The notes under the pieces: model-generated
Database searches by the model: none
What the model was told of the DNA's origin: nothing
What the model saw: only the letters and a program-made list of their open reading frames with translations
Assembly: GCF_053078305.1 (NCBI RefSeq)
Contig: NZ_CP166879.1
Direction: 5' to 3' (one strand)
DNA: 64,000 nucleotides
Part shown: in pieces, positions 1 through 64,000 of the stretch
Layout of the letters: each line of letters starts with the position of its first letter
How positions within the stretch are numbered: position 1 is the stretch's first letter
Made by a program: the position numbers and the translations under genes

Positions 1-692
1 GATGTATCAAGCCCGGATTGTAATCCCAGATTAACATAGATCACAAAACAACTTATTCTTCACTAACGTCAAGATAAATATCGTTGTATGCCCTATCACG
101 ACTACGAATACCAGCAAGATACAACTGACATACGGAAAGATACCACGTTTTTTACTCCCGAAAATAACGCTAAAAAGCTACTTCCCCATCGTTTGTCCTT
201 AGTATTGTCAGCGCCAACAATGTGGGCTGGCATGATAAAGCTGTCTAGGAAATCGTTCACCTCCTCAGCGGACAATCCAAATGGTGATTGTCTCTGTTAA
301 ACGTTTATTTTGAAGGTCGACTGAATAAGGTGATGACGCTGTAGAATTTTTCACGTGACACAGAATTTTGAACGCTTTCTCTTACAATATTTCAATGTTT
401 CTATCAGTATTCGCCGGAAGAAGTCATCGACCAAATCATCCCAGTCGTCTCGCACCACTGACCATTCATGGTTGACATGTGGTGGAAATCCGCTTCTACA
501 GAAACCATTTTTTATTCGCAAAACCGAACACGCCATACGGATAGCTGTTAACTGGCATGCCGAGGCAGTCGTTATTTATATTTAGTTTTGTCAATAATCT
601 TTATTTTTTGTAAAAGGTAAATATAAATTATTCTCATTATTGTTTGTATTTGTGTATTGTCTTGCCGGTTAACATGATCGGAGATTAGTAAT

Positions 693-2783
693 ATGCGAAT
701 AACCACTCTGGCTTCCGTAGTCATTCCCTGTCTCGGATTTTCAGCCAGCAGCATAGCTGCTGCAGAGGATGTGATGATTGTCTCGGCATCCGGCTATGAG
801 AAAAAGCTGACTAACGCAGCCGCCAGTGTTTCTGTGATTAGCCAGGAGGAATTGCAGTCCAGCCAGTACCACGATCTGGCGGAGGCTCTGAGATCAGTAG
901 AGGGTGTGGATGTTGAAAGTGGTACGGGTAAAACCGGTGGGCTGGAAATCAGCATCCGAGGAATGCCAGCCAGTTACACGCTGATACTGATTGATGGTGT
1001 TCGTCAGGGCGGAAGCAGTGACGTGACTCCCAACGGTTTTTCTGCCATGAATACCGGGTTCATGCCCCCTCTGGCCGCCATTGAGCGTATTGAGGTTATC
1101 AGGGGGCCGATGTCCACACTGTATGGCTCTGATGCGATGGGCGGTGTGGTGAATATCATTACCAGAAAGAATGCAGACAAATGGCTCTCTTCCGTCAATG
1201 CAGGGCTGAATCTGCAGGAAAGCAACAAATGGGGTAACAGCAGCCAGTTTAATTTCTGGAGCAGTGGTCCCCTTGTGGATGATTCTGTCAGCCTGCAGGT
1301 ACGCGGTAGCACACAACAGCGTCAGGGCTCATCGGTCACATCACTGAGCGATACAGCAGCCACGCGTATTCCTTATCCCACGGAGTCACAGAATTATAAT
1401 CTTGGTGCACGTCTTGACTGGAAGGTGTCGGAGCAGGATGTGCTCTGGTTTGATATGGATACCACCCGGCAGCGTTATGATAACCGGGATGGGCAACTGG
1501 GGAGTCTGACGGGGGGATATGACCGGACCCTGCGCTATGAGCGAAACAAAATTTCAGCTGGCTATGATCATACTTTCACCTTCGGAACATGGAAATCGTA
1601 TCTGAACTGGAACGAGACAGAAAATAAAGGTCGTGAGCTCGTACGCAGTGTACTGAAGCGCGACAAATGGGGGCTTGCCGGTCAGCCGCGGGAGCTTAAG
1701 GAATCGAACCTTATCCTGAATTCATTACTGCTTACCCCTCTGGGAGAATCTCATCTGGTTACGGTGGGGGGCGAGTTTCAGAGCTCGTCCATGAAAGACG
1801 GAGTTGTCCTTGCCAGCACAGGTGAAACTTTCCGGCAGAAAAGCTGGTCGGTATTTGCTGAGGATGAGTGGCATCTCACGGATGCACTTGCGCTGACTGC
1901 GGGCAGCCGCTATGAACATCATGAGCAATTCGGGGGACACTTCAGTCCGCGTGCATATCTGGTCTGGGATGTGGCAGATGCCTGGACGCTGAAAGGCGGT
2001 GTGACCACGGGATATAAGGCACCCAGAATGGGGCAGCTACATAAAGGGATTAGTGGTGTGTCCGGGCAGGGAAAAACAAATCTACTTGGTAACCCCGACC
2101 TGAAGCCGGAAGAGAGCGTCAGTTATGAGGCTGGGGTGTATTACGATAACCCCGCCGGTCTGAATGCCAATGTCACAGGTTTTATGACTGACTTCTCCAA
2201 CAAGATTGTCTCTTATTCCATAAATGATAACACCAATAGCTATGTAAACAGCGGAAAGGCCCGGTTGCACGGTGTGGAATTTGCCGGCACATTGCCGCTG
2301 TGGTCAGAGGATGTCACGCTGTCACTGAATTACACCTGGACCCGAAGTGAACAACGTGATGGTGATAACAAAGGTGCGCCGCTGAGTTATACCCCTGAAC
2401 ACATGGTGAATGCGAAACTGAACTGGCAGATCACCGAAGAGGTGGCATCATGGCTGGGTGCCCGTTATCGCGGGAAAACACCACGTTTCACCCAGAATTA
2501 TTCGTCACTGAGCGCTGTACAGAAGAAAGTGTATGATGAGAAAGGAGAATACCTGAAAGCCTGGACGGTGGTGGATGCAGGTCTGTCGTGGAAGATGACG
2601 GATGCCCTGACGCTGAATGCTGCGGTGAATAACCTGCTCAACAAGGATTACAGTGACGTGAGCCTGTTCAGTGCCGGTAAGAGTACGCTGTATGCCGGTG
2701 ATTACTTCCAGACGGGATCATCAACAACGGGATATGTGATACCTGAGCGAAATTACTGGATGTCGCTGAACTATCAGTTCTGA
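693..2783 (+). CDS. iha: TonB-dependent outer-membrane siderophore receptor / adhesin (IrgA-homologue adhesin-like), 696 aa
   Basis: Signal peptide, TonB-box/plug-like N-terminus, beta-barrel repeats, C-terminal ...YQF aromatic terminus; length and N-terminal sequence match my recollection of Iha. Not database-verified. Confidence 0.7.
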   Translation: MRITTLASVVIPCLGFSASSIAAAEDVMIVSASGYEKKLTNAAASVSVISQEELQSSQYHDLAEALRSVEGVDVESGTGKTGGLEISIRGMPASYTLILIDGVRQGGSSDVTPNGFSAMNTGFMPPLAAIERIEVIRGPMSTLYGSDAMGGVVNIITRKNADKWLSSVNAGLNLQESNKWGNSSQFNFWSSGPLVDDSVSLQVRGSTQQRQGSSVTSLSDTAATRIPYPTESQNYNLGARLDWKVSEQDVLWFDMDTTRQRYDNRDGQLGSLTGGYDRTLRYERNKISAGYDHTFTFGTWKSYLNWNETENKGRELVRSVLKRDKWGLAGQPRELKESNLILNSLLLTPLGESHLVTVGGEFQSSSMKDGVVLASTGETFRQKSWSVFAEDEWHLTDALALTAGSRYEHHEQFGGHFSPRAYLVWDVADAWTLKGGVTTGYKAPRMGQLHKGISGVSGQGKTNLLGNPDLKPEESVSYEAGVYYDNPAGLNANVTGFMTDFSNKIVSYSINDNTNSYVNSGKARLHGVEFAGTLPLWSEDVTLSLNYTWTRSEQRDGDNKGAPLSYTPEHMVNAKLNWQITEEVASWLGARYRGKTPRFTQNYSSLSAVQKKVYDEKGEYLKAWTVVDAGLSWKMTDALTLNAAVNNLLNKDYSDVSLFSAGKSTLYAGDYFQTGSSTTGYVIPERNYWMSLNYQF

Positions 2784-2815
2784 TAATAACAAAACGCTAT
2801 CACTGACGGTAGAAT

Positions 2816-2854
2816 ACGTTGCCACTGCAACTCCTGGCGGAACAGTGGCAACGT
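2816..2854 (+). terminator. 12-bp perfect inverted repeat (acgttgccactg ... cagtggcaacgt) just downstream of the iha-like stop; possible terminator or REP-like hairpin
   Basis: Inverted repeat read directly; no clear T-tract follows, so terminator function is uncertain. Confidence 0.35.
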
Positions 2855-3429
2855 ATTAGGTTAAGTGCATTTCCGATCCGCTAATGAGATTTCGTTACCA
2901 ACAACTAATATCGTCACAGGAAATGCACGGATTATTTTTAACTTATCATTTACATACTTGTCCAGAGTGTAAGCGCACCGTGAAGGACGAGGGGTAAAAA
3001 TTAGTTTACAGAGAGAGTGACGTTCCAGGGCAACAACTCTTTCATGCGGTTGGCAGGCCAGGTGTTGATTACACTGATCACGTGGCGTAGCCACGTTTCC
3101 GGCTCGATTCCGTTAAGTTTTGCAGCTACCGATCAGGCTGTACATCACTGCCGCACTATCGCTCGTCATCTCAAAGTCCGGTCTCGTCAGCAGGAAGGTA
3201 TCATTCTCTCCCGCCATTTTTCCGGAAGCCCGGTCAGATAAGTCCCTTTGTCTATCGCTGACTCCTGGCTCATAACCCGGTTAGCAGAATGCAGGGTCAC
3301 CACCTCGCCACGACCGAATCCGGATAAGTCAATTGCACCTTCTCAATCGCCATTTTGTCACAATTAAGTTTGATAAAGCAGGTCACTGAGGTGTACTGGC
3401 AATAGCGGACACTACCATTTGTTCTTTTT

Positions 3430-4248
3430 TTAAGCAGCCATCTGATGATATTTTTCCCTGAAGGCTGCCGGGGAGATATTCCCCAGACGAGAGTGACGAC
3501 GCTGACGATTGTAGAAAATCTCAATGTATTCCCGTATTACTGAGATGGCCTCATCCCGGCTCTTAAAACGATAGTGGCTCAGGCTCTCATTTTTCAGCGT
3601 TCCCCAGAAGCTTTCCATCGGAGCGTAGTCGTAACAGTTACCTTTACGCGACATTGATGTTTTCAGACCAAACTGCTCCTGTATGACCCGGTAATCGTAT
3701 GCGCAGTACTGTGAACCTCGATCGGAGTGGTGGATTAGCCCGGCAGGTGGGCGCTGGCTCCTGAGCGCCATAAACAGGGCTTTACCTGTCAGCTCTTTTG
3801 TCATGCGCTCTCCCATGGCGTAGCCGACAATTTCGCACGTATAAACATCTTTGATGCCAGCGAGGTACAACCATCCCTCCTGTGTGGCAACATACGTCAG
3901 GTCCGCCACCCAGACCTGATTTGGTGCTGTAGGAGCGAACGTCTGGTTCAGCAGATTTGGCGCAACTGGCAGATTGTGGTTCGAGTTCGTAGTCGCTCTG
4001 AACTTGCGTTTATGCTTACAGCGTAGCCTTAGCTCCTTACGAAGACGTGCCAGTCGGTCACGACCAACGATGATGCCATTCTCTGCCAGCTCCGTCTGGA
4101 GCCGCCGGGTTCCATATGTTTCGCGAGTGCGGATATGTGCCACCTTAATCTCCAGTTTTAGCCGCTCATCACTTTGTTTTCTGTCTGAGGGTTCATGCTG
4201 TACCCGGTTGTAATAACCGCTCCTGGATACACCAAATACCTGACACAT
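3430..4248 (-). CDS. IS600 OrfB (IS3-family transposase, DDE integrase core), 272 aa
   Basis: rve/DDE signature region (VWVADLTY...HSDRGSQY...); position inside the IS600 inverted repeats. Confidence 0.8.
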   Translation of the reverse strand: MCQVFGVSRSGYYNRVQHEPSDRKQSDERLKLEIKVAHIRTRETYGTRRLQTELAENGIIVGRDRLARLRKELRLRCKHKRKFRATTNSNHNLPVAPNLLNQTFAPTAPNQVWVADLTYVATQEGWLYLAGIKDVYTCEIVGYAMGERMTKELTGKALFMALRSQRPPAGLIHHSDRGSQYCAYDYRVIQEQFGLKTSMSRKGNCYDYAPMESFWGTLKNESLSHYRFKSRDEAISVIREYIEIFYNRQRRHSRLGNISPAAFREKYHQMAA

Positions 4249-4283
4249 CGCTTCAATGGGAAATTGTTGTCGCCATTGTTCGA

Positions 4284-4586
4284 TTAACGCGTATTTTTCA
4301 GCGACTCCTGTGCAAAATACGCTGTTGCTTTTTTTAATATATCTCGCTCAAGGCGAGCTTCATTTAACGCCTTACGCAGTTGCAGAATTTCAGATTCCAG
4401 TTCAGCCACCGTGCGGGAACCAGGAGTACCGAGCCCTTTTCTGGCGGCGGTAACCCATTGTCCTAAAGTGCCTTCAGGAAGAGATAATCGGGAAGCGCCT
4501 TCACTGATCGAAAGTTGATTTTCAAGAACCGTTCTGACAGCTTCGGCTTTGAACTCTTTAGAGTAACGTTGGGTTTTTCTGCTCAT
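4284..4586 (-). CDS. IS600 OrfA (IS3-family transposase HTH subunit), 100 aa
   Basis: Sequence MSRKTQRYSKEFKAEAVR... matches recalled IS600 OrfA; followed by OrfB. Confidence 0.8.
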   Translation of the reverse strand: MSRKTQRYSKEFKAEAVRTVLENQLSISEGASRLSLPEGTLGQWVTAARKGLGTPGSRTVAELESEILQLRKALNEARLERDILKKATAYFAQESLKNTR

Positions 4587-5071
4587 TATTAGCTCCTTCT
4601 GATGCCATTCTATTTCAGGAAGGAGTGTCCGTTAAACTCAGGCTACCTCACATCAGATGCCAACGCAACATTCCCTGCCATAAGCGCAGCCAGAACGCCT
4701 GTTACAACTAAACTATTCCTGGTGATATTGCTCATTCTCTTTCTCCATTTGTCGAGGATTTGGGCGTTGATTTTCGACGAGCTCCAGTTGCAACTCCAGT
4801 CTTAAGGTTATATCGGGATAGCACACAAGTGTTACACGCATAAACAAAAAATACCCAAAAAGTATTATTTCATAACATTTATTCATGGAAGATAACAATG
4901 AAACGATTCAGCTATATTTTTTAAACTAAAAAATACTTTATAAGAACATCCCAATTTTGGAGGCGATACTCATTCTCCCCCTGATAAATAAACACTCTCG
5001 TCCGACAGGGCGTGGAAACTATCAATAACCACAGTAATGATGCTGACTTTGTTTTCGTTTAAGGAAATGAC

Positions 5072-6628
5072 ATGCACGATTACCTGCTTTTTTTACTGGG
5101 ACTTACCCCCCTTCTGGCGATGATCATTTTGATTCTGAAAGTCAAAATGCCCATACACTATTCTGTGCTTAGCACTCTCCTGCTCACGCTAATCCTTGGA
5201 GGGGTTTTCTGGCAGACGCCAGTTATGGATATGGGATCTGCTGTGGTATACGGCGCAATCAAAGGTTTGTGGCCGATTGTGATTGTCATCCTTGCTGCCA
5301 TTTACAGCTATAACCTGATGAATGCGACAAAAAGCATGGATATTCTGAGAAATGTTCTAGCCAGCGTGAGCGATGATAAACGTATCCAGGTTCTTCTTAT
5401 CTCATGGTGTTTTGGCGGATTTCTTGAGGCGGCCGCCGGATACGGTACAGCGGTAGCAATCCCCATAGGTATACTCATTGCACTGGGCTTTAACCCACTA
5501 AAAGCAGCGATTGCATCACTGGTTGCTAATACAGTCCCTACAGCGTTTGGGGCAGTCGGTATACCTGTCTCCGTGCTTGCTGAACAAGTTAATTTACCTG
5601 TAACCACACTCAGCGGGACGATTATTCTTCAGCTGGCACTGTTCAACATTCTGCTCCCCTTCGTTATCGTCACGATTATCGGTGGAGGTATGAAAGCTAT
5701 ACGAGGCGTAGGGTTAATTACCCTGATGTGCGGTATTAGCACATTGATACCTCAGTATCTGGTGGCTGTTAATCTTGGCGCAGAGCTCCCGGCTTTCGCA
5801 GGAAGTCTTGTCAGTCTGATCGTTATAGTCTTTATGGCAAAAAACCGTAAAGAAAAAACAGAACCTGAATTTCTTATTGAGAGTTCAGCAGATAGCGCCA
5901 GCGCACTTTCATACTCTCGTGGGGCGTTGTTACGTGCGTGCTCAATCTACATTCTGATCTTTCTGTTCATTCTGCTTTGCTCTCCACTGTTCCCGACGAT
6001 AAAAAGTGCAGTGTCTCAGATTGCCTCGTCACTCACCTTCTCTCTGAGTAACGGCAGCAATCTGTCGATGAAAATTGAATGGATCGCAACCCCCGGTGTT
6101 CTGATTATCATTGCCAGTGTTATTGGCGGCTTGATACAGAAAGCATCCCTGTCATGCCTGTTAAACGTATTTGTCAGCACGGTAAAACAACTTAAAAACT
6201 CCATTATTGCCATTTCTGCGATTGTTGCCATGGCAACGGTAATGGATGTCTGTGGGTTGATTGGCACTCTGGCACAGAGCCTTGTGGATCTGACTGGTGG
6301 GGCCTACCTCTTCATTGCTCCGGTTATCGGCGCTCTTGGTACATTTGTTACTGGTAGTGACACAAACTCCAACATTCTGTTTGGTAAATTGCAGACTACT
6401 GCGGCTGAAAAATTGCATGTGGACCCGCTCTGGCTGGCTGCCGCAAATACATCTGGCGCAACAGGCGGCAAAATGATTTCTCCTCAGAGTATTGCTATCG
6501 CTGTTTCAGCCACCCGTATGGATGGTCAGGGCAGCGTAATCATGTCAGGAACACTGAAGTACTGCTTTGCTTATATTGTTATTCTTGGACTGAAAGTAGG
6601 CCTTGTCTACCACCTGTTCATGGCCTGA
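5072..6628 (+). CDS. L-lactate permease family (LctP/LldP-like) transporter, 518 aa
   Basis: Polytopic membrane protein; conserved LctP blocks (GLWPI, CFGGFLEAAAGYG, TGSDTNSN, GGKMISPQSIAIA) recalled from LldP/GlcA. Confidence 0.75.
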   Translation: MHDYLLFLLGLTPLLAMIILILKVKMPIHYSVLSTLLLTLILGGVFWQTPVMDMGSAVVYGAIKGLWPIVIVILAAIYSYNLMNATKSMDILRNVLASVSDDKRIQVLLISWCFGGFLEAAAGYGTAVAIPIGILIALGFNPLKAAIASLVANTVPTAFGAVGIPVSVLAEQVNLPVTTLSGTIILQLALFNILLPFVIVTIIGGGMKAIRGVGLITLMCGISTLIPQYLVAVNLGAELPAFAGSLVSLIVIVFMAKNRKEKTEPEFLIESSADSASALSYSRGALLRACSIYILIFLFILLCSPLFPTIKSAVSQIASSLTFSLSNGSNLSMKIEWIATPGVLIIIASVIGGLIQKASLSCLLNVFVSTVKQLKNSIIAISAIVAMATVMDVCGLIGTLAQSLVDLTGGAYLFIAPVIGALGTFVTGSDTNSNILFGKLQTTAAEKLHVDPLWLAAANTSGATGGKMISPQSIAIAVSATRMDGQGSVIMSGTLKYCFAYIVILGLKVGLVYHLFMA

Positions 6629-6677
6629 GAAAAAACAACAAAAGGACGTGGAATATTAATCAACAGGAGAAATTTCT

Positions 6678-7397
6678 GTGAATGTTAACTTTTTCGTCAC
6701 CTGCATTGGTGATGCGTTTAAATCCCGGATGGCACAAAAGAGTGTGCTGTTACTGGAGCAATTGGGTTGCAATGTCCATTTCCCCGAAAAGCAGGGATGT
6801 TGTGGTCAGCCAGCGATAAATGGCGGTTATGTTCGTGATGCCATCCCGGGCATGAAAAATCTCATATCTTCGCTGGAAGAGAATGACTGGCCGGTAGTAT
6901 CTCCTGCCGGGTCATGCACTTACACGATAAAAAATTACGCTCGCTATCTCAGTGAAGAACCTGAGTGGGCGGCACGAGCTGAAAAAGTGGCTGAACGCCT
7001 GCATGATTTGACATCATTTATAGTAAATCATCTTGGCATCACAGATGTTGGGGCAAAACTCAATGGTCGCGCTGTGTACCATCCCTCCTGCAGCCTTTCC
7101 CGTAAGCTGGGTGTAACCAGAGAGCCGCTTTTGCTACTTGAGAATGTACAGGGGCTTGAGCTACTGCCGTTTCACGCTCAGGAAACGTGCTGCGGGTTTG
7201 GCGGCACATTCTCTGTAAAAATGGCGGAGATCTCTGGTGAAATGGTGAAAGAGAAAGTCGGGCATATTATGGATGTTAAACCTGATTTTCTTATCGGGGC
7301 TGACGCCAGTTGCCTGCTAAACATCGGCGGTCGGCTTAACCGTGAAGGGCATCCTGTAAAAGTGATGCATATTGCTGAAGTCCTGATGCACAGATGA
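6678..7397 (+). CDS. LutA/YkgE-like Fe-S oxidoreductase (cysteine-rich CCG-domain protein), 239 aa, GTG start
   Basis: Two CCG motifs (QGCCGQP, ETCCGFGG); size and order as in lutABC/ykgEFG operons. Confidence 0.75.
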   Translation: MNVNFFVTCIGDAFKSRMAQKSVLLLEQLGCNVHFPEKQGCCGQPAINGGYVRDAIPGMKNLISSLEENDWPVVSPAGSCTYTIKNYARYLSEEPEWAARAEKVAERLHDLTSFIVNHLGITDVGAKLNGRAVYHPSCSLSRKLGVTREPLLLLENVQGLELLPFHAQETCCGFGGTFSVKMAEISGEMVKEKVGHIMDVKPDFLIGADASCLLNIGGRLNREGHPVKVMHIAEVLMHR

Positions 7398-7407
7398 GGT
7401 AAACAGA

Positions 7408-8823
7408 ATGTCTTTGAAAACAAGTGATATCAGGTTTAAAGAGCGTATCCGTATTCAGATTCAGGACCCGATCATGCGAAAAGCTGTGGCTAACGCACAG
7501 GAGCGCATAGGGACTAATCGACAGAAAATGGTTGATGAACTGGGACACTGGGAGGAATGGCGTTCACGAGCTGAACAGATTCGTCGGCATGTTCTGGAAA
7601 ATCTTGATGCTTATTTGTATCAATTGTCCGAAAAGGTTACTGCGAATGGCGGGCATGTATATTTTGCCCGTACCAGAGAGGATGCAACCAGTTACATACT
7701 GAAGGTGGCGAAAGAAAAAAACGCCAGGAAGGTTGTTAAATCCAAATCAATGGTGACTGAGGAAATTGGCATGAATGCCGTTCTTCAGAAAGCCGGGATA
7801 CCCGTGATTGAAACGGACCTTGGGGAATATATTCTTCAGCTAGCACATGAGCCACCATCGCATGTGGTTGTGCCGGCAATACATAAAGATCGCCATCAAA
7901 TCCGCAGAGTTTTACATGAACATCTGGGGTATGACGGGCCTGAAACTCCAGAAGCAATGACATTGTTCATCCGTGAGAAAATCAGACAAGATTTTCTGAG
8001 TGCTGAAGTTGGCGTAACGGGGTGTAACTTTGCCGTTGCAGAAACAGGGTCAGTCTGCCTTGTTACAAACGAAGGCAACGCACGGATGTGCACCACATTA
8101 CCTAAAACACATATTGCTGTTATGGGTATGGAGCGTATTGCTCCGACATTCCAGGAGGTGGATGTTCTGATTACCATGCTTGCAAGGAGTGCTGTCGGGG
8201 CGAGACTGACAGGTTATAACACCTGGCTTACAGGCCCCAGAGAAGAAGGACATGTTGATGGTCCGGAAGAGTTCCATCTCGTTATTGTTGACAATGGGCG
8301 TTCAGAGATTCTCGGCTCAGAATTCAGCGATGTATTGCGATGTATCCGCTGCGGTGCCTGCATTAATACCTGCCCGGCTTATCGTCAGATTGGTGGGCAT
8401 GGTTATGGTTCAATCTACCCGGGGCCAATCGGCGCGGTTATTTCCCCATTGCTTGGTGGATATGAAGACTTTAAGGATTTACCCTATGCCTGCTCATTGT
8501 GCACTGCCTGCAATGGGGTATGTCCTGTAAAAATACCTCTGGCAACGCTAATACAAAAACATCGCCAGGTTATGGCAGAGTCTGAAATCACACCATTAAC
8601 GGAACGCCGTATAACCAGAGCATTCAATTACATAAACAGCCATCCGGCGTTGTGGAAGGTAGGTATGGTTGCTGGGGCCAAAACAGCCCGTCTGTTCATC
8701 AGGAAAGGAAAAACGCCGATTAGTGTTGGGGCGATAAAAGAATGGACTGAAGCCAGAGACCTGCCATCACCTGATGGAGAAAGCTTCCGTAGTTGGTTCA
8801 AGCGACATAAGAAGGAGGGGTAA
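7408..8823 (+). CDS. LutB/YkgF-like 4Fe-4S lactate-utilisation protein, 471 aa
   Basis: Two ferredoxin-type clusters (CIRCGACINTCP, CSLCTACNGVCP); follows the lutA-like gene with a 10-bp gap. Confidence 0.75.
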   Translation: MSLKTSDIRFKERIRIQIQDPIMRKAVANAQERIGTNRQKMVDELGHWEEWRSRAEQIRRHVLENLDAYLYQLSEKVTANGGHVYFARTREDATSYILKVAKEKNARKVVKSKSMVTEEIGMNAVLQKAGIPVIETDLGEYILQLAHEPPSHVVVPAIHKDRHQIRRVLHEHLGYDGPETPEAMTLFIREKIRQDFLSAEVGVTGCNFAVAETGSVCLVTNEGNARMCTTLPKTHIAVMGMERIAPTFQEVDVLITMLARSAVGARLTGYNTWLTGPREEGHVDGPEEFHLVIVDNGRSEILGSEFSDVLRCIRCGACINTCPAYRQIGGHGYGSIYPGPIGAVISPLLGGYEDFKDLPYACSLCTACNGVCPVKIPLATLIQKHRQVMAESEITPLTERRITRAFNYINSHPALWKVGMVAGAKTARLFIRKGKTPISVGAIKEWTEARDLPSPDGESFRSWFKRHKKEG

Positions 8824-8826
8824 TTT

Positions 8827-9525
8827 ATGGAAAACAGAGAGGAATTTCTCGTTGCGATCGCCAGAAAGCTTGGCAGACCAGTAAGACATATTCCCGAAGC
8901 AATGCCGGAGCCTGTAAATACGCTGGCTACGACACGTTTAACAGAGTTGACATCAGACCAACGCTGTGAGGCGTTTATTAAATTTGCCTCGGAAGTGATG
9001 CTTGCCGAGTGTGTTCTGGTGTCGCCTGAGAACGCACCATCAACAGCCTTAGACATCTGTTGGAAGTTCGGTTCCGGGCCAGTCATTATCAGCAACGATC
9101 AACGACTGGTCGATACAGGGATTACGCCATTGCTACAAAAAGAAATGGACGCTGCTCTGTGGGATCCGGAGAAGGGCGATGAAAATATCCATCTTGCTGA
9201 AAAGGCAAAAACTGGTGTCGTTTTCGCTGAGTATGGGCTGACAGAATCAGGAGGCATTGTCTTATTCTCCGCACCAGAACGTGGGCGCTCAGTAAGCCTT
9301 TTGCCTGAAGCATCATTATTTGTTTTACGTAAAAGCACCATTCTCCCCAGAGTGGCGCAGCTTGCGCAAAAACTTCATGATATGGCTCAGGAAGGACAAC
9401 GGATGCCGTCCTGTATAAATCTGATTGGAGGCCCAAGTTCTACTGCAGATATAGAACTGATCAAAGTTGTTGGCGTACATGGTCCTGTACATGCAACCTA
9501 TTTGATCATTGATGATTGCGATTAA
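8827..9525 (+). CDS. LutC/YkgG-like lactate-utilisation protein, 232 aa
   Basis: Size and position completing the three-gene lutABC-like set; start 4 bp after the lutB-like stop. Confidence 0.65.
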   Translation: MENREEFLVAIARKLGRPVRHIPEAMPEPVNTLATTRLTELTSDQRCEAFIKFASEVMLAECVLVSPENAPSTALDICWKFGSGPVIISNDQRLVDTGITPLLQKEMDAALWDPEKGDENIHLAEKAKTGVVFAEYGLTESGGIVLFSAPERGRSVSLLPEASLFVLRKSTILPRVAQLAQKLHDMAQEGQRMPSCINLIGGPSSTADIELIKVVGVHGPVHATYLIIDDCD

Positions 9526-9618
9526 CGATTGCTAATAAAAAAATGGCCTTAAGGTGATATTTCGTCTTGTGAAAAGGCAACAATAGACTAAAGGTTAGGC
9601 ATAATTGTGTTTCTTTAT

Positions 9619-9649
9619 GCCTCCGCAGCAATTTGTGGAGGCTTTTTTG
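9619..9649 (+). terminator. Rho-independent terminator after the lactate module
   Basis: GC-rich hairpin gcctcc-(loop)-ggaggc followed by TTTTTTG. Confidence 0.6.
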
Positions 9650-9730
9650 CTTACTCCAAACAGTTTGGCTTCTTGAAAAAGTCATATCCCAAACCTATTG
9701 ACGCTTATAAAAAAGTAAAGAATGGTGAGT

Positions 9731-9792
9731 AAGCGTAAACTGACCACCGTATGTAGCCATGATGCCAGTATTGGTAACGTAGGTGCACCCCT
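9731..9792. repeat. Solo IS66-family terminal-repeat remnant (copy 1)
   Basis: GTAAGCGTAAACTGACCACCGTATGTAGCCATGATGCCAGTATTGGTAACGTAGGTGCACCC is near-identical to the orfA-side end of the IS66-family element at 21737..21798. Confidence 0.6.
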
Positions 9793-9861
9793 ATCTATTT
9801 TTGTAGAACCGGAGGAAACAGACCAGATAGTTTAAATGAGCTGGTTATACGTAACATAATT

Positions 9862-9893
9862 GTAAGCGTAAACTGACCGCCGTATGTAGCCAT
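9862..9893. repeat. Solo IS66-family terminal-repeat remnant (copy 2, shorter)
   Basis: GTAAGCGTAAACTGACCGCCGTATGTAGCCAT repeated 131 bp downstream of copy 1, same orientation. Confidence 0.55.
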
Positions 9894-9981
9894 CAGACGA
9901 AAATTGGTAACTTAGACGCCCATCTGATATAGACGGACATCTAAGTATGGAATTACATGAACCGCCCCGGAAATCCTGGAG

Positions 9982-10212
9982 ACATCTGGCCACCCTGATT
10001 CCTTCCCGTAACAACTGACGCCAGACTTTACGCACATCGTATACGCACGGTATCTTTTTCTTCAGCCAGTCATCACGCTGCGCACGGGCATTGCGTTTAT
10101 CAGGATGATGTCGCTGTTGCTGACAGTGGTAATACGTTGACGGGGCAATATGCAGTTCACTGCATACCGGTCCGATCCCGTACTGCTCACGCGACTTATC
10201 CAGCAGTGGCAT
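9982..10212 (-). pseudogene. IS629 orfB, 5' 77 codons only (deletion derivative)
   Basis: MPLLDK...GIRVARC matches the IS629 OrfB N-terminus; the reading frame then runs into the inverted-repeat sequence. Confidence 0.7.
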
Positions 10213-10538
10213 TATTTTTTCCAGGGGCGGTCGAACTCCGCCTTCGCAAAATAAGTGGAAGCCTGGCGAAGGATATCGTTACTGCGGCTCAGTTCACGAT
10301 TTTCACGTTCCAGCTCTTTCAGACGCTGACGTTCAGTGGTGGTGAAACCACCATCACCGCCCCCAATATCCTGCTCATGCTGGAGTACCCAGACGTGCAG
10401 AGTCTCCGGTGTACAGCCAATCTTAGGGGCAATAGAACAAATTGCTGTCCATTGTGAGTCATATTCGCCCTGACTTTCCAGAACCATACGAACTGCCCGT
10501 TGACGGACTTCGGGGGAAAAACGTGTATTTTTAGTCAT
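10212..10538 (-). CDS. IS629 OrfA (IS3-family transposase HTH subunit), 108 aa
   Basis: MTKNTRFSPEVRQRAVRMVLESQGEYDSQW... matches recalled IS629/IS1203 OrfA. Confidence 0.8.
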   Translation of the reverse strand: MTKNTRFSPEVRQRAVRMVLESQGEYDSQWTAICSIAPKIGCTPETLHVWVLQHEQDIGGGDGGFTTTERQRLKELERENRELSRSNDILRQASTYFAKAEFDRPWKK

Positions 10539-10752
10539 CCTGTTTACCTCTTTCTCAGGGAGTTTAGTCTCCAGGATTTCCGGGGCGGTTTAACGTTTAT
10601 AACAACTCCGACCATTCAAAATGGCCGGCGGGGTATAAATCCCTATCAATTTAACATTATCTCATTTGACATGAATAACGCCGTTTATCTATTTGTTGCC
10701 CTTTAGCTAGTTCATAGCAACCTAGAAAAATTTATTCGTTGCAATATAAATG

Positions 10753-12300
10753 CTACTTGCGTAGCGATAAAATTGCCCGTGCGGTTTCAGCACGGTTATA
10801 GATCTGCATTTTTTTTATTGCAGCATCCACATCTTCACCGCTTTTCTTATTCAGTTTAATCAGAAACTCAACAGGTAATAGCGAAGCTAAATTTTCAAAT
10901 TTTGATTCAGACCAAGTAATGGTTGCAACAGCCCCTTCAGTTCTCTTAATCATTAGTTTTTTAAGTAATTCTAAACGCTCTGGCTCAACAGTTATATAAC
11001 CAATCGGCAGGGTTAATGCACTATCAGAATTAGGTTGACCGTGGTATTGCACCAAAGCAATCACATCAGGAATTAAGAGGATCTCCAAACGATCAAATTT
11101 AGCCTCTGAAGTAAGGCCAATACCGGTAGGAAAACGACCTAAGTGCCGCTTACGCTCTTGACGTTTTTCACCTTCATCTGCACTTGAGTGTAAAAGCGAA
11201 ATGCGAGCAATCTTATCATCGGCATAATTGCCAAGTATATCGCCTAGAGCGCGAGTAAAACGCGAAAGTTGACTACCATTAGCTCCCCACAGTGGTACTT
11301 TACTGCTATACCACAGCGCTTTTGGAGCTGTTTTACCTATATAATCACGTAATGCATTATGCAACATACTAATGAACAGCTTAGAATTGTGCGGCAAATA
11401 AACAGCCCCTAACATGCCGGTAGTCAATGAAGTACCGTAGCCAGTTTTACGTTGTTCACGAGCCTCTATCCAGCCGGAATAGTTGAACTTATAACCATTA
11501 GCAAATTGTAACAACACTTTATCATTTGCTAGTTTACAGAAATCTTCACAGTCGATACCGAATTCATCTAGTTTATGTTCTCCCAAAAAATCTGCGATAT
11601 GAGCTTCCAGCTCGTTTGAAAGCGGCAGCCGGGTGTTACCTAAATATTCATAGGAACGAGTAAATTTCTGCGGCTCAATGCTCCCAGCAGAAACACCGTA
11701 GCTAACCTCTATCTCTATTGGGAGCTGCACCATCTCATGCGAACTACAGCCCATTATCTTATATAATTTAGTCCGTTGACGCTCATACTCGCTGTTGCGG
11801 CTGAGCAAAAGATGGTGCCGAAACTGGGAACTAAAAGCCTCTGTTACCGCAGCAGCATCTCCCCCGATCTGATGCCGCGGCAATAGCTCTGGCAGTCCAG
11901 AAGTAAAACGACGATTTGGTTGCGGTTTACATATCGAAAGAGTTAGTAGATCGAATGCAACTTCCTCCGTACATTCTTGATATTTAACTAAACTTGGCTT
12001 CCCACCATTATTAGCTGCATGCTTACGTAGGAATGAGCTAGCCTCAATATGCCCATCAGGATTAATGTTGATCAGTCTGTTAGCCAGCAACCCATCAAGC
12101 AATACCTCTCGCTCACGATCAGTTAGACCAAAGTAATTCTGTAACTCGCTGGGATAGAGTTGATCAAAAATCAGCAGCAAGCGACATGCAAACTGTTCAA
12201 TTCCAGGCATCAGTTTTTCAGTGGTCAAAGCGCAGTTGATCTTGTAACTACGCGCAGGTAGTAAAACGGTAATCAGATTACCCAGACGTGGTTCTGACAT
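10753..12300 (-). CDS. Hypothetical 515-aa protein, partner of the NERD-kinase-helicase gene; no motif recognised
   Basis: Long ORF in low-GC DNA; its ATG overlaps the upstream stop (TAATG) indicating translational coupling. No TM segments, P-loop, HKD, HEPN or other signature seen by eye. Confidence 0.7.
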   Translation of the reverse strand: MSEPRLGNLITVLLPARSYKINCALTTEKLMPGIEQFACRLLLIFDQLYPSELQNYFGLTDREREVLLDGLLANRLININPDGHIEASSFLRKHAANNGGKPSLVKYQECTEEVAFDLLTLSICKPQPNRRFTSGLPELLPRHQIGGDAAAVTEAFSSQFRHHLLLSRNSEYERQRTKLYKIMGCSSHEMVQLPIEIEVSYGVSAGSIEPQKFTRSYEYLGNTRLPLSNELEAHIADFLGEHKLDEFGIDCEDFCKLANDKVLLQFANGYKFNYSGWIEAREQRKTGYGTSLTTGMLGAVYLPHNSKLFISMLHNALRDYIGKTAPKALWYSSKVPLWGANGSQLSRFTRALGDILGNYADDKIARISLLHSSADEGEKRQERKRHLGRFPTGIGLTSEAKFDRLEILLIPDVIALVQYHGQPNSDSALTLPIGYITVEPERLELLKKLMIKRTEGAVATITWSESKFENLASLLPVEFLIKLNKKSGEDVDAAIKKMQIYNRAETARAILSLRK

Positions 12301-15300
12301 TAGTTGTTATCTCCAAGCAGACTTTGACCACACAGGATTTGGTAGTTGGGTTCATCTACTGCAACCTGTTTACTAATAAATTCATGAACGTTTCCAAGTG
12401 CTGAATCATTATTGGTCTTTGACCACATACGCCTTGCTCCCAGAATCAATAACCTTTCTTGAGCTCGCGAAATAGCAACGTTTATTCGCGGCGCGTCGCG
12501 CAGGAAACCTTGTAGTTTGTTGGGATTATCGCGAACCAGACTGAGGATAATTATCTTGTTTTCCTGGCCCTGATATGAATCAACGGTATCGATCTTGATC
12601 AAACCACGTAACGATGCAGCCCATTCAGCCCGACTGATAGCATTGTCAATTTCCTCTTTTTGCTGACGATACATTGTGATTATACCAATAGGATATGGCT
12701 GTTCTGTGGTAATAGTTTGCTCAAGCTGTGCAATGCAGCCATCACTCGACAATGACTGCAAAGCCTCTAGCAGTAGCCGGACTTCTCGTTGATTATAGTA
12801 ACGACCATTACCCTTATGTTCTTCTGCACCTGCTTCATTAGGGCTCGAACTATCGATCCAAGTAACAGTTTTGTTCCAAGGGATTGGTAACTTGGAATAC
12901 CAATCTGGCGAGACTTTCCTCGATGAATGCAGTTTACCGATATCTTGAGCGTAAAAGCACTCCGATACTAACTCGCCAATTGGTTCTACCATTCGATATT
13001 GAGTATCGAGTGTTACGCCGCCTGTTGCTTTAAAAGCACGTTCAAAATCAGACTCATAAAAGATCCCTTTCCCGAGTTCTAATTTCTTAGAGGCTAACTT
13101 AAGATGCTGTTGATGATAGAATGGTGGCAATTGTTTATGATCCCCTACCAACAGCACCCGCTTGCCTGATTGCAGCGCTACCATCAATTCAGCAGCTTGT
13201 GCTCGGCCAGCCTCATCAACTATTACCCAATCAAAGCTGGACTCAGCTAGTTCTAGTCGACGATTCCCAACACCAACAAGAGTTCCACAAACCAATCGCT
13301 TACTTTTGAACATAAATCGATCAAATCCAGCCTCGCCGCCGCGTAATACATCCATCCACTCTTGGCTCATTTCCAATAGCTGCATAAAACGTTCAAGGTT
13401 CTCTGGATTGTTATAATTGTATTGTATGGCAACTTGCTCAGCCAACTGTCTTATCAAGGTTTCATCATAGACAAGAGTTTTCAGCAAGCTGTCATCGAAT
13501 ATTGAGTTAATAATTTCTTGTGTTCGCAGTTTAAGCTGATTGCTTTGTTCTAATAATTCAGCCAGTCGCTCTTGATGACTAATACTACTACTCTTTATTT
13601 GTTCTACTTTATCCAGCTCACGGCTATATTGGCCATATGTCACCATCAAGGGATTCAGCGTACGATGTAACTGACATAACTGTTGGACTAATAATGGGGC
13701 CATCCCTAGGCGCTTTCCTAGGGAGCTAACTCGCAGATCATATTCACGGTGAAATTTATGCTGAATCTGTCGCTGAAGAGCTTTAGTTGCAACACTTAGC
13801 ATACCCTCATCAATCATAAGTTCATTACCAATACGTACTGTATCCAGTTCCATTCCTTTCGTATGGCAGAGCTCTCGAGCCTTGATGGCTACATTATCAA
13901 CAGAGGCATGGGATTGCCCGACCAAAAGAATGTTATTCACACCGCAATGTTGATACAGATAGTGAATAAATTTTGAAATAAATGTTGTTTTACCTGTTCC
14001 AGGTGGTCCCTGCAGAACTCCAACTGGTCCAAACTCGACCAACTGTTGAAATGCCATTAGCTGCTGTTCATTAAAACGTTGTCCAGGCTGATCATAAAGT
14101 GCGCGTAATGTCTCCGCGGATGGCCGCGGTTGCATTTGCTGCATGCAGGGTTTCTGGTGGTAATCAAAATACTGTGGCAGATGCTGGATCTCTGCTTTGT
14201 TTTCAATTACCCGTTGAAGGGCTCTTTGACGCAACTCTCTTGATGATTTGTCACGGATCGATTCCAATTGTAGCTGGCTGCCGCTACTAATTCGCTTACG
14301 AGCAGCATCAAAATCAAAGCGAATAGCCAATAGACTCGGCGTAGTCTCACTTAGCTGCAATTCCCCTAATTGCACTGATTCACGCTTATCTTTAATATAA
14401 ACAATGATCTTATCATCAAGTTCAAAGCTGAGGTCAGCACCGGATTCCGTAGTATATGGGTAGAGTAAGCAACCACTCGGTGATTCCTGAAAGTCAGTAG
14501 AGTCGATGTTGACTATATCTCGTAGGTCTACTTCTGTATCAGATAATGCCTGCCATAACTCAATTGGGCTTGACTCACTACTATCGAAGTCATCTTCATC
14601 CATCTCTTGATTAGGATTAGCTCGCTCAATGATGGCATCAATTACTGGCTCGAGGTTAAACAGTAGTTCAATAAAAGTATTACGCTGATTAAGTGAGCCA
14701 CGTTGTAATGAAAGTTGAGTATTAATTTTAGCCTGGGAATATTTACCAGCCTTTATACTTTCTTCGATCGATAATCCTTTTTCATACACTATTCTATTAA
14801 TAGTGCGATTATCAGGATCTAAGTCTATCAATAGCCGCTCTCCTAGGCCAGTGATGTAACAACGCAATTCATGCGCAAAGCGTGGGTTAGATGACCAGTT
14901 ACATTGAAAATAATAGATCCCATCATTTTGTTCTAGAAGCTTCACTTCTTGCGGCCAATCATCTGTGCCCCAGCAAACAGGAATTACCTTATCCTGTGAC
15001 TCAGACGCCACAACTTGATTAATCTCAGCTTGTTCCGGTGCTCGAATTGACTGCAGCAAAGGATCGAGCGCGATAGGTATACCGTCAACGGTTTGTTTTG
15101 CGCGTTCTAGCTCAGCCTGCACCAGTACTGGCATATCTTCACTAAATAGCTCCTCCACCATACGATATACTGCAAAGCAATCTCGCCCAAAAGCATCAGT
15201 ACTTTCGGGATTCTCTGGCTGGTAGCGATTATCTGCAGTTAATTCATCACTGAATTCAAGCAATCCAATCAGAGTAATTACTGTCTGCTCCCCGACTTGT

Positions 15301-17258
15301 ACCAGCAGTTTCTCTGGGCAAAGATCTCCATGAGGTAACTGCTTTTCATGAAAAGCATGAATGGTGTTGATCAACTTTTCCGCAATTGTAAAACGTTGGG
15401 ATTGTACTAACACGTTCTCAGCAATAAACTGTGACCACGGTAGGCCATCCACATACTCGCTCACTACATACAAGCCGCCTTGTCCTAATAGTCCATAGGA
15501 CTGCACCTTAGGAGTTGGCAGATTTATATGCGTAAGCTTATCGATCCGTTGCTTAAAAGCGTGGATACGGCGGTTAACACCAGGTTGTTGAGGGGTCAAA
15601 ATAACACCATCCCACAATTTTACCTGCAGAGCTTTCCCACCTTGTTCACAGTGATAACTGATGCTGCCAGTCGTAGCAATAGCAGCAAGAGCAGAGTAAA
15701 CCATAGACAACTGTTCAGGAAGTGGAGGAAACTCAATTAACACACCAACGCTGTTCATCCCTTCGCGAAAGAATTTGTTTTGCTTTAATTCTTGATAAAT
15801 CTGGTTAGCTTCATCAAATTCTTGGCTATGTTCCTTAGTAGCTGCATTAAACTCATTGAGCATTATGTCCGCACGTGGAAAGCGTTTACTTGGCTCAAGG
15901 TTAAGAGCTTGCTCAAACCAGCTATTTAGAATACCGCTAAAAGGATCAGTTAATGGAGCTCTCCATTCAGGCATCTGTCCAGGAGTCAGTAATGATTCAC
16001 CTGCAAAACAAATACGATAAGCAATTACAGCCAACATGAATACATCTAGGCGATAGGGCTCAACTGCTTCTTCAAAAGCATCTTCGGGCAAAATATATGG
16101 AGCACTTTGCAATGTCGGACGCAATGACTCTAGGCTATTATGTCCCTCCAGTGAGGCTGCGCCAAAGCCAGTAACGACAATGCTCTTCTGATCCCCTGCG
16201 TACCATAGATTGTGCGGGTCAATATCACAATGACTGATACCCAAGCTATGTAATTCCGAGAATGGAGCTAATAATGCACGAACGCGATCAATACGCTCAG
16301 ATTTACTCCATCCGTCAGCTTCGCTATCTAGAATCTCATCTAATCGGCTAAAACTACGGCGTAACTCATACAGCTCACGGGCATCATCAGTTATATCCTC
16401 CTCGGATAGTTCCCTTACAGCACGCAACATATAATCCTGCATAGTTGCGCTGCCATGACGAACTAGGCGACCGACTCGAGTCTCACGCAGAGCTATCTCA
16501 GCCCACAATGTTTGCATTGCGTTTGCTACACCCAAGGCATCAAAGTTCCACTGCCGTAGCAGACCTCTGTGTTGACTATTGTCTTTGTGGGTAGCCCTGA
16601 ATTCGTTGTAGACCATGTGAGGGTGACTAAAGAATGGCTTATCGTTCGCAAGATAACCGCTTTCTTTTAGTGGCAAAGGCCTGACTTTTGGTCCTTCAAA
16701 GAAGGACTTAATTATAGGTAATGCCTCATCAGAATTTGGTCGAGGCTTTCCCCCTTCAAAAAGATGAAAAAAGTTAGTGTGTTGCACCAGCTTTTCGTAA
16801 TTTTTTGGGTTACCTATAGTCAAGAATTCATCACGGGTATGAACATAGCGCCTCTCACTTAATGGCAAGTTTTCAGGACCAGCTGTGCCACACAGCACTA
16901 CATGAGCCTCAACATGCAAAAAGTAACCCAGCTTACGAGATAACTCTTCCTGCAACAAATCTTTTAGTCGCAGTGCATGCTCACGCTTGATCTGATAGGG
17001 ACTTTTGCCTCGTGACTTACCATTTTGCAGCCACTTCCCCCCTTCAAATGTGATGTTACCATTCCACTCTTTAAGCTCGACTAATAGCAGACGGTCAGCA
17101 GTAATAATTAGCATATCGATTTCCATCGACCCTTGGCTATCAGTAACAACTAAGCCAGCATAGCCAAACCAACTATCTGGTAACTGCTTAACCATCATAT
17201 CAACTGTTTTGGTTTCGCTGCGGTGCAGGCCAGCACCACCTACTATCTGATACTTCAC
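12300..17258 (-). CDS. 1652-aa multidomain protein: NERD (PD-(D/E)xK-like) domain, two protein-kinase-like domains, Upf1/DNA2-like SF1 helicase
   Basis: GTG start with GGAG about 9 nt upstream; NERD-like EIDMLIIT...LLVELKEW (aa 45-64); kinase-like catalytic loops HCDIDPHNLW (aa 343-352, then TGFGAA) and HGDLCPEKLLV (aa 643-653); helicase Walker A GPPGTGKTT (aa 1085-1093), Walker B VIVDEAGRA (aa 1345-1353), VGDHKQLPP, DSYQGQE, NVAISRAQERL. Confidence 0.75.
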   Translation of the reverse strand: MKYQIVGGAGLHRSETKTVDMMVKQLPDSWFGYAGLVVTDSQGSMEIDMLIITADRLLLVELKEWNGNITFEGGKWLQNGKSRGKSPYQIKREHALRLKDLLQEELSRKLGYFLHVEAHVVLCGTAGPENLPLSERRYVHTRDEFLTIGNPKNYEKLVQHTNFFHLFEGGKPRPNSDEALPIIKSFFEGPKVRPLPLKESGYLANDKPFFSHPHMVYNEFRATHKDNSQHRGLLRQWNFDALGVANAMQTLWAEIALRETRVGRLVRHGSATMQDYMLRAVRELSEEDITDDARELYELRRSFSRLDEILDSEADGWSKSERIDRVRALLAPFSELHSLGISHCDIDPHNLWYAGDQKSIVVTGFGAASLEGHNSLESLRPTLQSAPYILPEDAFEEAVEPYRLDVFMLAVIAYRICFAGESLLTPGQMPEWRAPLTDPFSGILNSWFEQALNLEPSKRFPRADIMLNEFNAATKEHSQEFDEANQIYQELKQNKFFREGMNSVGVLIEFPPLPEQLSMVYSALAAIATTGSISYHCEQGGKALQVKLWDGVILTPQQPGVNRRIHAFKQRIDKLTHINLPTPKVQSYGLLGQGGLYVVSEYVDGLPWSQFIAENVLVQSQRFTIAEKLINTIHAFHEKQLPHGDLCPEKLLVQVGEQTVITLIGLLEFSDELTADNRYQPENPESTDAFGRDCFAVYRMVEELFSEDMPVLVQAELERAKQTVDGIPIALDPLLQSIRAPEQAEINQVVASESQDKVIPVCWGTDDWPQEVKLLEQNDGIYYFQCNWSSNPRFAHELRCYITGLGERLLIDLDPDNRTINRIVYEKGLSIEESIKAGKYSQAKINTQLSLQRGSLNQRNTFIELLFNLEPVIDAIIERANPNQEMDEDDFDSSESSPIELWQALSDTEVDLRDIVNIDSTDFQESPSGCLLYPYTTESGADLSFELDDKIIVYIKDKRESVQLGELQLSETTPSLLAIRFDFDAARKRISSGSQLQLESIRDKSSRELRQRALQRVIENKAEIQHLPQYFDYHQKPCMQQMQPRPSAETLRALYDQPGQRFNEQQLMAFQQLVEFGPVGVLQGPPGTGKTTFISKFIHYLYQHCGVNNILLVGQSHASVDNVAIKARELCHTKGMELDTVRIGNELMIDEGMLSVATKALQRQIQHKFHREYDLRVSSLGKRLGMAPLLVQQLCQLHRTLNPLMVTYGQYSRELDKVEQIKSSSISHQERLAELLEQSNQLKLRTQEIINSIFDDSLLKTLVYDETLIRQLAEQVAIQYNYNNPENLERFMQLLEMSQEWMDVLRGGEAGFDRFMFKSKRLVCGTLVGVGNRRLELAESSFDWVIVDEAGRAQAAELMVALQSGKRVLLVGDHKQLPPFYHQQHLKLASKKLELGKGIFYESDFERAFKATGGVTLDTQYRMVEPIGELVSECFYAQDIGKLHSSRKVSPDWYSKLPIPWNKTVTWIDSSSPNEAGAEEHKGNGRYYNQREVRLLLEALQSLSSDGCIAQLEQTITTEQPYPIGIITMYRQQKEEIDNAISRAEWAASLRGLIKIDTVDSYQGQENKIIILSLVRDNPNKLQGFLRDAPRINVAISRAQERLLILGARRMWSKTNNDSALGNVHEFISKQVAVDEPNYQILCGQSLLGDNN

Positions 17259-17468
17259 GTTTTCTCCTGCACCACTAAATTTTTGTTGGTGGTAGTCCAG
17301 TAAAAATGGATGTAGTTATCTAAGACAGCGCATAGATTGTGCCTGCCTAACCCTAAAAAGTGTAATTATGAAAAGTAACGCTAGAAATTCTATACCGTTC
17401 GCAAAGAGAACACTTTTCAAAGATATATCATCATCTTGAACATGTCACTATAATGGTGAATCCATAAG

Positions 17469-17630
17469 ATGCGAACACCACATCTTGTGCCACTCAGCAA
17501 ACAGGCTGTAGCCATACTGATAAAACTTCAGACATGGGCAGTTGAAAATGGTCTGGTCTTTACGGGAGCACATGACCCGCGTAAACCAATCAGCGAAAAC
17601 ACCGTAAATAAGGCCCTTAGGTGCCCTTGA
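17469..17630 (+). pseudogene. Tyrosine-recombinase (phage integrase) C-terminal fragment, about 53 codons
   Basis: Translates to MRTPHLVPLSKQAVAILIKLQTWAVENGLVFTGAHDPRKPISENTVNKALRCP*, resembling the integrase segment around the catalytic region; no N-terminal part present. Confidence 0.35.
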
Positions 17631-17725
17631 ACCACTATATCCAGACAGCCGTTGAGCTTAAGTTAACGTTACCGAGTGACGTTGATATTCCCTCGGTGAG
17701 AGATAACCAAGGCACCATGAGGATG

Positions 17726-18353
17726 CTATTCGTTATAGTGTTCGAACGCCTCCGCAAGGTTTTTTACTGCCGTTAACACGTCCGGTTTAGGTATGATACT
17801 GATGTAATCGCTCTTCATCGTTTTCACGAACCGTTCTCTCATTCCATTACTCTGAGGGCTACTGACTGCCGTCGTGCAGAGCTCCAGATTCAACTCTCTG
17901 GCGAACTGCCGTGTTTCATGAGTTGTATAAGCCGAACCGTTATCGGTCAGCCACTGGATGGGCCATCCCGGTCTATCGCCAAAGCGTTTTTCTATCGCTC
18001 CTGACATGACATCCTGCACCGTTGCTTTGCCATAACCTCCCGTGCTTGCGGCCCAGTCTATGGATTCAAGATCGCAACAGTCCAGTGCGAACGTGACACG
18101 CAGTTTTTCGTCATCATCACAACCGAACTCAAAGCCATCGGCACACCAGCGCGGGTCGCTTTCCTTCACCGATATTCGGGCCTTTATGTTCCCTCTGCGG
18201 TCGTGAAGGTTTGTCATGTAATAACAACAGGTTATTCTCGCTCATTATTCGATAAACGCGATTTGCATTCACGAACTGCAGTCCTTCGTTAAGACTGCCG
18301 TCTGAGAATAGCCCAGACACGACGATAGCCATCGAATCGCTGAACAGCGTCAT
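17726..18353 (-). pseudogene. IS2-like (IS3 family) transposase OrfB remnant, truncated and frameshifted
   Basis: 163-aa ORF contains [10 protein letters not shown]...WLTDNGS...AEAFEHYNE resembling IS2 InsD; the upstream 74-aa ORF in another frame carries the adjacent NANRVYRIM segment. Confidence 0.6.
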
Positions 18354-18459
18354 TCGGCAGGCGATAAAGAAGGTGTCGTTACGGGGAAGTCATCTTCACA
18401 GAGATTTTCAGTCAGTTAGCATTACCGACATTCATTCACCAACTTACCGGAGATAATCA

Positions 18460-18789
18460 ATGTCAAAACCCCGATGGACCATTGAACAGAAAAGGCAGCA
18501 CGTTGCTGCCTGGCGCGCCAGTGGTCTTACACGTCAGCAATACTGTGAACTCAACGATATTCCCTTCACATCACTTCGCGAATGGCCGCAGGATGTCGCA
18601 AAAGCTGAACGCCGGGCAAATGAACCGACCGTTCTTCCCGTTCATATTGCGCCACCACTGCATGCTGATGTACCACAGCCCGTCACGAATGAGCCAGTCA
18701 CGCTCTTCCTTCCCGGCGGAGTACGGATGTGCTGTCAGCCGTCACAACTTACCGATGTCTTCAGGGCGCTCAAATATGCTCAGTCCTGA
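18460..18789 (+). CDS. IS66-family element B, OrfA-like (HTH), 109 aa
   Basis: Small HTH-like ORF immediately upstream of an IS66 TnpB-like ORF in the typical overlapping arrangement. Confidence 0.5.
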   Translation: MSKPRWTIEQKRQHVAAWRASGLTRQQYCELNDIPFTSLREWPQDVAKAERRANEPTVLPVHIAPPLHADVPQPVTNEPVTLFLPGGVRMCCQPSQLTDVFRALKYAQS

Positions 18790-19168
18790 TAATGTCTTCA
18801 TCGCGATTAAACCTGTTGACATGCGCCGGGGCATCGACACACTGACGCAGTATATACAGGATGAACTCCGGTCGACATGGCATGAGGGAGCCGCCTTCGT
18901 CTTTGTTAACAAAGTCCGTTCGCGTATCAAAGTTCTCCGGTGGGATAAACACGGGGTGTGGTTGTGTACCCGCCGTCTGCACAAAGGCAGCTTCCGCTGG
19001 CCACGTGCAAATGATGCTGCCTGGCACCTCACTCCCGACGAGTTTAACTGGCTGATTGCCGGTGTTGACTGGCAGCAGGTTAAGGGACATGACCTGACGA
19101 AATGGGGCTGGCAGAATGAACCTGAACTGCGCCCTGAAAACACGCAAAATACACTGCTAACTCAGTGA
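18776..19168 (+). CDS. IS66-family element B, OrfB (TnpB-like), about 130 aa
   Basis: MLSPDNVFIAIKPVDMRRGIDTL... typical IS66 OrfB; ATG overlaps the orfA stop (ATGCTCAGTCCTGA). The 228-aa ORF in the track is an upstream extension of this frame. Confidence 0.65.
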   Translation: MLSPDNVFIAIKPVDMRRGIDTLTQYIQDELRSTWHEGAAFVFVNKVRSRIKVLRWDKHGVWLCTRRLHKGSFRWPRANDAAWHLTPDEFNWLIAGVDWQQVKGHDLTKWGWQNEPELRPENTQNTLLTQ

Positions 19169-19295
19169 AAAATAATGAATATCCGTATCCGGAGTGGTAT
19201 ACTCCCCTGTATGGATATCTCCGCTCTCAACACCACGAATGACATCGAAAAACTGCGTGCTATGGGTAAGCGTCAACGGAGCACCGTATTGACGC

Positions 19296-20909
19296 TTATT
19301 TATTGGTGAGTACTACGTTCCATGGCAGGAGTTCATCAACTCGGTTGGAAGGCCATTCTGGCAGTACGCTCAGGATATGGCGCAGATACGCTTCCGGATC
19401 GATACCGTTCAGACGGCAGGTGCCGATCAGCCCGTACAACAGTGCTCCACGCTCGCCGCCGTGATCGCTGCCAAAGAACATAAAGTTTTTCTTTCCGAGA
19501 CAGACTGCACGAAGCGCTCTTTCCGCAGCATTATTATCCGCCTCCGCCAGACCGTCATCACTGTAATAACAGAGGGCATCCCACTGATTCAGTACATAGC
19601 TGAACGCTTCGCCCAGTCTGGATTTTTTCGACAGCGTACCATTCTTCTCCACCATCCATTCATGCAGTGACGTCAGTAACACTTTGCTTCGCTGCTGCCT
19701 GACGGCAAGACGCTCTGACTCCGGTAATCCCCGTATTTCATCCTCGATGGCGTACAGTTCACTGATTCGCTTCAGGGCTTCTTCTGCCGTCGCACTTTTG
19801 CTGCTGATGTATACATCGTGGATTTTTCGCCGGGCATGGGCCCAGCACGCAACTTCTGTCAGTGCACCACCTTCACGTTCTGCACTGAACAGCCGATCGT
19901 AACCGCTGAACGCATCCGCCTGCAGGATACCCCGGAAGGGACGAAGGTGTTGTACCGGATGTTTTCCCTGCCTGTCTGGTGAGTAGGCGAACCAGACCGC
20001 CGGTGGCTCTGATGAGCCCGCATTCCGGTCATCCCGGACATACGTCCAGATGCGTCCTGTTTTTGCCTTTTTTCTGCCCGCTGCCAGCACTTTTACTGGT
20101 GTGTCGTCAGTGTGAACCTTGCGGGTGTTCATCACGTAACGGTACAGGGTATCATTCAGCAGAGTCATTAACTGACAACATGCGTCAACCCAGTTGGAGA
20201 GTAATGCCCGGCTCAGTTCGATGCCCTGGCGGGCAAAGATTTCACTCTGACGATACAGTGGCAGGTGTTCGCAGTATTTTCCCGTTAACACGCGGGCAAG
20301 TAATCCGGAGCCCGCGATGCCGCGCTCTATCGGGCGGGACGGCGCTGGCGCTTCAACTATACAGTCACATTTTGTACAGGCTTTTTTTACCCGAACAGTG
20401 CGGATCACTTTCAGGGCGCTACTCACCAGTTCCAGCTGCTCAGCACTGACTTCCCCCAGATAATCCAGCTCACTGCCACACTCCGGGCAACAACTTTCTT
20501 CAGGCTCCAGACGGTGTATTTCACGGGGAAGATGTGCCGGTAACGGACGACGATGACGTGACTGTCGCAACTGGCGGGGAACCTGCGGGTCATCCTCACG
20601 CCCACTGTAACGATCGCTTTCCTGTTCGCGTTGTTTCAGTTGGGCCTCAGCCTGTTCAACCTCACGCTGCAGTTTTTCAGAACGGGTACCGAACAACATC
20701 CGGCGCAGTTTTTCTATCTGGGCCCTCAGATGTTCTATTTCCCGCTCCTCCTCTTCGATCTTTTCCTCGGCACGTGCCAGTGCAGAGCGCAGGAAGGCCT
20801 CCGTCTCTTCAACCAGACTCAGTTGCTGATCTTTCTGACGGAGGGCTTCAGCCTGCTCAGAGAGCAGCCTTTCCAGCTCAGTGATACGAATGAGGTATTT
20901 CCGACTCAT
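19296..20909 (-). CDS. IS66-family transposase OrfC, 537 aa (element A)
   Basis: Coiled-coil N-terminus, CxxC zinc-finger region, DDE-type core typical of IS66 TnpC. Confidence 0.8.
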   Translation of the reverse strand: MSRKYLIRITELERLLSEQAEALRQKDQQLSLVEETEAFLRSALARAEEKIEEEEREIEHLRAQIEKLRRMLFGTRSEKLQREVEQAEAQLKQREQESDRYSGREDDPQVPRQLRQSRHRRPLPAHLPREIHRLEPEESCCPECGSELDYLGEVSAEQLELVSSALKVIRTVRVKKACTKCDCIVEAPAPSRPIERGIAGSGLLARVLTGKYCEHLPLYRQSEIFARQGIELSRALLSNWVDACCQLMTLLNDTLYRYVMNTRKVHTDDTPVKVLAAGRKKAKTGRIWTYVRDDRNAGSSEPPAVWFAYSPDRQGKHPVQHLRPFRGILQADAFSGYDRLFSAEREGGALTEVACWAHARRKIHDVYISSKSATAEEALKRISELYAIEDEIRGLPESERLAVRQQRSKVLLTSLHEWMVEKNGTLSKKSRLGEAFSYVLNQWDALCYYSDDGLAEADNNAAERALRAVCLGKKNFMFFGSDHGGERGALLYGLIGTCRLNGIDPEAYLRHILSVLPEWPSNRVDELLPWNVVLTNK

Positions 20910-20939
20910 GACCGTTTTTATAATCCGGCCATGACATTT

Positions 20940-21290
20940 TTACAACATTGTCAGTGCATTAAGGCGGGATGTTTTGGGCTGACGCCAGTCCAGTTTATCG
21001 AGGAGCATTGCCAGCTGCGAGCGGGTAATGGATACCTTACCGTCACGCACCGCAGGCCAGATAAACTGGCCTTCCTCCAGACGTTTGGTGAACAGGCACA
21101 GACCATCAGCATCAGCCCACAGAATTTTAATCGTGTCACCCCGTCGGCCGCGAAAGATAAACAGGTGACCGGAGAAGGGGTTCTCATCCAGCACATGTTG
21201 TACCTGTTCTCCCAGACCGTTGAAGGATTTACGCATATCAGTAACGCCGGCAACCAGCCAGATTCGAGTGCCTGATGGGAGCGAGATCAT
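20940..21290 (-). CDS. IS66 OrfB (TnpB), 116 aa (element A)
   Basis: MISLPSGTRIWLVAGVTDMRKSFNGL... characteristic IS66 OrfB. Confidence 0.8.
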   Translation of the reverse strand: MISLPSGTRIWLVAGVTDMRKSFNGLGEQVQHVLDENPFSGHLFIFRGRRGDTIKILWADADGLCLFTKRLEEGQFIWPAVRDGKVSITRSQLAMLLDKLDWRQPKTSRLNALTML

Positions 21291-21712
21291 CGTCCCCTCC
21301 CGGTCAGTTCACGGATCAACACCGTGAGCAGCTCTGGTGAAGGATTTTCCAGCGTCATGTTACCGTGGCGGAACTCAACTTTACAGGAACTGGCACTGAC
21401 TGTGCTTTGTGAAGGAGTGGATAAAAGCGGAGTAAGAGCCGCCACAGGCTCTTTCTGCTCATCAGGCGTTATCTCAACAGGTAATAATTCAACGCCAGCG
21501 CCAGAAGAGGTTGTTACCGGAAGACGCCGCGATATACGCCCTTCGTTCTGCCAGAGCCTGAGCCATTTGAACAGGAGGTTATCATTGATATCGTGTTCCC
21601 GGGCAATACGGGCAACAGAGGCTCCTGGTTGTGAAGCCAGTTTAACCATTTGAAGTTTAAACTCATTTGAAAATGATCTGCGGGGTTCTGAGGATAATAT
21701 TTTCTGTTCCAT
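21287..21712 (-). CDS. IS66 OrfA, 141 aa (element A)
   Basis: HTH-containing OrfA (NEFKLQMVKL...); overlaps orfB by 4 bp. Confidence 0.75.
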   Translation of the reverse strand: MEQKILSSEPRRSFSNEFKLQMVKLASQPGASVARIAREHDINDNLLFKWLRLWQNEGRISRRLPVTTSSGAGVELLPVEITPDEQKEPVAALTPLLSTPSQSTVSASSCKVEFRHGNMTLENPSPELLTVLIRELTGRGR

Positions 21713-21802
21713 AACAGGTGTCCACTAGTTGAAAAGGTGGGCACCTACGTTACCAATACTGGCTTAATGGCTACATACGGCGGTCAGTTTACGCTTACTG
21801 CT

Positions 21803-23320
21803 ATGGCACTTACCATGGTACAAAAAGTCATGTCGGAGAATGCCGAAAAAGAGCGGGAATTACTGGAGAAAAGCCGGCGCATCCAGCTTCTGGAAGAAAT
21901 GCTGAAACTGGTTCGTCAACAGCGCTTCGGTAAAAAATGTGAAACGCTGGCTGGTATGCAACGCTCCCTGTTCGAAGAGGATGTTGATGTCGATATCGCC
22001 GCGCTTACCGCACATCTGGATAAACTGCTCCCGCAATCCCCTGAAGAAGACGAAAAAGCGTCCCGTTCACGCCCGATACGCAAACCCTTACCGGCTCATC
22101 TTCCACGGGTGGAAAAAATTATCCAGCCGGACACTGACCATTGCCCTGAATGTGACGAGCCGCTGCACTATATCCGTGATGCGGTGAGTGAAAAGCTGGA
22201 GTATATTCCCGTTCACTTCGTGGTGAACCGTTATGTCCGTCCGCAATACAGTTGTCCCTGTTGCCAGAAGGTGTTCAGCGGTGAAATGCCGGCACATATC
22301 CTCCCGAAAAGTGCCGTTGAGCCATCAGTCATCGCACAGGTGATCATCAATAAATACGGTGACCACCTGCCTCTGTATCGCCAGCAGCACATTTTCTCCC
22401 GAATGGGGGTGGAGCTCCCCGTCAGTACAATGGCGGATAGGGTCGGTGTTGCTGGCGCTGCACTGGCCCCGCTGGCAAAATTGTTACGCCACGAGCTTCT
22501 GACACGGGATGTTATTCATGCCGATGAAACGTCCCTGAGGCTCCCTGATACCCGGAAAGGCGGTAAATCCTGCTCCGGCTGGCTGTGGGCTTACGTCAGC
22601 GGAGAAAGAAGCAGTCCGCCGGTCGTCTGTTTTGACTCGCAGACCGGACGGGCCCTCAGATATCCTGAGGCCTGGCTGCAGGGCTGGTGTGGCGGTACGC
22701 TGGTGAGTGACGGATACAGCGTGTACAAATCTCTGGCGGATAATGACCCCGGTATTACATCTGCCTGTTGCTGGAGCCACGCAAGGCGCGGTTTCGCAAA
22801 TCTGTATAAGGCCAGCAGGGAGCCCCGTGCAGCCATGGCGCTGAGAAAAATCGCGGGTCTTTATCGCATTGAGAAGTTCATCCGTGAACGTCCTGTGGAA
22901 AAAATACGGCAATGGCGACAACGGTATTCCCGGCCGATAGTGAATGACCTGTTTGCCTGGCCTGAAGAGCAGGAGCCGTGCTGTCCGCCCGACGGACCAC
23001 TAAACAAAGCGATTAATTATATCCTGAACCGGCGCGATGAACTGAGCTGCTTCCTGAGTGACGGAGCCGTGCCCCTGGACAACAATATCTGCGAGCGTGC
23101 TATCCGCCCGGTCGTTATGGGACGAAAGGCCTGGTTGTTCGCCGGTTCACTGATGGCCGGAAACCGCGCGGCACAGATAATGAGCCTTCTGGAAACGGCA
23201 AAACGTAATGGTCTGGAGCCACATGCCTGGCTGACAGACGTCCTGGCGCGTCTGCCGGAATGGCCAGAGGAGCGACTGGCAGAGTTGCTGCCTCTTGAGG
23301 GATTTACCTTCTCCGGGTGA
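21803..23320 (+). CDS. IS66-family transposase OrfC (element B), about 505 aa; start codon lies inside the duplicated target of element A
   Basis: IS66 TnpC-like sequence; the track's longer ORF (from 21737) reads through the element A inverted repeat, so the first ATG after the repeat (21803) is preferred. Confidence 0.65.
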   Translation: MALTMVQKVMSENAEKERELLEKSRRIQLLEEMLKLVRQQRFGKKCETLAGMQRSLFEEDVDVDIAALTAHLDKLLPQSPEEDEKASRSRPIRKPLPAHLPRVEKIIQPDTDHCPECDEPLHYIRDAVSEKLEYIPVHFVVNRYVRPQYSCPCCQKVFSGEMPAHILPKSAVEPSVIAQVIINKYGDHLPLYRQQHIFSRMGVELPVSTMADRVGVAGAALAPLAKLLRHELLTRDVIHADETSLRLPDTRKGGKSCSGWLWAYVSGERSSPPVVCFDSQTGRALRYPEAWLQGWCGGTLVSDGYSVYKSLADNDPGITSACCWSHARRGFANLYKASREPRAAMALRKIAGLYRIEKFIRERPVEKIRQWRQRYSRPIVNDLFAWPEEQEPCCPPDGPLNKAINYILNRRDELSCFLSDGAVPLDNNICERAIRPVVMGRKAWLFAGSLMAGNRAAQIMSLLETAKRNGLEPHAWLTDVLARLPEWPEERLAELLPLEGFTFSG

Positions 23321-23921
23321 GTGATACCTGCCGTCAGGTGTTCGTGCACCGGGCCATAACCTGCAGTCGGGAGTTGAACTCCTGACGACAGGAAATGAGC
23401 CAGACCAGCAACCACACGGGCTGACAGCGAATAAGAACCTGAATCAGCCCGGAGTCATTCCCGGGTCAGTACATCATCACCTGCCATTAATCCCCGAGTC
23501 AGTACTTCGCGGCCTGACGCGATCACCCTACTCAGTACTTCAGAGCCCGCCTCCGGTACCTGCCTGGCGATCGCCCCTGTGCAACAAAATAAATCAACCG
23601 TTATCAGACCACGATCGTTCGTATGCGCCGCCGATGACGCGCGCCTGAAAAACGCGTCAATATGAGTTCCCCGGAAGCTTACGGAAAAGTTGAAGATCAT
23701 GCTGTTTATTTTCATCTGTATTGTCACCAGTCAGCATATGCCCCGGTCCCCGATTAGGTTGCGTGTTTTCATGGAAGGAGAGCGCCCAATAACCTCTATT
23801 GAGATTGGAGTTACTCACCGATCACTTCCACAGTAATACGCACATTACCATCATTCCTGATGGCATTGACCAGGAACATAACTACCAATAAAAATTCCCC
23901 AAAGTTGAAGTTACCGTAAGC

Positions 23922-24197
23922 CTATTTTTTATCTTCTTTTCTTTCTTGTAACTTTGCTTTTATCCAAATACCAATCCCTGCTAACATACCAGCCCCTCCC
24001 CCCACCTTTAAAGAATAAATAATATCTGCCCTCCAATCAAAAAATAAAACTTGAGTTTTAGAAAAAACTATCAGTCTACCAAGAATAGTACCTAACATTG
24101 CCATAAAAAAGATGCAAGCTATGCAGCGCATTATTAGTATGATAAGAATGTAAAAGTTGACACTCTTATTTATTTTTAATGGATTTATCAGCTTCAT
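23922..24197 (-). CDS. cdiI: CdiI-like immunity protein (small membrane protein), 91 aa
   Basis: Overlaps the cdiA 3' end by 32 bp; hydrophobic helices; position typical of CDI immunity genes. Function inferred from context. Confidence 0.55.
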   Translation of the reverse strand: MKLINPLKINKSVNFYILIILIMRCIACIFFMAMLGTILGRLIVFSKTQVLFFDWRADIIYSLKVGGGAGMLAGIGIWIKAKLQERKEDKK

Positions 24198-27100
24198 CTA
24201 GTGTTCCTTTTGTTACATTCCCGATAGCTTCACCAGTAATTGTTCCCCCAATATTACCAATAATATCAGATGTTCCCTCTTTGACAGTAGAGCCCATTGA
24301 CCCCGAGATGACTTTCCCTATACCGCCACCAAATACTGAACCTAATCCTGTCCCAATAACTGAATTTGTCGGATCCTCGCCTTTAATACTACTACCAATT
24401 GCCGCGCCGCTCATGTTGATAGGAGTTGAGACGATGATGCCTTTACCGGTTGTAGCTGCAGCTGTCACCCCAGCCATTATCGCATCCACATAACTGAAAG
24501 GACCTTTTCCAGCAAGCTGAGCAGCTGAGTTTACGCTGATACCAATTGCTGCATTAGTCGCCATACCTTTCACTGTTAACCCCAGTACGCTTCCTCCAAA
24601 CAACAAAGGAGCATCACCAATACTTGCATTAGATTTATGATACCCCCAGGTATTCATAATGCTTTGAGCCTTTGCCATTGCTTCAGTATCAGGGTTACGT
24701 TTTATATAGTCCTGTCCTGACAGTAACCCGGTAACAAGCTCCTGTGCCACCGCTGTACCGTACTCCTTTTCCATTTCTGAAGCATATACACGCAAGTAAG
24801 CTGCCAGTTCAGCACGTTCTGCGCTGTTTAATTGTGAAGGATCTTTATTAAATTTGGATACCAGAGCATCACTACGTTTATCTGCATTTTCCAGCTTAAT
24901 CAGCTCATTAGCAGTGGCTAATGTCTTATCGCCGTTCCTGATTTTCTCAATGGCTTTATCCAGTTTGTCAGAAGATGTCGCTCCCAGAAAGTTATTCTCA
25001 ACAGTCGTCTTACCTGACTGTGCGCCGGCTACCGCTGAAGCCCCCGAGTTGCCCACCAGACCACCGGCCAGGCCGGCAGCAACCGTTGCCAGTGTCGAGA
25101 CCGTCTGCTTCTCTGTCTCGCTCAGTTCACTCACCGGCTTACCGTACATCTGTGTGGCTATCATTCCCACCACCTCGCCGGTGGCAGCCCCTGCGGCACC
25201 GGCAAGGGCATTATTTCCCTGTGCCACCGCCAGCGCGGCATTCACAACCGCATGGGCGGCCACACGCCCCGCACCGTCCGGGGTGTTATTTTTGATTATT
25301 TCTGCAATGTACGGCGCAGCACCACCTGCCAGGGCTGCACTCAGATTACCACCGGCCAGTCCCTGTACCGCTGCCGTTGCAGCCTGTATCGCCTGCTGGT
25401 ATTTGCCTCCCGTTCCAAAACCGGAGGCTGCCATACCGTTATTGTAGGCCCGCTGTGCCACATCCTGTTCCGTGAACGGTTTTCCTGCTGCCTCAAGCTC
25501 CGCACGGGCCTGATTCAGTGCTGCCGGGTCCCGCTTCGCTTTCTCACCGGCTATCTGTCCTTCCGTTCTGGCAATATCTGCCACCTGGTTACCAATCTCA
25601 CCAATGAGTTGCGCCTGCTGCAGTCGCTGCTGCTCTTTTTCCCTGTCAAAGATGGGGGACAGCGTCTGATTTGCATGTGCTGCGTCACGGTTCAGGTCTG
25701 CCACATCCTGTTTCTGGCTCTGCGTATCCCGGATGGTGATATTCCCGGCAGACACTGCCGACTGCGTGGTACTGTCCGCATGGCCTTCATGATTTGCACC
25801 GACCAGCAGATTGTTTGCCATGTTCCCCAGGAAATTTCCAGCAACACTGCCACCGGTACTGAGCCCTGTACTCTGATGTTCCGTTTTAAAGTCGGCCCGG
25901 TTTTCAATGTCACTGAAGCCCAGTGTGCCGGTATCCAGCCTGTTTTTATCTGCCGTTGCCGTGGACGCAATCACCGCACCGTTCAGTTGCGTATGCTGTC
26001 CGGTGGTGACATCAAACCCGCCCCTGCCGGCAAAAATCCCCGTCTGCTCCTGTACACTGTCGTAGTTACTGTGCATTTTATCCCGGCTGAGGTTCACACT
26101 CGCCGAACCGCTCATGGACCCGAAAATGAAGCTGCCTCCGGCGCTGGCATTCTGCTGCTTACTGTCATAACGGTCACTGTCCTGCTCACTGGTCAGTGTC
26201 AGATGACGACCGGCATCCACTTTCACCGTTTCACCGCCAGCCTGCGCGCCGGTAAGCGTGGTGTCCCGCCCGCTGATAATGGTCAGCCGGTTTCCCGCAT
26301 CCACCGTGGTTTCTGTATGGGTGGTACCGTTGCCTTTTTCACTGCCCTTACCCTGGTTTGCGCTGGCTGAAACACTGATACCCCAGCCTCCGGAGCCCAC
26401 ACCAACACCGACACCCACGCTGCCACCACTGGATGTGTTCTTTCCTTCCAGCTTTGACGTGTTTTCTGCTGATACCAGATTCACGTCACGGTTTGCCTGC
26501 AGCAGAACGTTGTTCCCGGCCTTTATCTGACTGCCCTGTATCGTCAGGTCACCATCCACGCCCTTCACGCCGGAGCCGGTGGCCTGAATACTGAGGTTAT
26601 TACCTGCGGTCAGTGTACTGCCCTTCGCCACCGTCTGCTCTGACTGCTGTTCTGATTTCGAAGACTGGCTGCCGTAAGAGAGGCTGATGCCCACCGTGTT
26701 ATTATTTCCGGCATCGGCTCCCTGCGCGTCTGCCAGTCGTCCGGCCTGCACGGCCTGAGCCCCCGAGAGCGCGGCCTTCACCCCCTGCAGGGCTTCAAGC
26801 CGGCTGTTTCCGGCAGATTTCGCCGCCTGTACGGTCTCCACCGTCGTATTCAGGGCGCTGCCCGCTGTGCCGGACAGGGCAAGCGTCAGACCGGAGGTTT
26901 TCTGCTCCACCGTATGTGTCTGTACATGCTGGTCTGTGGCGGCGGTAATGCTGACCTCCTTACCGCTGAGTGCCATGTCCCTGCCGGCAATCAGGTCAGA
27001 GCCGTTGACGGTCAACCGGTTACCTGCCTGAAGGGAAACATCACCGTGAACACTCCCCACCGTGCTGCCTTTCTGTGTGGTGTCTGTTGCGGTGTCCGTG

Positions 27101-30100
27101 ACTTTCAGACTCTGGCTGCCCATGCTGAATCCCACACCTCCGGAGCTCATCAGCCCAGATTTTTTCTCCTGTTTCAGGTGTGTTTCACGGTTGCTTTCTG
27201 TCAGCGTGCCGATACTCAGGTCATTTCCGGCAGCCAGGGAGACACGGTTATCCCCGGCCACACTGCTGCCCGTGACGTTCAGATTATGTCCGGCACTGAT
27301 ACTGACCGTATCCCCGTTCAGTTCACTGCCCGTCATGGTCCGGCGGTCAGTGACATCATGCGTGGTTGTGGTGGTTTTCGATAACATCCCGCTGCTGCCG
27401 GTCACTTTATGGTATTCATCCAGCGAGCGGGTATTCTGTGCACCGGTCAGCGTCACGTCATGACCTGCCATCAGGGCCAGGCCTTTCTGAGCTGACAGCG
27501 ATGCCGCCTGTGACGTCATATCCCGTCCGGCGGTCAGCGTGACATCACCGTTACCGGCAAGCGTGCTGCCCGTACTCTGTGTGACGCCCTGCGACAGACG
27601 ATTATTTTTATCCCAGATAATATTGTCCTGCGCGGAAGTGGTCACAGTGGAAAGCGTCATATCCCTGCCCGCACTGAGTTGCGTCAGGCTGTCCTTACCC
27701 TGATTCACCACCGTTGCAGCCGTCAGATTCATATCCCGTCCGGCCTGCAGCACCAGTCTTCCCTGGTCGTTCTGCACATACACGCCGGCCACACTGTCGA
27801 TACTGGTACGTTCAAAATGGTTCTGTCCGGCGTCGCGCTGTGCCGTACGGGTGGTGGTGGTCAGACTGATATCCCGTCCGGCCATCGCCAGCAGGCTGTC
27901 CGTGGCCTGCAGCAGCCCGCCGGTACTGTTAATATCCGTCCGGGCCGTCAGGCTGACATTTGCTCCCTGAATGGAGCCGGCCTGGTTGTGAATGTTTTCT
28001 GCACTGAGCTGCACGGTCTGCTTCCCGGCCAGTTTACCGCTGTTAAACAGGTCACCATCCAGCTTCATCACCATGTCCCTGCCGGCAATCAGCGCACCGG
28101 CGCTGTTCACATCACCGGGTTTTACACGGGCATACACCTGAGGTACCTGAACCGTCTGCGTGCTGCCGTCCGGCAGTGTCACCGTGGTGTTAACCAGCCA
28201 GACAATATCACCGGTCAGTAACGCCATCTGCTCAGCAGTCAGCGCCACACCTGGTGTCAGGTTGTATTGCTTACCAAATGCAATACCCGCATCCATTAAC
28301 GCCTTAAACTGCTCTTCATCATTACTGTATCCGTCCAGGTACCGTTGCCCGGTCAGAGCGACAACCTGCTCACGAATCAGACGCTGTTCGTAAAAACCAT
28401 CCCCCAGGCGTTTGAGCATGTTATCCCCGTTCTGAGAAAACGCCTTCTGCATGTAATCACTGCCCAGCCACGTCTTCTGGTTCGTAAAACGCGGGTCCGT
28501 TTCAACCAGATATGGCACATTCACTGCCGGGTTTGTTTTAAACAGGCTGCTGTCCGGCAGACGGGTATCCGGCCCGGCAACATGGATACTGCCCTGAGGT
28601 GCGCTGACTTCAAACTGCTGCCCCGGCAACAGAATGACCGGTTCACCGGCAGACACCACCGGGCGAAGCGGTATCCGGTCAGTAGCGGCTACTGCCGCAT
28701 CCACATTTCCGGCCTGTCCTGTCTGTACATCCGTTCCCTGTGGCTTCAGAGGAGAAAGCGTGACCTGGCTGCCCTGAATCTGTCCGTGGCTGGTGAGCTC
28801 TCCCGGCTTCAGCGTAATGCTCTGAATTACAGTGGGCGGAGTGTACTGAGAGGTTTTCTCCCCCTGCTTATCCTTTCCTTTTTTCCTGATACGGTAATAA
28901 TACGTGGATGTTCCTGAGTCCGTAACATGCCGCTCGCCACTGACACTGACATTTTCCACGCTTCCTGACGGAATGGTCAGCAGGCCGCCTGCAACAACCT
29001 GACTCTTATCATTAAGCAGTTTGTCTGCCACAATCGTCATGCCGGCACCGGACAGAATTTTTCCCGGGTCGGAGTCTTTTACCCGGGTTTCTTCCACGGT
29101 ACGGGTGTAATCATACTGCGTGAATTTATCTCTGGCGCCTTCCGGTGTATGCAGTTTTTTCAGTGAGTTACTGGAATCGTTATCCACATAAACGCCCGGT
29201 TCACCGGCGCTCCAGCGTTTATCTGAGCCGCTGAGCTGATACTCAGTCACCTTTTCCGTGGAAACCACCACGCGCTCCGTGGTGAAATGGTCATTGACGT
29301 TATTGATTTGTCCGGCACTCAGTACCAGATATCCGGCGGCTTCAATAGTGGCACTGTGATTATTCAGTACACCGGCTTTCCCCGTGGCGGCACCATTCGC
29401 ATCCAGCATGCCACCAGTATGCATATCACCTGCACTGTAAATCAGGCTGTGCGTCCGGTTATTCAGGGTCTGTACCCCTAAGTCCACACGCTCACGCCCG
29501 GCCAGCGTCGCCGCCACGCCATTTTCTTCCAGATTATTAAATGTGGCAGCGCTGACACCAACAGCATCGCCGTAGATTCGCCCGGTACCGGAATTCGTCA
29601 GGGTGTTCGCCTGAAGATGCGTATATTTCCCGTCAATCAGCCCACGGTTCAGCAGTGTGTCCGTCACGTTAAGCCAGGTCTGCCCGGCACTGATTTCACC
29701 TTTCTCTGTGTTTTCAAGGCGGATGCTGTTCAGGTCAAGCCGGCTGCCTGCCAGCAGGCTGCCGGTATTAGAGACATCGCCATTAACGGAAAGCGTAAGG
29801 TTTCCGTTCGCAATAGTCTGACCACTGTTGCTGAACGTTGTGTTACTTTTCAGCGTCATATCGCCCAGCGAAAGCAGTTTCCCGTCACCACCGAGCTGAC
29901 CGGCATCCACAGATACTGACTGCCCGGCCTTAACCACGCCGTCACGGTTCGAAAACGCCAGCTGACGGCCACTGACAGACAATGTCGCGCCGGAAGAGAG
30001 GACGCCGTCATTATTACTGAGCGTCCTGTCTGCCATAACCGTAAGCGCCCTGTCTGCCAGAATACTGCCCTCCTGGTTATCAAGGTCCTGCGTCGTGATG

Positions 30101-33100
30101 TGTATTGTCTGCGCTTCCAGCCCCTGACCGGTATTCTGCGTGTGGCGATTGATAAACTGCAGGGCGTTCAGCGTAATGGCGGAACCACTGCGAATCAGAC
30201 CAGAGACGTTGTCCACAACGCCCCGTACACTGTTGAGCAACATGTCGCCCACAGACTGTATTTGTCCGTGGCTGTTCTGCAGACCTCCCGTATGCAGACG
30301 GAGTTCACCTTCACTGACCAGCCGGCCCCCCTCACGGTTATCCAGCGAGGTGGTGCTCAGGTCAGCTGTCGTTTTCGCCCCCACGGTCCCGCCCCGGTTA
30401 TCCATTGCTCCGGTACTGACAGTCAGTTCCTGCAGGCTGTTCAGCGTACCGCGTCTGTTATCCAGCGTCTGGCCTGCGGTATTAATGCTGATACCCCTCC
30501 CCTGAATAAGACCGGACTGATTGTTCAGCGCCTGGCTGTTCCAGCCGAGCAGACCGTTTGCCACCATCTGACCGGATGTATTGTTAACCACGCCTGCAGT
30601 CAGGGACAGAGCATCTCCCGACAAAAGCACACCGGCAGTGCTGTCCAGTGTGCCGGCATTCAGCGTCATCGGACCCTGACTGATAACCCCGCCCCGGTCA
30701 CCACTATTACGGTTACTCAGTGTGTCAGCACGGAGATTCAGCGATGCACCGCTCTGTATCAGGCCGCCGGCATCGTTGATGATATCCGTCGAGGAAAGTG
30801 TCAGTGACTGCTGTGCCACCAGTCTGCCGCCCTGATTATCAAACCGTGTGACATCCAGCCTGCTGTTACCGTTGCTGACCACCGTCCCCTGCTGATTTTC
30901 CAGCACACTCAGGTGCGTATTCAGGTCCCCGCCGGCGGCAAGCGCCCCTTCCTGATTACTGACATCACCACCACTCAGCAACATATCCGTCCCGGCCTTC
31001 AGTGCGCCTTTCTGGTTCATCAGCGTACCTGACGATATCTGTAATGACGTCTGACTCCCCAGCACGCCCTGACGGTTATCGAGCGTTCCGGCGTTCAGGG
31101 TCATATCCTTCTGACCCGCCATAAATCCCTGCTGGTTATTCAGCATACCGGCCCGCACTGTCAGGGTACCGGCGCTGCTGATACCACCCCGTGTTTTCGT
31201 GTTCCGGTTACTGAGTACCCCGTCCTGTACATCCAGCGTCATGTCACTGCCGGACTGAATCAGACCATCATCAGAGACCAGTTCGCTGCCTGACACAGAC
31301 AGCGTTTTCTGTGAAAGCAGTCTGCCGGACGTATTATCCAGCGCACCATCCAGCGTCACAGACAGCCCGTCAGCCACCACCGTACCCTGGTGGTTATTCA
31401 GATTCCCTGCCGAAATATCCAGCCTGCCGGCGGACTCCATTCGTCCCTCAGTATTGCTGACAGCCTGCTGTGTTTTTATCCTGCCCGTTCCGGCAGCAGC
31501 TGAAATCAGTCCGTTGTCGTTATTCAGCGCCTGTGTATTAATCAGGATGTCACGGCTGGCAAGCAGACGTCCCTGCTGGTTATCCACGGCGCCGGTTGTC
31601 CTCACCTGCAGACTGCCTGACTGCGCCGCCTGCACTTTCCCCCTGCGATTATCAAGGCTCAGTGCATCCAGACGCACCGCGCCATTTGCCGCAAACAGCC
31701 CTTCCCGGTTATCCACGCTTCCCGGCAGACTCAGCGAAAAATCCCCTGTTCCCGTCTGAGTCAGACTGCCTTTACGATTTGACAGGCTTTGTGCCGATAT
31801 CTGCAGTGTGTCGGCATTTATCGTGCCACCATTATTGCTGAAGTGCCCGACAGTCCGGGCGGAAAGCGTACCGGCACTCAGTTGCGCATTCTGTGTGGAC
31901 AGATTTCCACTGGTTGCATCCAGCTCAGTATGTTGTCCCTGTATCCGGCTGTTGCTTAAATCCAGCCCCTGCCCCTTCAGTTGCATGTCCCCACCGGACA
32001 GAACCTGTCCGTGTGCCGCCAGTTCGCCGGTGGTACTGACAGTCAGGTTGCCCGCTGCCGCCAGACGTCCGTCATCTTTCACCCCGGCGGCCAGCAGACT
32101 CCGCTCACCGCCGGTCAGACGCGCTGTCTGAATCCGGGTGTTGCGACGTGATGCCACAGAGCCTGTATGGGTGAAGACACCATCACTCTGTATCTGCGTA
32201 TCCTGCCCCGCATAAACAGAACCACTGTTATGCAGCTCCCGGGTTGTCGCCAGATGCACATCCGTTTTCGCACTGATACTGCCACTGTTTTCAATACGTC
32301 CGTCAGCCGTCAGGGTAACCGCCCCTGCCTGTGCACCAATATGACCGGCGTTACGAACACCCACCCCCGTTTCCGTACCGACAAGGCGAATTTTTCCGGC
32401 ATACATTCCGCCAAGACTGGCCACATCCAGTGCCATCTGAGGCTGTGAAGAGACATCACCGGTCTTTTTCTCAATCTGCCCGTGCGCGATATCCACATTG
32501 TTACGTCCTGTGGTCACTTTCAGATCCTGCGCCCAGATACCCGCATTAATCTTCACAGACCGGGCAATGATATCGGTATAATCCGTGCGCGAGGCATCCA
32601 TCCCTTTGCCCGTAACCTGAATCTCACCACGTTCAACACTGAATCCGGTCAGACTGCCGTTTTTCATCTGCGGCTGCCCCGTGGTCAGCGTGGCCCGGTT
32701 CGCATTAATAAAACCGCACCCGTCGCAACTGATGCCGGCCGGGTTCGCAATCACCACCTGCGCCTTTTTACCGGCAACCTCAACAAAACCGTTCAACTGG
32801 CTGGGATTGCGACTGTTCACTTCATTAAGAATGATTCTGGCCTCTCCCTTAGCCAGCCACGGGTTCCCGGCCACCATGCCACCCAGTTGAGTCTGCACAT
32901 TGTTATGGGCATTATTCAGAATGACGCCCTGGTTACCGACGTCGAACTGGCTGTATGCGTTATGTGAAACCCCGCCGGCAGAAGGCGTCTGAATATTCAC
33001 CTGCGGAATGCCGCTGGCCGTCTGCGTAATCGTGGGCTGCTGATACCCTGGTGCGCCATGGTCTGCGACAATGCCTGCAGCACTGACAGAATGCACCATC

Positions 33101-33279
33101 CCCGAAGCCAGCCACAAAGAGAATGCAAGCGGCGTGACACGGCAGATACGTTGCCTGTGTGGATATCCTGTGCGGGAGGACAGTGATGTACCGGCGCGAC
33201 CGGAACGGGCAATATCTGCCACCACCATCAGCATTCCCCGGGCTTTGTTAAAAATAATGCGGTAACAATTTCTGTTCAT
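24166..33279 (-). CDS. cdiA: CdiA contact-dependent inhibition exoprotein (TpsA/filamentous haemagglutinin family), 3037 aa, with VENN-delimited C-terminal toxin
   Basis: Extended signal peptide (YRIIFNKARG...VVADIARSG), TPS secretion domain (NPAGISCDGCGFINANRATLTTG), long haemagglutinin-type repeats, VENN motif 274 aa before the C-terminus. Confidence 0.85.
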   Translation of the reverse strand: MNRNCYRIIFNKARGMLMVVADIARSGRAGTSLSSRTGYPHRQRICRVTPLAFSLWLASGMVHSVSAAGIVADHGAPGYQQPTITQTASGIPQVNIQTPSAGGVSHNAYSQFDVGNQGVILNNAHNNVQTQLGGMVAGNPWLAKGEARIILNEVNSRNPSQLNGFVEVAGKKAQVVIANPAGISCDGCGFINANRATLTTGQPQMKNGSLTGFSVERGEIQVTGKGMDASRTDYTDIIARSVKINAGIWAQDLKVTTGRNNVDIAHGQIEKKTGDVSSQPQMALDVASLGGMYAGKIRLVGTETGVGVRNAGHIGAQAGAVTLTADGRIENSGSISAKTDVHLATTRELHNSGSVYAGQDTQIQSDGVFTHTGSVASRRNTRIQTARLTGGERSLLAAGVKDDGRLAAAGNLTVSTTGELAAHGQVLSGGDMQLKGQGLDLSNSRIQGQHTELDATSGNLSTQNAQLSAGTLSARTVGHFSNNGGTINADTLQISAQSLSNRKGSLTQTGTGDFSLSLPGSVDNREGLFAANGAVRLDALSLDNRRGKVQAAQSGSLQVRTTGAVDNQQGRLLASRDILINTQALNNDNGLISAAAGTGRIKTQQAVSNTEGRMESAGRLDISAGNLNNHQGTVVADGLSVTLDGALDNTSGRLLSQKTLSVSGSELVSDDGLIQSGSDMTLDVQDGVLSNRNTKTRGGISSAGTLTVRAGMLNNQQGFMAGQKDMTLNAGTLDNRQGVLGSQTSLQISSGTLMNQKGALKAGTDMLLSGGDVSNQEGALAAGGDLNTHLSVLENQQGTVVSNGNSRLDVTRFDNQGGRLVAQQSLTLSSTDIINDAGGLIQSGASLNLRADTLSNRNSGDRGGVISQGPMTLNAGTLDSTAGVLLSGDALSLTAGVVNNTSGQMVANGLLGWNSQALNNQSGLIQGRGISINTAGQTLDNRRGTLNSLQELTVSTGAMDNRGGTVGAKTTADLSTTSLDNREGGRLVSEGELRLHTGGLQNSHGQIQSVGDMLLNSVRGVVDNVSGLIRSGSAITLNALQFINRHTQNTGQGLEAQTIHITTQDLDNQEGSILADRALTVMADRTLSNNDGVLSSGATLSVSGRQLAFSNRDGVVKAGQSVSVDAGQLGGDGKLLSLGDMTLKSNTTFSNSGQTIANGNLTLSVNGDVSNTGSLLAGSRLDLNSIRLENTEKGEISAGQTWLNVTDTLLNRGLIDGKYTHLQANTLTNSGTGRIYGDAVGVSAATFNNLEENGVAATLAGRERVDLGVQTLNNRTHSLIYSAGDMHTGGMLDANGAATGKAGVLNNHSATIEAAGYLVLSAGQINNVNDHFTTERVVVSTEKVTEYQLSGSDKRWSAGEPGVYVDNDSSNSLKKLHTPEGARDKFTQYDYTRTVEETRVKDSDPGKILSGAGMTIVADKLLNDKSQVVAGGLLTIPSGSVENVSVSGERHVTDSGTSTYYYRIRKKGKDKQGEKTSQYTPPTVIQSITLKPGELTSHGQIQGSQVTLSPLKPQGTDVQTGQAGNVDAAVAATDRIPLRPVVSAGEPVILLPGQQFEVSAPQGSIHVAGPDTRLPDSSLFKTNPAVNVPYLVETDPRFTNQKTWLGSDYMQKAFSQNGDNMLKRLGDGFYEQRLIREQVVALTGQRYLDGYSNDEEQFKALMDAGIAFGKQYNLTPGVALTAEQMALLTGDIVWLVNTTVTLPDGSTQTVQVPQVYARVKPGDVNSAGALIAGRDMVMKLDGDLFNSGKLAGKQTVQLSAENIHNQAGSIQGANVSLTARTDINSTGGLLQATDSLLAMAGRDISLTTTTRTAQRDAGQNHFERTSIDSVAGVYVQNDQGRLVLQAGRDMNLTAATVVNQGKDSLTQLSAGRDMTLSTVTTSAQDNIIWDKNNRLSQGVTQSTGSTLAGNGDVTLTAGRDMTSQAASLSAQKGLALMAGHDVTLTGAQNTRSLDEYHKVTGSSGMLSKTTTTTHDVTDRRTMTGSELNGDTVSISAGHNLNVTGSSVAGDNRVSLAAGNDLSIGTLTESNRETHLKQEKKSGLMSSGGVGFSMGSQSLKVTDTATDTTQKGSTVGSVHGDVSLQAGNRLTVNGSDLIAGRDMALSGKEVSITAATDQHVQTHTVEQKTSGLTLALSGTAGSALNTTVETVQAAKSAGNSRLEALQGVKAALSGAQAVQAGRLADAQGADAGNNNTVGISLSYGSQSSKSEQQSEQTVAKGSTLTAGNNLSIQATGSGVKGVDGDLTIQGSQIKAGNNVLLQANRDVNLVSAENTSKLEGKNTSSGGSVGVGVGVGSGGWGISVSASANQGKGSEKGNGTTHTETTVDAGNRLTIISGRDTTLTGAQAGGETVKVDAGRHLTLTSEQDSDRYDSKQQNASAGGSFIFGSMSGSASVNLSRDKMHSNYDSVQEQTGIFAGRGGFDVTTGQHTQLNGAVIASTATADKNRLDTGTLGFSDIENRADFKTEHQSTGLSTGGSVAGNFLGNMANNLLVGANHEGHADSTTQSAVSAGNITIRDTQSQKQDVADLNRDAAHANQTLSPIFDREKEQQRLQQAQLIGEIGNQVADIARTEGQIAGEKAKRDPAALNQARAELEAAGKPFTEQDVAQRAYNNGMAASGFGTGGKYQQAIQAATAAVQGLAGGNLSAALAGGAAPYIAEIIKNNTPDGAGRVAAHAVVNAALAVAQGNNALAGAAGAATGEVVGMIATQMYGKPVSELSETEKQTVSTLATVAAGLAGGLVGNSGASAVAGAQSGKTTVENNFLGATSSDKLDKAIEKIRNGDKTLATANELIKLENADKRSDALVSKFNKDPSQLNSAERAELAAYLRVYASEMEKEYGTAVAQELVTGLLSGQDYIKRNPDTEAMAKAQSIMNTWGYHKSNASIGDAPLLFGGSVLGLTVKGMATNAAIGISVNSAAQLAGKGPFSYVDAIMAGVTAAATTGKGIIVSTPINMSGAAIGSSIKGEDPTNSVIGTGLGSVFGGGIGKVISGSMGSTVKEGTSDIIGNIGGTITGEAIGNVTKGTLDEADKSIKNK

Positions 33280-33294
33280 TCTGATAAACCTGAC

Positions 33295-33822
33295 TTATCT
33301 CTCCGGCACATCCACAGCAAGCGGGTGCTGCACACGCCACTGGCGCGCCTCTTCACGACTGACCTGTGCACCCCGGAAATTCATCACCCGTAACCCGGTC
33401 TGCTGCCCACGGTGGTACAGCGAACGCCAGCACAGACGGGGAAAAATATCCTGCCGGACAAGACGACTCATATCCGGAGTGTGTCCAAAAGGGGCAACCC
33501 AGTCACAGACCCACATCCGGTCGCCGCTGTTCCAGTCCGACTGAGGCATGAGAATTGCCGGCTGCGTAAGATAACGCGCCTCTGCCTCCGGGCTGAGCCA
33601 GGCCTGGCTCATGAAGAAAACCGGTCGCCCCTGCTCTGTTGCCACCACATACTGTCGGTGCTTAATCACCGGCAGCAGCAGGTCCGGCAGGGTATGCAGT
33701 GGCGCATCACGATGCAGGGGGGAGTGCATCCACAACCAGACGGCCGCCCCCAGGACTTCCGCCTCATTGACCGGCTCACCGGAATACAGGGGACTCAGAA
33801 CGTCATATTTCCCGTTACGCAT
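33295..33822 (-). CDS. cdiC: HlyC-family toxin-activating lysine acyltransferase (CdiC-like), 175 aa
   Basis: HlyC-like blocks WLWMHSPLHRDAP and SGDRMWVCDWVAPFG; sits between cdiB and cdiA. Confidence 0.7.
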   Translation of the reverse strand: MRNGKYDVLSPLYSGEPVNEAEVLGAAVWLWMHSPLHRDAPLHTLPDLLLPVIKHRQYVVATEQGRPVFFMSQAWLSPEAEARYLTQPAILMPQSDWNSGDRMWVCDWVAPFGHTPDMSRLVRQDIFPRLCWRSLYHRGQQTGLRVMNFRGAQVSREEARQWRVQHPLAVDVPER

Positions 33823-33831
33823 GAAACTTTC

Positions 33832-35571
33832 TCAGAAATCCCGGAACAGATTAAAACCGGCTGTCACATCACTCGTCATAAAACCCGCCGGCTTTGAAAA
33901 CGGACGACCGATGAAAACGTCATAATCCGTACTGAACAGTTGCCCCCTCAGCCCCACAACACCACCGGCCAGATGACGTCCCACCAGATATTCACTGCCG
34001 GCTCCCCCCACCTCGCCGTAATCCATTCCCAGATATAACGCCTGCTCCGGCAGTGGCGTACGCCAGGCCAGGTCGTTGCGGATATACCAGCCGTTACTGG
34101 CATTCAGCGTTCGCTCCCCGTCAAAACCACGAACCGTCCAGCGGTTACCGATGGCAAACTGTTCCTGTGGGGTCAGCGGGGTATTGCTCAGCTGGCGCTG
34201 ATACCGGAAGGAATAACTGAAGGGCTGCTCTGCCAGTGTAAAGGGCAGATTAAAGGATGCATTCATCTGCAGGATCTTACTGAGCGCCGTTGCCTCACCG
34301 AAGATTTCCTCCGGTGCCGGCTGTGCACCAAACCAGCGGGTTCCCCGTTGCCAGCTGACACCAGCATCCAGTGTGGCCTGAGAAATATAATGACGGTGCT
34401 GCAGCCCAAGTCGCCAGGCCGCTGTCTGCCGGCGCTGCACCTGGATTTCCGTATCATTAATGTAGTTACGCGACCTGCGGGCCTGAACATCGTAAGTCAG
34501 CACCGTTTTCTGCGTCCCGTTACGATGCAGTACCCGGCTCAGCTGCATGCCCAGATTCTGACTCTCGCCACTGTACTGGTAATCCTCAACCGCACCAGCT
34601 ACCGTCTGATGGTAATCGTAATCACTGGCGGTGACGGAAAACTGCCAGTAACCGAAAGGCACAGAGTAATGGGCCGTGTAGTTTTTACTGCCCTTACCCC
34701 CGTAATGTGGAAAATTATGGGTGGCAGAAACATACAGCAGGTCACTCAGGGAAAAAGGATTATCCAGAGAAAATGTTATACCACCGAGATAACGCCCTGT
34801 GCTGCGGGTACCTGAATCATCAAGCGAAAACCCCAGTCGCCAGTATTTATCCTGTTTACGGGTAATAAGAATATCACTTTCCCCTGGCTGCTCACCGGGC
34901 ACAATTTCCATATCAGCCTGCACACCCGGCAGTCGTTGCATATTCTCCAGCCCCTGCTCAATGTCCCGTAAATCCAGCAGAGAACCTTCGTGTGCCGGGA
35001 ATGAGGAATACAACTGAATATAGTCATCACTGTCCGGTGTCAGACGCACATGTCGCACAACACCGGGAATAATAACCAGCCGGAGGATACCGCTTTTTAA
35101 ATCCTGCGAAGGTGCCAGAACACGGGTGGTGACATAACCATGATCGACCAGACGGTTCTGCAATGTACTCATCAGCAGATTAATTCCTTTCGCCCCCAGG
35201 CAATGCCCGACCGCCCCGTTGGCGATTTTTTGTAAAGGCAGCCAGTGTGGTAACGCATCAGCCCCCTTCAGTTCCGTCTGTTTAATCTGAAAACAGGGCG
35301 TTTCAACAGGAAAATTAATCTTATGGGCAAAAGAGCCAGGTGCAGAAAGGCGAACATCAGGGGCTGAAGGCGTCAGTTGTTGCTCAAGGGCTTCCTGACG
35401 CTGCTGCTGAATGATAAATGTATCCTCTCCACTACGCCGGATATCCGCTGCCTGAAGAGATAAAGGCGATAGTAAAACAGACATCAGTGTCAGTGACAGC
35501 AAGGACGGACAGCGCCGGAATACGCTTTGTTCCTCAGCCCTCTCGTTCCTGCAACATAATTTTCCAGTCAA
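33832..35571 (-). CDS. cdiB: CdiB two-partner-secretion outer-membrane transporter (TpsB/ShlB/FhaC family), 579 aa
   Basis: Signal peptide, POTRA-like region, beta-barrel with C-terminal aromatic residue; immediately upstream of cdiC-cdiA. Confidence 0.8.
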
Positions 35572-36159
35572 ACGAAAAACCTTTTATTCATGCCATACCA
35601 ACAATCACCAGCCTCCTGACGATACCTCCCACCATGTTTTGCAGTGGTACGCTACCGCCCTTCCGGTATTTACCCACACCAACCGGTACCAGAATGCTGA
35701 GTAACAAATCCGTTCAGAATTGACTTAATTTTGATCATTATAGAATAATGATCTGAGCGACAGCAATATGACAGATTTATCGATCGATATAACACAAATG
35801 AACAGATCTTTATTCTGCCGAATATCGCAAAAACAGCATATCGCAAAACTTATAACCATAATTAATGGAAAAGTGCAGAAAATTATTCCACTGAATGCTT
35901 TTAATACAGTTGGTTAGCTAAAAAAATATCATTTTTTGATTTCAGTCATTGAAAATTGCAATGCGTGACGATTCAACAGCATTTAAGTGAGTTTCAGGAT
36001 ATGGGAAGGACATGAAAGGAGGAGCGTAATAAAACACACAGGAAGAAGGGGAAAATGTTTCGTAAAAACAGAAAATTAACAGCGCACATCAGGAAACTCA
36101 GTCTCCTGATTCAGTGCTACCACATGAAAATTTAGTTAACTGTTACCGTACTAAAATTT

Positions 36160-36351
36160 ATGTCAGAAGATGTTCCATTACCGAAAGTCAATCAGCGATA
36201 CAAAGACGATCATGGTGCGCTTGTCACCGTGACCAGTGTTGAGGAAACCCGGGTGGTGTTTATGCGGGAGGGCTATCCGCATCCCTGCATGCGACCGATG
36301 TACAACTTTCTGGGAAAATTCAAACCCGAAGCTCGGGAAGAAACAGAATAA
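36160..36351 (+). CDS. Hypothetical small protein, 63 aa
   Basis: ORF only; weak ribosome-binding site. Confidence 0.25.
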   Translation: MSEDVPLPKVNQRYKDDHGALVTVTSVEETRVVFMREGYPHPCMRPMYNFLGKFKPEAREETE

Positions 36352-36403
36352 AACGAAATCCCTGCCGGCAATCACACTGCCTGATGGCAGCATAATCCAC
36401 TTA

Positions 36404-36637
36404 TTAATTCTCATCCCCGGAGACAAGCCCGGAAAACCACTCCGGGTGTTCACTGTATGCCGTGTTCAGCGCATCCCAGGAAACGTTTATATAAAAGCTG
36501 TCCTGCAATTTCCGGGTAACCACCTCTGCCAGGCGGTTCCGGTTATCCACCAGTCCAGCATAACCTATCTCTGCCAGCCACTCATTCAGTTCATGTTCCA
36601 GAGACAGATTGACAATATCGTAATCGGACCTTGCCAT
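36404..36637 (-). CDS. Hypothetical protein, about 77 aa from the internal start MARSDYD (longer 102-aa ORF also possible)
   Basis: ORF with AGGAAA Shine-Dalgarno before the internal ATG. Confidence 0.3.
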   Translation of the reverse strand: MARSDYDIVNLSLEHELNEWLAEIGYAGLVDNRNRLAEVVTRKLQDSFYINVSWDALNTAYSEHPEWFSGLVSGDEN

Positions 36638-36732
36638 TCCCGTTTCCTTAGCACATGTTTTCAGGCACGGGGATAAAGTATAAAGAATGTCGTACTGCTG
36701 CTGCCAGAGCAATATTCCCCCTGATGGTTGTA

Positions 36733-37392
36733 TCAGAGATGGTATGCCGGTACTTTGCGGGTTGTTCCTGTCAGGTTATCGTGCACCTCCACGGTCGTGG
36801 TCACCACCGGCATTCCGGCCTTTCTCAGCCTCAGAACATCAGCCGCAATACGCTGACTGCCAAACCAGAACAGGCCGTCCAGTGCAGTCACCAGTAAACC
36901 CGCCTCCAGTGCATACTTCAGCCGTTCACGGGGCGCTTTCACTTCCCGGGCAACCTGCTGATATGGCAATGATGTGTTTTCATTCCCAACCACGCGACGA
37001 ATACGGTGAGACAGATGATACCGGAATGTATCCGGCACACCAGAAAGGCTGGCCTTCAGGCTGTACACGCAGCCAAACCGTTTATCGTTAAACACCACAT
37101 TTTTCTGACTGATGTCCCATTCTTCACGCAGCGCGGCAATCAGTTGTGGTGTCCGGGTAAGCAACAAGCGAAAAGGCAGTTCAAAACTGGTGACGTAATC
37201 CACATTCAGCAGTGCAATACGCAGCCGTTCTTCTGGCCCGGCCTCTGTCTGCCGGCACTCCTCCAGAACATCCTGCCACTGCTGGCGAAGACAGGGCGAT
37301 TCGTTCCGTTCTGTAAAACAGTATTTATCCGCCAGATAGTCAATTCGTGTATGCATACTGAAGAGTATTCCGTATAAAGATTCAGCTGGCAA
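36733..37392 (-). CDS. Hypothetical protein, 219 aa (prophage-remnant-like)
   Basis: ORF length and codon usage; no motif recognised. Confidence 0.4.
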   Translation of the reverse strand: MPAESLYGILFSMHTRIDYLADKYCFTERNESPCLRQQWQDVLEECRQTEAGPEERLRIALLNVDYVTSFELPFRLLLTRTPQLIAALREEWDISQKNVVFNDKRFGCVYSLKASLSGVPDTFRYHLSHRIRRVVGNENTSLPYQQVAREVKAPRERLKYALEAGLLVTALDGLFWFGSQRIAADVLRLRKAGMPVVTTTVEVHDNLTGTTRKVPAYHL

Positions 37393-37444
37393 AACTTTAT
37401 CAGTCTGTAAAAACTAACGGAAGAGTCGATATTTCTCCCGTCCA

Positions 37445-37942
37445 TCACCGGATGATTGTTGCAATACCCCGTGGCATCAGAGACTGAACAGCCGTTTTTA
37501 ACGCAACGTATTGCTCTGATGTATCAGGCCGGACAACCCGAAAACACCTTTCCACCCGGCATTGTCCGCCAGCGCTTATCACCGGCCAGGTCTGTTGCAG
37601 TAAATCCGCCACTTGCGAACATGCTTCATCAACTGTAACACTGGCCCGCGGATGGCAAACACTCGTCTGGCTGAGCAGTAACAGGCAGCGTATTGTTGCT
37701 CCTCCATGTTGTTCCCGCAACCAGCGTAATACCACCGGCGATGATGGGCTGGCAGTGTGATTACGCACAGTAATAAGTTCATAAAAGGAAGTACAGAATG
37801 TCTGAATCTGTTGACCACAGACGCCTTCTGTCGAATGAAGTGTGAAGTGGATTGCCAGCAGATGTGGCCTGTGATCCACCGCCTGCTGCACAAAACGCCG
37901 GATTTCCCCCGGCTCTGAAAGTAAGGCTTCGGTTATTTGCAC
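37445..37942 (-). CDS. Hypothetical protein, 165 aa
   Basis: ORF only. Confidence 0.3.
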   Translation of the reverse strand: MQITEALLSEPGEIRRFVQQAVDHRPHLLAIHFTLHSTEGVCGQQIQTFCTSFYELITVRNHTASPSSPVVLRWLREQHGGATIRCLLLLSQTSVCHPRASVTVDEACSQVADLLQQTWPVISAGGQCRVERCFRVVRPDTSEQYVALKTAVQSLMPRGIATIIR

Positions 37943-38291
37943 TATTTTATCTCTGTTGAATTTGGTTAAGTCGGTGCAGACTCATCAACACAAGTACGGT
38001 TCGATGCAAACAGCTGTGACTGGCAATATGAAAGGAATGATGAATCAGTCAGGATGACAAAGTGCCGTCTGACCGGAGGGGACACAGGAAGATTCACGGA
38101 GGGACCAGCACTAGGGAACAGCGCCACATCCCGGGTGGTACTGCTTTGATGCGCCCGGTGACACAAAGCCCGGATTGTTCCAGACATCCTGAATCAAACG
38201 CCCCAGATCAGGGGCGTCGAAATATGCCTCTCTGGCCATTATATTCCGGCGTACAGGTAGCAGGTCAGAAGTGACAATGCGTCACCTAACG

Positions 38292-38858
38292 TTAAAAGTC
38301 ACTACACCCAAGATGACGTTCAACAGCACCATGCGATTCAATGTAAGCCCGGGCTGTCTGTTCCAGTACACCAGGCTCAGCGTTGTATGTGTTAGCTGCA
38401 TCAAATACCAACGACAACACTTCAGGATACACAACCAGATGTGTAATGGAGTTATCTTCACTCAATACTTTTCCCCACGCCTGCTCAATCAGATTTCTTA
38501 GAACCACCACCTCACGACTCTTACACCAGACATCGTTATTAAGTAGCAGCACCATAAGATAAGGAGTGGTATCGTTAGCCACAGCTTCCCTACTCCAGAG
38601 ATAATATAAAGGGGTGGGCTCAACAGATTTATCTTTACGTCTCTTGCACTGCAAATATTCAGAAATGAGTCTATGCAGTTCACCAGTAAAATCAGCCATC
38701 AGAGAGGGAATGGCCTTATTAATACCCTGCCCTGGTATTAATTTAAATTGTAATAATTTAATTTCAGGATGTGTAGCTGCAGCCCGATACAGAGTTGCAA
38801 GGACACACTTTTGCCAGAGGGCGTTACAGGAAAGCTTAACATTTGATTCTGTATACAT
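38292..38858 (-). CDS. Hypothetical protein, 188 aa
   Basis: ORF only. Confidence 0.35.
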   Translation of the reverse strand: MYTESNVKLSCNALWQKCVLATLYRAAATHPEIKLLQFKLIPGQGINKAIPSLMADFTGELHRLISEYLQCKRRKDKSVEPTPLYYLWSREAVANDTTPYLMVLLLNNDVWCKSREVVVLRNLIEQAWGKVLSEDNSITHLVVYPEVLSLVFDAANTYNAEPGVLEQTARAYIESHGAVERHLGCSDF

Positions 38859-38885
38859 AATAAATCACCTTACAGTTACAACAGG

Positions 38886-39128
38886 TCAAAAACCGCTGTA
38901 GCCAGAGTTACGCTGGCCTGATGCTTTAGTGTCGAGCTTCGTCAGATAATCCAGACGTGCCAATAAGCGCTGATACTGCTCAGGGAAATCAGGAGCATTA
39001 ATATCCTGGATGTCACGTCCATTAGCAGGGAAATGAACAATGCAGCCCCCTGGATTAACTATGCAGAAATCATCCTGAGGCACTGATAAATACGGAGAGG
39101 ACTCTCGCGTATGGTTGATTGACACCAC
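38886..39128 (-). CDS. Hypothetical protein, 80 aa
   Basis: ORF only. Confidence 0.25.
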   Translation of the reverse strand: MVSINHTRESSPYLSVPQDDFCIVNPGGCIVHFPANGRDIQDINAPDFPEQYQRLLARLDYLTKLDTKASGQRNSGYSGF

Positions 39129-39329
39129 AGTGCGAATTCGGCGAATGCGAGATCACGGTACGATTCCGCACCACACTACCAATCAATACCCCGGGTTTTA
39201 TTCAGGTAAGCAGGACTGCGGATATCCGGTGTCGCGCCTTTGTGTCACGAACGGGGTGGGTGCGAAACACCAGATAAAATACAGGTTGGCAATACCTCTG
39301 AACGCCCTGAGCAGGTCGGGCATTTCGGA

Positions 39330-39755
39330 TTAAGTACTCGCACCTCCGCAGTCCTCAAACAAGTCTGGCTGGTAGCTGTAAACAGACTTCGTACATACCG
39401 CTCTGCAATAAATCCCCGTACCACAGGCCTCACAGAACTTCTTCCCATGAAAAAACTGCTCACACATCACACAATGCCACTCCAGCACGACCGGTAATGG
39501 CGATAAAAACATCGCCATATCCTCAATGTAAGGGTGGGACTTCTCCGGATTCAGCACCACACAGTCCGCCTTCTGTTGCTCACTCAGGGCATGTAAATCA
39601 TGCTCAAACCACGCCCCCTGAGCATCTGTCTGCAGAATCAACCGGCCATGGCAGGAAAGGCAGAAACACTGCCGGATATTTCTGCTGAGCGCAGAGTCGG
39701 CACTGATAATGTGCTCACCCGGCGTGATCCCCAGCCCCGTTTTTATACCGTTCAT
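39330..39755 (-). CDS. Cys-rich (zinc-ribbon-like) hypothetical protein, 141 aa; paralogue of the next gene
   Basis: CxxC pairs and shared WFEH motif with the upstream ORF; 4-bp overlap with it. Confidence 0.45.
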   Translation of the reverse strand: MNGIKTGLGITPGEHIISADSALSRNIRQCFCLSCHGRLILQTDAQGAWFEHDLHALSEQQKADCVVLNPEKSHPYIEDMAMFLSPLPVVLEWHCVMCEQFFHGKKFCEACGTGIYCRAVCTKSVYSYQPDLFEDCGGAST

Positions 39756-40135
39756 TCTGCTCCCCCCTCCTCACTGAAGCGCCCGGTCTGGCAGTGTGTG
39801 CAGTACTGCTCCCCATAATAATCGTGGTGACATTGCCTGCAGTGCCAGCTGGCTTTACGTACTACGGGTAAGGCATCCGGGACGAATTGCTGCAGACGTT
39901 TAATCAACCGTATTTCTCTGCGTTCCGGCCTGACATAAGGGCACTCATGACCGTGCTCCGTCAGCCCTTCGTCAGCGTGTTCAAACCAGGGCCGTTCAGT
40001 GTCGTATTGCGGGTGGTATCTGAGTGCACTGCCGCAAAGGTGGCAGGTGTAGCTATCGTAAGGTGCAGTCTGTGCGGTACGGGCACCGGTCAGACGTCCG
40101 TTGCCATCAAGTGCGAGAAAAGATTTTGCGTACAT
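39752..40135 (-). CDS. Cys-rich (zinc-ribbon-like) hypothetical protein, 127 aa
   Basis: CxxC ... CxxC pairs (CHLC, CRQC, CTHC) and WFEH motif. Confidence 0.45.
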   Translation of the reverse strand: MYAKSFLALDGNGRLTGARTAQTAPYDSYTCHLCGSALRYHPQYDTERPWFEHADEGLTEHGHECPYVRPERREIRLIKRLQQFVPDALPVVRKASWHCRQCHHDYYGEQYCTHCQTGRFSEEGGAE

Positions 40136-40507
40136 AGTATATGTTCCTCAGCCGCCAGACGACACGCAGGCAACAGCCGTCCCGGTACGGGCAGCGTGGT
40201 CAGGGTGTGAATGGCGGTTCAGTTAAAATCTGGACTGGAGTTTGGGTAAAGCAGGCTGGTTGCTGTTACAGCACTGTGGTTGTCACACAATGGCCCACTG
40301 ACGTAAAAAACAGTCAGTAAGCAGAGATGGAGATTGGGGGATGTGCTGTATCGGTTGCCGGAAGGAATGGTAAAGAATGTGTCATGGTTAAATCTCCGTA
40401 TGGTTCATACGGAATGGCCACGCCGTAAAAAATGCGCAGAGCCGCTGAAGTGGCCGCCGGAACCGACAGCAAAGATTAGCGCCAGCCCGTACTTGTCGTT
40501 CAGGGGC

Positions 40508-41107
40508 TTACACCAGAGCACATATCCCCGGCAGGGGGCTGTCCAGTCGTGGTCGACCACGGTTACTTTTTTCAGGAAGCCCGCTGCATTTCAGGATGAT
40601 GCCACATTCTTTCTGTTCCCGTTTGGCCAGGTAGCTGATGGCATAGCGTAAATCATTCACCGCTTTGTGATCTGAATAGTGAATGACGTGGTTAATGTTT
40701 ACCGGATAATTTTTATTAAACCGGCACCAGTGGTAGTAACCATTACCATCGGTAACCCGCCTCCAGATATCTCCCATCAATCTGGATACCAGATACGAAC
40801 TCCTGTGGATCTGACCGTTCAGATAGCCCACAAAATGAATGTGAAGCCCTTTACGTTCTGTATATTCCATCACCCAGGCATACCCGACCAGTTTCTCTCC
40901 CACCTCGTTAATCAGTTGCAGCATCTCCGCGCACATGGCGTACCTGCAGGCGCATCCGTAGCTGAATGTGTTTTTTCGGTAAGCAAAATCCATTCTGAAC
41001 GGTAACAGCTTCGAATAGACCCCGAATAATGAATCCAGATGCTGGTTAAAGTGTGTCAGGAGCTGGGGAGCCATTTCGTAAGCGGGATTGGTGTTATAAG
41101 TTTGCAT
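40508..41107 (-). CDS. Inovirus Gp2-like / HUH-motif Rep-like protein, 199 aa
   Basis: HUH-type motif LHIHFVGY and downstream tyrosines (RYAISYLAK); recalled similarity to the Gp2 family proteins common in E. coli islands. Confidence 0.45.
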   Translation of the reverse strand: MQTYNTNPAYEMAPQLLTHFNQHLDSLFGVYSKLLPFRMDFAYRKNTFSYGCACRYAMCAEMLQLINEVGEKLVGYAWVMEYTERKGLHIHFVGYLNGQIHRSSYLVSRLMGDIWRRVTDGNGYYHWCRFNKNYPVNINHVIHYSDHKAVNDLRYAISYLAKREQKECGIILKCSGLPEKSNRGRPRLDSPLPGICALV

Positions 41108-41338
41108 GTTTCTTCCTCGTGTTCTGTAACACAGGAAGAAGCGCTGGCGTAATTTTTGAAGAAAACGTTATCACACGAAGACGTGCAAGTTCACAACTCC
41201 CCGGGCGCCACAGAGAAAGTGGGAGCACACCCGGGTATCAGAACCATACAGAGAACGGCATACGTGACTGTCAATCACAGCGCAGATAATATCTGATATG
41301 ATGTCATTGTGACGACTGTACTTCATCAGAAACATTTA

Positions 41339-41692
41339 TCAGGTAACATATTTCCAGACTGAAGCGGGAACACGATCGTAAAGTTTGTTCATGGTCAGTT
41401 CTGCCAGCCGGTGATCGACCGCAGAGTTGAAGGCTTCCATCTCCGCTGGAGTAAGCTTATAACGCGTGTGGGAAATCACTTTTTCCAGTGTCTCCCGGGA
41501 TGAACAACGACGGAACTGATACAGCCAGTCTTCTTTGGTCTTAACTTCCATTATCCTCTCGTTATTTTGTGCTGTGATTAACGTTAACATAATACCGTCA
41601 GAATAACGTATTCTGACGTCATCCCGGAAGTCTTTCCACTTTCCTGTCTCTCCGGTAATAAAACATTTTAAATGCTGAAGGCATAACGCCAT
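41339..41692 (-). CDS. Hypothetical protein, 117 aa (or 71 aa from MEVKTKEDW)
   Basis: ORF only. Confidence 0.3.
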   Translation of the reverse strand: MALCLQHLKCFITGETGKWKDFRDDVRIRYSDGIMLTLITAQNNERIMEVKTKEDWLYQFRRCSSRETLEKVISHTRYKLTPAEMEAFNSAVDHRLAELTMNKLYDRVPASVWKYVT

Positions 41693-42502
41693 AACCAGAT
41701 ATTACAAGTAACGTGGCGTTACACGTGTTAATGCATTACAGAAGTAACAGAGACAATCAGATAGTAAACAACACTCCGGAAGACTGTTTAATGGCATAGG
41801 TATACTTTTTACGATCACAATATTATATCACTACCAAAATTCATCAGGTGAACTGCAAAAGCAAAACATTAACAGTTCTCCCTCAACCACCGTTATCCAC
41901 ACTATTGACACTGACGATTCATACTCTTATTTAGCCAGAATAGCCTCCACACAACAGGCATTACTTAACAAAGTACATTACAGTCAGTGTGTGTACATGA
42001 CAGATTTATATTCAGGTGTTACGAGATTACATTACAGCAGAGAGAGTTAAGGACAGAGTTACAAGTACTACTACAGAGAATATCTCTGTACAGATACTTC
42101 TATGAGCATATCTTTATGAGAGATCCGTCTACAGGATTGGGTTACAAGGTGGAATTACAGAATTACAGGGTTCATTTACATAACCATACTTCTATAAATA
42201 ATACTAATTAACCTTAATTATTTTTTAATAGTACATGAACTGCCTGTAGCTGTAACGACAAATCACCCAAAATGAAAAATACTGGTTATCACGGTTCAGA
42301 GAACTCGTATAAGTACCTCCCCCCTGAGCAATGCTTCATTTTCTGTGGTTCTATGTGATAGAGTTATGCTGAGTACAGTGGCAGTAACCCTGCTTTCCAC
42401 CACTCAATGACAAAACACACAAAAAATTAATTATATGAATTAACAGTGTTTTTTATGGAATGTTATGCATATCAACCAATATGATTAACAGAAAACTTCA
42501 TC

Positions 42503-43294
42503 ATGACAACACGTATAACTTTCAATATGACCAGTGATGAGACGCTGCGAATTGTGGATGAGTACTGTCATACCCACAAACTTTCGCGCTCTAAGGTAAT
42601 CGACGCATTACTCAGCGCCACAGCACCTGTCCTTAACGATATTAACTGTTATTATCAACTTGCAGGCAAACTGCAGTCACGCTTATTAAATGGAGTGTAT
42701 CAACGGGATCTTCCTCACAAACGCAATGTCGTCAGTGCAGAGAAGTATTGTCTGGAAATCTGGGAAAACAAACTTTTCACCAAAAGAATCCTGGAGTTTG
42801 ACAGTTCAAATGGTGTTCTATACGCGCTGAAACATAAAAGACACTATCGCCGGGATAAGATGATTGGACGGGTTGAAAGCCGGCGTATCAAAGACATTTG
42901 CGAATACCAGATGCAACTGTCCGGGGAGAAGGCAAAATATGCCTGTTTTATTTATATTGAAAGAACAATATACAATCACGATAATCCATCCGGTGAAACA
43001 CCTGTAAAAGCGGCTGTTGGTAATGCAGTCATCCTGCTGGCAAAAGACGTGATATATGACGAGTACTTTTTTGATCTGCGGCAGTCATTTTTCGTGAGCG
43101 TTAAAGATTTGATGGCCTCTGGCGCAAAAGGTATTCCGGAGACACAGAAATATCCGGACGTTTATTGCTGGATCCCGCTTTTCTCCATAAATTCCGGCGT
43201 GGTCATTACCCCGGTCTATAAAATTGATCCCCGGAAACCCGTAACGGTAAAAAAACCGGATCAGATCACTGTTGTTTGTAATTACAGAGAATAA
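42503..43294 (+). CDS. Hypothetical protein, 263 aa, low-GC
   Basis: Long ORF preceded by a very AT-rich region carrying TTACAG-type repeats; no motif recognised. Confidence 0.5.
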   Translation: MTTRITFNMTSDETLRIVDEYCHTHKLSRSKVIDALLSATAPVLNDINCYYQLAGKLQSRLLNGVYQRDLPHKRNVVSAEKYCLEIWENKLFTKRILEFDSSNGVLYALKHKRHYRRDKMIGRVESRRIKDICEYQMQLSGEKAKYACFIYIERTIYNHDNPSGETPVKAAVGNAVILLAKDVIYDEYFFDLRQSFFVSVKDLMASGAKGIPETQKYPDVYCWIPLFSINSGVVITPVYKIDPRKPVTVKKPDQITVVCNYRE

Positions 43295-43676
43295 TTTCAG
43301 TCTTCTCCGTTCACCGCAACAGTGTTTACCTCTGCTTTATCTTCCTTTCAGTAAATACAAACCACAGCTCTGGCAGGTACAGGGCGTGGTTTATCTCCGA
43401 TACTCCCCTGCGCAGTAATAATCATCACTGAAAATACTGATTCCGTCACGGCAAAACGCCATCCCATATTCCGGCAACACAAAATCATCTTCCGTTTATA
43501 CCGGCTTCACTGACAAAACAGACAACCTGTATTGCCTGTACACAACAGTTTCTCTCCTGGCAGGAATATTCCTCAACTTTTTTACGTTTCTCCCCGGTTG
43601 TTATGCCGGTGAAGGTGGTGCGTCGTTTTCATCACCAACGCCGGTTGAGATTAACAACATCCGGAGGAACATTTTC

Positions 43677-43883
43677 ATGAAGACCCCAGTTTCGCTGATG
43701 GATGACCAGATGGTCGACATGGCGTTTATCACTCAACTGACCGGCTTAACCGATAAGTGGTTTTATAAGCTCATCAAAGATGGTGCCTTTCCGGCCCCCA
43801 TCAAACTCGGCCGCAGCTCCCGATGGCTGAAAAGTGAAGTGGAAGCCTGGTTGCAGGCGCGTATTGCACAATCCCGTCCGTAA
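43677..43883 (+). CDS. alpA: AlpA-family prophage transcriptional regulator, 68 aa
   Basis: Characteristic AlpA sequence (LTGLTDKWFYKLIKDGAFPAPIKLGRSSRWLKSEVEAWL). Confidence 0.8.
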   Translation: MKTPVSLMDDQMVDMAFITQLTGLTDKWFYKLIKDGAFPAPIKLGRSSRWLKSEVEAWLQARIAQSRP

Positions 43884-43968
43884 TTACTGACCGTTATCCG
43901 TTCAACCGCAGCGAATACACTATCCGGCCTCCGGAGGCATTCTGCTGCGTGCTAAAGGAGAGAATATT

Positions 43969-44541
43969 ATGCAAAAACTTGAAAACCGGTGTGATCTGCT
44001 GCTAATTCAGCATCAGAAATGGATGGCAAGTGTAACCCGGTTTATTGTCGCTCATGGAATGGGCTCTCCGCATCTTCATGGTTATCACCGCCTGACCCTG
44101 GCTCACTTTTTTCTACCGGAAAAAGGCACCATCATCTCAGTGGCACCACAGGGACTCTATCAGGTCGTCAACCCGGGAACGCCACCGTTCATTCCTGCCA
44201 TTCAGGAAGGGTTAATGACCAGCATTCAGACCCATGAAATCATGCTGCTTACGCATTTTAATCTGGGCGGCGTTTTACTCAGTGAGCTACATCGTCTGGG
44301 CGAAAGCCGGCTGGCAAACAGGCTGAACAGTCTGCTCCGGCGTTTCGAAGATCGCGATCTCTACCACACGCTGATATGGCTGTGCTGGTATGATCTGATG
44401 TGTGCCCACTCCATGCAGCCCTGGACTGAAGAGTTAAAGCATAAATCACACACAGAGCTTGAAAGCTGGGCTGTGGCGCGCAAACGGGAAAAGCGCGAGC
44501 TTGAACTGATGATTGACGAGTATCTGTTATACGCCTGTTGA
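43969..44541 (+). CDS. Hypothetical protein, 190 aa
   Basis: ORF following alpA; no motif recognised. Confidence 0.4.
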   Translation: MQKLENRCDLLLIQHQKWMASVTRFIVAHGMGSPHLHGYHRLTLAHFFLPEKGTIISVAPQGLYQVVNPGTPPFIPAIQEGLMTSIQTHEIMLLTHFNLGGVLLSELHRLGESRLANRLNSLLRRFEDRDLYHTLIWLCWYDLMCAHSMQPWTEELKHKSHTELESWAVARKREKRELELMIDEYLLYAC

Positions 44542-46121
44542 TTCATAACGCTCCCGGGATTCCTTCCTCATCGTTGCACACAACCGGACGGCTATCTGTG
44601 GCAGTCCGCCAAATGACCCTCGCCGCATTTCGTTCTGCTGAAAACGGTACGTAGCCAGTGATACCGGAATTTCCGGAGAGGGTCGCAGGTATATTGCTTC
44701 TGTGCAATTGATGCTTATTTACATTGGATGTGGTTATTTCTGCATCCAATGCTATCGGAAAGAGATCAACCAGCAAATGGTTCCTCAAATCGTATTGATA
44801 TTTACCCGGTGCATTGAGCACCTCCATCTGACACTCCGTTCCCGCATCAAACGGCTGAACCGGAAAACGATTTGCTTTTCACGCTCCGTGGAAATTCACG
44901 AAAAAGTTATTGGGTCATTCATCGAAAAACACATGTTCTGCTGACTGGAGCCATCACCCGGAAATATACGTCAACTGAACAATAACGATTTTTTCTTTAT
45001 GGGATCCCATACACTTTCCCATACCCCTCTGAAAATCAGTCATCAACTCACCAACACATCTTCTGAAATCTGTATTAAACTTATTGCTTAAATAGATGAT
45101 ATAACACATCTTCCATTGCACGGAATCAGCGAAAACTGTCATTCTGGCAATCTTAACAAGATCATTTATCGGTTAATTTTATCAGTAAACAATGGAATAT
45201 CACACTGATAAAATGAACATTCAGGGTAAGATGATAAAATTCACATAAAAAATGCTGAAGATTATTTATTTCATGCAGATAAACGATAAAATACAAGAGA
45301 GTATATTTTTCAGTGTAAGAGTCAATCGTTCATCTCCACTGACGATCACGGTCAGCACATAAACAAAGTGAGTCCTCCTGCTTAGTCATTGCGTATCAGA
45401 AACTAAAAAACAAAAGATTCTGTAAACAACGTGACATTTTTTATGACATTTCCCGAATACAGATATATCAACAAACAGTAGTCAGCGTTGAATTAATAAG
45501 TTTTACAGGGCTATACGTATCTTATAAAACCACTCAACGACCATCATCACCTGACTATTTAGCGGGAGTATCATCTGTATAAATCCCTAAATAATAACAC
45601 CTGTTATTAAAATAAGAATGCTGTCAGCAGTAAATTATTAACATAACACCTGTCCACTCTATCTGTTCTTCTAACTCAACCGGCATCGAAAATATTGCCT
45701 GATTAGTGCATCATAGCCTTCTTTTTTCTTTCCCGACCATCAAAACAAATACAACATTTACAACCACACAATAAAACAAAACTAAAACATAAGATTAACA
45801 ACACCAATCAACAGGAAAACACTGAATATTGAGGTGCCCTGTAACCTGGAGAGCGCATACGGCGCATGTGATCAACACAGCCCATTCTTTTCTGTCATCC
45901 CCCAAATGCAGAACAAACAAGCATAACCTAATGAATATAAAATAAAATATTATTTTTCACCATCATAAAAACATCAATGTATCTTTATATAAAAACACTG
46001 ACAACATGACATAAACATTTAAAAACATAAACAAATCACAACAAAAACATTTGATAATCACTTAGTGACAAAATAAAATTGAGACGATTTTGTTATAAGA
46101 GAGGCGCCATGGAGTGAGATA

Positions 46122-47141
46122 ATGAATAACGAACAGATGCTTATCAAATGCAAAGATCCCCGTAAATGTCGGTTTTATGCTGAATATCTGAATCACAAAT
46201 ACCCCAATGAATTCCCTCAGTTTGCGCCTGACAACCCACAAAACTGTATCAGAAATGTTAATGCGTTTTTAAAAGAAAAGTATTGTAATACTTCAAACAA
46301 TTCTTTTGGTGTTTTTGGTTCGACTGCAGAAGAAGCTCTCAGCAAAGAAATTAATGAACTTGAAATTATTGCAGGGCAGGCAATACTGCCTGAAGAGAGT
46401 TTTCTCTGGTTGAAAACTGACGAACTTGCGACTTTCTTTACCTGGACTACTATTTATCTGTCGAAGGAAGACCATACAAATTTCCCGGAAATAAACCATA
46501 ATTCATCAGGGATAAAAAACGGAATTGAAGTCAGAAAAAGACGAACAGTTACCGATGAAACGTTAAATACTTACAAAAAAAGTAACCTTCCGGATAATCC
46601 ATCATCCCATAACGAACGAATAAAAGTAATCATTTTATATTTTGATTCCTGTCATTCTTTAATTAATAAAAATGCAAAAAGCATATACCTCGAGGAACTC
46701 AGGCAGACGTGGCTTAAAAATAAAAGCGCTTGTCAAAAGTTTAAGTGGCTCCTTCCTGACGATGATGAAATGTGTCAGTGGTTCTGGACAAGACTGAAAC
46801 AAAAACAGGATGAAACACATCCGGTACATAACCCGGTGACCCGGTGGTTCATACCATCTTCAACGAAAGAATATTATCTTGCCTCTCTCGTCGCCTTTGC
46901 TTTATGGAAAGAGGCACCTGATACCATTGAACTGTTCAGAACACGCATAAATCATGCCTGGCATCAAAAAAAACAAAAAGACAAATATCGGAATGATGGT
47001 AAAAAGGCTATTAATATACATATAAGAAGCAATGCGAAAGAAATGCTTGATGAACTCAGAACTGTTTACGGTCTGAGAACAGGAGAGTTTTTTGAAATGC
47101 TGATTACAGAAAAATATCTTGAACACAAGCGAAGGAAGTAA
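46122..47141 (+). CDS. Hypothetical protein, 339 aa, strongly AT-rich (Lys/Asn-rich)
   Basis: Long ORF after a noncoding AT-rich stretch of about 1.1 kb; foreign composition. Confidence 0.5.
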   Translation: MNNEQMLIKCKDPRKCRFYAEYLNHKYPNEFPQFAPDNPQNCIRNVNAFLKEKYCNTSNNSFGVFGSTAEEALSKEINELEIIAGQAILPEESFLWLKTDELATFFTWTTIYLSKEDHTNFPEINHNSSGIKNGIEVRKRRTVTDETLNTYKKSNLPDNPSSHNERIKVIILYFDSCHSLINKNAKSIYLEELRQTWLKNKSACQKFKWLLPDDDEMCQWFWTRLKQKQDETHPVHNPVTRWFIPSSTKEYYLASLVAFALWKEAPDTIELFRTRINHAWHQKKQKDKYRNDGKKAINIHIRSNAKEMLDELRTVYGLRTGEFFEMLITEKYLEHKRRK

Positions 47142-47250
47142 TTCATTACCTGTTACATTCTAAATAATCTCAGACAGATATTATCTCCGTGAATCCCCCG
47201 CCACCTTTCCGGTGCGCGGGGTTTTGTCTTTTTTCACCGGGAATACATGT

Positions 47251-48123
47251 ATGAATCCGTCTGATGCCATTGAGGCAATTGAAAAACCGCTCTCCTCCCT
47301 GCCTTACTCACTTTCCCGTCACATCCTGGAACATCTGCGCAAACTCACCAGCCACGAACCCGTGATTGGCATTATGGGGAAAAGCGGGGCCGGTAAATCC
47401 TCACTCTGTAATGCACTGTTTCAGGGGGAGGTCACCCCGGTCAGTGATGTTCACGCCGGCACCCGGGAAGTGCGGCGCTTCCGTCTGAGTGGCCATGGTC
47501 ACAACATGGTTATCACTGACCTGCCCGGGGTGGGTGAGAGCCGGGACAGGGATGCAGAGTATGAAGCCCTGTACCGTGACATTCTGCCTGAACTTGACCT
47601 GGTGCTGTGGCTGATTAAAGCCGATGACCGTGCCATGTCTGTGGATGAGTATTTCTGGCGACACATCCTGCACCAGGGACATCAGCAGGTGCTGTTTGTG
47701 GTGACACAGGCCGACAAAACGGAGCCCTGCCATGAATGGGATATGGCCGGTATTCAGCCTTCTCCCGCACAGGCACAGAATATTCGCGAAAAAACGGAGG
47801 CGGTATTCCGTCTGTTCCGGCCCGTACATCCGGTTGTGGCCGTATCGGCCCGCACCGGCTGGGAACTGGATACGCTGGTCAGTGCGCTCATGACAGCGCT
47901 TCCCGACCATGCCGCCAGTCCCCTGATGACCCGCCTGCAGGACGAGCTGCGCACGGAATCTGTCCGCTCTCAGGCCCGTGAACAGTTTACCGGTGCGGTG
48001 GACCGGATATTTGACACGGCGGAGAGCGTCTGTGTTGCCTCTGTTGCCCGTACGGTTCTGCGTGCCGTCCGTGACACGGTGGTCTCTGTTGCCCGCGCTG
48101 TATGGAACTGGATTTTCTTCTGA
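47251..48123 (+). CDS. yeeP: YeeP/YkfA/YfjP-family GTPase (50S ribosome-binding GTPase-like), about 290 aa
   Basis: P-loop GKSGAGKSSL, DLPG motif; conserved position upstream of agn43 in CP4-44-like modules. Start set at the first in-frame ATG with a plausible context. Confidence 0.7.
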   Translation: MNPSDAIEAIEKPLSSLPYSLSRHILEHLRKLTSHEPVIGIMGKSGAGKSSLCNALFQGEVTPVSDVHAGTREVRRFRLSGHGHNMVITDLPGVGESRDRDAEYEALYRDILPELDLVLWLIKADDRAMSVDEYFWRHILHQGHQQVLFVVTQADKTEPCHEWDMAGIQPSPAQAQNIREKTEAVFRLFRPVHPVVAVSARTGWELDTLVSALMTALPDHAASPLMTRLQDELRTESVRSQAREQFTGAVDRIFDTAESVCVASVARTVLRAVRDTVVSVARAVWNWIFF

Positions 48124-48241
48124 ACACTCTGCCAGGAAAATGCCTGATTACATTGCGTTAACCAACTGAAAACATGACACAAACACCTCATGCTCCTCCT
48201 GTTTCTCTTGCGTGACCGCCTTGCAATCAATAGAATAAAAC

Positions 48242-48277
48242 GATCGATAAAACAGATATCGATCGTTACTATCGATC
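48242..48277. promoter_or_regulatory. Three closely spaced GATC (Dam) sites in the agn43 upstream region: candidate OxyR/Dam phase-variation switch
   Basis: GATC at 48242, 48261 and 48274 within cgatcgataaaacagatatcgatcgttactatcgatcgtt, about 220 bp upstream of the agn43 ATG. Confidence 0.65.
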
Positions 48278-48494
48278 GTTTATAGTGGTTAATGGTCTGC
48301 GAAAAGGCAGTTGAATCTCTTCATCATGCAGAACGGAATTGCACAAAACGGACTGATACTTCTCTGGCGGATGAGAGAGGGGAAGCATTTATGTCCGGGA
48401 AAAACCACTGTATCTGACCATGCTGTTTTGTACCTGCCGGTATCCACATTTGTGGGTACCGGCTTTTTTATTCACCCTCTGTAAGGAAAAGCTG

Positions 48495-51400
48495 ATGAAA
48501 CGACATCTGAACACCAGCTACAGGCTGGTATGGAATCACATTACGGGCACCCTGGTGGTGGCCTCCGAACTGGCCCGCTCACGGGGAAAACGCGCCGGTG
48601 TGGCGGTTGCTCTGTCTCTTGCTACTGTCACGTCAGTCCCGGCACTGGCTGCTGACACGGTTGTTCAGGCAGGAGAAACCGTGAATGGCGGAACACTGGT
48701 AAACCATGACAACCAGTTTGTATCCGGAACAGCTGATGGCGTGACTGTCAGTACCGGGCTTGAGCTGGGGCCGGACAGTGACGAAAACACCGGCGGGCAA
48801 TGGATAAAAGCGGGTGGCACAGGCAGAAACACCACTGTCACCGCAAATGGTCGTCAGATTGTGCAGGCAGGAGGAACTGCCAGTGATACGGTTATTCGTG
48901 ACGGCGGGGGACAGAGCCTGAACGGGCTGGCGGTGAACACCACGCTGAATAACAGAGGCGAGCAGTGGGTTCATGAGGGCGGGGTTGCCACCGGTACAAT
49001 TATCAACCGCGACGGTTACCAGAGCGTTAAAAGTGGCGGGCTGGCAACAGGAACCATCATCAACACCGGCGCAGAAGGCGGCCCGGATTCTGACAACTCG
49101 TACACGGGTCAGAAGGTCCAGGGAACAGCAGAATCCACCACCATCAACAAAAATGGACGGCAGATTATCTTATTTTCCGGGATAGCCCGTGACACTCTCA
49201 TTTACGCAGGTGGTGACCAGTCGGTACACGGAAGGGCCCTGAATACCACACTGAATGGCGGTTACCAGTATGTGCACAAGGACGGACTTGCGCTGAACAC
49301 GGTAATTAACGAGGGGGGCTGGCAGGTTGTTAAGGCAGGTGGTGCTGTCGGTAACACCACCATAAATCAGAACGGTGAACTGAGAGTACATGCCGGCGGG
49401 GAAGCAACTGCAGTCACCCAGAACACGGGCGGTGCACTGGTTACCAGTACGGCTGCAACCGTTACCGGCATAAACCGCCTGGGAGCATTCTCCGTTGTGG
49501 CGGGTAAGGCTGATAATGTCGTACTGGAAAATGGCGGACGTCTGGATGTGCTGAGCGGACACACAGCCACTAATACCCGTGTGGATGATGGCGGAACGCT
49601 GGATGTCCGCAACGGTGGTGCCGCCACCACCGTATCCATGGGGAATGGCGGTGTACTGCTGGCCGATTCCGGGGCCGCTGTCAGTGGTACCCGGAGCGAC
49701 GGAAAGGCATTCAGTATCGGAGGCGGTCAGGCGGATGCCCTGATGCTGGAAAAAGGCAGTTCCTTCACACTGAACGCCGGTGATACGGCCACGGATACCA
49801 CGGTAAATGGCGGACTGTTCACCGCCAGAGGGGGCTCGCTGGCGGGCACCACCACGCTGAATAACGGTGCCACGCTTACCCTTTCCGGGAAAACGGTGAA
49901 TAACGATACCCTGACCATCCATGAAGGTGATGCACTCCTGCAGGGAGGCGCTCTTACCGGTAACGGCAGGGTGGAAAAATCAGGAAGTGGCACACTCACT
50001 GTCAGCAACACCACACTCATCCAGAAAACCGTCAACCTGAATGAAGGCACGCTGACGCTGAACGACAGTACCGTCACCACGGATGTCATCGCTCAGCGCG
50101 GCACGGCCCTGAAGCTGACCGGCAGCACAGTGCTGAACGGTGCCATTGACCCCACGAATGTCACCCTGACATCCGGTGCCACCTGGAATATCCCCGATAA
50201 CGCCACGGTGCAGTCGGTGGTGGATGACCTCAGCCATGCCGGACAGATTCATTTCACCTCCACCCGCACAGGGAAGTTCGTACCGGCAACCCTGAAAGTG
50301 AAAAACCTGAACGGGCAGAATGGCACCATCAGCCTGCGTGTACGCCCGGATATGGCACAGAACAATGCTGACAGACTGGTCATTGACGGCGGCAGGGCAA
50401 CCGGAAAAACCATCCTGAACATGGTGAACGCCGGCAACAGTGCGTCGGGGCTGGCGACCAGCGGTAAGGGTATTCAGGTGGTGGAAGCCATTAACGGTGC
50501 CACCACGGAGGAAGGGGCCTTTGTCCAGGGGAACAGGCTGCAGGCCGGGGCCTTTAACTACTCCCTCAACCGGGACAGTGATGAGAGCTGGTATCTGCGC
50601 AGTGAAAATGCTTATCGTGCAGAAGTCCCCCTGTATGCCTCCATGCTGACACAGGCAATGGACTATGACCGGATTCTGGCAGGCTCCCGCAGCCATCAGA
50701 CCGGTGTAAACGGTGAAAATAACAGCGTCCGTCTCAGCATTCAGGGCGGCCATCTCGGTCACGATAACAACGGCGGTATTGTCCGTGGGGCCACGCCGGA
50801 AAGCAGCGGCAGCTATGGCTTCGTCCGCCTGGAGGGTGACCTGCTGAGAACAGAGGTTGCCGGTATGTCTCTGACGACAGGGGTGTATGGTGCTGCAGGC
50901 CATTCTTCCGTTGATGTTAAGAATGATGACGGCTCCCGTGCCGGCACGGTCCGGGATGATGCCGGCAGTCTGGGCGGATACCTGAATCTGGTACACAACG
51001 CCTCCGGCCTGTGGGCTGACATTGTGGCCCAGGGAACCCGCCACAGCATGAAAGCGTCATCGGACAATAACGACTTCCGCGCCCGGGGCTGGGGCTGGCT
51101 GGGCTCACTGGAAACCGGTCTGCCCTTCAGTATCACTGACAATCTGATGCTGGAGCCGCAACTGCAGTACACCTGGCAGGGACTCTCCCTGGATGACGGC
51201 CAGGATAACGCCGGTTATGTGAAGTTCGGGCATGGCAGTGCACAACATGTGCGTGCCGGTTTCCGTCTGGGCAGCCACAACGATATGACCTTTGGTGAAG
51301 GCACCTCATCCCGTGACACCCTGCGCGGCAGTGCCAAACACAGTGTGCGTGAACTGCCGGTGAACTGGTGGGTACAGCCTTCTGTTATCCGCACCTTCAG

Positions 51401-51617
51401 CTCCCGGGGGGACATGAGCATGGGTACAGCCGCAGCCGGCAGTAACATGACGTTCTCACCGTCACAGAATGGTACGTCACTGGACCTGCAGGCCGGACTG
51501 GAAGCCCGTGTCCGGGAAAATATCACCCTGGGCGTTCAGGCTGGTTATGTCCACAGCGTCAGCGGCAGCAGCGCTGAAGGCTATAACGGTCAGGCCACGC
51601 TGAATGTGACCTTCTGA
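48495..51617 (+). CDS. flu: Antigen 43 autotransporter adhesin, about 1040 aa
   Basis: N-terminus MKRHLNTSYRLVWNHITGTLVVASELARSRG (extended signal peptide), passenger repeats, C-terminal beta-barrel ending ...NVTF. Confidence 0.85.
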   Translation: MKRHLNTSYRLVWNHITGTLVVASELARSRGKRAGVAVALSLATVTSVPALAADTVVQAGETVNGGTLVNHDNQFVSGTADGVTVSTGLELGPDSDENTGGQWIKAGGTGRNTTVTANGRQIVQAGGTASDTVIRDGGGQSLNGLAVNTTLNNRGEQWVHEGGVATGTIINRDGYQSVKSGGLATGTIINTGAEGGPDSDNSYTGQKVQGTAESTTINKNGRQIILFSGIARDTLIYAGGDQSVHGRALNTTLNGGYQYVHKDGLALNTVINEGGWQVVKAGGAVGNTTINQNGELRVHAGGEATAVTQNTGGALVTSTAATVTGINRLGAFSVVAGKADNVVLENGGRLDVLSGHTATNTRVDDGGTLDVRNGGAATTVSMGNGGVLLADSGAAVSGTRSDGKAFSIGGGQADALMLEKGSSFTLNAGDTATDTTVNGGLFTARGGSLAGTTTLNNGATLTLSGKTVNNDTLTIHEGDALLQGGALTGNGRVEKSGSGTLTVSNTTLIQKTVNLNEGTLTLNDSTVTTDVIAQRGTALKLTGSTVLNGAIDPTNVTLTSGATWNIPDNATVQSVVDDLSHAGQIHFTSTRTGKFVPATLKVKNLNGQNGTISLRVRPDMAQNNADRLVIDGGRATGKTILNMVNAGNSASGLATSGKGIQVVEAINGATTEEGAFVQGNRLQAGAFNYSLNRDSDESWYLRSENAYRAEVPLYASMLTQAMDYDRILAGSRSHQTGVNGENNSVRLSIQGGHLGHDNNGGIVRGATPESSGSYGFVRLEGDLLRTEVAGMSLTTGVYGAAGHSSVDVKNDDGSRAGTVRDDAGSLGGYLNLVHNASGLWADIVAQGTRHSMKASSDNNDFRARGWGWLGSLETGLPFSITDNLMLEPQLQYTWQGLSLDDGQDNAGYVKFGHGSAQHVRAGFRLGSHNDMTFGEGTSSRDTLRGSAKHSVRELPVNWWVQPSVIRTFSSRGDMSMGTAAAGSNMTFSPSQNGTSLDLQAGLEARVRENITLGVQAGYVHSVSGSSAEGYNGQATLNVTF

Positions 51618-51737
51618 CAGAACCATCGCCTCTCTGTGGTCCCGGTCATCATGATCGGGACCCGGACCGGCGCAACGGATATTCAACGCCACATTCGCTG
51701 GCATTAACAATAACATGATATTCATCACGGAGTGACT

Positions 51738-54254
51738 ATGTTACAGATAGTCGGCGCGCTGATCCTGCTGATCGCAGGATTTGCCATTCTTCGCCTTTTG
51801 TTCAGAGCATTAATCAGCACGGCTTCTGCGCTGGCAGGGCTCATATTGCTGTGTCTGTTCGGCCCGGCCTTACTGGCTGGCTATATCACCGAACGCATAA
51901 CCCGGTTGTTCCATATTCGCTGGCTGGCAGGCGTATTTCTGACGATTGCCGGAATGATCATCAGCTTCATGTGGGGACTTGATGGTAAACATATCGCGCT
52001 GGAGGCTCACACCTTTGACTCTGTGAAATTTATTCTGACCACCGCTCTCGCCGGTGGTCTGCTGGCTGTTCCCCTGCAGATCAAAAACATTCAGCAGAAC
52101 GGGATCACACCAGAAGATATCAGCAAGGAAATTAACGGGTATTACTGCTGTTTTTATACTGCCTTTTTCCTTATGGCGTGTTCTGCATGCGCACCATTGA
52201 TCGCGTTACAGTACGATATTTCACCGTCACTGATGTGGTGGGGCGGGTTGTTGTACTGGCTGGCTGCATTAGTGACGCTGCTATGGGCGGCCAGCCAGAT
52301 CCAGGCGCTGAAAAAACTGACCTGTGCCATCAGCCAGACACTGGAAGAACAACCGGTGCTCAACAGTAAATCGTGGCTGACCAGTTTGCAAAACGATTAC
52401 AGCCTTCCTGACTCACTGACGGAGCGCATCTGGCTGACGCTCATTTCACAACGGATTTCCCGGGGAGAGCTGAGGGAATTTGAACTGGCAGACGGAAACT
52501 GGTTACTGAACAATGCCTGGTATGAAAGAAACATGGCAGGGTTTAACGAACAGTTGAAAGAGAACCTGTCATTCACACCTGATGAACTGAAAACGCTCTT
52601 CCGGAACCGCCTGAATTTATCACCGGAAGCGAATGACGATTTTCTCGATCGTTGCCTGGACGGCGGTGACTGGTATCCCTTTTCAGAAGGTCGCCGTTTT
52701 GTATCATTCCATCACGTGGATGAGCTTCGTATCTGTGCCTCCTGCGGGCTGACAGAAGTACATCATGCCCCGGAAAATCATAAGCCGGATCCGGAATGGT
52801 ACTGCTCCTCTCTTTGTCGCGAAACAGAAACACTGTGTCAGGAAATTTATGAACGCCCTTACAACAGCTTTATTTCCGATGCAACGGCGAATGGTCTGAT
52901 TCTCATGAAACTGCCGGAAACCTGGAGTACAAATGAGAAAATGTTTGCTTCCGGAGGGCAGGGACATGGGTTTGCCGCTGAACGGGGAAACCATATTGTC
53001 GACAGAGTCCGTCTGAAAAACGCACGGATCCTCGGTGATAATAATGCCAGAAATGGAGCAGACAGACTGGTCAGCGGAACAGAAATCCAGACGAAATATT
53101 GTTCAACTGCAGCCCGTAGCGTCGGTGCGGCATTCGACGGACAAAACGGACAGTATCGTTACATGGGAAATAATGGCCCCATGCAACTGGAAGTCCCCCG
53201 TGATCAGTATGCCGGCGCTGTTGAAACCATGAGGAATAAGATCCGCGAAGGTAAAGTACCCGGTGTAACCGATCCCGCAGAAGCGTCCCGGCTGATTCGT
53301 CGGGGACATCTGACTTATACTCAGGCCCGTAATATCACCCGGTTCGGGACCATCGAATCGGTCACTTATGATATTGCCGAGGGGTCGGTTGTCAGTCTGG
53401 CGGCCGGAGGGATCAGTTTTGCCCTGACGGCATCGGTCTTCTGGCTCAGCACCGGCGAGCGCGATGCTGCCCTGCAGACAGCTGCTGTCCAGGCAGGAAA
53501 AACCTTCACCCGCACACTGGCTGTCTACGTCACAACCCAGCAACTCCACCGGCTCAGTGTTGTTCAGGGTATGCTGAAGCACATTGATTTTTCGACTGCC
53601 AGCCCGACTGTCCGACTGGCTCTTCAGAAGGGGACCGGTGCAGGAAATATCAGTGCCCTGAACAAAGTGATGAAGGGTACGCTGGTGACATCTCTGGCAC
53701 TGGTAGCTGTCACAACCGGCCCTGACATGATCAAAATGTTGCGGGGACGGATCTCCGGTACGCAGTTCATCAGGAATCTTGCCGTGGCATCTTCCGGTGT
53801 GGCAGGTGGAGCTGTCGGGTCAGTGGCGGGCGGGATACTGTTCAGTCCACTGGGACCATTTGGTGCACTGACAGGGCGTGTGGTTGGCGGTGTTCTGGGG
53901 GGAATGATTGCCTCCGCTGTATCAGGAAAAATTGCCGGAGCGCTGGTTGAAGAAGATCGCGTCAAAATTCTGGCAATGATTCAGGAGCAGGTGACATGGC
54001 TTGCCGGCAGTTTCCTGCTGACCGGACATGAGATTGAAAATCTGAACGAGAATCTGGCCCGTGTTATCGATCAGAATGCTCTGGAGATCATTTTCGCCGC
54101 CGGTATACAACAACGGGCCGCGACCAATATGTTAATCAAACCACTGGTGGTCAGTATCATCAGGCAACGCCCCGTCATGGAATATGATGCATCCCATCTC
54201 GGCAATATGGTTAACCGACTGGAAGAAGCATTACCCCCGGAGTTACCGGCATAA
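51738..54254 (+). CDS. YeeR-like inner-membrane protein (long form, about 838 aa)
   Basis: Several N-terminal TM helices; position after agn43 as in CP4-44-like modules; GGAG 6 nt before the ATG at 51738. Confidence 0.55.
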   Translation: MLQIVGALILLIAGFAILRLLFRALISTASALAGLILLCLFGPALLAGYITERITRLFHIRWLAGVFLTIAGMIISFMWGLDGKHIALEAHTFDSVKFILTTALAGGLLAVPLQIKNIQQNGITPEDISKEINGYYCCFYTAFFLMACSACAPLIALQYDISPSLMWWGGLLYWLAALVTLLWAASQIQALKKLTCAISQTLEEQPVLNSKSWLTSLQNDYSLPDSLTERIWLTLISQRISRGELREFELADGNWLLNNAWYERNMAGFNEQLKENLSFTPDELKTLFRNRLNLSPEANDDFLDRCLDGGDWYPFSEGRRFVSFHHVDELRICASCGLTEVHHAPENHKPDPEWYCSSLCRETETLCQEIYERPYNSFISDATANGLILMKLPETWSTNEKMFASGGQGHGFAAERGNHIVDRVRLKNARILGDNNARNGADRLVSGTEIQTKYCSTAARSVGAAFDGQNGQYRYMGNNGPMQLEVPRDQYAGAVETMRNKIREGKVPGVTDPAEASRLIRRGHLTYTQARNITRFGTIESVTYDIAEGSVVSLAAGGISFALTASVFWLSTGERDAALQTAAVQAGKTFTRTLAVYVTTQQLHRLSVVQGMLKHIDFSTASPTVRLALQKGTGAGNISALNKVMKGTLVTSLALVAVTTGPDMIKMLRGRISGTQFIRNLAVASSGVAGGAVGSVAGGILFSPLGPFGALTGRVVGGVLGGMIASAVSGKIAGALVEEDRVKILAMIQEQVTWLAGSFLLTGHEIENLNENLARVIDQNALEIIFAAGIQQRAATNMLIKPLVVSIIRQRPVMEYDASHLGNMVNRLEEALPPELPA

Positions 54255-54329
54255 CGGCTATTCTGCGCCTTTTACGCTTTATCACCTGATTTGTCAGTGT
54301 CATCGTCATGACTCAGAGAGGTAAATACC

Positions 54330-54785
54330 ATGATTCACCTGTTCAAAACCTGCATGATTACCGCCTTCATTCTGGGGTTAACGTGGTCTGCCCCACTCCG
54401 GGCACAGGATCAACGTTACATCAGTATACGCAATACAGATACGATATGGCTCCCGGGAAATATTTGTGCTTACCAGTTCCGGCTGGATAATGGCGGAAAC
54501 GATGAAGGATTTGGCCCCCTCACCATCACTCTGCAACTCAAAGACAAATATGGTCAGACGCTGGTGACCAGAAAAATGGAAACGGAAGCTTTTGGTGACA
54601 GTAATGCCACGCGAACCACAGACGCATTTCTGGAAACGGAGTGCGTGGAAAATGTCGCCACAACCGAAATCATTAAAGCAACTGAAGAAAGTAACGGCCA
54701 TCGTGTCAGTCTGCCGTTATCGGTTTTCAATCCCCAGGACTACCATCCACTGCTGATTACCGTTTCCGGAAAAAACGTTAACTGA
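54330..54785 (+). CDS. Hypothetical secreted protein, 151 aa
   Basis: N-terminal signal peptide (MIHLFKTCMITAFILGLTWSAPLRA). Confidence 0.45.
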   Translation: MIHLFKTCMITAFILGLTWSAPLRAQDQRYISIRNTDTIWLPGNICAYQFRLDNGGNDEGFGPLTITLQLKDKYGQTLVTRKMETEAFGDSNATRTTDAFLETECVENVATTEIIKATEESNGHRVSLPLSVFNPQDYHPLLITVSGKNVN

Positions 54786-54810
54786 TCCCTGAAGTCAGTT
54801 TCATGCTTCA

Positions 54811-54846
54811 GCCTCTGTCACAACGCGTGGCAGAGGCTTTTTATTT
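54811..54846 (+). terminator. Rho-independent terminator
   Basis: Hairpin gcctctg-(loop)-cagaggc followed by TTTTTATTTA. Confidence 0.65.
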
Positions 54847-54863
54847 ATCAGGAGAAAACAGAT

Positions 54864-55097
54864 ATGCCGGGTTACACAGAGTATGTCCTGGCTGAAGGAT
54901 CTTTCTCATACGGGCAGGCGGTTGCTGTCATAACCGCTTACCGCAATGTGTTTATCCAGGATGACCCGGGAATGCATTTCCGTCGGGTTATCCGCAACGC
55001 GGAAGGTCAGCGACGCTGGCGCTGCCGGAATTCTGAACCCGATGCCGGAAAGGTGCTTAATACGCGGCTCGCCAGTGACGGTCTTCTCAGACAATAA
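54864..55097 (+). CDS. Small conserved island protein, 77 aa (DUF905-like, recalled)
   Basis: Position before the yafZ-like gene as in K-12 cryptic-prophage modules. Confidence 0.4.
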
Positions 55098-55196
55098 ACG
55101 TCATTCATTTCACCCATCAGGCCGCGTCTTCTCCGGGAGACGTGGCTTTTTCATTTATTACACCAGTAAATCTTAACCACCGATAAGGAGCAAATT

Positions 55197-56015
55197 ATGC
55201 GACTAGCCAGTCGTTTTGGTTATGCGAACCAGATACGCCGTGACCGTCCGCTGACACACGAAGAACTGATGCACTATGTGCCGGGGATTTTCGGGGAAGA
55301 TAAACACACGTCCCGAAGCCAGAACTATACGTACATCCCCACCATCACCGTACTGGAAAGCCTGCAGCGGGAAGGCTTTCAGCCATTCTTCGCCTGCCAG
55401 ACCCGTGTGCGCGACCCGGGCCGCCGGGGATACACAAAACACATGCTGCGTCTGCGGCGGGCCGGAGAGATAAACGGAGAACATGTCCCTGAAATTATTC
55501 TGCTCAACTCTCATGACGGTACCTCCAGCTACCAGATGCTGCCGGGTTACTTCAGGTTCGTCTGCCAGAACGGATGCGTCTGTGGTCAGTCTCTGGGGGA
55601 AGTGCGTGTTCCGCACCGGGGAAATGTGGTGGACAGAGTCATTGAAGGGGCTTACGAGGTGGTGGGGGTTTTTGACCGGATTGAGGAAAAGCGTGATGCC
55701 ATGCAGTCGCTGATTCTGCCGCCACCGGCACGCCAGGCGCTGGCACAGGCGGCACTGACTTACCGTTATGGTGACGAACATCAGCCCGTCACCACCGCCG
55801 ACATTCTGACGCCACGACGCCGGGAGGATTACGGTAAGGACCTGTGGAGTGCTTATCAGACCATTCAGGAGAATATGCTGAAAGGCGGAATTTCAGGTCG
55901 CAGCGCTAAAGGAAAACGTATCCATACCCGTGCCATTCACAGCATTGACACTGACATTAAGCTCAACCGCGCATTGTGGGTGATGGCGGAAACCCTGCTG
56001 GAGAGCCTGCGCTGA
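55197..56015 (+). CDS. YafZ/YfjQ-like protein (DUF932 family), 272 aa
   Basis: Strong similarity to the recalled YafZ sequence (MRLASRFGYANQIRRDRPLTHEELMHYVP...). Confidence 0.7.
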   Translation: MRLASRFGYANQIRRDRPLTHEELMHYVPGIFGEDKHTSRSQNYTYIPTITVLESLQREGFQPFFACQTRVRDPGRRGYTKHMLRLRRAGEINGEHVPEIILLNSHDGTSSYQMLPGYFRFVCQNGCVCGQSLGEVRVPHRGNVVDRVIEGAYEVVGVFDRIEEKRDAMQSLILPPPARQALAQAALTYRYGDEHQPVTTADILTPRRREDYGKDLWSAYQTIQENMLKGGISGRSAKGKRIHTRAIHSIDTDIKLNRALWVMAETLLESLR

Positions 56016-56069
56016 TTCAGCCATTACCCTGAAAACCACGCATTTATTTGTCCTTTAAGGAGTCATTTC

Positions 56070-56555
56070 ATGAAAACCATTTCACATAATTCCACCACAT
56101 CTTCTGTTTCCGTAACCGCTGCATCAGGGAATGACCAGCCTCAGTTGGTTGCCACCCTCGTCCCTGATGAACAGCGCATCAGCTTCTGGCCGCAGCACTT
56201 TGGCCTCATTCCACAGTGGGTGACCCTGGAGCCCCGTGTCTTCGGCTGGATGGACCGTCTGTGTGAAGACTACTGCGGTGGTATCTGGAATCTGTACACC
56301 CTGAACAACGGCGGGGCATTTATGGCACCCGAACCGGATGACGATGATGACGAAACATGGGTACTGTTCAATGCCATGAACGGTAACCGCGCTGAAATGA
56401 GTCCGGAAGCTGCCGGCATTGCTGCCTGTCTGATGACGTACAGTCATCATGCCTGTCGTACGGAGTGTTATGCCATGACGGTCCATTATTACCGGCTGCG
56501 GGATTACGCCCTGCAGCATCCGGAATGCAGCGCCATTATGCGCATCATCGACTGA
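56070..56555 (+). CDS. Antirestriction protein (YfjX/YafX/KlcA-like), 161 aa
   Basis: Acidic stretch EPDDDDDETW and conserved order before the radC-like gene. Confidence 0.6.
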   Translation: MKTISHNSTTSSVSVTAASGNDQPQLVATLVPDEQRISFWPQHFGLIPQWVTLEPRVFGWMDRLCEDYCGGIWNLYTLNNGGAFMAPEPDDDDDETWVLFNAMNGNRAEMSPEAAGIAACLMTYSHHACRTECYAMTVHYYRLRDYALQHPECSAIMRIID

Positions 56556-56570
56556 ATGGAGAGAAGTACA

Positions 56571-57047
56571 ATGCAACAGCTTTCCTTTCTGCCCGGAGAG
56601 ATGACGCCCGGCGAGCGCAGCCTCATTCAACGGGCCCTGAAAACCCTGGACCGCCATCTTCATGAACCCGGCGTGGCCTTCACCTCCACCCGTGCGGCAC
56701 GAGAATGGCTGATTCTGAACATGGCGGGACTGGAGCGTGAAGAGTTCCGGGTGCTGTATCTGAACAACCAGAATCAGCTGATTGCCGGTGAAACCCTCTT
56801 CACCGGCACCATCAACCGCACGGAAGTCCATCCCCGTGAAGTGATTAAACGCGCCCTGTATCACAATGCCGCTGCTGTGGTGCTGGCACACAATCACCCG
56901 TCCGGTGAAGTCACACCCAGCAAGGCAGACCGCCTTATCACGGAACGTCTGGTACAGGCACTGGGCCTGGTGGATATCCGGGTGCCGGACCATCTGATAG
57001 TCGGTGGCAGCCAGGTTTTCTCCTTTGCCGAACATGGTCTGCTTTAA
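56571..57047 (+). CDS. RadC-like JAB-domain protein (YeeS/YkfG/YfjY-like), about 158 aa
   Basis: JAMM motif region (HNHPSGEVTPSKAD); start set at MQQLSF. Confidence 0.7.
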   Translation: MQQLSFLPGEMTPGERSLIQRALKTLDRHLHEPGVAFTSTRAAREWLILNMAGLEREEFRVLYLNNQNQLIAGETLFTGTINRTEVHPREVIKRALYHNAAAVVLAHNHPSGEVTPSKADRLITERLVQALGLVDIRVPDHLIVGGSQVFSFAEHGLL

Positions 57048-57109
57048 CCCGTCACAACCACATCACACCTGTTTTCACTTTTATCTTCTGTCTTCAGAGG
57101 TATCCCACT

Positions 57110-57331
57110 ATGAAAATCATCACCCGTGGCGAAGCCATGCGTATTCACCGTCAGCATCCGGCATCCCGTCTTTTTCCGTTCTGTACCGGCAAATACCGCT
57201 GGCACGGCAGTGCTGAAGCGTATACCGGTCGTGAAGTGCAGGATATTCCCGGTGTGCTGGCCGTGTTTGCAGAACGCCGTAAGGACAGTTTTGGTCCGTA
57301 TGTCCGGCTGATGAGCGTCACCCTGAACTGA
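57110..57331 (+). CDS. YeeT/YkfH-like protein (DUF987), 73 aa
   Basis: Conserved small ORF preceding the antitoxin gene. Confidence 0.6.
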   Translation: MKIITRGEAMRIHRQHPASRLFPFCTGKYRWHGSAEAYTGREVQDIPGVLAVFAERRKDSFGPYVRLMSVTLN

Positions 57332-57493
57332 TGTTCCGTCACCCGGAAAACGAGTACGACTGGCTGAGCTCAGACGCCGCTGTGGATGAGGTCCTGCTCA
57401 TCAACGAATACACCTTTACCGAAGCCGGTCTGCGCGCCGGCTGACCCGTCATCGTTAAACTATCATTCACCGATTTTCTGTGAGGATTTTATC

Positions 57494-57862
57494 GTGTCAG
57501 ACACACTTTCCGGGACAACGCATCCCGATGACAATGACGACCATCCCTGGTGGGGACTACCCTGCACAGTGACGCCCTGTTTCGGCGCCCGTCTGGTGCA
57601 GGAGGGTAACCGCCTGCATTACCTTGCCGACCGCGCCGGTATCAGAGGCCTGTTCAGCGATGCAGATGCGTACCACCTGGACCAGGCCTTTCCGCTGCTG
57701 ATGAAACAACTGGAACTCATGCTCACCAGCGGTGAACTGAATCCCCGCCATCAGCATACCGTCACGCTGTATGCAAAAGGTCTGACCTGCAAAGCTGACA
57801 CTCTCGGTAGCGGTGGTTACGTTTATCTGGCTGTTTATCCGACGCCCGAAACGAAAAAGTAA
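57494..57862 (+). CDS. cbeA: CbeA/YeeU-family type IV antitoxin, about 122 aa (GTG start)
   Basis: [43 protein letters not shown]... matches recalled YeeU; the track ORF is an upstream extension. Confidence 0.8.
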
Positions 57863-57951
57863 ACCACCGGAATAACCTTCTGCTCCGGCCTGGTGCTTTC
57901 ACCACGCCACTTTTCCATTTTTCATCTCTGCATATCAGGAAAACCTTCAGT

Positions 57952-58326
57952 ATGAAAACATTACCCGATACACACGTACGGGAGGCATCGAGCTGCCCGT
58001 CTCCCGTCACCATCTGGCAGACTCTGCTCTCCCGACTACTGGGCCAGCATTACGGCCTTACACTGAATGACACACCGTTCGCCGATGAACGTGTGATTGA
58101 GCAGCATATTGAAGCTGGCATTTCACTGTGTGATGCGGTGAATTTTCTCGTGGAAAAATACGCGCTGGTGCGTACCGACCAGCCGGGATTCAGCACTTGT
58201 CCCCGCTCTCAGTTAATAAACAGTATTGATATCCTCCGGGCTCGCAGGGCGACCGGCCTGATGACCCGCGACAATTACAGAACGGTAAATAACATTACCC
58301 TGGGTAAGCATCCGGAGAAACGATGA
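57952..58326 (+). CDS. cbtA: CbtA/YeeV-family type IV toxin (cytoskeleton-targeting), 124 aa
   Basis: Matches recalled YeeV sequence (…[41 protein letters not shown]…). Confidence 0.8.
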
Positions 58327-58811
58327 AACTTTCCCTGATGCTGGAAGCCGACAGAATTAATGTGCAGGCACTGAACATGGGGCGAATTGTCGTTGACGTC
58401 GATGGTGTTAATCTCACTGAACTGATTAACAAGGTCGCTGAAAACGGTTATTCACTCCGCGTGGTGGAGGAATCCGACCAACAGTCAACCTGCACACTAC
58501 CACCGTTTGCAACCCTTGCCGGCATACGCTGCAGTACCGCACATATCACGGAAAAGGATAACGCCTGGCTGTACTCGCTGTCGCATCAGACCAGTGACGT
58601 TGGTGAATCAGAATGGATTCATTTCACAGGTAGCGGATATCTGTTACGTACCGATGCGTGGTCATATCCGGTTCTGCGGCTTAAACGCCTGGGGCTGTCA
58701 AAAACGTTCCGTCGTCTGGTTATCACACTTACCCGACGTTATGGCGTCAGTCTCATTCATCTGGATGCCAGCGCTGAATGCCTGCCGGGTTTACCCACTT
58801 TCAACTGGTAA
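58323..58811 (+). CDS. YeeW-like hypothetical protein, 162 aa
   Basis: ATG overlaps the cbtA stop (ATGA); conserved position. Confidence 0.45.
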
Positions 58812-58822
58812 CCAGGAACAAC

Positions 58823-59020
58823 ATGAAATCATTAACCACGGAAACAGCACTGGATATTCTGATTGCGTGGCTGCAGGACAATATCGACTGCGAATCGGGA
58901 ATTATCTTTGACAACGATGAGGATAAAACGGATTCGGCAGCACTGCTGCCCTGCATTGAACAGGCGAGGGAGGATATCCATACCCTGCGCCAGGTGCAGC
59001 TTCTGCACCAGAACCAGTGA
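58823..59020 (+). CDS. Hypothetical small protein, about 65 aa
   Basis: ORF from MKSLTTETALD; the track's longer form starts in the previous gene. Confidence 0.3.
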   Translation: MKSLTTETALDILIAWLQDNIDCESGIIFDNDEDKTDSAALLPCIEQAREDIHTLRQVQLLHQNQ

Positions 59021-59104
59021 ATATTACTCACCATACTTCATTCCACTGACGCCAGCCTGAACAGGGCTGGCGTTTTCATTTATCTGCAAAAAGGAATATC
59101 GATT

Positions 59105-59953
59105 ATGTCTGAACTCACAGCCTCCCGTCCGGAAGTGGTCAACGGACATACGGACGTTATCTGCTCAACCTCAGTCAGCCACATTCTGGCTGTACGAAAG
59201 AGTACACTGTTGCAAATCGACATACTTATCCGGCAACTGGCTGAAATCTCAGCAATGACAGAAAGTATTGGCGGTAAAACTGCTCTGGACTGGGCCATGA
59301 AACAGGATTTTCGCTGCGGCTGCTGGCTGACTGAGAAACCGGAAACCGCAATGAAAGCCATTACCCGCAACCTTGACCGTGAAATCTGGCGTGACCTGAT
59401 GCAACGTTCCGGGATGCTGTCATTAATGGATGCACAGGCACGTGATACATGGTACCGGTCACTGGAGTACGATAATTTTCCGGAAATCAGCGAAGCGAAC
59501 ATTCTGGGCACGTTTGAACAACTGCATCAGAATAAAGATGAGGTGTTTGAGCGAGGAGTCATCAACGTCTTCAGGGGACTGAGCTGGAATTACAAAACCA
59601 ACTCCCCCTGTAAATTTGGCAGTAAAATTATCGTCAACAACCTGGTGAGGTGGGACAGATGGGGATTGCATCTTATCACCGGGCAACAGGCAGATCGACT
59701 CGCCGACCTGGAAAGAATGCTACACCTGTTCAGCGGCAAACCGATCCCCGACAGCCGGGAAAATATCATCATTCGGCTGGATGATCACATCCGCTCCGTT
59801 CAGGGCAAAGTGTGCTATGAAGATGAGATGTTCAACATCAGATACTTTAAGAAGGGCTCCGCACACATCACGTTCAGGAAACCAGAACTGGTTGATCGGC
59901 TAAATGATATTATTGCGAAACATTATGCGGGAAAAGTATCTTCTTCAGTATAG
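59105..59953 (+). CDS. Hypothetical protein, 282 aa (DUF4942-like, recalled as a common island-terminal gene)
   Basis: Long ORF; last island gene before the ulaE junction. Confidence 0.5.
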   Translation: MSELTASRPEVVNGHTDVICSTSVSHILAVRKSTLLQIDILIRQLAEISAMTESIGGKTALDWAMKQDFRCGCWLTEKPETAMKAITRNLDREIWRDLMQRSGMLSLMDAQARDTWYRSLEYDNFPEISEANILGTFEQLHQNKDEVFERGVINVFRGLSWNYKTNSPCKFGSKIIVNNLVRWDRWGLHLITGQQADRLADLERMLHLFSGKPIPDSRENIIIRLDDHIRSVQGKVCYEDEMFNIRYFKKGSAHITFRKPELVDRLNDIIAKHYAGKVSSSV

Positions 59954-60162
59954 ACTTATATATCACAGGTATTGTGTCTCGTCCGGAACAAGACAGGTAG
60001 GTATGCTGCATTCACTGAACCATTACAGAGAATATTTCAACAGAGTTCAATATACCTCCATGTATAACAACTACACCTTGGGGGCTATATTGGGGGCTAT
60101 TTATAGGGAGGTGTTTAAATATATACTTATTATTCAATAATATAGGTTGATTAAGTTCATCC

Positions 60163-60215
60163 CCGGCGGGGAGCGCTTTTTCATAGATGCCAAGCGGGAT
60201 TTGTTTGGACAACAT
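60163..60215 (-). pseudogene. ulaE: ulaE 5' fragment (first 18 codons: MLSKQIPLGIYEKALPAG) truncated by the island junction
   Basis: Starts 10 bp after the ulaD stop; matches the recalled UlaE N-terminus, then diverges into island sequence. Confidence 0.6.
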
Positions 60216-60224
60216 ATCCGCTCC

Positions 60225-60875
60225 TTAGCCCCACAGTTCAGCGATGGAACGTTTGAACTGACGTGCGGCTTCCACCGGAGAAGCGGCATCACGGATACTA
60301 CGGCCCGCGATAAAGACGTGAATCGGAATACCCTTGAACAGCGGCAGATCTTCCAGCGCCAGGCCTCCGGTGACGGTCACTTTGAAGCCCATATCGGAAA
60401 GACGTTTGATCGCGGTGATATCTGCTTCGCCCCACGCCACGCCTGCGGCCTGCGCATCACGGCTGCGGTGATAAACCACCTGCTGAATGCCTGCATCGCG
60501 CCACTGCTGCGCCTGTTCCCAGGTCCAGTAACCGGTCAGTTCGATCTGCACGTCGCCGTTAAACTCTTTTGCCACGTCCAGCGCGCCTTTGGCGGTGTTG
60601 ATATCCGCACAGCAAATTACCGTCACCCAGTCAGCGTTGGCTTCGAAGCACATACGCGAAAGGATTTTGCCTGCATCGGCAATTTTGGCGTCTGCCAGTA
60701 CGATTTTGTGCGGGTAGAGCGCTTTCAGGTCACGAACCGCACGCACGCCTTCGCCCACGCACAGAATGGTGCCCACTTCGATAATGTCGACTTCTTCGGC
60801 AATCAGGCGAGTGGTTTCGTAGGCGCTATCCATAGTCTGGTTGTCCAGCGCGACTTGCAACATCGGTAATGACAT
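60225..60875 (-). CDS. ulaD: 3-keto-L-gulonate-6-phosphate decarboxylase, 216 aa
   Basis: Sequence from [19 protein letters not shown] matches recalled UlaD; start chosen at that Met rather than the track's longer ORF. Confidence 0.8.
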
Positions 60876-60888
60876 GTTCAATTCCTTC

Positions 60889-61353
60889 TTAAGCTGCCGC
60901 GTTGGTGCGGTCAATGAGATCCAGTACTTCCTGCTCGGTACGGCAGGAGCGTAAACGGTCAAAATTCTCTTCATCTTCAAACAGGTTGACGATCTGCATG
61001 ATGCCCACTTCCTGGTGAGTATTGGCATCGACCGCCGCCATGGTGATGAGGATATCCACCGGATCGTTGTCGTCGTGGTTAAATTCCAGCGGCTTTTTCA
61101 GCGTTACCAGAGAGAAACCGGTTTTCTTAACACCCTCTTCCGGCCGCCCGTGCGGCATCGCCAGCCCCGGAGCGATAACGAAATAAGGGCCAAACTGTTC
61201 CACGCCATCCAGAATCGCCTGGTAATAGCGCGGCTCGACAACGTCCGCCGCCACCAGCAGATCGACGCCGATTTTCACCGCGTCCTGCCAGGTTTCAGCT
61301 TCAGCCTGCAGGCGGATGGATTTATTTACAGCCAGCGAATCACGTAATTTCAT
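60889..61353 (-). CDS. ulaC: Ascorbate-specific PTS enzyme IIA, 154 aa
   Basis: Size, PTS EIIA-type sequence and operon position. Confidence 0.75.
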
Positions 61354-61362
61354 GGCGCGTCC

Positions 61363-61668
61363 TTACTTCACATCCTGCGGGAAATGCTCTTTGATCACTT
61401 CCAGCAGTTTCGGGCCAAAGTCAGCAGGAGAGAGCATGTTGCGCACGCCAACCACGTATTTGTTGCCGGTCACGGTGATTTCGCCCGCAATGTGCGTAGA
61501 AGCGATGATGATATCCGCGCCGCTCAACTCGCTTTTGTATTCGCCAACCGCGCAGCTGTTTACCGTGTGGTCAATGTTTGATTGGGTTAAAAACTGGTCC
61601 ACTTTCATCTTCATGATCATGGAACTGCCTTGTCCGTTGCCACACACAGCCAGAATACGTACGGTCAT
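61363..61668 (-). CDS. ulaB: Ascorbate-specific PTS enzyme IIB, 101 aa
   Basis: [16 protein letters not shown] (phospho-cysteine loop); operon position. Confidence 0.75.
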
Positions 61669-61683
61669 AATCAAAACTCCTTA

Positions 61684-63138
<1,455 letters not shown>

Positions 63139-63435
63139 TCACTCTAATTTTCAAAAGTAATCACAACAAGATTATTTATGATTAAATGTGACGCGACACA
63201 CAAATAATTCCATAACGAAAATATGGGATTCACACAAAGAAACAATTAATTATTTAAATTCATTAAGTTAATTGAATTACACATTCCATTAAATCTTTCC
63301 ATACTCCAAATTCACAACAAATCACCCGGCAAAAAGTCAAAAAATGGTCATTGCCTTCCTGAAAAAATAGTGTCAGGATTAATCAAAACCAATCATATGT
63401 TGATTCGAATTGAACTATCATGAAGGTAAATGGCG

Positions 63436-64000
63436 ATGAGTAAAGTGAAAAGTATCACCCGTGAATCCTGGATCCTGAGCACTTTCCCGGAGTGGGGTAG
63501 CTGGTTGAATGAAGAAATTGAACAAGAGCAGGTAGCTCCTGGTACATTCGCGATGTGGTGGCTCGGTTGTACCGGGATCTGGCTGAAATCGGAAGGCGGT
63601 ACCAACGTCTGCGTCGATTTTTGGTGCGGTACTGGCAAACAAAGTCACGGTAACCCGCTGATGAAACAGGGTCACCAGATGCAGCGTATGGCTGGCGTGA
63701 AAAAACTGCAGCCGAACCTGCGCACTACGCCGTTTGTTCTTGATCCATTTGCTATTCGCCAGATCGACGCCGTCCTGGCGACTCACGATCACAACGATCA
63801 TATCGACGTAAACGTCGCTGCTGCCGTGATGCAGAACTGCGCTGATGACGTACCGTTTATCGGACCGAAAACCTGCGTGGATTTATGGATCGGCTGGGGC
63901 GTGCCGAAAGAACGTTGCATCGTGGTTAAACCGGGCGACGTGGTGAAAGTCAAAGACATTGAAATTCATGCGCTTGACGCCTTCGACCGTACTGCACTGA
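63436..64000 (+). CDS. ulaG: L-ascorbate-6-phosphate lactonase (metallo-beta-lactamase fold), 5' partial, runs off the window
   Basis: [23 protein letters not shown]...; HDHNDH-type metal motif; divergent from ulaA as in the known operon layout. Confidence 0.75.

Follow-up and report, generated by a model that had tools for sequence, protein, structure and literature searches.

A gene for an HUH endonuclease-like protein, its two zinc-ribbon neighbours and alpA as a possible mobility core of a CP4-type Escherichia coli island

The window analysed here is a stretch of 64,000 nucleotides of contig NZ_CP166879.1 (RefSeq assembly GCF_053078305.1). The features considered below are as follows (window coordinates, strand, nature and basis of the assignment).

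37445..37942, minus strand: 165-aa protein, probable second degenerate HUH-fold paralogue (BLASTP to a Klebsiella gene)
38292..38858, minus strand: catalytically degenerate full-length YagK/YfjJ paralogue, 188 aa (PF11726; subtype-B HMM)
38886..39128, minus strand: remnant of a YagK/YfjJ subtype-B HUH gene, C-terminal fragment, 80-aa ORF (subtype-B HMM; RefSeq)
39330..39755, minus strand: zinc-ribbon protein B, 141 aa, paralogue of A (ORF list, Pfam, pairwise alignment)
39752..40135, minus strand: zinc-ribbon protein A (ZnR-A), 127 aa (Pfam DUF7828 and Zn_ribbon_11)
40136..40260, minus strand: conserved non-coding element, candidate operator/promoter (comparison between loci)
40508..41107, minus strand: 199-aa HUH (Rep-class) endonuclease-like gene, "inovirus-type Gp2 / YagK-YfjJ" family, subtype A (ORF list)
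41339..41551, minus strand: Hha/YmoA-family gene, between the HUH gene and alpA (PF05321; NCBIfam Hha subfamily)
43677..43883, plus strand: alpA, 68 aa (PF05930)
46122..59953, plus strand: conserved right arm of the island (Pfam; RefSeq annotation of the near-identical GPEC1176 island)

The three minus-strand genes that the initial annotation had singled out are present and intact in the ORF list at the positions given there. The two cysteine-rich ORFs do lie downstream of the 199-aa gene, not immediately as had been stated, but after a 372-bp non-coding spacer, and they overlap as described, by the 4 bp (ATGA) in which the start of B covers the stop of A. The possibility that the spacer is a decayed alpA was ruled out, as it gave no tblastn match. 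The three ORFs are real genes and not chance ORFs: those of the zinc-ribbon proteins, because both products score well over the Pfam gathering thresholds of DUF7828 and Zn_ribbon_11. In pairwise comparisons of E. coli alleles, which involve small counts, dN/dS ranged from 0.09 to 0.47 and was below 1 for all genes. Of 5426 complete E. coli genomes, 720 contain the 1.8-kb block with at least 80% coverage and 3844 match it at least in part. A scan for promoters and terminators around the module was uninformative.

The 199-aa protein possesses all three motifs of the Rep-class HUH enzymes. First, motif I (RxD) occurs as KLLPFRMDF, with R38 and D40 in a predicted strand (residues 33-43). Second, the LHIHFVGY sequence noticed at the outset corresponds to residues 88-95, and its H89-I-H91 motif lies within a predicted strand (87-97). 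Third, the tyrosine motif, Y155-AIS-Y159-LAK, is in a predicted helix (147-161) C-terminal to the HUH motif, i.e. in the Rep order. The D40, E81, H89, H91, Y155, Y159 and K162 residues are invariant in 10 homologues of identity down to 36%; of these residues, E81 may be a third metal ligand. The alignment with the divergent subtype B, including YfjJ of strain K-12, shows that the HUH motif and Y159-LAK are kept there too, Y159 being the only one of the two tyrosines that is conserved family-wide. The AlphaFold (AF2) model is confident (pLDDT 82, pTM 0.80), and predicts a strand-helix-strand-strand-helix-strand topology with the HUH motif on a strand and the tyrosine on a later helix. Compared with viral structures by Foldseek, this model gave 31 matches at E<=1e-3 (best E 6e-8); the named ones are mostly Gp2, ORF2/G2P, CRESS Rep and parvovirus NS1 proteins, most of the others are nameless, and HHV-6 U94 came next (E 1.5e-3). 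The expectation of an HUH fold is thus borne out by a predicted fold that matches those of Rep/NS1 nucleases, together with a complete motif set. At the level of Pfam profiles, the protein falls under the gathering scores of both PF23343 (REP_ORF2-G2P; 24.1 bits, E 4.5e-5, versus 27.8) and PF11726 (YagK_YfjJ_C; 22.3 bits, E 1.4e-4, versus 25.8), and all 10 subfamily members match the two families (best E 8e-7 and 1e-7), so it appears to be a borderline, divergent member of both. Searching the PDB sequences with a profile of the HUH family returned nothing.

The resemblance to inovirus Gp2 that had been noted is correct as regards the family name; the Pfam match is subthreshold, and there are no BLAST-level inovirus relatives. 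Indeed, tblastn against 50,697 phage records retrieved only two Acinetobacter contigs (24% identity) and no sequenced filamentous phage, and PHROGs returned only a family of unknown function. A filamentous (inovirus) prophage with its gpII was rejected, since the neighbours are island genes and not phage genes and inovirus relatives are missing. As for transposition, the two-tyrosine YxxxY motif and the separate zinc-binding proteins found here are reminiscent of IS91-family transposases. A role of the HUH protein as an IS91/ISCR- or IS200/IS605-like single-strand transposase, with the zinc-ribbon proteins as its split-off zinc-finger domain, is nonetheless barely conceivable: the protein matches no transposase family in Pfam, only Y159 is conserved across the family, and the genes occupy a fixed position in the island backbone instead of occurring as scattered copies with their own ends, which led us to reject this reading.

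The two cysteine-rich proteins are paralogues, as proposed, with 33% identity over 83 residues (E 4e-12), and share WFEH and three CxxC pairs each. Their presumed zinc-ribbon nature was confirmed by DUF7828 and Zn_ribbon_11 matches above the Pfam cut-offs (105.4 and 33.5 bits for ZnR-A; 79.5 and 55.7 bits for protein B). In ZnR-A, DUF7828 comprises a CCHC site (C31, C34, H53 and C65) with the WFEH motif, and Zn_ribbon_11 a C4 site (C99, C102, C112 and C115). All these residues are invariant in 32 diverse homologues, with the exception of C65, which is kept in at least 90% of them. The AF2 model of ZnR-A has a pLDDT of 86.6, and dN/dS between E. coli alleles is 0.13-0.16 for ZnR-A and 0.09-0.19 for protein B, again from small counts. 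Such proteins may bind nucleic acids. The only PDB matches of the family were weak ones to RPB9, by cysteine pattern (E 0.03); PHROGs returned nothing, ZnR-A had no tblastn match in the 50,697 phage records, and IMG/VR contains only 3 zinc-ribbon loci in 2.9 million contigs. The CoiA_N family of Pfam is matched by 11 of the 32 family members (best E 6.9e-5), the window's own two proteins not reaching significance. This makes the N-terminal domain a distant relative of that of the competence protein CoiA. In CoiA, the N-terminal region precedes a predicted PD-(D/E)XK nuclease domain (residues 56-209; PMC1189080). Similarly, the related N-terminal domain is encoded here next to an HUH nuclease; by contrast, the window proteins carry a C4 zinc ribbon in place of the nuclease domain.

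Downstream of the zinc-ribbon pair lie degenerate relatives of the HUH gene. The 80-aa fragment matches positions 150-201 of the subtype-B HMM (E 6.6e-7), and RefSeq names it a YagK/YfjJ domain protein. The 188-aa paralogue (PF11726, E 5e-10; subtype-B HMM, E 2e-16) has, when aligned to K-12 YfjJ, PYL instead of HYH and a glutamine instead of the catalytic tyrosine; its dN/dS is 0.14-0.33 (E. coli alleles; small counts). The 165-aa protein has neither HUH histidines nor a Pfam match of its own, and resembles (BLASTP E 7e-10) the product of a 188-aa "inovirus-type Gp2" gene that is located behind the zinc-ribbon pair of a Klebsiella island and weakly matches PF11726 (E 0.0022); it is probably a second degenerate HUH-fold paralogue. 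These two to three neighbours, which lack the HUH and tyrosine residues and are still under purifying selection, could suggest that the whole module is a remnant, either decayed or domesticated, whose proteins, if active, would be DNA-binding regulators of island genes. The many frameshifted alleles in databases, the mosaic island with its numerous insertion sequences, and the inversion of alpA relative to the ancestral order point the same way. We nevertheless hold this reading to be quite improbable, given that even widely divergent relatives of the 199-aa protein all keep its catalytic residues, that the ORFs are intact with a dN/dS of 0.26-0.47 for the HUH gene (pairwise, E. coli alleles; small counts), and that the genes are linked across genera in islands with intact integrases.

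This linkage had been put forward as a check, and the HUH, alpA and zinc-ribbon genes proved to be co-conserved across genera. A YagK/Gp2-type HUH gene adjoins the zinc-ribbon gene in all of the approximately 13 independent zinc-ribbon loci examined, some of which are only 25-30% identical, and alpA is seen in every one of them with enough flanking sequence. In Hafnia and other loci, the HUH gene and its module diverge from the DUF932-antirestriction-RadC-CbtA arm, and the integrase and the cargo are on the opposite side. The window AlpA (PF05930, 36.6 bits versus a threshold of 21) is 74% identical to that of Klebsiella over 58 residues, 94% identical to that of E. coli locus L011 and, by eye, visibly similar to that of Hafnia locus L013; it corresponds, as an orthologue, to the AlpA whose gene separates the HUH gene from the zinc-ribbon genes of other genera. 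Compared with these genera, alpA of E. coli is inverted and on the opposite side of the HUH gene. Two unrelated HUH subtypes are found in E. coli islands whose ZnR-A, alpA and upstream element are nearly the same, which argues against a tight, specific partnership between the HUH and zinc-ribbon proteins.

The right arm opens with a 339-aa protein of no known family followed by a YeeP-type GTPase, Ag43 and IrmA (the latter two names being taken from the GPEC1176 annotation), continues with DUF932, an antirestriction protein, RadC, DUF987, CbeA/CbtA, DUF5983 and DUF4942, and ends beside ulaD. The integrase is outside the window; in the near-identical GPEC1176 island it adjoins ulaE, which places the insertion point between ulaE and ulaD. 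Of the features that mark CP4-44/CP4-57-type islands, the right arm, alpA and the HUH gene are in the window, and the integrase is known through GPEC1176. The Hha/YmoA gene (PF05321, 92 bits), which is annotated in GPEC1176 and GF43 and variably present, is by its family assignment an island-borne nucleoid-associated modulator. The "core of a small integrative or satellite element" envisaged in the initial annotation is thus a conserved core, and its host is not small: it is a mosaic island of the pathogenicity type of about 60 kb. Insertion sequences abound in it, and the island may no longer move here. None of the hallmarks of phage satellites (primase-replicase; sid/psu/delta, terS, rpp/ppi) was found by Pfam and PHROGs among the proteins of the module and its neighbours; a satellite lifestyle might be envisaged for the island.

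The cargo of related loci includes Ag43, Iha, two-partner secretion genes, RND efflux pumps and Gabija-like systems. Gabija-like, SMEK/CTD10 and YprA-like helicase cargo adjoins the module in islands, and the pairing of a nuclease with zinc-finger proteins is a layout often seen in defence systems. That the HUH and zinc-ribbon genes are themselves anti-phage defence or anti-defence cargo is, however, very unlikely: PADLOC found 0 matches among 10 local proteins, and the module stays beside alpA while the cargo varies. Hence we rejected a defence system, the module being backbone and not cargo, and devoid of defence-family matches.

Directly upstream of the ZnR-A gene, the conserved element consists of the core GCTGCCCGTACCGGGACGGCTGTTGCCTGCGTGTCGTCTGGCGGC followed by a Shine-Dalgarno sequence. 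It is near-identical between the E. coli loci that have unrelated HUH subtypes, and its core is 88% identical in the Klebsiella island, where the coding DNA of ZnR-A is 59% identical. In remote loci, a hairpin and then, 7-11 nt after it, a GCCTG(Y) motif recur 27-46 nt before the ATG of the zinc-ribbon gene. Both the element and the hairpin/GCCTG motif track ZnR-A and alpA and not the HUH subtype. The element is a candidate operator/promoter and, with less likelihood, a nick site. It has no match in Rfam, and RNA folding (z -0.31) gave no evidence of a structured RNA. Two TGCCCGTACCG repeats were also seen, and are grouped with the element as candidate targets of the zinc-ribbon proteins. A scan for repeats and hairpins around the module revealed no iterons, no notable hairpins near the gene and no convincing origin, and DNA upstream of the HUH genes of 11 loci displays no conservation beyond E. 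coli (shared k-mers and blastn). An 18-base pattern (15 specified bases) searched genome-wide was too degenerate: the listed matches came from unrelated taxa, the one enterobacterial match examined is inside an unrelated coding region, and these matches look like chance.

These data bear on the proposal that the HUH protein is a relaxase, which would nick an oriT of the excised island and pilot the resulting single strand through the mating channel of a conjugative plasmid, making the island an integrative mobilisable element and the zinc-ribbon proteins accessory factors of the relaxosome. The chemistry would be identical to that of a replication initiator. The HUH operon diverges from the DUF932-antirestriction-RadC arm, and such arms resemble the early-entering leading regions of conjugative plasmids. 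The hairpin followed 7-11 nt on by GCCTG(Y), upstream of the zinc-ribbon gene, has a geometry like that of a relaxase and its oriT. Furthermore, 80 of the 108 plasmids that bear a homologue are typed as mobilisable, and a 4.7-kb Acinetobacter plasmid has a Gp2-type gene besides its own Rep_3 initiator. Yet Pfam detected no relaxase family in the 199-aa protein, neither a coupling protein nor an oriT was found, an element that follows ZnR-A and alpA is hard to square with a recognition site of the HUH protein, and a related Pseudomonas island is moved by a phage (PMC12595487). On balance, we consider a relaxase to be unlikely.

The reading we favour, tentatively and at somewhat less than an even chance, is that these genes belong to a conserved core that serves mobility/replication in an integrative E. 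coli island of the CP4-44/CP4-57 type, the most likely job of the module being to nick, and then copy or mobilise, the excised island. The AlpA family is excision-promoting in CP4-57, and on this basis AlpA, of the excisionase/activator type, would promote the excision of the island in circular form by the integrase. The following step is suggested by the motifs, the fold and the context. With a metal presumably held by H89 and H91 (plus E81 or D40), Y159 (with Y155) would cut one strand at a specific site, remaining covalently joined to the 5' end and leaving a 3'-OH. From this 3'-OH, a host polymerase and helicase (the module has no helicase or primase) could copy the excised island by rolling circle, and a helper phage or plasmid could move the resulting extra copies, single strands or concatemers. 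The zinc-ribbon proteins would be accessory or regulatory factors that bind DNA at the module or close to it, and the catalytically dead HUH paralogues downstream could act as non-cutting DNA-binding partners. A bolder version, which we regard as doubtful, is that a hitherto undescribed three-part machine for DNA processing, made up of the HUH nickase, AlpA and the CoiA_N-like zinc-ribbon protein(s) and often accompanied by a dead HUH paralogue, replicates or transfers the very common CP4-type islands of Enterobacterales; the zinc-ribbon proteins would then be a new class of accessory factors, and the hairpin/GCCTG element a site of assembly or regulation.

Taken as a single genome observation, this locus is an ordinary example of families that are already annotated, in an island type that is already known, and the HUH and AlpA part of the proposal was already made in silico in 2025. 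The linkage to zinc-ribbon genes, the recurrent catalytically dead HUH paralogues and the conserved upstream element appear to be undescribed. In the literature searched, we found no mention of DUF7828 or Zn_ribbon_11 and no experimental test of any member of the HUH or zinc-ribbon families. Islands of the CP4 type occur in most E. coli genomes and carry virulence, resistance and anti-phage cargo; the nickase/AlpA/zinc-ribbon core offers a small, testable gene set for studying how they copy and move.

Similarly to YagK and YfjJ of CP4-6 and CP4-57, the window protein has a PF11726 signal and the RxD, HUH and Y-[LM]-x-K motifs, but it represents a distinct subtype with an extra tyrosine (YxxxY) and an RGRPR tail; BLAST detected no significant match to a subtype-B island protein, and only an 18-residue match, in the HUH region, to YfjJ. 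As in CP4-57, a YagK/YfjJ-type gene (RefSeq names the window gene likewise) accompanies alpA in a tyrosine-integrase island. The K-12 CP4-57 order is alpA, yfjI (DUF3987), yfjJ, so that, unlike the present island, CP4-57 has yfjI and no zinc-ribbon genes. DUF3987 proteins resemble primase-helicases. With the Rep-class HUH initiators (REP_ORF2-G2P; CRESS-virus Rep, parvovirus NS1 and SIRV1 ORF119), the window protein shares the order motif I, HUH, tyrosine and the predicted fold, and its small size without a helicase resembles that of small plasmid initiators; it differs from them in its marginal sequence similarity and its location in a chromosomal island instead of a phage or plasmid.

Further close parallels are islands described in silico, with integrase, AlpA and HUH genes (PMC12458937) or, in Pseudomonas, of the intY-alpA-RadC-Gp2-like type (PMC12595487); the two papers arrived independently, in silico only, at the view that such genes are island core functions or rolling-circle initiators. 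A word search of both texts found no zinc ribbons. For a related Pseudomonas island, excision in circular or concatemeric form and transfer by a jumbo phage were shown, conjugation being tested separately (PMC12595487); among the islands compared, phage transfer has been shown only for this element. The island studied here shares their plan, in which the integrase and the RadC/ArdB/CbtA block occupy opposite ends and genes for an AlpA-like excisionase and an HUH "Rep-like" protein are present; it differs from them in being inserted between ulaE and ulaD, and not in a tRNA gene.

The module described in the initial annotation was recovered in full, with its three ORFs, the LHIHFVGY motif (residues 88-95 of the 199-aa product) and the Cys-rich pair, joined by an ATGA overlap, both members of which contain WFEH and three CxxC pairs:

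40508-41107, minus strand: HUH gene, ORF for the 199-aa Rep-class HUH endonuclease-like protein
39752-40135, minus strand: ZnR-A, ORF for a 127-aa zinc-ribbon protein
39330-39755, minus strand: ZnR-B, ORF for a 141-aa zinc-ribbon protein
43677-43883, plus strand: alpA

The Cys-rich pair are indeed paralogues (33% identity, E 4e-12). They lie downstream of the HUH gene as proposed, but not immediately, a 372-bp non-coding spacer preceding ZnR-A. The three ORFs are genuine genes, not chance ORFs, because of the following lines of evidence. First, ZnR-A and ZnR-B are far over the Pfam thresholds for DUF7828 and Zn_ribbon_11. Second, the dN/dS values (Nei-Gojobori, three E. coli alleles, small counts) are 0.26-0.47 for the HUH gene; 0.13-0.16 for ZnR-A; and 0.09-0.19 for ZnR-B. 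Third, the three-gene block is at least 80% covered in 720 of the 5426 complete E. coli genomes, and partial in 3844.

HUH enzymes cut single-stranded DNA via a metal held by two histidines, yielding a 5'-phosphotyrosine. The HUH-type motif noted in the 199-aa protein was found, and so was a predicted HUH fold. Its matches to the Pfam families REP_ORF2-G2P (E 4.5e-5, 24.1 bits) and YagK_YfjJ_C (E 1.4e-4) are slightly under the curated cut-offs, and both families were matched by all ten full-length members of its subfamily. The residues invariant in the family alignment (down to 36% identity) are R38 and D40 of motif I (KLLPFRxDF); E81; H89 and H91 of the HUH motif; and Y155, S158, Y159, L160 and K162. 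The motifs common to this protein and subtype B (the divergent YagK/YfjJ proteins of K-12, i.e. YfjJ, and of islands in other genera) are RxD, HxH and Y-[LM]-x-K; therefore, Y159 is likely the catalytic tyrosine, and Y155 is, on these alignments, confined to the 199-aa subtype. The spacing of E81, H89, H91 and the later tyrosine is, we presume, like that of the AAV Rep nuclease. In the confident AlphaFold model (pLDDT 82, pTM 0.80), motif I and HUH are borne by strands and the tyrosines by a later helix. Foldseek comparison with predicted viral structures gave 31 matches at E<=1e-3, the top one being 'Inovirus Gp2' (E 6e-8, TM 0.60); the named matches are mostly 'Inovirus Gp2', ORF2/G2P, CRESS-virus Rep and parvovirus NS1, most others are unnamed, and HHV-6 U94 came next (E 1.5e-3). 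A PDB sequence-profile search with the HUH family gave no match. The 'inovirus' label is nominal: tblastn against 50,697 phage records returned only two Acinetobacter contigs (24% identity).

Similarly, the zinc-ribbon identity proposed for the Cys-rich pair agrees with both the Pfam scores and the ligand patterns. In 32 diverse members, C31, C34, F51, H53, W97, C99, C102, C112 and C115 are invariant, and C65 occurs in at least 90%, a pattern that indicates one predicted CCHC site around WFEH and one predicted C4 ribbon. The family is narrow: of 1.84 billion cluster representatives, screened exhaustively with HMMER, only 246 were related at E<=1e-3; no mention of it was found in the literature searched. 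Per-residue confidence in the protein model is high (pLDDT 86.6); a helix links its two domains, and its PDB fold search gave no match. CoiA_N (best E 6.9e-5) and DUF7830 were each matched by 11 of the 32 members. We infer that these proteins bind DNA.

Linkage was assessed from the genomic contexts of eight remote zinc-ribbon proteins, which share 25-30% identity with those of the window, and from loci in Hafnia, a Klebsiella plasmid-borne island, a second E. coli lineage and an IMG/VR contig. In every surveyed locus, a YagK/Gp2-type HUH gene lies directly upstream of the zinc-ribbon gene, and alpA is present in all of these loci with enough flank, confirming the conserved linkage. The commonest order, on one strand, is HUH, AlpA, ZnR; this operon diverges from a 280-390-aa protein of no known family and a GTPase/DUF932/antirestriction/RadC/CbtA arm, and on the far side of the zinc-ribbon gene come variable cargo and, where visible, an integrase. 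In Hafnia, a HUH gene of subtype A, sharing 37% identity with that of the window, is followed by AlpA and then by two zinc-ribbon genes. The E. coli alpA is inverted, on the other side of the HUH gene; we regard it as the same orthologue as in other genera because it visibly resembles the Hafnia alpA and not the K-12 CP4-57 one (by eye, with no identity figure). The converse linkage fails, as CP4-57, Orbus and Limnobaculum have HUH and AlpA without a zinc-ribbon gene. The full module also occurs on large IncF/IncHI1B plasmids adjoining an RND efflux pump cluster, as in K. pneumoniae plasmid pRWS292.s3 (L016, 7750-17905: HUH, AlpA, two zinc-ribbon genes, a dead HUH paralogue and DUF2913); plasmids, too, therefore receive islands of this type, and resistance genes are among the cargo.

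Additional HUH-type ORFs follow ZnR-B. The 80-aa ORF (38886-39128) is a C-terminal remnant of a subtype-B gene. The 188-aa ORF (38292-38858) is a full-length subtype-B homologue (E 2e-16) in which PYL replaces HYH and Gln occupies the tyrosine position, and the 165-aa ORF (37445-37942) matches (E 7e-10) a degenerate 'Gp2' gene located after the Klebsiella zinc-ribbon pair. Neither of these two, of which the 165-aa one is a probable HUH-fold paralogue, retains the HUH histidines or the catalytic tyrosine. Because dead paralogues are likewise found after the zinc-ribbon genes of L016 and of another comparison locus (L003), and purifying selection persists on the 188-aa gene, a non-catalytic HUH-fold partner seems to be a recurrent component of the module.

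The presumed core, alpA plus the three genes, is thus supported by conserved linkage, but the element is not 'small', the island being about 60 kb long; in the initial interpretation the core was right, the size wrong and the use of 'inovirus' loose. The window is E. coli DNA; over the 8 kb surrounding the module, it is 99.7% identical to strain GPEC1176, where RefSeq annotates a 'YagK/YfjJ domain-containing protein' and two 'putative zinc ribbon proteins'. The left end of the island lies outside the window; in GPEC1176 (L019, 31934-33115) a tyrosine integrase abuts ulaE. Cargo (iha, lutABC, a large AAA protein, insertion sequences) is accompanied by a minus-strand string (hha-like, HUH-199, ZnR-A, ZnR-B, YfjJ-like fragment, 188-aa YagK paralogue, 165-aa protein, ECs1377-family protein) and a right arm (GTPase, Ag43, DUF932, antirestriction protein, RadC, DUF987, CbeA/CbtA, DUF5983, DUF4942) ending against ulaD:

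59954-60224: right junction of the island with ulaD

The insertion splits the ula (ascorbate) operon, separating ulaE from ulaD, and is not at a tRNA gene; no tRNA gene occurs anywhere in the 64-kb window. Between the HUH gene and alpA lies an island-borne Hha/YmoA-family gene (41339-41551), whose presence varies among E. coli modules (present in some, absent or a remnant in others) and which an IS2 copy separates from the HUH gene in GPEC1176. Just upstream of alpA, a 263-aa ORF of low GC (about 0.38; 42503-43294) gave nothing above threshold in Pfam, NCBIfam, PHROGs or PADLOC, its sole signal being a sub-threshold N-terminal aCcr1-like match (E 0.0025); its features suggest that it was inserted separately. 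Two backbone genes have no family match: a 190-aa one after alpA (43969-44541), 36% identical to its counterpart in the other E. coli lineage, and a 339-aa one ahead of the GTPase (46122-47141), at whose position all other genera examined have the 280-390-aa protein divergent from the HUH operon. A two-partner secretion pair (24166-35571; a 3037-aa hemagglutinin-repeat exoprotein and a ShlB/FhaC-type transporter) is present in the window and some strains, and missing from the otherwise near-identical GPEC1176 island. A 1652-aa AAA-domain protein and the adjoining 515-aa hypothetical protein form a two-gene cargo block (10753-17258) that may be a defence system. Rfam identified IS102 RNA (48240-48476), just upstream of the Ag43 gene and overlapping its start, and an ALIL frameshift pseudoknot (10141-10257) within an IS3-family remnant.

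Part of the spacer ahead of ZnR-A is itself conserved:

40136-40260, minus strand: conserved non-coding element directly upstream of ZnR-A, about 90-125 nt
40183-40193, minus strand: TGCCCGTACCG copy in the 5' leader
40075-40085, minus strand: TGCCCGTACCG copy in ZnR-A codons 14-18

This element is almost identical among E. coli loci and, across E. coli, Klebsiella and Hafnia, is conserved equally to, or better than, the adjoining coding DNA: its core is 88% identical in Klebsiella versus 59% for ZnR-A coding DNA, and GCTGCCC..CCGGGA.GG.T...GCCTGCGT.TC.TC.GGC persists in Hafnia. Among remote loci, several independent lineages have a short hairpin and, 7-11 nt on, GCCTG(Y), placed 27-46 nt ahead of the start codon of the zinc-ribbon gene; it is missing from four. 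TGCCCGTACCG occurs in exactly two copies, 108 nt apart and straddling the ZnR-A start (chance expectation for the whole window, about one match at <=1 mismatch), which may be paired binding sites. The element matched no known RNA family, and its RNA folding was no better than that of shuffles. Its distribution follows ZnR-A and alpA rather than the subtype of the HUH gene: E. coli loci whose HUH subtypes are unrelated have it in common, and their ZnR-A and AlpA are 89% and 94% identical, respectively. For this reason we read it as a putative zinc-ribbon regulatory site or AlpA/zinc-ribbon binding site, rather than a HUH nick site.

In CP4-57, AlpA increases both integrase expression and excision. 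The present analysis shows that the HUH motifs are intact and conserved and accompanied by a matching predicted fold, that the zinc ligands keep their pattern, that synteny is conserved and that selection is purifying. We propose that AlpA would promote island excision, that the HUH protein would then nick the excised circle for rolling-circle copying with host helicase and polymerase, and that the zinc-ribbon proteins and dead paralogues would bind DNA as accessory or regulatory parts. In silico work placed Gp2-like proteins among the likely core functions of intY-alpA islands, one of which excises as a circle or concatemer and moves with a jumbo phage (PMC12595487); a second paper, likewise in silico, describes integrase/AlpA/HUH islands (PMC12458937). 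The weak points of this mechanism are the sub-threshold Pfam family scores and the modular swapping of HUH subtypes, and searches for an origin found none. Its main rival is that the HUH protein acts as a relaxase in plasmid-mediated mobilisation. The A. lwoffii plasmid pALWEK1.14 (4760 bp; L015, 3387-4430) encodes a 347-aa Gp2-type HUH protein besides its own replication initiator, and distant homologues are found on about 80 Acinetobacter plasmids; this hints that some family members serve mobilisation rather than replication. Lesser rivals are that the module is a decayed or regulatory remnant, that it has a defence function, for which PADLOC gave no match, or that the HUH protein is a transposase.

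The feature belongs to annotated families and to a type of island that is known and very common, and its HUH and AlpA reading has already appeared in print as a prediction. What appears undescribed in the literature searched is the tight linkage to zinc-ribbon genes, the relationship to CoiA_N, the recurrence of dead HUH paralogues and the conserved element upstream of ZnR-A. In CoiA, the region before residue 56 precedes a predicted PD-(D/E)XK nuclease domain (PMC1189080); the theme common to CoiA and the zinc-ribbon proteins is a small zinc module attached to, or encoded beside, a DNA nuclease. As to its overall plan, the island of the window is the same as the 'cryptic P4-like' elements CP4-44 and CP4-57.

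Follow-up and report, generated by a model that had tools for sequence, protein, structure and literature searches.

The TTACA(G/A) cluster upstream of the 263-aa gene ends, on its gene-proximal side, in a hypervariable short tandem repeat. The number and length of its units differ between closely related strains, its last unit lies at a fixed distance from an invariant AT-rich block, and it runs into the best predicted promoter of the intergenic region. The account that we favour, tentatively and at somewhat less than an even chance, is that the cluster is a variable-number tandem repeat (VNTR) generated by slippage upstream of the predicted promoter of a ribbon-helix-helix (RHH)-alpA operon. 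The repeat would supply the -35 element and may tune transcription, and a protein that binds it would be unneeded.

Genomic setting of the cluster

The window, meaning the whole 64-kb stretch of DNA analysed, is a mosaic E. coli genomic island of the CP4/pathogenicity-island type. Neighbours on the island include iha, IS elements, a GTPase gene, Ag43, IrmA, and DUF905/DUF932 genes, and no tRNA genes are found in the window. The repeats lie in the AT-rich spacer of a gene module with the following features:

39330-40135, minus strand: two DUF7828 zinc-ribbon genes
40508-41107, minus strand: YagK/YfjJ (inovirus Gp2-like) gene, 199 aa, identified by matches below the Pfam cut-offs, RefSeq annotation, and motifs
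41339-41551, minus strand: Hha paralogue, 70 aa, divergent from the YagM-family gene
41552-42502: AT-rich spacer, 950 bp, 36% GC
41893-41901, plus strand: DnaA box of perfect consensus, TTATCCACA, invariant in seven aligned E. coli alleles
42503-43294, plus strand: 263-aa YagM-family gene
43677-43883, plus strand: alpA, 68 aa, Phage_AlpA/HTH_17 family, downstream of the YagM-family gene
43969-44541, plus strand: 190-aa gene

The original prediction placed the repeats between a Gp2-like HUH gene and the 263-aa ORF and alpA. These outer limits are correct, but the Hha paralogue at 41339-41551 intervenes between the Gp2-like gene and the repeats. This gene is an hha paralogue of the island-borne kind reported as linked to the flu-yeeR-irmA cluster, with repression by H-NS/Hha (PMC6480617). 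The 263-aa gene, first described as an orphan, belongs to the YagM family (Pfam PF27701); its product is 25% identical to K-12 YagM and carries an N-terminal RHH domain.

The 2.1-kb segment around the cluster has matches in 2544 RefSeq complete-genome records, and the spacer is carried by 747 of 5426 complete E. coli genomes (~14%) at 74-100% identity. GPEC1176 is 100% identical to the window over the 2.1-kb segment except for an IS2 insertion in GPEC1176. Strains 536, clone D i14, 2013C-3033, and others have the module in the same order of genes, and nothing is annotated inside the spacer in the RefSeq genomes listed. Sequence identity varies sharply along the module. Third codon positions of the YagM-family gene are 98.9% identical between the window and clone D i14, and the spacer is 90% identical in the leader, 83% in the distal-repeat part, and 79% in the hha-proximal part. 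Between the window and CFS3246, 25 substitutions lie upstream of the array versus 1 downstream. Divergence on the two sides of the array is often discordant in this way, which indicates that the spacer is mosaic, with a recombination junction at or near the array. The overall conservation of the spacer is no evidence for function.

Statistics of the TTACA cluster

Between 41940 and 42200, the plus strand carries eight copies of TTACA versus 1.61 expected (P < 2e-4; 5000 dinucleotide-preserving shuffles) and six copies of TTACA(G/A) versus 0.71 expected (dinucleotide-preserving shuffles, n = 5000). A motif-free test agrees, as the top 5-mer reaches eight copies in just 0.06% of shuffles of this interval. 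TTACA(G/A) starts at 41978, 42032, 42059, 42142, 42155, and 42163; TACAG starts at 42072, 42089, and 42130; and TTACA is further present at 42027 and 42176. The cluster is therefore as real as originally proposed, with every listed position occupied and a copy number far above that of shuffled sequence. The proposal that the repeats are directly oriented and partly tandem also holds. The strand bias of TTACA is strong (11 forward versus 1 reverse in the intergenic region), and 42153-42169 is the tandem AATTACAGAATTACAGG.

Elsewhere in the window, TTACA reaches at most three copies per 260 bp on either strand. The only denser 5-mer cluster in the window is a poly-A tract, and a CCTGC cluster near 31396 ties at eight copies. 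TTACA also occurs three times at 41702-41736; this trio is not conserved in other alleles and is probably due to chance. When Tandem Repeats Finder is run on the window itself, it returns only GAATTACA (2.1 copies, period 8), and no more than two 13-mers in the window score strongly against a matrix of the repeat unit. The array character of the cluster is obvious only through comparison with the alleles of other strains.

A hypervariable tandem repeat

Sequence and allele comparison identify the part of the cluster closest to the predicted promoter as a tandem repeat of four units, preceded by scattered degenerate copies of the motif:

41964-42135, plus strand: degenerate TTACAG/TACAG copies (41978, 42027, 42032, 42059, 42072, 42089, and 42130)
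42142-42187, plus strand: promoter-proximal tandem repeat (VNTR)
42142-54, plus strand: unit 1 of the window, TTACAAGGTGGAA
42155-62, plus strand: unit 2 of the window, TTACAGAA
42163-75, plus strand: unit 3 of the window, TTACAGGGTTCAT
42176-87, plus strand: unit 4 of the window, TTACATAACCAT

The array was extracted from 17 alleles (the window and 16 others), and the spacer was aligned from 7 alleles. A 13-bp unit with the consensus TTACAnGGTAGAA prevails in most lineages; for strain 2013C-3033, Tandem Repeats Finder gives 5.7 copies at a period of 13. The lineage of the window has an 8-bp derivative, TTACAGAA, which is repeated in its turn, in zero to five copies. It is missing in 300709, single in the window and GPEC1176, and present in two copies in CFS3246, three in M217, and five in S1-IVC-02-A. 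The 13-bp-type arrays comprise two to nine TTACA-led units across alleles, the final unit counted:

T2: two intact TTACA-led units, plus one with a TTATA core
GmM062: four TTACA-led units
746 and PEC240: five TTACA-led units each
536 and clone D i14: six TTACA-led units each
DA33133: eight TTACA-led units
2013C-3033 and JNEC-KY176: nine TTACA-led units each

The array varies even where its flanks hardly do. The window and M217 are separated by 3 substitutions per 450-bp flank, yet their arrays differ by two units. Other alleles of the TTACAGAA lineage are near-identical to the window on at least one flank and still differ in copy number. Among 57 full-length matches, taken as a spread sample, there are at least 14 length classes. 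The spacing from core to core is 8, 12, or 13 bp and becomes 26 bp where one core has mutated. The alleles also include 12-bp variants of the unit, units whose core is mutated, and a GGTAGA x3 microsatellite (strain 536). In the seven-allele alignment, the array is the least conserved stretch of the spacer, but at least two units are retained in all alleles examined and the distance from the last unit to the invariant 30-bp block is fixed across alleles. Conservation within the 13-mers is spread over positions 1-5, 7, 9, and 12 and is not confined to TTACA. This moderate conservation of the whole 13-mer, not of the core only, fits a young duplication. The differences between strains show polymorphism, not high-frequency switching. 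In the papers that could be searched, nothing relevant on the unit sequences was found.

The dispersed distal copies are found in all alleles. They belong to ~20-nt look-alikes of a double unit, which lie at 41964, 42018, and 42141, and ATACTTCTAT has a second copy at 42094 that matches 42186. A small tandem duplication of 14 bp also lies nearby, at 42094-42121. The dispersed copies at first appeared to be conserved in excess of their surroundings (0.949 versus 0.856), a difference that vanished after removal of gap columns (0.949 for the motif columns versus 0.936 for their neighbours, P ~ 0.3; 30% of circular shifts give an equal value). The distal copies appear to stem from an earlier round of the duplication seen in the proximal repeat and to have decayed since.

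The predicted promoter and its leader

Three further features overlap the repeat or adjoin it:

42175-42202, plus strand: best sigma-70-like promoter match in the spacer, predicted, directed towards the YagM-family gene, 10/12 consensus matches
42186-42215, plus strand: longest invariant intergenic block, ATACTTCTATAAATAATACTAATTAACCTT, directly 3' of the repeat
41987-42211, plus strand: 74-aa GTG-start ORF across the repeat, without family match, not a gene

The predicted -35 element, TTTACA (42175-80), is supplied by the last repeat unit and is followed, after a 16-nt spacer, by the predicted -10 element AATAAT (42197-202). Promoter-like sites are just as frequent in the region as in shuffled sequence, and a second such site lies at 42407-42434. 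The block at 42186-42215 consists of 30 invariant columns over 7 alleles that otherwise differ by 10-20%. A hypervariable tract set against a constrained AT-rich block would fit a core promoter with a variable upstream region. In the cross-genus alignment, a homologous -10 is not singled out among the AT-rich blocks.

The predicted transcription start and the ATG are separated by a 300-nt leader. A structured leader RNA was rejected on a fold z-score of -1.17 for 42208-42510, which is not significant, and an Rfam scan of 38000-48000 at E <= 1 gave no match. A 28-aa leader ORF was also rejected; it has no family match, and its ATG is ACG in other alleles. As the original prediction supposed, the 74-aa ORF is spurious, because the array inside it shifts by 8, 12, and 13 bp between strains, which breaks the frame, and it belongs to no family. 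Resemblances to LexA, OmpR, CpxR, and ArcA sites were dropped because the orientation or period (10-11 bp) of such sites is unsuited.

A proposed model of repeat-tuned transcription

In the model that we favour, replication slippage and unequal exchange would give rise to the hypervariable short tandem repeat, and the invariant 30-bp block would be the core promoter. The repeat would then span roughly -35 to -90, the zone in which H-NS/Hha, upstream activators, and the alpha subunit of RNA polymerase act. With each unit gained or lost, the upstream region would change in length, AT content, and helical phase, so that transcription of the RHH-alpA operon may be tuned or switched. A dedicated repeat-binding protein would not be required for this, and the array would be no replication origin.

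If repeat number sets the expression of RHH and AlpA, it would be a simple heritable source of differences in the island from strain to strain and from cell to cell. Further genes on the island backbone are those for Hha paralogues, Ag43, IrmA, and toxin-antitoxin systems. A stronger form of the model, in which the repeat is a slippage-driven switch of the RHH-alpA operon that gives stochastic, heritable control of island functions, appears doubtful. Excision via AlpA is one function that might come under such control, and relief of silencing at the neighbouring Ag43/IrmA cluster is another. Loci of the contingency kind are regarded as rare in E. coli, and the repeat would, if this form were true, be a rare repeat-based switch in this host. 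Even a functionless repeat would be a highly polymorphic marker, usable for typing.

The RHH protein and related islands

The 263-aa YagM-family protein has ~37 cluster representatives at E <= 0.001 in a library of 1.8 billion proteins. Its N-terminus, M.KRITF...TL..ID.YC...SRS.VIS.LL, is RHH-like. In a comparison of the family profile with solved structures, CopG is the top match, with residues 1-39 in register (E 0.47, not significant alone). An AlphaFold model built on a 19-sequence alignment (mean pLDDT 78.5), for which a single-sequence model with a pLDDT of 35 was discarded, finds its matches among RHH proteins and not among Rep proteins with a winged helix. Next to its RHH domain, the protein has a fused 200-aa domain whose fold is unknown. 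A DNA-binding role is likely for the uncharacterised YagM family.

This protein brings the repeats within reach of an operator reading, which was part of the original prediction and which we consider unlikely, although marginally the likeliest of the alternatives. TTACAG units would bind the YagM-family RHH protein, in autoregulation, or an AlpA/Xis-type protein, and copy number would set promoter occupancy. RHH repressors commonly bind short direct-repeat arrays at their own promoters, such as the 7-bp heptads of omega and the 8-bp boxes of MetJ, and CopG, omega, ParG, and MetJ are examples of autoregulation on tandem sub-sites. The reading is attractive because of this habit. It also agrees with the RHH domain encoded by the downstream gene, the overlap of the array with the predicted -35, the single orientation of all repeats, and a position between divergent regulator genes that is typical of operators. 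However, core spacings of 8, 12, and 13 bp are unsuited to a fixed cooperative lattice, and the dispersed copies carry no extra conservation.

The related islands also bear on this reading. YagM-family homologues with 45-56% identity occur in Citrobacter, Hafnia, Cedecea, Klebsiella oxytoca, Enterobacter, Pectobacterium, and one metagenome contig; the search for related loci, made with a narrow alignment, yielded 6 loci. Genes were called in the Citrobacter and metagenome loci, and there the YagM-family gene diverges directly from an alpA/Gp2-like pair, without hha. On the metagenome contig, it adjoins the integrase. Its placement is thus like that of a regulator of the control region of an integrative element. 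The RHH strand reads RITFN or RITFS in P0010 and the Citrobacter gene and is the same or nearly the same in the other-genus modules. Citrobacter AlpA is 79% identical to that of the window, with an almost unchanged helix-turn-helix, and the Gp2-like protein of a related module is 38% identical to the E. coli one.

Despite this shared machinery, the islands of the six other genera and K-12 CP4-6, in which Gp2-like genes are present, hold no TTACA cluster (maximum 2 TTACA per 200 bp). The check named in the original prediction, a search for the same array next to Gp2-like genes in other genomes, gives none in these islands. The absence of the array weighs against a conserved cognate site of the RHH protein or AlpA and also against an origin that would accompany the Gp2-like gene. 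The operator reading is weakened in that the array is missing from islands with an essentially identical RHH strand and AlpA helix-turn-helix. Near the start codon, the other genera instead share with E. coli an GTTATGCA...ATGATTAACA element, which stands just before the start codon, and they also have the CTGGTTATC leader motif in common with it. The GTTATGCA...ATGATTAACA element would be a better candidate for a conserved operator than the TTACA array. By these comparisons, only the E. coli version of the module that contains hha has the array.

Two narrower possibilities that involve AlpA do not fit. An array for an Xis/AlpA-type directionality factor would be expected beside an attachment site or integrase, and here there is neither a tRNA gene nor a close intact integrase. 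In GPEC1176, the nearest intact integrase is ~40 kb off, with only an integrase fragment ~11 kb off. P. aeruginosa AlpA, which contacts DNA through residues 128-142 and uses a 6-bp element between -35 and -10 (PMC9371919), is no suitable analogue, being a much larger protein that recognises a single 6-bp element.

Other possible readings: neutral repeat or replication origin

A functionless minisatellite, produced by slippage in AT-rich, H-NS-silenced island DNA, is likewise improbable. It would account for the extreme polymorphism in copy number and unit length, for conservation in one module lineage only, and for motif columns without excess conservation. Spacer identity of 79-90%, versus 94-99% at the third codon positions of the adjacent gene, is also in keeping with it, as are the other small tandem duplications close by (42094-42121; GGTAGA x3 in 536). 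Against it stand the retention of at least two units in every allele examined and the constant distance of the last unit from the invariant block. In addition, sequence changes directly upstream of a -35 element usually alter promoter strength, which makes a wholly neutral repeat unlikely, provided that the promoter is real.

The Gp2-like protein has HUH (LHIHF) and tyrosine (YAISYLAK) motifs, read in its translation, and the alpA product is of the small HTH_17/excisionase type. The module has no primase, helicase, or Rep_3-type initiator. Among 50,697 phage records, none matches the region. Among 72,556 plasmid records, there are two matches only, a 1-Mb record and the 41-kb circular CP088535.1. 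The latter carries an integrase and part of the module, in which the yagM-like gene is not annotated, and has no plasmid replicon typed. Both of these 'plasmid' matches look like chromosomal or island DNA. Viral contigs scanned with the specific unit pattern gave 0 matches; a generic pattern of TTACA-N8 x4 gave >100 unrelated repeats with a 13-bp period. The window contains two DnaA boxes versus 0.45 expected, and the significance of the box at 41893 is therefore weak.

Short iterons of 6-11 bp are known in the P4, SaPI/PICI, and pMV158 origins. An origin of this kind, relic (as in the original prediction) or active, would be made up of the repeats together with the AT-rich block and the DnaA box at 41893, and would serve the Gp2-like HUH protein or a different initiator once the island has excised. 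It can draw on the HUH and tyrosine motifs, on a perfect, invariant DnaA box 85-250 bp upstream of the repeats, on the AT-rich block that follows them, and on the circular form of CP088535.1, but it is very improbable, given that neither spacing nor copy number (2-9) is fixed, that the Gp2-like gene lies 1 kb off beyond hha and reads away from the array, that the Gp2-like gene of other genera adjoins the control region and still has no TTACA array, that the adjacent gene is RHH-like and not a winged-helix Rep or other initiator of known type, that phage matches are lacking and plasmid matches unconvincing, and that a single DnaA box is only weakly significant.

Comparison with known systems

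Among known systems, the origins of the pSC101/P1 type, P4 ori/crr octamers, SaPI/PICI ori, and the RepB repeats of pMV158 have direct repeats close to a DnaA box and to AT-rich DNA. So does the present array, with a DnaA box of weak significance, and it lies in an integrative element with a Rep-like HUH gene and alpA. Unlike these origins, it has no adjacent cognate initiator, its units are hypervariable and irregularly spaced, it is not conserved with the Gp2-like gene across genera, and it has no phage carrier or convincing plasmid carrier. The array thus fails most of the defining features of iteron origins.

The RHH operator and centromere arrays, including the omega heptads of pSM19035, ParG/parH, ParR/parC, CopG, and the MetJ boxes, are similar in arrangement. 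Here too, an RHH gene lies downstream of direct repeats that overlap a predicted promoter, on a mobile element. However, the spacing here is irregular, orthologous modules with the same recognition strand lack the array, there is no partition ATPase, and the RHH protein has a further, fused 200-aa domain. The resemblance to these arrays is in layout only.

The VNTR loci used for E. coli MLVA are alike in being short tandem repeats in horizontally acquired DNA with many length alleles; unlike them, the present locus exists in only ~14% of complete genomes.

Promoter repeats also form contingency loci, as in the 7-bp repeats at Haemophilus influenzae hmw1A/hmw2A and the TAAA tract at Neisseria meningitidis nadA, and it is these that the present array resembles in behaviour. 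Its units, however, are imperfect and exceed theirs in length (8 and 13 bp), the host is E. coli, and the genes downstream are island regulators, not surface proteins. What the two have in common is short head-to-tail units just upstream of a promoter with a constant core (here a predicted promoter) and a copy number that varies between closely related strains.

Conserved Element Upstream of the YagM-Family Gene

The feature of interest lies at the right-hand edge of the AT-rich spacer that separates the hha paralogue from the YagM-family gene:

42462-42490, GTTATGCA...AATATGATTAACA element, directly 5' of the YagM-family start codon

This is the sole upstream element common to the module versions of E. 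coli, Citrobacter, Hafnia, Klebsiella, and Pectobacterium. For the YagM-family ribbon-helix-helix (RHH) protein, GTTATGCA...AATATGATTAACA makes a stronger conserved-operator candidate than the TTACAG array does.

Divergence and Repeats Within the Spacer

Between strains, the spacer (41552-42502) is 79-90% identical, compared with 94-99% at the synonymous sites of the adjacent gene (42503-43294). Divergence on the two flanks of the TTACAG array is frequently discordant between strains, which suggests recombination junctions at or close to the repeat. The spacer also contains a perfect match to the DnaA-box consensus:

41893-41901, DnaA box, TTATCCACA

This box is unchanged in all seven aligned E. 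coli spacer alleles, and the perfect consensus occurs twice in the whole window against an expectation of 0.45.

Two further repeats are present. A 14-bp tandem duplication, ATACTTCTATGAGC / ATATCTTTATGAGA, occupies 42094-42121 in the alleles of the window, strain T2, and database record L023, and most other alleles lack it. Directly upstream of the hha start, a perfect 10-bp inverted repeat, CGTCAGAATA/TATTCTGACG, is followed by a T-rich tail (41596-41618, minus strand); in other alleles, a 5-bp deletion shortens the inverted repeat. The hha paralogue itself varies, and in records L004, L005, L007, and L008 (2306-2455) its 5' end differs and carries an early stop. The annotation gives this variant, found in several lineages, as a Hha/YmoA protein of 49 aa rather than 70 aa.

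Other Clusters in the Window

A second small tandem repeat, ACATAAACATTTAAAA (16 bp x 2.8, 46009-46052), is located in a very AT-rich 1.2-kb region 5' of a 339-aa gene (46122-47141), and at the equivalent position strain 300709 has a gene annotated as 'replication regulatory protein RepB'. The interval 45760-45900 is rich in AAACA. The only non-homopolymer 5-mer cluster that matches the TTACA cluster in density is CCTGC, with eight copies per 260 bp at about 31396-31650.

Insertion Sequences and a Circular Record

IS2, IS3, and IS5 insertions recur within and around the module across different strains (L001 10761-11989, L002 4280-5508, and hits H2-H15), and in strain 300709 the YagM-family gene is interrupted by one of them. 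In CP088535.1 (record L030), a circular sequence of 41,067 bp that was submitted as a non-mobilizable plasmid and has no replicon typed, an IS3 adjoins the matching spacer. A yagM-like gene is absent from its annotation, which includes a tyrosine integrase, Hha, the Gp2-like gene, zinc-ribbon genes, cbeA-yeeT-yeeS, and an autotransporter. CP088535.1 may be an island that has excised and circularized, or it may be an artefact of assembly.

Follow-up and report, generated by a model that had tools for sequence, protein, structure and literature searches.

A predicted ribbon-helix-helix regulator gene and its AT-rich upstream spacer in a CP4-44-like island

Ribbon-helix-helix (RHH) repressors of the CopG/Arc/MetJ superfamily are short proteins, the classical members consisting of 45-90 residues that form the RHH alone or the RHH with a short partner-binding tail. 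CopG, CopB and Arc have a short palindrome in their own promoter, as is also seen at the gene described here. MatP, the Ter macrodomain protein, is encoded in the core genome and joins a helical bundle to an RHH and a coiled coil, with the 13-bp palindrome matS as its site, while Stl of the SaPIs and the cI-like repressors are helix-turn-helix proteins. DNA silenced by H-NS and Hha is recognised by an AT content far above that of the host in horizontally acquired islands, and in EAEC 042 the paralogous island genes are up 2-6 fold when hns is mutated or Hha is missing (Table 1 of PMC6480617).

Here, we describe a 2.2-kb AT-rich block in a window of 64,000 nucleotides (the whole stretch of DNA that was analysed; contig NZ_CP166879.1 of RefSeq assembly GCF_053078305.1), comprising a spacer and a gene for a 339-residue protein (Table 1). 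The block lies in a horizontally acquired, CP4-44-like island that encodes a paralogue of Hha, in agreement with the foreign origin proposed in a preliminary description of this DNA. We consider it probable that the block acts as a single regulatory module within an integrative island of the CP4-44/CP4-57 type, made up of an autorepressing RHH gene and a spacer serving H-NS and Hha.

In relation to the described systems, the 339-residue protein shares with the RHH repressors a predicted C-terminal strand-helix-helix, and its relatives match PF10723, RHH_1 and MatP_C, but its RHH follows a duplicated helical domain of some 290 residues that has no known relative. The protein does not fit the PF10723/CopB-type regulators, since these are single domains of about 85 residues and the match falls under the cut-off of the model, and since the gene resides in a chromosomal island, where the IS1 remnant and the GTPase gene flank it and no plasmid rep is adjacent; other genera do have a Rep-like gene (YagK/YfjJ) across the gap, but in divergent orientation. 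Like MatP, the family places its RHH after a helical domain and has a candidate palindromic site of the same length, but MatP membership was rejected: PF06303, the model of the MatP N-terminus, matched no family member even at E<=5, MatP_C was touched by 3 of 96 relatives, none of the MatP matches was significant, and the 339-residue protein ends at RHH helix 2 and thus has no MatP-like C-terminal coiled coil. A database search meant to yield a MatP profile brought up nothing but near-identical MatP sequences from E. coli and was uninformative, and the 339-residue family, unlike MatP, is encoded on a mobile island. The likeness to Stl and cI-like repressors is one of functional analogy, as the family gene opens a rightward module next to a large intergenic region, across which alpA and rep-like genes diverge from it, and a predicted DNA-binding domain is fused to a larger, possibly signal-receiving domain. 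Stl and cI, by contrast, have no sequence or fold relation to the 339-residue protein, neither an inducer or helper nor a means of derepression is known here, the island is without packaging genes, and the family is missing from phage and viral collections.

Table 1 Features of the AT-rich block and its flanks in the 64,000-nt window
Feature	Position	Strand	Evidence or details
IS1 remnant (insB 3' end and terminal inverted repeat)	44798-44957	+	RefSeq annotation
AT-rich spacer without detectable gene or RNA	44945-46050	.	about 1.1 kb, 33-34% GC
Predicted sigma-70-type promoter of the 339-aa gene	46051-46079	+	-35 TTGATA 46051-46056, 17-nt spacer, -10 TAAAAT 46074-46079
Putative operator AATCACTTAGTGA (13 nt)	46056-46068	.	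between -35 and -10 boxes
Shine-Dalgarno GGAG	46111-46114	+	7 nt before ATG at 46122, read from sequence
339-aa gene, predicted RHH transcriptional regulator	46122-47141	+	ORF, annotation, selection, family, AlphaFold2 model
Helical repeat 1	46221-46466	+	aa 34-115; ends in F-x-W-L...D-E-x-A-x-F-x-W
Helical repeat 2	46593-46808	+	aa 158-229; internal duplicate of repeat 1
Predicted C-terminal ribbon-helix-helix domain	47001-47135	+	aa 294-338: strand KKAINIHIRSN, helices 303-316 and 320-338
Intrinsic-terminator-like hairpin CCCCGCCACC...GGUGCGCGGGG then UUUUGUCUUUUUU	47196-47234	+	terminator scan
YeeP/YkfA/YfjP-like GTPase, next backbone gene	47251-48123	+	Pfam MMR_HSR1 E = 5e-15; RefSeq 'GTPase family protein'
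IS102/isrC RNA	48240-48476		Rfam scan
agn43	48420-51617		ORF/annotation

The 339-residue protein, its family and its predicted promoter

The preliminary description had characterised the protein as Lys/Asn-rich and placed its gene upstream of yeeP-agn43, both of which are correct: the gene (36.8% GC) encodes a product with 10% Lys and 8.3% Asn, and the GTPase gene and agn43 follow it in that order. The gene had also been called an orphan, a label that the suggested profile search overturned. With the protein as query, 491 clusters at 50% identity were found at an E-value cut-off of 1e-3, and 242 of them still at 1e-10, mostly full-length relatives of 290-340 residues from Enterobacterales, Vibrio, Marinobacter and Marinobacterium. 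Family loci were recovered from Edwardsiella, Rahnella, Yersinia, Morganella, Hafnia, Klebsiella, Vibrio, Marinobacterium and Marinobacter, and these loci together with the clusters rule out orphan status. The gene is moreover under purifying selection, with a divergence of 1.4-2.0% at codon positions 1 and 2 and of 7.9% at four-fold sites. In RefSeq the product is named 'hypothetical protein' or 'transcriptional regulator', and no paper on the family was found in the literature searched. A phage or satellite origin was rejected because no relatives occurred in IMG/VR or among GenBank phages, and a place among defence-system proteins because the 339-residue protein had no PADLOC match.

Structure prediction with AlphaFold2 gave a model of the monomer with a pLDDT of 90.8 and a pTM of 0.85. 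Its N-terminal part contains two tandem helical repeats, the second of which is an internal duplicate of the first (probability 96% for the internal repeat) and has the conserved tryptophans W197, W209, W220 and W222. No structural relatives of these tandem repeats are known, and among the models of Pfam, NCBIfam, PHROG and PADLOC none matches the N-terminal ~290 residues. The protein had been said to contain no recognisable motif, which is at odds with its C-terminus, where the last ~45 residues, and these only, form a strand-helix-helix module in the model and superpose on TacA, AmrZ and KacA, members of a well-known superfamily, a match of the kind that the preliminary description had named as refuting it. 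DSSP assigned no strand in the monomer model, as expected of an unpaired RHH strand. At the level of sequence the 339-residue protein reaches none of the curated thresholds of Pfam or NCBIfam; it scores 13.0 bits against PF10723 (RepB-RCR_reg, cut-off 21), in a match confined to residues 293-331, while for NF010256, the RepA/CopB model of IncFII plasmids with a cut-off of 87, the score is 14.8 bits. Among 96 relatives, PF10723 was matched by 20 and RHH_1 by 4 at E<=0.01, and by 43 and 11, respectively, at E<=5, while the family profile matched PDB 2kel at E = 0.003. The C-terminus is thus predicted to be an RHH DNA-binding domain, and the family, which is uncharacterised, is predicted to comprise RHH regulators with a duplicated helical N-terminus.

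The top-scoring promoter-like site in 44500-47400, with matches at 10 of 12 positions, lies directly upstream of the gene, and between its two boxes is the putative operator AATCACTTAGTGA, which contains the palindrome TCACT-T-AGTGA at 46058-46068. This 13-nt sequence does not vary between E. coli, Edwardsiella and Rahnella, although the surrounding DNA barely aligns, and it is present once per locus and at the same position in 12 of 12 loci examined, with one occurrence in the 64-kb window. In 9 loci of more distant family members the pattern ACTAC-N0-3-GTAGT lies 16-62 nt before the start of the family gene, and it occurs nowhere else in 36 loci; from the information content of the pattern we estimate a chance expectation of about 1.7 hits in ~450 kb. 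The RHH strand differs between the operator classes (AIN[IT][HY][IV]R vs ALN[ST]YL[KR]). As the palindrome in the gene's own putative promoter is conserved, and as distant relatives have ACTAC-N0-3-GTAGT in the same place, we infer that the 339-residue protein is an autorepressor, with a candidate operator placed as is usual for the RHH superfamily. When up to 3 mismatches were allowed, 16 matches to the operator were observed in the window against 16 expected, with no second copy beyond chance, so that the sequence evidence for control is limited to the gene's own promoter. Downstream, the terminator-like hairpin, with a predicted RNA fold of -26 kcal/mol (z = -3.6), separates the 339-residue gene from the GTPase gene. 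With its own sigma-70 promoter, Shine-Dalgarno and intrinsic terminator, the gene would be a self-contained transcription unit.

Island context and the AT-rich spacer

Related loci share a gene order in which AlpA and YagK/YfjJ genes are followed by a gap, the family gene and a block running from GTPase/WYL to DUF932, antirestriction, RadC, CbeA/CbtA and DUF4942. This order holds for Edwardsiella, Rahnella, two further enterobacterial genomes, and plasmids of Klebsiella and E. coli; for the Morganella, Vibrio and Marinobacter loci the synteny check covered the upstream YagK- or AlpA-like ORF only. In every locus whose downstream genes were checked, the family gene heads the rightward backbone, in the order GTPase, DUF932, antirestriction, RadC and CbeA/CbtA. 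The window has its YagK/YfjJ gene 4 kb away, at 40511-41107, with the hha paralogue (41339-41551), alpA and other genes intervening before the spacer. Genes of BREX, Gabija-like and dynamin-like type adjoin the backbone in related loci. The second island of strain 042 has the whole module replaced by yfjI and a different 1.2-kb gap, and the module is thus dispensable for the island. The AT-rich spacer is present in only 245 of 5426 complete E. coli genomes.

The spacer had been described as a stretch from 45000 to 46120 without a convincing ORF, and the absence of ORFs is borne out: 44945-46121 (1177 nt) is the widest interval of the window free of ORFs of at least 80 aa, and 45143-46121 is the widest at a threshold of 60 aa. 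Its right edge, just before the ORF at 46122, was placed well, while the left edge lies further out, at ~44945-44957, where the IS1 remnant ends. This remnant is labelled 'IS1 family transposase, incomplete' by RefSeq at the identical place in every E. coli copy inspected, and the end of its repeat, ...GCCATCACC, is recognisable as an IS1 terminus. No annotated features were present in the spacer in the 40 E. coli records listed of the 245 complete carrier genomes, and the six E. coli annotations that were read likewise have none.

The extreme A/T-richness noted earlier is equally evident. At 33.5% GC, compared with a window mean of 49.8%, the spacer holds the lowest-GC 1-kb windows of the whole stretch, and the longest run with GC <0.42 extends over 44861-46860. 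Base content is 39% A, 27.5% T, 20.6% C and 12.9% G, giving a C-rich, G-poor plus strand in which GC skew falls to -0.39. A/T tracts of at least 4 nt number 32, against 20.3 +/- 3.7 in composition-matched shuffles, and show no 10-11 bp phasing. Gene-free gaps of 0.3-1.7 kb with a GC of 0.30-0.40 are found at the same position in all related loci, and a local GC trough, composed of the gap and the family gene, recurs in the related elements of other genera. Because the trough is repeated across genera while neighbouring island genes are at 50-60% GC, the low GC is more than a donor signature.

Small expressed genes in the stretch would have spoken against the original reading, and the search for them returned no conserved small ORF and no Rfam match. 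When 40000-52000 was scanned with Rfam (E<=1), the sole match was IS102/isrC, downstream of both the spacer and the 339-residue gene, and a sliding RNA-fold scan of the spacer was unremarkable, with a mean z-score of -0.2 to -0.3. Among 17 spacer ORFs of at least 20 aa, just one was intact in all six E. coli variants, and its pairwise identity of 88.8% equals that of its surroundings, without excess conservation. Remnants of the neighbours YfjI, YagK and AlpA as pseudogenes were not detected by tblastn, nor were iterons or significant repeats, the matches being short and in two or three copies. Among E. coli copies the spacer diverges by 10%, vs 8-9% at four-fold sites of flanking genes, with indels concentrated at 45500-45800, and the promoter-proximal 80 nt diverge by 4.3% vs 10% for the remaining spacer. 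The equivalent gaps of Edwardsiella and Rahnella have no alignable similarity to the spacer beyond the last ~120 nt. Overall, the spacer behaves as DNA that is constrained in composition and unconstrained in sequence.

Silencing of the region by H-NS and Hha is plausible on these compositional grounds. Like DNA silenced in this way, the spacer is rich in A-tracts and far below its host in GC (33.5% vs 50%), and lies in an island with its own hha paralogue; it is unlike such DNA in that the trough is local and conserved in position across genera, and that the high-affinity motif is not enriched (3 TCGATAAATT-like sites observed in the spacer vs 2.9 +/- 1.6 expected). EAEC 042, of whose hns and hha mutants RNA-seq exists, carries the same module as the window (339-residue gene EC042_RS24105 at 4844428-4845447 of NC_017626, spacer at 4845448-4846625), as does strain 55989, and the region-2 genes derepressed in the 042 mutants belong to a paralogous copy of the island.

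Alternative origins of the spacer and regulation of the island

It is possible, if on balance unlikely, that the spacer is a non-functional scar of an old IS1-mediated rearrangement which has drifted to an AT-rich mutational equilibrium beside an ordinary small regulator gene, in which case its AT-richness would mean nothing for regulation. AT-biased mutation is well established in bacteria, the IS1 remnant abuts the spacer in every E. coli copy inspected, and conserved ORFs, RNAs and repeats were not found. The spacer also evolves at the synonymous rate, and this neutral divergence, together with the lack of H-NS motif enrichment and of A-tract phasing, is fitted equally well by a non-functional origin. 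What speaks against a scar is that relatives free of IS1 (in Edwardsiella, Rahnella, Morganella, a Klebsiella plasmid and others) keep an AT-rich gap of 0.6-1.7 kb in this place, and that the full-length spacer is retained in 243 of the 245 carrier E. coli genomes, although junk DNA is normally deleted from bacterial genomes.

Two functional alternatives appear considerably weaker. That the excised island has its origin of replication or transfer within the spacer, with the RHH protein as a CopB/CopG-like regulator of copy number or replication instead of one for the backbone genes, is very unlikely. Origins are typically AT-rich, the gap in the Edwardsiella, Rahnella, Morganella, Vibrio and plasmid copies is the divergent region between YagK/YfjJ and the family gene, YagK/YfjJ proteins (inovirus Gp2-like and rolling-circle Rep-like) weakly match REP_ORF2-G2P, and the nearest sequence relatives of the RHH are the replication regulators PF10723 RepB and NF010256 RepA/CopB. 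Such resemblance is generic among RHH domains, however, and the spacer is without the iterons or significant repeats of an origin, conserves no sequence between genera outside the promoter-proximal 120 nt and is separated from YagK/YfjJ in the window by the intervening genes described above. Similarly improbable is a spacer that is transcribed and functional, whether by forming a long 5' leader, by giving rise to a small RNA that has escaped annotation or by encoding one or several very small proteins. The C-rich, G-poor plus strand would be in keeping with an unstructured, Rho-loading leader, some folding windows reach z = -2 to -2.8, and the 41-codon minus-strand ORF at 45795-45920 is intact in six of six variants. 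This ORF, however, starts with TTG, has no Shine-Dalgarno and is conserved to the same degree as its surroundings, and a transcribed spacer is further opposed by the missing Rfam match and a mean folding z of about -0.2, by the neutral rate, and by the good promoter-like site with its conserved putative operator only ~45 nt before the start codon.

Under the preferred reading of a single regulatory module, an RHH dimer would most likely bind TCACT-T-AGTGA between the -35 and -10 boxes, where it would block RNA polymerase and so repress the 339-residue gene. Its first position in the rightward backbone, ahead of the GTPase gene, cargo such as Ag43, and DUF932, makes the gene the best candidate for a regulator of the module, and its product may also control downstream genes. 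The spacer would most likely be a platform for H-NS and the island's own Hha, keeping the regulator promoter quiet, and would also insulate this promoter from the leftward genes. A more far-reaching proposal, which we regard as doubtful, is that the family is the master switch of the widespread enterobacterial islands of the CP4-44/CP4-57 type, with their defence systems, Ag43, antirestriction genes and CbtA/CbeA, in which the RHH would repress a rightward 'establishment' module, the spacer would add an H-NS/Hha layer, and the duplicated helical domain would sense a trigger, for instance an infecting phage, arrival in a new host or excision, and bring about derepression. If true, such a switch would be a functional analogue of the SaPI Stl made of unrelated parts.

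An AT-rich spacer is by itself ordinary. Islands of this type, however, count among the most frequent accessory elements in E. coli and related bacteria and carry Ag43 adhesins, toxin-antitoxin pairs, antirestriction genes and anti-phage defence as cargo, while what is known of their regulation is largely confined to AlpA and H-NS/Hha. A conserved, apparently autoregulated candidate DNA-binding protein with a recognisable putative operator offers a testable entry point to the regulation of these islands.

Composition and content of the AT-rich interval

The region matches CP4-44-type genomic islands of E. coli, with strain GPEC1176 as its best hit (100% identity across 44900-47200). The preliminary description reported here a strongly AT-rich stretch with many A-tracts and no convincing ORF, followed by a Lys/Asn-rich 339-aa ORF upstream of yeeP-agn43, and this observation is real, with the edges of the stretch shifted slightly to 44945-46121. 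This interval (1177 nt; the gap) is the window's longest without an ORF of at least 80 aa, and 45143-46121 is the longest ORF-free interval once the threshold drops to 60 aa. The proposed base-composition check gave a GC content of 33.5% (A 39%, T 27.5%, C 20.6%, G 12.9%) against a window mean of 49.8%; the four lowest-GC 1-kb windows lie inside the gap or cross its right edge into the ORF, and the longest continuous run with GC below 0.42 in the window covers 44861-46860. A/T tracts of at least 4 nt in the gap number 32, against 20.3 ± 3.7 in composition-matched shuffles, and show no helical phasing.

Features of the region, with positions in the window
Feature	Position	Strand	Remarks
YagK/YfjJ (inovirus Gp2-like) and zinc-ribbon genes			first in the gene order, before hha paralogue
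hha paralogue	41339-41551	minus	
263-aa ORF	42503-43294		after hha paralogue
AlpA-family HTH gene	43677-43883		after 263-aa ORF
190-aa ORF			between AlpA-family gene and IS1 remnant
IS1 remnant	about 44798-44957		followed by gap and 339-aa gene
Sigma-70-like promoter, -35 TTGATA	46051-46056		17-nt spacer; best-scoring site in 44500-47400
Putative operator AATCACTTAGTGA	46056-46068		in promoter spacer; includes palindrome TCACT-T-AGTGA
Sigma-70-like promoter, -10 TAAAAT	46074-46079		
Shine-Dalgarno-like GGAG			7 nt upstream of ATG of 339-aa gene
339-aa ORF	46122-47141		36.8% GC; Lys 10%, Asn 8.3%
Strong terminator-like hairpin and U-tract	47196-47234		3' of 339-aa gene; -26 kcal/mol, z = -3.6
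YeeP-like GTPase	47251-48123		downstream of 339-aa ORF; Pfam MMR_HSR1
IS102/isrC RNA	48240-48476		agn43 upstream region; Rfam 74.7 bits, E = 3e-11
agn43	48420-51617		downstream of GTPase
yeeR-like gene, irmA			after agn43
DUF905, DUF932, antirestriction, RadC, CbeA/CbtA			after irmA

No evidence of a gene or RNA was found in the gap: it has no Rfam match, no remarkable RNA-folding z-scores, no significant repeats, no remnants of neighbouring genes and, in 40 listed records among the 245 E. coli genomes carrying it, no annotated features. The one small ORF intact in all six E. coli variants (45795-45920, minus strand) has a TTG start, lacks a Shine-Dalgarno sequence and shows no excess conservation. 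An inverted repeat, GTTAATTTTATCAGT / ACTGATAAAATGAAC, lies at 45172-45218 (15 nt, 93% complementary, 17-nt loop) near a direct repeat of TGATAAAAT, and is conserved among E. coli copies no more than its surroundings.

Outside the gap, RefSeq annotates a hypothetical protein, WP_000453440.1 (94 aa; 44543-44827, minus strand), whose ORF runs into the IS1 remnant; Pfam gives it no match, and the annotation may be spurious. Another long AT-rich, ORF-poor stretch (41501-42670, GC below 0.42 over 1170 nt; ORF-free interval 41693-42502) sits between the hha paralogue and the 263-aa ORF, which has no Pfam match. The agn43 ORF start, as listed mechanically, falls within the IS102/isrC match.

Among E. 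coli copies, the gap diverges by 10%, similar to the 8-9% at four-fold sites in the genes on either side, with 4.3% in the promoter-proximal 80 nt, and an IS1 remnant borders it on the left in every copy inspected; the spacer may simply be neutral DNA beside an IS1 scar. A gene-free, low-GC gap nevertheless occurs at the same position in every related element examined. It measures 1.7 kb on a Klebsiella plasmid, 1.6 kb in Rahnella and about 1.4-1.6 kb in Hafnia and its relatives; Edwardsiella has about 1.1 kb, two other enterobacteria 1.1 and 0.7 kb and Morganella 0.9 kb, and in Vibrio and Marinobacter the length is 0.3-0.6 kb. These gaps have a GC of 0.30-0.40, the family gene is likewise lower than its neighbours, and only the last ~120 nt can be aligned between genera; composition and presence are therefore kept and sequence is not, a pattern that would fit a role depending on composition, for instance in binding H-NS. 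Origin from a low-GC donor is a weakened explanation, as the adjoining island genes have 50-60% GC. In EAEC 042, RNA-seq showed genes of a paralogous island derepressed 2-6-fold in hns and hha-null mutants (PMC6480617), and hha2 is located in the island copy carrying the gap and the 339-aa gene (PMC9431211). Taken alone, the AT-rich spacer is ordinary for a horizontally acquired island.

Family and architecture of the 339-aa protein

The 339-aa gene had been described as an orphan without a recognisable motif, and neither statement survived the analysis. A word-indexed search returned close relatives only (Edwardsiella, Rahnella and Yersinia, 48-58% identity), while the profile search suggested earlier, run exhaustively, recovered 491 clusters (50% identity) at E<=1e-3 and 242 at E<=1e-10, nearly all full-length at 290-340 aa. 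A literature search found no paper on the family. Divergence among E. coli copies is 2.0% and 1.4% at codon positions 1 and 2 versus 7.9% at four-fold sites, which places the gene under purifying selection. A genome scan also yielded a copy with 96% identity to the E. coli gene in an actinobacterial MAG labelled Collinsella sp. (L019, JAIJJM010000108.1; 7-kb contig), which is probably a binning or contamination artefact, not a transfer.

The AlphaFold2 model (96-sequence alignment; pLDDT 90.8, pTM 0.85) is all-helical until an extended segment at 294-302 (KKAINIHIRSN) and helices 303-316 and 320-338, and the C-terminus is a predicted ribbon-helix-helix (RHH) domain. Over residues 292-334, the query itself gives weak, below-threshold matches to NCBIfam RepA/CopB and PF10723 RepB-RCR_reg; PF10723 is matched by 20 of 96 relatives and RHH_1 by 4 (E<=0.01), and the profile of the family hits 2kel, an RHH protein (E = 0.003). 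The first ~290 residues have no significant relatives in Pfam, NCBIfam, PHROGs or PADLOC, and contain an internal duplication (aa 34-115 versus 158-229; probability 96%, E = 4.6e-9 in a profile-profile comparison of the two halves), both copies ending with the motif F-x-W-L...D-E-x-[AC]-x-[FW]-x-W. Matches to MatP recurred, none significant, and the likeness is limited to the RHH domain, since no family member matches the Pfam MatP N-terminal model. We rate the protein as an RHH regulator with a novel architecture.

Putative operator and place in the island family

The 13-mer in the promoter spacer is invariant across E. coli, Edwardsiella and Rahnella in hardly alignable flanking DNA, occurs once per locus at the equivalent position in 12 of 12 loci compared, and is found once in the 64-kb window. 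In distant family members (~25-33% identity) the palindrome is another one, ACTAC-N0-3-GTAGT, and additional CACTAC half-sites often accompany it; it was found in 9 of 36 loci, only at 16-62 nt 5' of the start codon, against about 1.7 expected by chance (a figure we estimated ourselves from the information content of the pattern). The RHH strand sequence differs between the two putative-operator classes. This pattern is typical of RHH repressors that control their own genes, and we infer that the protein binds its putative operator. The palindrome ATCACGGAGTGAC (51724-51736), located after the agn43 stop and before the start of the following gene, differs from the putative operator by three mismatches; matches of this quality are no commoner than chance predicts (16 found against 16 expected), so it may mean nothing.

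Of 5426 complete E. coli genomes, 245 carry gap and gene as one unit (85-100% identity), among them EAEC 042, 55989 and O104:H4. In loci with full annotation, the family gene opens a conserved backbone that runs rightward (GTPase and/or WYL protein, variable cargo, DUF932, antirestriction, RadC, DUF987, CbeA/CbtA, DUF4942), with AlpA and YagK/YfjJ genes opposite across a large intergenic region. The same genome scan added loci from Morganella, Hafnia, Tenebrionibacter, Siccibacter, Superficieibacter, Vibrio, Marinobacterium and Marinobacter, where the check covered only an upstream YagK- or AlpA-like ORF. A minimal element, from an E. coli record in the plasmid collection, consists of AlpA, Gp2-like, a 593-bp gap, the family gene, DUF932, RadC, YeeU, CbtA and DUF4942.

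The module is replaceable: a second island of EAEC 042 has yfjI and a different 1.2-kb AT-rich gap in place of ~44550-47161, with homology returning at 47162, and this exact junction suggests interchangeable cassettes at this position. In that locus (L032, NC_017626 2331505-2334218), the yfjI-family gene is on the other strand and the replacing gap has a GC of 0.38. Five comparison loci (L002, L008, L010, L013 and L014) have defence-type cargo upstream of the AlpA/YagK genes, comprising BREX brxL, an apparently Gabija-like pair of OLD-TOPRIM ATPase and UvrD helicase, a DNA methylase and dynamin-like GTPases; islands with this backbone appear to be carriers of anti-phage defence.

The more useful outcome is that the supposed orphan is a core, conserved and probably autoregulated RHH regulator: its N-terminal domain is duplicated, and its gene stands first in the backbone of a widespread family of islands.

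Follow-up and report, generated by a model that had tools for sequence, protein, structure and literature searches.

The GATC element upstream of agn43 (flu) in the window, by which we mean the whole 64,000-nucleotide stretch of DNA that was analysed, is very probably a functional Dam/OxyR phase switch of this gene. Ag43 acts in cell aggregation, biofilm formation and persistence. The features of the region are given below; promoter elements, half-sites and leader RNA are predictions.

47212-48123: YeeP-like GTPase gene upstream of agn43
48208-48213, plus strand: -35-like hexamer TTGCGT, separated from the -10 hexamer by 17 bp (sequence reading)
48230-48244: OxyR half-site 1, ATAGAATAAAACGAT, 8 of 10 positions matching the consensus ATAGnTnnnAnCTAT in a half-site scan whose score counts matches over ten positions and is no measure of binding; overlaps the -10 hexamer and GATC-I
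48231-48236, plus strand: -10 hexamer TAGAAT, within the block AATAGAATAAAAC
48242-48245, strand not applicable: GATC-I (direct sequence reading)
48242-48469, plus strand: leader RNA of the IS102 family, with a 5' hairpin that GATC-II and GATC-III form, a variable middle and a 3' terminator (Rfam and fold)
48261-48264, strand not applicable: GATC-II (sequence reading, comparison with K-12, comparison of alleles)
48262-48276: OxyR half-site 2, ATCGTTACTATCGAT, 8 of 10 in the same scan, its outer elements being GATC-II and GATC-III
48274-48277, strand not applicable: GATC-III (evidence as for GATC-II)
48436-48463, plus strand: intrinsic-terminator-like hairpin with 8 GC pairs in its 12 bp stem; TTTTTT comes next at 48464-48469
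48495-51617, plus strand: agn43, encoding a 1040 aa Ag43 autotransporter (Pfam ESPR, AIDA, AC_1 and Autotransporter)
51732-54254, plus strand: yeeR, second gene of the operon, 840 aa, 805 of 840 residues shared with the CFT073 homologue
54330-54785, plus strand: irmA, third gene of the operon, 151 aa, 150 of 151 residues shared with CFT073 IrmA

The original prediction described three GATC sites 19 and 13 bp apart in the agn43 leader, and this was confirmed. The sites start at 48242, 48261 and 48274, with the start-to-start spacing of K-12 flu, and precede the Ag43 start codon (48495) by 253, 234 and 221 nt, within the 371-bp gap between the end of the GTPase gene (48123) and agn43. The clustering by itself is unremarkable and weak evidence. 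The window contains 164 GATC in 64 kb, and with this number some triplet within 32 bp is obtained in about 37% of random placements, which is what a chance cluster in AT-rich intergenic DNA with no regulatory role would have in its favour. However, the expectation for an exact 19/13 triplet is only about 1e-3 per window, the register is that of K-12, and the sites are kept across thousands of genomes, with all three in the same register in 19 of the 21 sampled alleles. The agn43 triplet is also the only one within 32 bp in the window. It is the homology to K-12 and the conservation among alleles that raise the triplet above chance; these data refute the reading as a chance cluster, to which we assign next to no probability.

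For the comparison with K-12 MG1655 the MAFFT alignment was out of register, placing GATC-III of the window on GATC-II of K-12, and a gapless alignment anchored on the 17-mer AATAGAATAAAACGATC was used instead. In this alignment the three GATC of the window fall on GATC-I, -II and -III of the K-12 flu regulatory region (locus positions 2318, 2337 and 2350), directly after the identical 17-mer and -10 block. Both loci also share the two half-sites matching at 8 of 10 positions, the IS102-family leader, the terminator and a coding sequence free of GATC. They differ at 10 of the 36 core positions, mostly between GATC-I and GATC-II (GATAAAACAGAT versus AATATCTATTTT), where the CTAT element is gone in the window. 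The K-12 leader is 222 nt long and that of the window 253 nt, and their middle parts are unalignable.

The original prediction had named the arrangement as the known Dam/OxyR type, and register, half-sites, leader family and the Ag43 gene downstream all point to this. Far from lying outside the OxyR region, all three GATC are found inside OxyR half-site consensus elements: by sequence reading their methylatable adenines belong to the outer ATAG/CTAT elements of the half-sites, and the fourth such element overlaps the -10 hexamer. The OxyR(C199S) footprint on K-12 DNA, as described by Wallecha and colleagues in 2002, reportedly extends from about -16 to +42, with the start at the G of the first GATC. 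Transferred to the window this presumably corresponds to about 48226-48283, which would span both half-sites. The starts of the two half-sites are 32 bp apart, and a centre-to-centre distance of 32 bp is canonical for reduced OxyR (PMC4856963). Together they match at 16 of 20 positions and are the only pair with at least 15 of 20 at a spacing of 22 or 32 bp in a scan of the whole 64 kb. Half-site 1 (ATAGAATAAAACGAT) and half-site 2 (ATCGTTnnTATCGAT), each with 8 of 10 matches, were present in every allele scored by the half-site scan. No conserved OxyR-type site was found further upstream in the window allele, which thus lacks the three or more half-sites upstream of the promoter by which gtr and opvAB are recognized.

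With AACA in the place of CTAT, the window matches at only 10 of 20 positions in the classical K-12 register (spacing of 22 bp, start at -2), compared with 14 of 20 in K-12 and CFT073b. Should the CTAT element be important, the class of alleles to which the window belongs could have another affinity and another switching bias.

The promoter was assigned by homology in place of a consensus scan. The scan reported no promoter, because the -35 hexamer TTGCGT is weak and matches TTGACA at only three of six positions. The sequence TCTTG at the -35 region is unchanged in all 19 distinct allele sequences, and the 13-bp -10 block AATAGAATAAAAC is the same in 20 of 21 alleles, the exception being Nissle 1917 with AAGAAT. 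The G of GATC-I (48242) is most likely the transcription start, as predicted by homology only. In K-12 the IsrC RNA of the RefSeq annotation extends from the G of GATC-I to the T-run of the hairpin just before flu. By 5' RACE the operon start in EC958 was mapped 228 nt upstream of the ATG (PMC4807369). The same distance of 228 nt separates the G of GATC-I from the ATG in CFT073 agn43a, which by homology would place the start in the window at about 48242. From the 228-nt start-site distance alone, the EC958 allele would belong to the short-leader class described below.

Between the G of GATC-I and the start codon the leader measures 253 nt. It matches the IS102 family of Rfam (RF00124, 48240-48476) with 74.7 bits and E=2e-12, where the gathering score is 46, has a fold z-score of -2.6, and its K-12 counterpart is the region annotated as IsrC RNA. 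The K-12 terminator hairpin is nearly identical, and the annotated IsrC ends at its T-run. In the window the agn43 start codon comes 26 nt after the end of the T-run. Ag43 expression therefore needs read-through of the hairpin, and an IsrC-like RNA of about 228 nt is the likely by-product. An in-frame ATG is present upstream at 48420, from which the frame reads through the hairpin; at the corresponding place of the MAFFT alignment K-12 has no in-frame ATG.

This leader raises the question whether the CGATCG palindromes act chiefly in RNA, as the 5' stem-loop of an IS102-type leader or small RNA, with Dam and OxyR incidental here. GATC-II and GATC-III indeed form the conserved 5' hairpin in the Rfam IS102 model as well as in the predicted minimum-free-energy fold, and the strong terminator at the end of the leader makes a short RNA a likely product. 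However, such a hairpin requires neither GATC specifically, nor GATC-I, nor the overlap with an invariant -10 block, whereas conservation tracks the OxyR half-site pattern. A role in RNA is moreover compatible with a Dam/OxyR role and does not exclude it, and as the chief function of the palindromes we consider it very improbable.

The functional Dam/OxyR switch is further supported by the comparison of alleles. The intergenic region of the window type was found by megablast in 3,445 of 5,426 complete E. coli genomes, whereas the CFT073a/K-12 type is less common with 1,839 genomes of the same set. Among the 21 alleles compared, which represent 19 distinct sequences, two classes occur. The short-leader class (220-228 nt) includes K-12, CFT073a, CFT073b, Nissle and several others and has CTAT between GATC-I and GATC-II; the long-leader class (252-253 nt) includes the window, O157:H7 cah and others and has GATAAAACAGrTAT at this place. 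Across the 19 distinct sequences variation touches only two of the 12 GATC columns, where one allele each departs from the rest (2 of 228 cells), and one column of the 13-bp -10 block is variable. In contrast, 14 of the 24 remaining columns of the core are variable, as are 16 of 17 in the promoter spacer and 22 of 24 on the downstream side of GATC-III. That GATC and half-sites are kept amid variable flanks argues for continued selection on the OxyR/Dam function.

The exceptions are few. Strain 300444 carries AATC in place of GATC-I, an Escherichia contig in a 'Collinsella' MAG (L032) has GATA in place of GATC-III, and in Nissle 1917 the change of the -10 hexamer from TAGAAT to AAGAAT at the same time destroys the ATAG of half-site 1. 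All three variants may be locked or biased alleles.

They also bear on the possibility that the window carries a degenerate or strongly biased switch, to which OxyR would bind weakly or differently throughout the long-leader class owing to the loss of CTAT between GATC-I and GATC-II, leaving this copy mostly ON or switching at very different rates instead of varying as K-12 does. Natural alleles with a lost GATC or an altered -10 show that decay is possible, the score in the classical register falls from 14 to 10 of 20, and 10 of the 36 core positions are unlike K-12. In addition, we found no paper on OxyR binding, Dam dependence, phase variation or the methylome of cah-type or long-leader alleles, and thus no experimental test of this class in the literature. 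On the other hand, the long-leader class is the commoner one, it retains the three GATC and both half-sites (8 of 10 each) while the flanks vary, and the lost CTAT element is unnecessary for the 32-bp geometry. A degenerate or biased switch is therefore quite improbable in our view, and the functional switch remains the preferred reading.

The analysis establishes the sequence anatomy of the element, its homology and conservation, and the uniqueness of its OxyR-type site in the window. For the long-leader class we infer OxyR binding, methylation sensitivity, start site and phase variation, and the switch would operate as follows. A sigma-70 promoter (-35 TTGCGT, -10 TAGAAT) would drive transcription from the G of GATC-I at 48242. 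An OxyR tetramer, whatever its oxidation state, would occupy both half-sites (48230-48244 and 48262-48276) at their spacing of 32 bp, and when bound would lie over the -10 hexamer and the start site and reach ~35 nt into the leader. In the OFF state OxyR would repress transcription and at the same time shield the three GATC from Dam. If Dam methylates the GATC after replication, ahead of OxyR rebinding, methyl-adenines would be placed in three of the four ATAG/CTAT elements; in the resulting ON state OxyR would be unable to bind the methylated elements. To reach agn43, transcripts would also have to read through the strong terminator hairpin, located 26 nt ahead of the start codon.

The surroundings of the switch are unusually poor in GATC. 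The agn43 coding sequence contains none, compared with 8.8 +/- 2.2 expected from synonymous-codon shuffles, where 0 of 1,000 shuffles fell below 2, and GATC is the most depleted of the 256 tetramers in this gene. All six Asp codons before a C-initial codon are GAC, and after a G, Ile is never encoded by ATC. Other alleles behave alike: GATC counts are 0 in K-12 flu, 0 in CFT073a, 2 in CFT073b (10.6 expected) and 0 in a Cah-type allele (6.4 expected). The upstream GTPase gene also has 0 (3.2 expected), whereas GATC is not depleted in yeeR, sat, iha, iutA and iuc. As a result, the switch triplet represents the only GATC from 46155 to 51653 (5.5 kb). GATC is generally under-represented in mobile elements (PMC4659465). 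Unlike this general trend, the depletion in the agn43 region is gene-specific, and we found no description of GATC avoidance in agn43 in the literature examined.

These observations can be linked in a proposal that we regard as rather doubtful, namely that the 32-bp half-site pair from the -10 hexamer to GATC-III is the functional OxyR site in all agn43 alleles and that the lack of GATC in agn43 and in the GTPase gene upstream is selected as a component of the switch. If true, the classical 22-bp K-12 register would be dispensable and the leader classes could differ in switching kinetics. The GATC-free zone could then insulate the switch from processive Dam, SeqA or MutH at neighbouring sites.

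A second cluster of GATC, four sites in 76 bp, is located on the minus strand at 35733-35808, upstream of an operon with the following genes.

33832-35571, minus strand: tpsB
33295-33822, minus strand: lysine-acyltransferase gene
24166-33279, minus strand: tpsA, of the filamentous-haemagglutinin type, 3037 aa

Depletion in tpsA is stronger than in agn43 (3 GATC against 31 expected, z -6.8), and conservation of the region 35733-35808 extends to 1,275 E. coli genomes. This region was considered as a second OxyR/Dam switch and rejected, as its best half-site pair matches at only 12 of 20 positions; it may be a Dam-sensitive regulatory region with another regulator.

Genome contigs were also scanned with the 17-mer AATAGAATAAAACGATC, which gave 38 matches where about 35 are expected by chance. 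Real agn43 switches among these were only two short contigs (L032 and L033), which evidently come from Escherichia and were mis-binned into a Collinsella MAG. As none of the Escherichia representative genomes was matched, the scan says little on the distribution across species. One match is found in Frischella japonica Ac13 (NZ_JABURY010000016, 9382-9330, minus strand). Here a second GATC follows exactly 19 bp on, within ATCGTAAATATCTAT, which matches the OxyR half-site at 8 of 10 positions; the third GATC is absent. The site is located in a non-coding gap of ~860 bp that reaches from crr/lpdA to the convergent hslVU, with two terminator-like hairpins downstream, and within this gap neither an ORF of at least 80 aa nor an Rfam match was found. 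In this bee-gut bacterium an OxyR/Dam-type site may drive a small RNA, or the resemblance may be a coincidence that AT-rich sequence lengthens.

The gene context of the switch is that of an intact operon. The agn43-yeeR-irmA genes have been defined as an operon (PMC4807369), and the order GTPase-agn43-yeeR-irmA in the window matches that of CFT073. Window Ag43 is 87.4% identical to K-12 Flu, 89.1% to CFT073 Ag43b and 90.6% to CFT073 Ag43a. In the nearest complete genome, GPEC1176 (99.2% identity), the genes are annotated likewise, as agn43 and 'IrmA family protein'. K-12 differs in having yeeP annotated as a pseudogene, unlike the GTPase gene of the window. Moreover, yeeR is disrupted and irmA possibly deleted in K-12 (PMC4807369), whereas the operon of the window is intact.

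Elsewhere in the window, the minus strand carries at 10753-17258 an ORF of 1652 aa that is Ser/Thr-kinase-like in its N-terminal region and has SF1 helicase motifs towards its C-terminus. This ORF has sub-threshold NCBIfam matches to the anti-phage MADS6 kinase, BREX PglW and the PLuB helicase, and is followed by a 515-aa ORF with no family match. The two ORFs may form a defence module.

The switch predicts heterogeneous expression of the whole agn43-yeeR-irmA operon of this island. On/off switching of Ag43 gives mixed populations, which bears on the reading of experiments and on Ag43 and IrmA as vaccine targets.

Heritable methylation patterns that arise from competition between Dam and a DNA-binding regulator are known from the pap family, where the regulator is Lrp, and in this respect agn43 and pap are alike. 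The pap switch relies on two GATC boxes separated by about 102 bp, together with Lrp and a PapI-like protein (PMC2909390). None of this anatomy is present in the window, where no GATC other than the three of the switch, all within 36 bp, occurs between 46155 and 51653.

Closer to the window are the Salmonella gtr (P22, LT2) and opvAB systems, which likewise have GATC inside OxyR half-sites. In gtr a GATC pair 13 bp apart is located within one half-site (PMC2909390), the same design as in half-site 2 of the window, and in opvAB adjacent half-sites are 32 bp apart, the geometry of reduced OxyR (PMC4856963). For the control of both systems OxyR's oxidation state is irrelevant (PMC2909390, PMC4856963). 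However, in gtr and opvAB alternative sets among three or four half-sites upstream of the promoter are occupied, and OxyR both activates and represses gtr, whereas the single OxyR-type site over the -10 hexamer and leader of the window would make only repression possible.

Among agn43 loci, both copies of CFT073 (agn43a and agn43b) share with the window the GTPase-agn43-yeeR-irmA context, the three GATC at 19/13 and the half-sites. They are short-leader alleles (228 and 224 nt) with a CTAT-type element, and the window is a long-leader allele. O157:H7 cah and other long-leader alleles are nearest, with one to three base differences in the 36-bp core and leaders of 252-253 nt, although the passenger domain of Cah is shorter (about 948 aa) than that of window Ag43. 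Both agn43 allele groups have been described with three similarly spaced GATC, from which Dam/OxyR phase variation was inferred (PMC2808357).

Experimental support comes from K-12, the CFT073 loci (both short-leader) and EC958, and all direct evidence traceable to an allele examined here is for short-leader alleles. According to the K-12 model OxyR on the unmethylated site acts as a repressor of transcription and keeps Dam out, methylation keeps OxyR out, and replication reopens the competition (PMC3764049, PMC13337833, PMC4872104). Deletion of oxyR in EC958 increased agn43 transcription 121-fold in qRT-PCR, and OxyR repression of the co-transcribed IrmA was found in CFT073, EC958 and 83972 (PMC4807369). 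In CFT073 all six of the six GATC upstream of both agn43 copies were unmethylated in vivo (PMC4752239). A Dam/OxyR switch in front of agn43 is thus already known, and the finding is correct but ordinary. It adds no new biology; its modest value is that the commonest E. coli variant of the switch, including O157 cah, has been inferred from K-12-type alleles.

Follow-up and report, generated by a model that had tools for sequence, protein, structure and literature searches.

Layout of the Locus and Identity of the Genes

The window analyzed here, i.e., the whole stretch of DNA of 64,000 nt, carries a module of three genes at positions 57494-58811 (1318 bp), all of them on the + strand. The coordinates assigned to the three ORFs in a preliminary description of this DNA proved exact against the ORF list and the raw sequence. 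In addition, the DNA of strain GPEC1176, which is identical to the window over 57000-60200, shows 100% identity across the module, and the RefSeq CDS boundaries in that strain are exactly those of the three genes. The locus comprises the following features:

57482..57486, + strand: Shine-Dalgarno-like GAGGA, 7 nt before the antitoxin GTG (from the sequence; kept in K-12 and AF14)
57494..57862, + strand: cbeA/yeeU-type antitoxin gene, 122 aa, GTG start (PF06154, E 4.7e-53; RefSeq WP_001315620.1)
57863..57951, + strand: cbeA-cbtA intergenic spacer, 89 nt (alignment of window, K-12 and AF14)
57952..58326, + strand: cbtA/yeeV-type toxin gene, 124 aa, ATG start (PF06755, E 9.6e-62; RefSeq WP_000854753.1)
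58323..58326, + strand: ATGA start/stop junction of cbtA and the DUF5983 gene, of the translational-coupling type, with GGAG 6 nt upstream (from the sequence)
58323..58811, + strand: DUF5983 (YeeW-type) gene, 162 aa, with an N-terminal and a conserved C-terminal domain (PF25638, PF19419)

The Pfam matches of the three proteins lie far above the gathering scores. The antitoxin matched PF06154 (CbeA_antitoxin) with 178.4 bits against a cut-off of 27, over profile positions 1-100 of 101, and the toxin matched the full profile (1-112) of PF06755 (CbtA_toxin) with 206.4 bits against a cut-off of 25. Both domains of the third protein were also recovered, namely DUF5983_N (PF25638; 98.9 bits, E 1.2e-28) and DUF5983 (PF19419; 76.7 bits, E 1.7e-21), the cut-off being 27 in each case. 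In an alignment with the three paralogous loci of K-12, the antitoxin was found to be 92.6% identical to CbeA and 60-66% identical to YafW/YfjZ, while the toxin was 87.9% identical to CbtA and 58-63% identical to YkfI/YpjF. K-12 YeeW aligns with the DUF5983 protein of the window over 62 residues, with 63% identity. The preliminary description had read the first two genes as a cbeA/cbtA (yeeU/yeeV)-type pair and had named alignment to K-12 yeeU, yeeV and yeeW as the check; the Pfam matches and this alignment bear out that reading, the closest K-12 sequences being the CP4-44 copies.

Other resources added little to these assignments. No NCBIfam model matched the three proteins, PADLOC returned no defense-system match for any gene of the array, and in PHROGs only families of unknown function were matched. 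No RNA family of Rfam was found in or beside the module, the sole match being IS102/IsrC upstream of agn43. It is very likely that the locus is an intact CbeA/CbtA (YeeU/YeeV) type IV module of E. coli integrative islands, followed by a full-length DUF5983 (YeeW) gene whose start overlaps the toxin stop, with a mechanism assigned by homology. Such a module is already known and already annotated under these names in RefSeq.

The Antitoxin and Toxin Genes

The antitoxin gene is located directly upstream of the CbtA-family toxin gene, in the same + orientation. Its product matched the solved YeeU structure PDB 2H28 over residues 1-121 (E 3.7e-76); for the toxin no solved structure was found. The GTG start, which had already been proposed for the antitoxin, is preceded by GAGGA at 57482-57486, and the start context ...TATCGTGTCAGA is common to the window, K-12 cbeA and strain AF14. 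Since K-12 cbeA and AF14 begin identically, the GTG start is the norm in this family. No sigma-70 consensus promoter was detected just upstream of cbeA, and neither convincing repeats nor a sigma-70 promoter were found at the module. Among seven intact copies, dN/dS was 0.24 (median) for the antitoxin gene and 0.25 for the toxin gene.

The spacer between cbeA and cbtA (57863-57951) deserves a separate comment. Its mean column identity across the window, K-12 and AF14 is about 96%, its conservation is no lower than that of the adjoining coding DNA, and in the paralogous pairs it measures only 20 nt. A spacer of 88 bases has been reported for K-12 cbeA-cbtA (PMC5371832). The spacer of the window gave no Rfam match.

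The toxin was compared with a set of 12 toxins, i.e., ten alleles from the fetched loci together with K-12 YkfI and YpjF. Phe65, within the segment DAVNF65LVEKY, is kept in the window toxin and in all 12 aligned toxins. In K-12 CbtA, replacement of this residue (F65S) abolishes FtsZ binding, and Phe65 is needed for that binding in CbtA, YpjF and YkfI (PMC5624674). Position 15 is occupied by Cys in the window and by Arg in K-12 CbtA. Two N-terminal haplotypes could in fact be distinguished, the K-12 type (VLPGQAASSR15) and the window type ending in Cys15. The latter is common in the CbtA clade, and Cys15 is also present in YpjF, YkfI and four other alleles of the CbtA clade.

In K-12 CbtA the substitution R15C abolishes MreB binding (PMC5624674). 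We therefore considered whether Cys15 might mark a toxin that has lost MreB binding and acts on division only, and rejected this idea because Cys15 is the common state among these proteins and, in the same study, YpjF still bound MreB despite its Cys15. The reverse change C15R was without effect in YpjF or YkfI (PMC5624674). MreB binding by the Cys15 allele of the window is putative, and Cys15 is no argument against membership of the CbtA family.

The DUF5983 Gene

The third gene had been described earlier as a yeeW-like ORF of 162 aa whose start overlaps the toxin stop as ATGA, and both points hold. At 58321-58326 the sequence reads CG-ATG-A, so that start and stop overlap by 4 nt, and the yeeW-like identity follows from the two DUF5983 domains and the alignment with K-12 YeeW. 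The K-12 protein is a truncation of 64 aa compared with the 162 aa of the full-length protein in the window. Seven of the ten loci compared, among them relatives at 54% and 63% identity, have a 4-nt overlap between cbtA and the DUF5983 gene, and in two further loci the overlap is 1 nt; a GGAG(G) motif lies upstream of the DUF5983 start. In the protein alignment, H74, D79, G105, S126 and W162 were invariant, and W98, P116 and R130 nearly so. The median dN/dS (0.24, seven intact copies) equals that of the antitoxin gene. DUF5983 is a real gene under purifying selection, with a conserved 4-nt overlap.

The same gene is dispensable and often decaying. Of 11 copies compared, three are truncated or contain internal stops. 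K-12 has the 64-aa stub, the AF14 copy has an internal stop, and the copy of L020 is interrupted. An exhaustive search among 1.84 billion proteins yielded only 218 cluster representatives, many of them fragments. No solved structural relative of DUF5983 was found, and our search of the literature retrieved no function for YeeW/DUF5983. The adjacency of CbtA and DUF5983 across almost all sequence types has been reported in an automated survey (PMC10790755), and a DUF5983 gene directly after cbtA has also been described in a 2026 preprint (10.64898/2026.06.09.728211).

Distant relatives of DUF5983 were found in a variety of contexts. A relative consisting of the C-terminal domain only (L011) follows cbeA-cbtA with a 4-nt overlap. 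Others occur without CbtA: one overlaps a DUF3085 gene by 4 nt (L023), another overlaps a DUF1281 gene by 4 nt beside ArdC and a relaxase (L025/L026), one follows LPD29 beside TraM/TraY/TraA (L009), and two adjoin DUF932 with a relaxase or RepA (L022 and L007). Relatives of the C-terminal domain also occur in lytic phages. A single-protein scan of viral contigs returned only 7 loci. Because distant relatives occur without CbtA, DUF5983 is a general gene of mobile elements that recurs beside transfer genes rather than a dedicated partner of CbtA.

These observations bear on the possibility that the module is a three-component system, in which DUF5983 would be a partner of the toxin (a second antidote, a modulator or a co-effector) produced in a fixed ratio through translational coupling. 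In nine of ten loci, down to 54% identity, the DUF5983 start overlaps the stop codon of cbtA as ATGA or by 1 nt, which is consistent with this idea, as are a dN/dS of DUF5983 equal to that of the toxin-antitoxin genes and the adjacency noted across almost all sequence types (PMC10790755). However, K-12 has only the yeeW stub, yet CbtA toxicity and rescue by CbeA work there and with cloned genes. Moreover, the gene is broken in three of 11 copies, and its C-domain relatives are found without CbtA on plasmids/ICEs and in lytic phages. We thus regard a three-component system as improbable. The same low expectation applies to DUF5983 as a working third component of the module that would be translationally coupled to CbtA, with a fold without solved relative and the conserved residues His74, Asp79, Trp98, Arg130 and Trp162, modulating the toxin or acting on the host, and, more broadly, as a coupled partner of various upstream genes (CbtA, DUF3085 and DUF1281) in mobile-element arrays beside transfer genes.

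The preprint mentioned above (10.64898/2026.06.09.728211) also proposes that a programmed frameshift leads from DUF5983 into the next ORF. At 58787-58793 the window has a heptamer G_GGT_TTA whose phase would allow a -1 slip into the ORF of DUF957. The heptamer is absent from two of eight loci, and in two others the frame relation is +1 and not -1. Furthermore, DUF957 is never without an AGGA and an ATG of its own. The frameshift is therefore disfavored and finds no support as a conserved feature.

Genomic Context and Island Structure

The module belongs to a larger block, in which the following features surround it:

47212-48123: yeeP-like GTPase gene
48240-48476: IS102/IsrC small RNA (Rfam, 74.7 bits)
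48420-51617: agn43, 87% identical to K-12 Flu
51732-54254: gene for an 840-aa YeeR-type protein, 100% identical to K-12 YeeR over YeeR residues 1-507
57110..57331, + strand: DUF987 (YeeT-type) gene, the block member directly upstream (PF06174, 1.5e-40; RefSeq WP_000692345.1)
57332..57493, + strand: spacer with the 3' remnant of a DUF8835 gene (blastn to the AF14 locus L002; frame-3 translation ...ENEYDWLSSDAAVDEVLLINEYTFTEAGLRAG followed by a stop)
58823..59020, + strand: DUF957-type gene, 65 aa, with its own AGGA ribosome-binding site, the last gene before the hairpin (RefSeq WP_021552429.1)
59048..59074, + strand: terminator-like GC-rich hairpin and T-run, a possible end of the transcription unit (from a consensus scan)
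59954-60224: right island junction

Between YeeR and the module, the gene order is IrmA, DUF905, DUF932, an antirestriction gene, RadC/YeeS and DUF987/YeeT, and downstream of the module lie the DUF957 gene, the hairpin, a DUF4942 gene and then ulaD on the other strand. The placement of the pair in a conserved yeeP-agn43-yeeR...yeeV block, as stated in the preliminary description, agrees with this arrangement, the GTPase, agn43, YeeR, RadC/YeeS and DUF987/YeeT all being found upstream. The IsrC match runs into the agn43 ORF as listed, and the arrangement is that of isrC-flu in K-12. As the 840-aa protein of the window is 100% identical to K-12 YeeR over residues 1-507, the K-12 protein (510 aa) is a truncation. 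In K-12, CP4-44 has lost the YeeR C-terminus, IrmA, DUF905, DUF932, the antirestriction genes, most of yeeW and DUF4942.

The 162-nt spacer upstream of cbeA retains the last ~36 codons of the DUF8835 gene and intergenic DNA, approximately 550 bp having been deleted in the window. At the same position, the gene is intact (645 bp) in AF14 and many other strains. An in-frame ATG at 57386, which extends the cbeA ORF to 158 aa, stems from this remnant.

Losses of this kind raise the question of whether the module itself is decaying and no longer functions, as a leftover of a cryptic element. The neighboring DUF8835 gene is largely deleted, and yeeW and flanking genes are degraded in K-12 and other copies. 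However, the three ORFs of the window are full length with ribosome-binding sites and have a dN/dS of approximately 0.24, and many unrelated strains have the module with 100% identity, all of which makes a dead remnant very improbable. The identity and integrity of the genes, the purifying selection acting on them and the conserved junctions between them are established.

Strong terminator-like hairpins were detected at 54810-54838, 55119-55148 and 59048-59074, i.e., after the IrmA, DUF905 and DUF957 genes, and no terminator-like site with more than four G-C pairs was found between 55148 and 59048. As hairpins bracket the eight genes from DUF932 to DUF957, this run, which includes the toxin-antitoxin pair, may form one transcription unit. 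The last gene of this run, DUF957, has a dN/dS of ~0.20, and its product gave no Pfam match.

The composition of the array also allows a reading in which the genes from DUF932 to DUF4942 are cargo of a conjugative element, derived from its early-expressed "leading region". According to this reading, the toxin-antitoxin pair and DUF5983 would act at entry or establishment, e.g., by arresting division transiently, rather than during steady-state maintenance. DUF932, Antirestrict, RadC, DUF987, DUF4942 and DUF5983 do recur on plasmid/ICE contigs beside oriT-proximal TraM/TraY/TraA, relaxases, ArdC and RepA, and in the window the genes are co-oriented and tightly packed, with terminator-like hairpins only at the ends of the array. 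On the other hand, all of this is evidence from context, the window carries no transfer genes near the module, and we found no literature linking CbtA to leading regions. A leading-region origin is in our view rather unlikely.

The island carries an integrase, and the module is located towards its distal end. In GPEC1176 this island (integrase to DUF4942) is located between ulaE and ulaD and splits the ascorbate operon (L021 and L001), parting ulaE and ulaF from the rest of ulaABCDEF by about 60 kb. No tRNA gene was found in the 64,000-nt window, and the insertion site is therefore not the usual tRNA site.

Distribution and Possible Role in Island Maintenance

The 1318-bp module was found 100% identical, with the same annotation, in many complete E. 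coli genomes, including those of O26 and O103. Related modules are present in 4953 of 5426 complete genomes (about nine in ten). Genomes having any carry a median of 3 related copies and a maximum of 14, almost all of them chromosomal, and four such places exist in the genome identical to the window. The same variation in copy number was observed in a published survey (PMC10790755). Few accessory gene sets of E. coli are as common, which makes the module ordinary, and its presence has little significance beyond correct annotation.

The preliminary description had closed with the view that the island has an addiction-type module of its own. The copy number is relevant to the question of whether the module stabilizes its island by post-segregational killing, i.e., as an addiction module in which loss of the island removes the antitoxin and residual toxin kills the cell. 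Toxin-antitoxin modules on other mobile elements act in this way (background in PMC5371832), and the position near the distal end of an integrase-bearing island would be compatible with such a role. However, Wen et al. 2017 (PMC5371832) report that deletion of the three type IV antitoxin genes is tolerated, that neither toxin nor antitoxin regulates its own operon, and that each of CbeA, YafW and YfjZ neutralizes all three toxins. The copy numbers, with a median of 3 and a maximum of 14 per genome and four places in the window-identical genome, point in the same direction: since most genomes hold several copies and the antitoxins cross-neutralize, losing one island would usually leave cross-protecting antitoxins behind. 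We know of no differential stability of antitoxin and toxin in the CbeA/CbtA family. While the module is a toxin-antitoxin pair by family, killing upon island loss is an unlikely explanation, and a stabilizing role is unlikely to be its main function.

Proposed Mechanism

The preferred reading remains that of a type IV module acting on the cytoskeleton. In K-12, CbtA binds FtsZ and MreB directly and independently, and the protein remains toxic unless both interactions are disrupted (PMC5624674). K-12 CbeA does not bind the toxin. Its interaction partners are FtsZ and MreB, whose polymers it protects or stabilizes, and this mode of action defines type IV (summarized in PMC5371832). By homology, the toxin of the window would bind FtsZ, and probably MreB, and would thereby block cell division and elongation. 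Given its 92.6% identity to K-12 CbeA, the antitoxin may neutralize the toxin at these polymers of the cytoskeleton and not by sequestering it. The cbeA, cbtA and DUF5983 genes lie within the co-oriented array DUF932, antirestriction, RadC, DUF987, cbeA, cbtA, DUF5983 and DUF957, and they may be co-transcribed.

Toxicity, its targets, the mode of neutralization and co-transcription are thus features that we infer from the sequence. A distant CbtA from Erwinia binds neither FtsZ nor MreB (PMC6521040), and for this reason the target cannot be read from the name of the family alone. At 88% identity within the same host species, the functional prediction is strong.

Comparison With Known Systems and Implications

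The founding type IV toxin-antitoxin system is CbeA/CbtA (YeeU/YeeV) of K-12 CP4-44. The locus of the window shares with it the gene order, the GTG start of cbeA, a spacer of ~88-89 nt and the ATGA between cbtA and yeeW, as well as flanking yeeR, yeeS, yeeT and agn43, with the identities of 92.6 and 87.9% already mentioned. In contrast to CP4-44, the window is fuller, with a YeeR of 840 instead of 510 aa and a YeeW of 162 instead of 64 aa, and it has IrmA, DUF905, DUF932, antirestriction genes, DUF957 and DUF4942. Furthermore, segment 6-23 of its toxin represents the other haplotype, with Cys15 in place of Arg15.

YafW/YkfI (CP4-6) and YfjZ/YpjF (CP4-57) belong to the same two Pfam families, have RadC and DUF987 upstream, and their toxins carry Phe65 and Cys15. 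They differ from the window in identity (58-66%), in a spacer of 20 nt and in their shorter proteins (105 and 109-113 aa), and no DUF5983 is annotated downstream of them in K-12. Within the DUF5983 family (PF25638 and PF19419; "Aec77", "CP4-44 prophage protein YeeW"), the copy of the window has no distinguishing feature.

The locus shows the undeleted form of a block that is truncated in K-12 CP4-44, with full YeeR, full YeeW and DUF957/DUF4942. As a consequence, the function of YeeW/DUF5983 is better addressed with this locus than with K-12. Finally, its toxin is a natural Cys15 variant of the CbtA clade and offers a ready test of the K-12 R15/MreB determinant in natural alleles.
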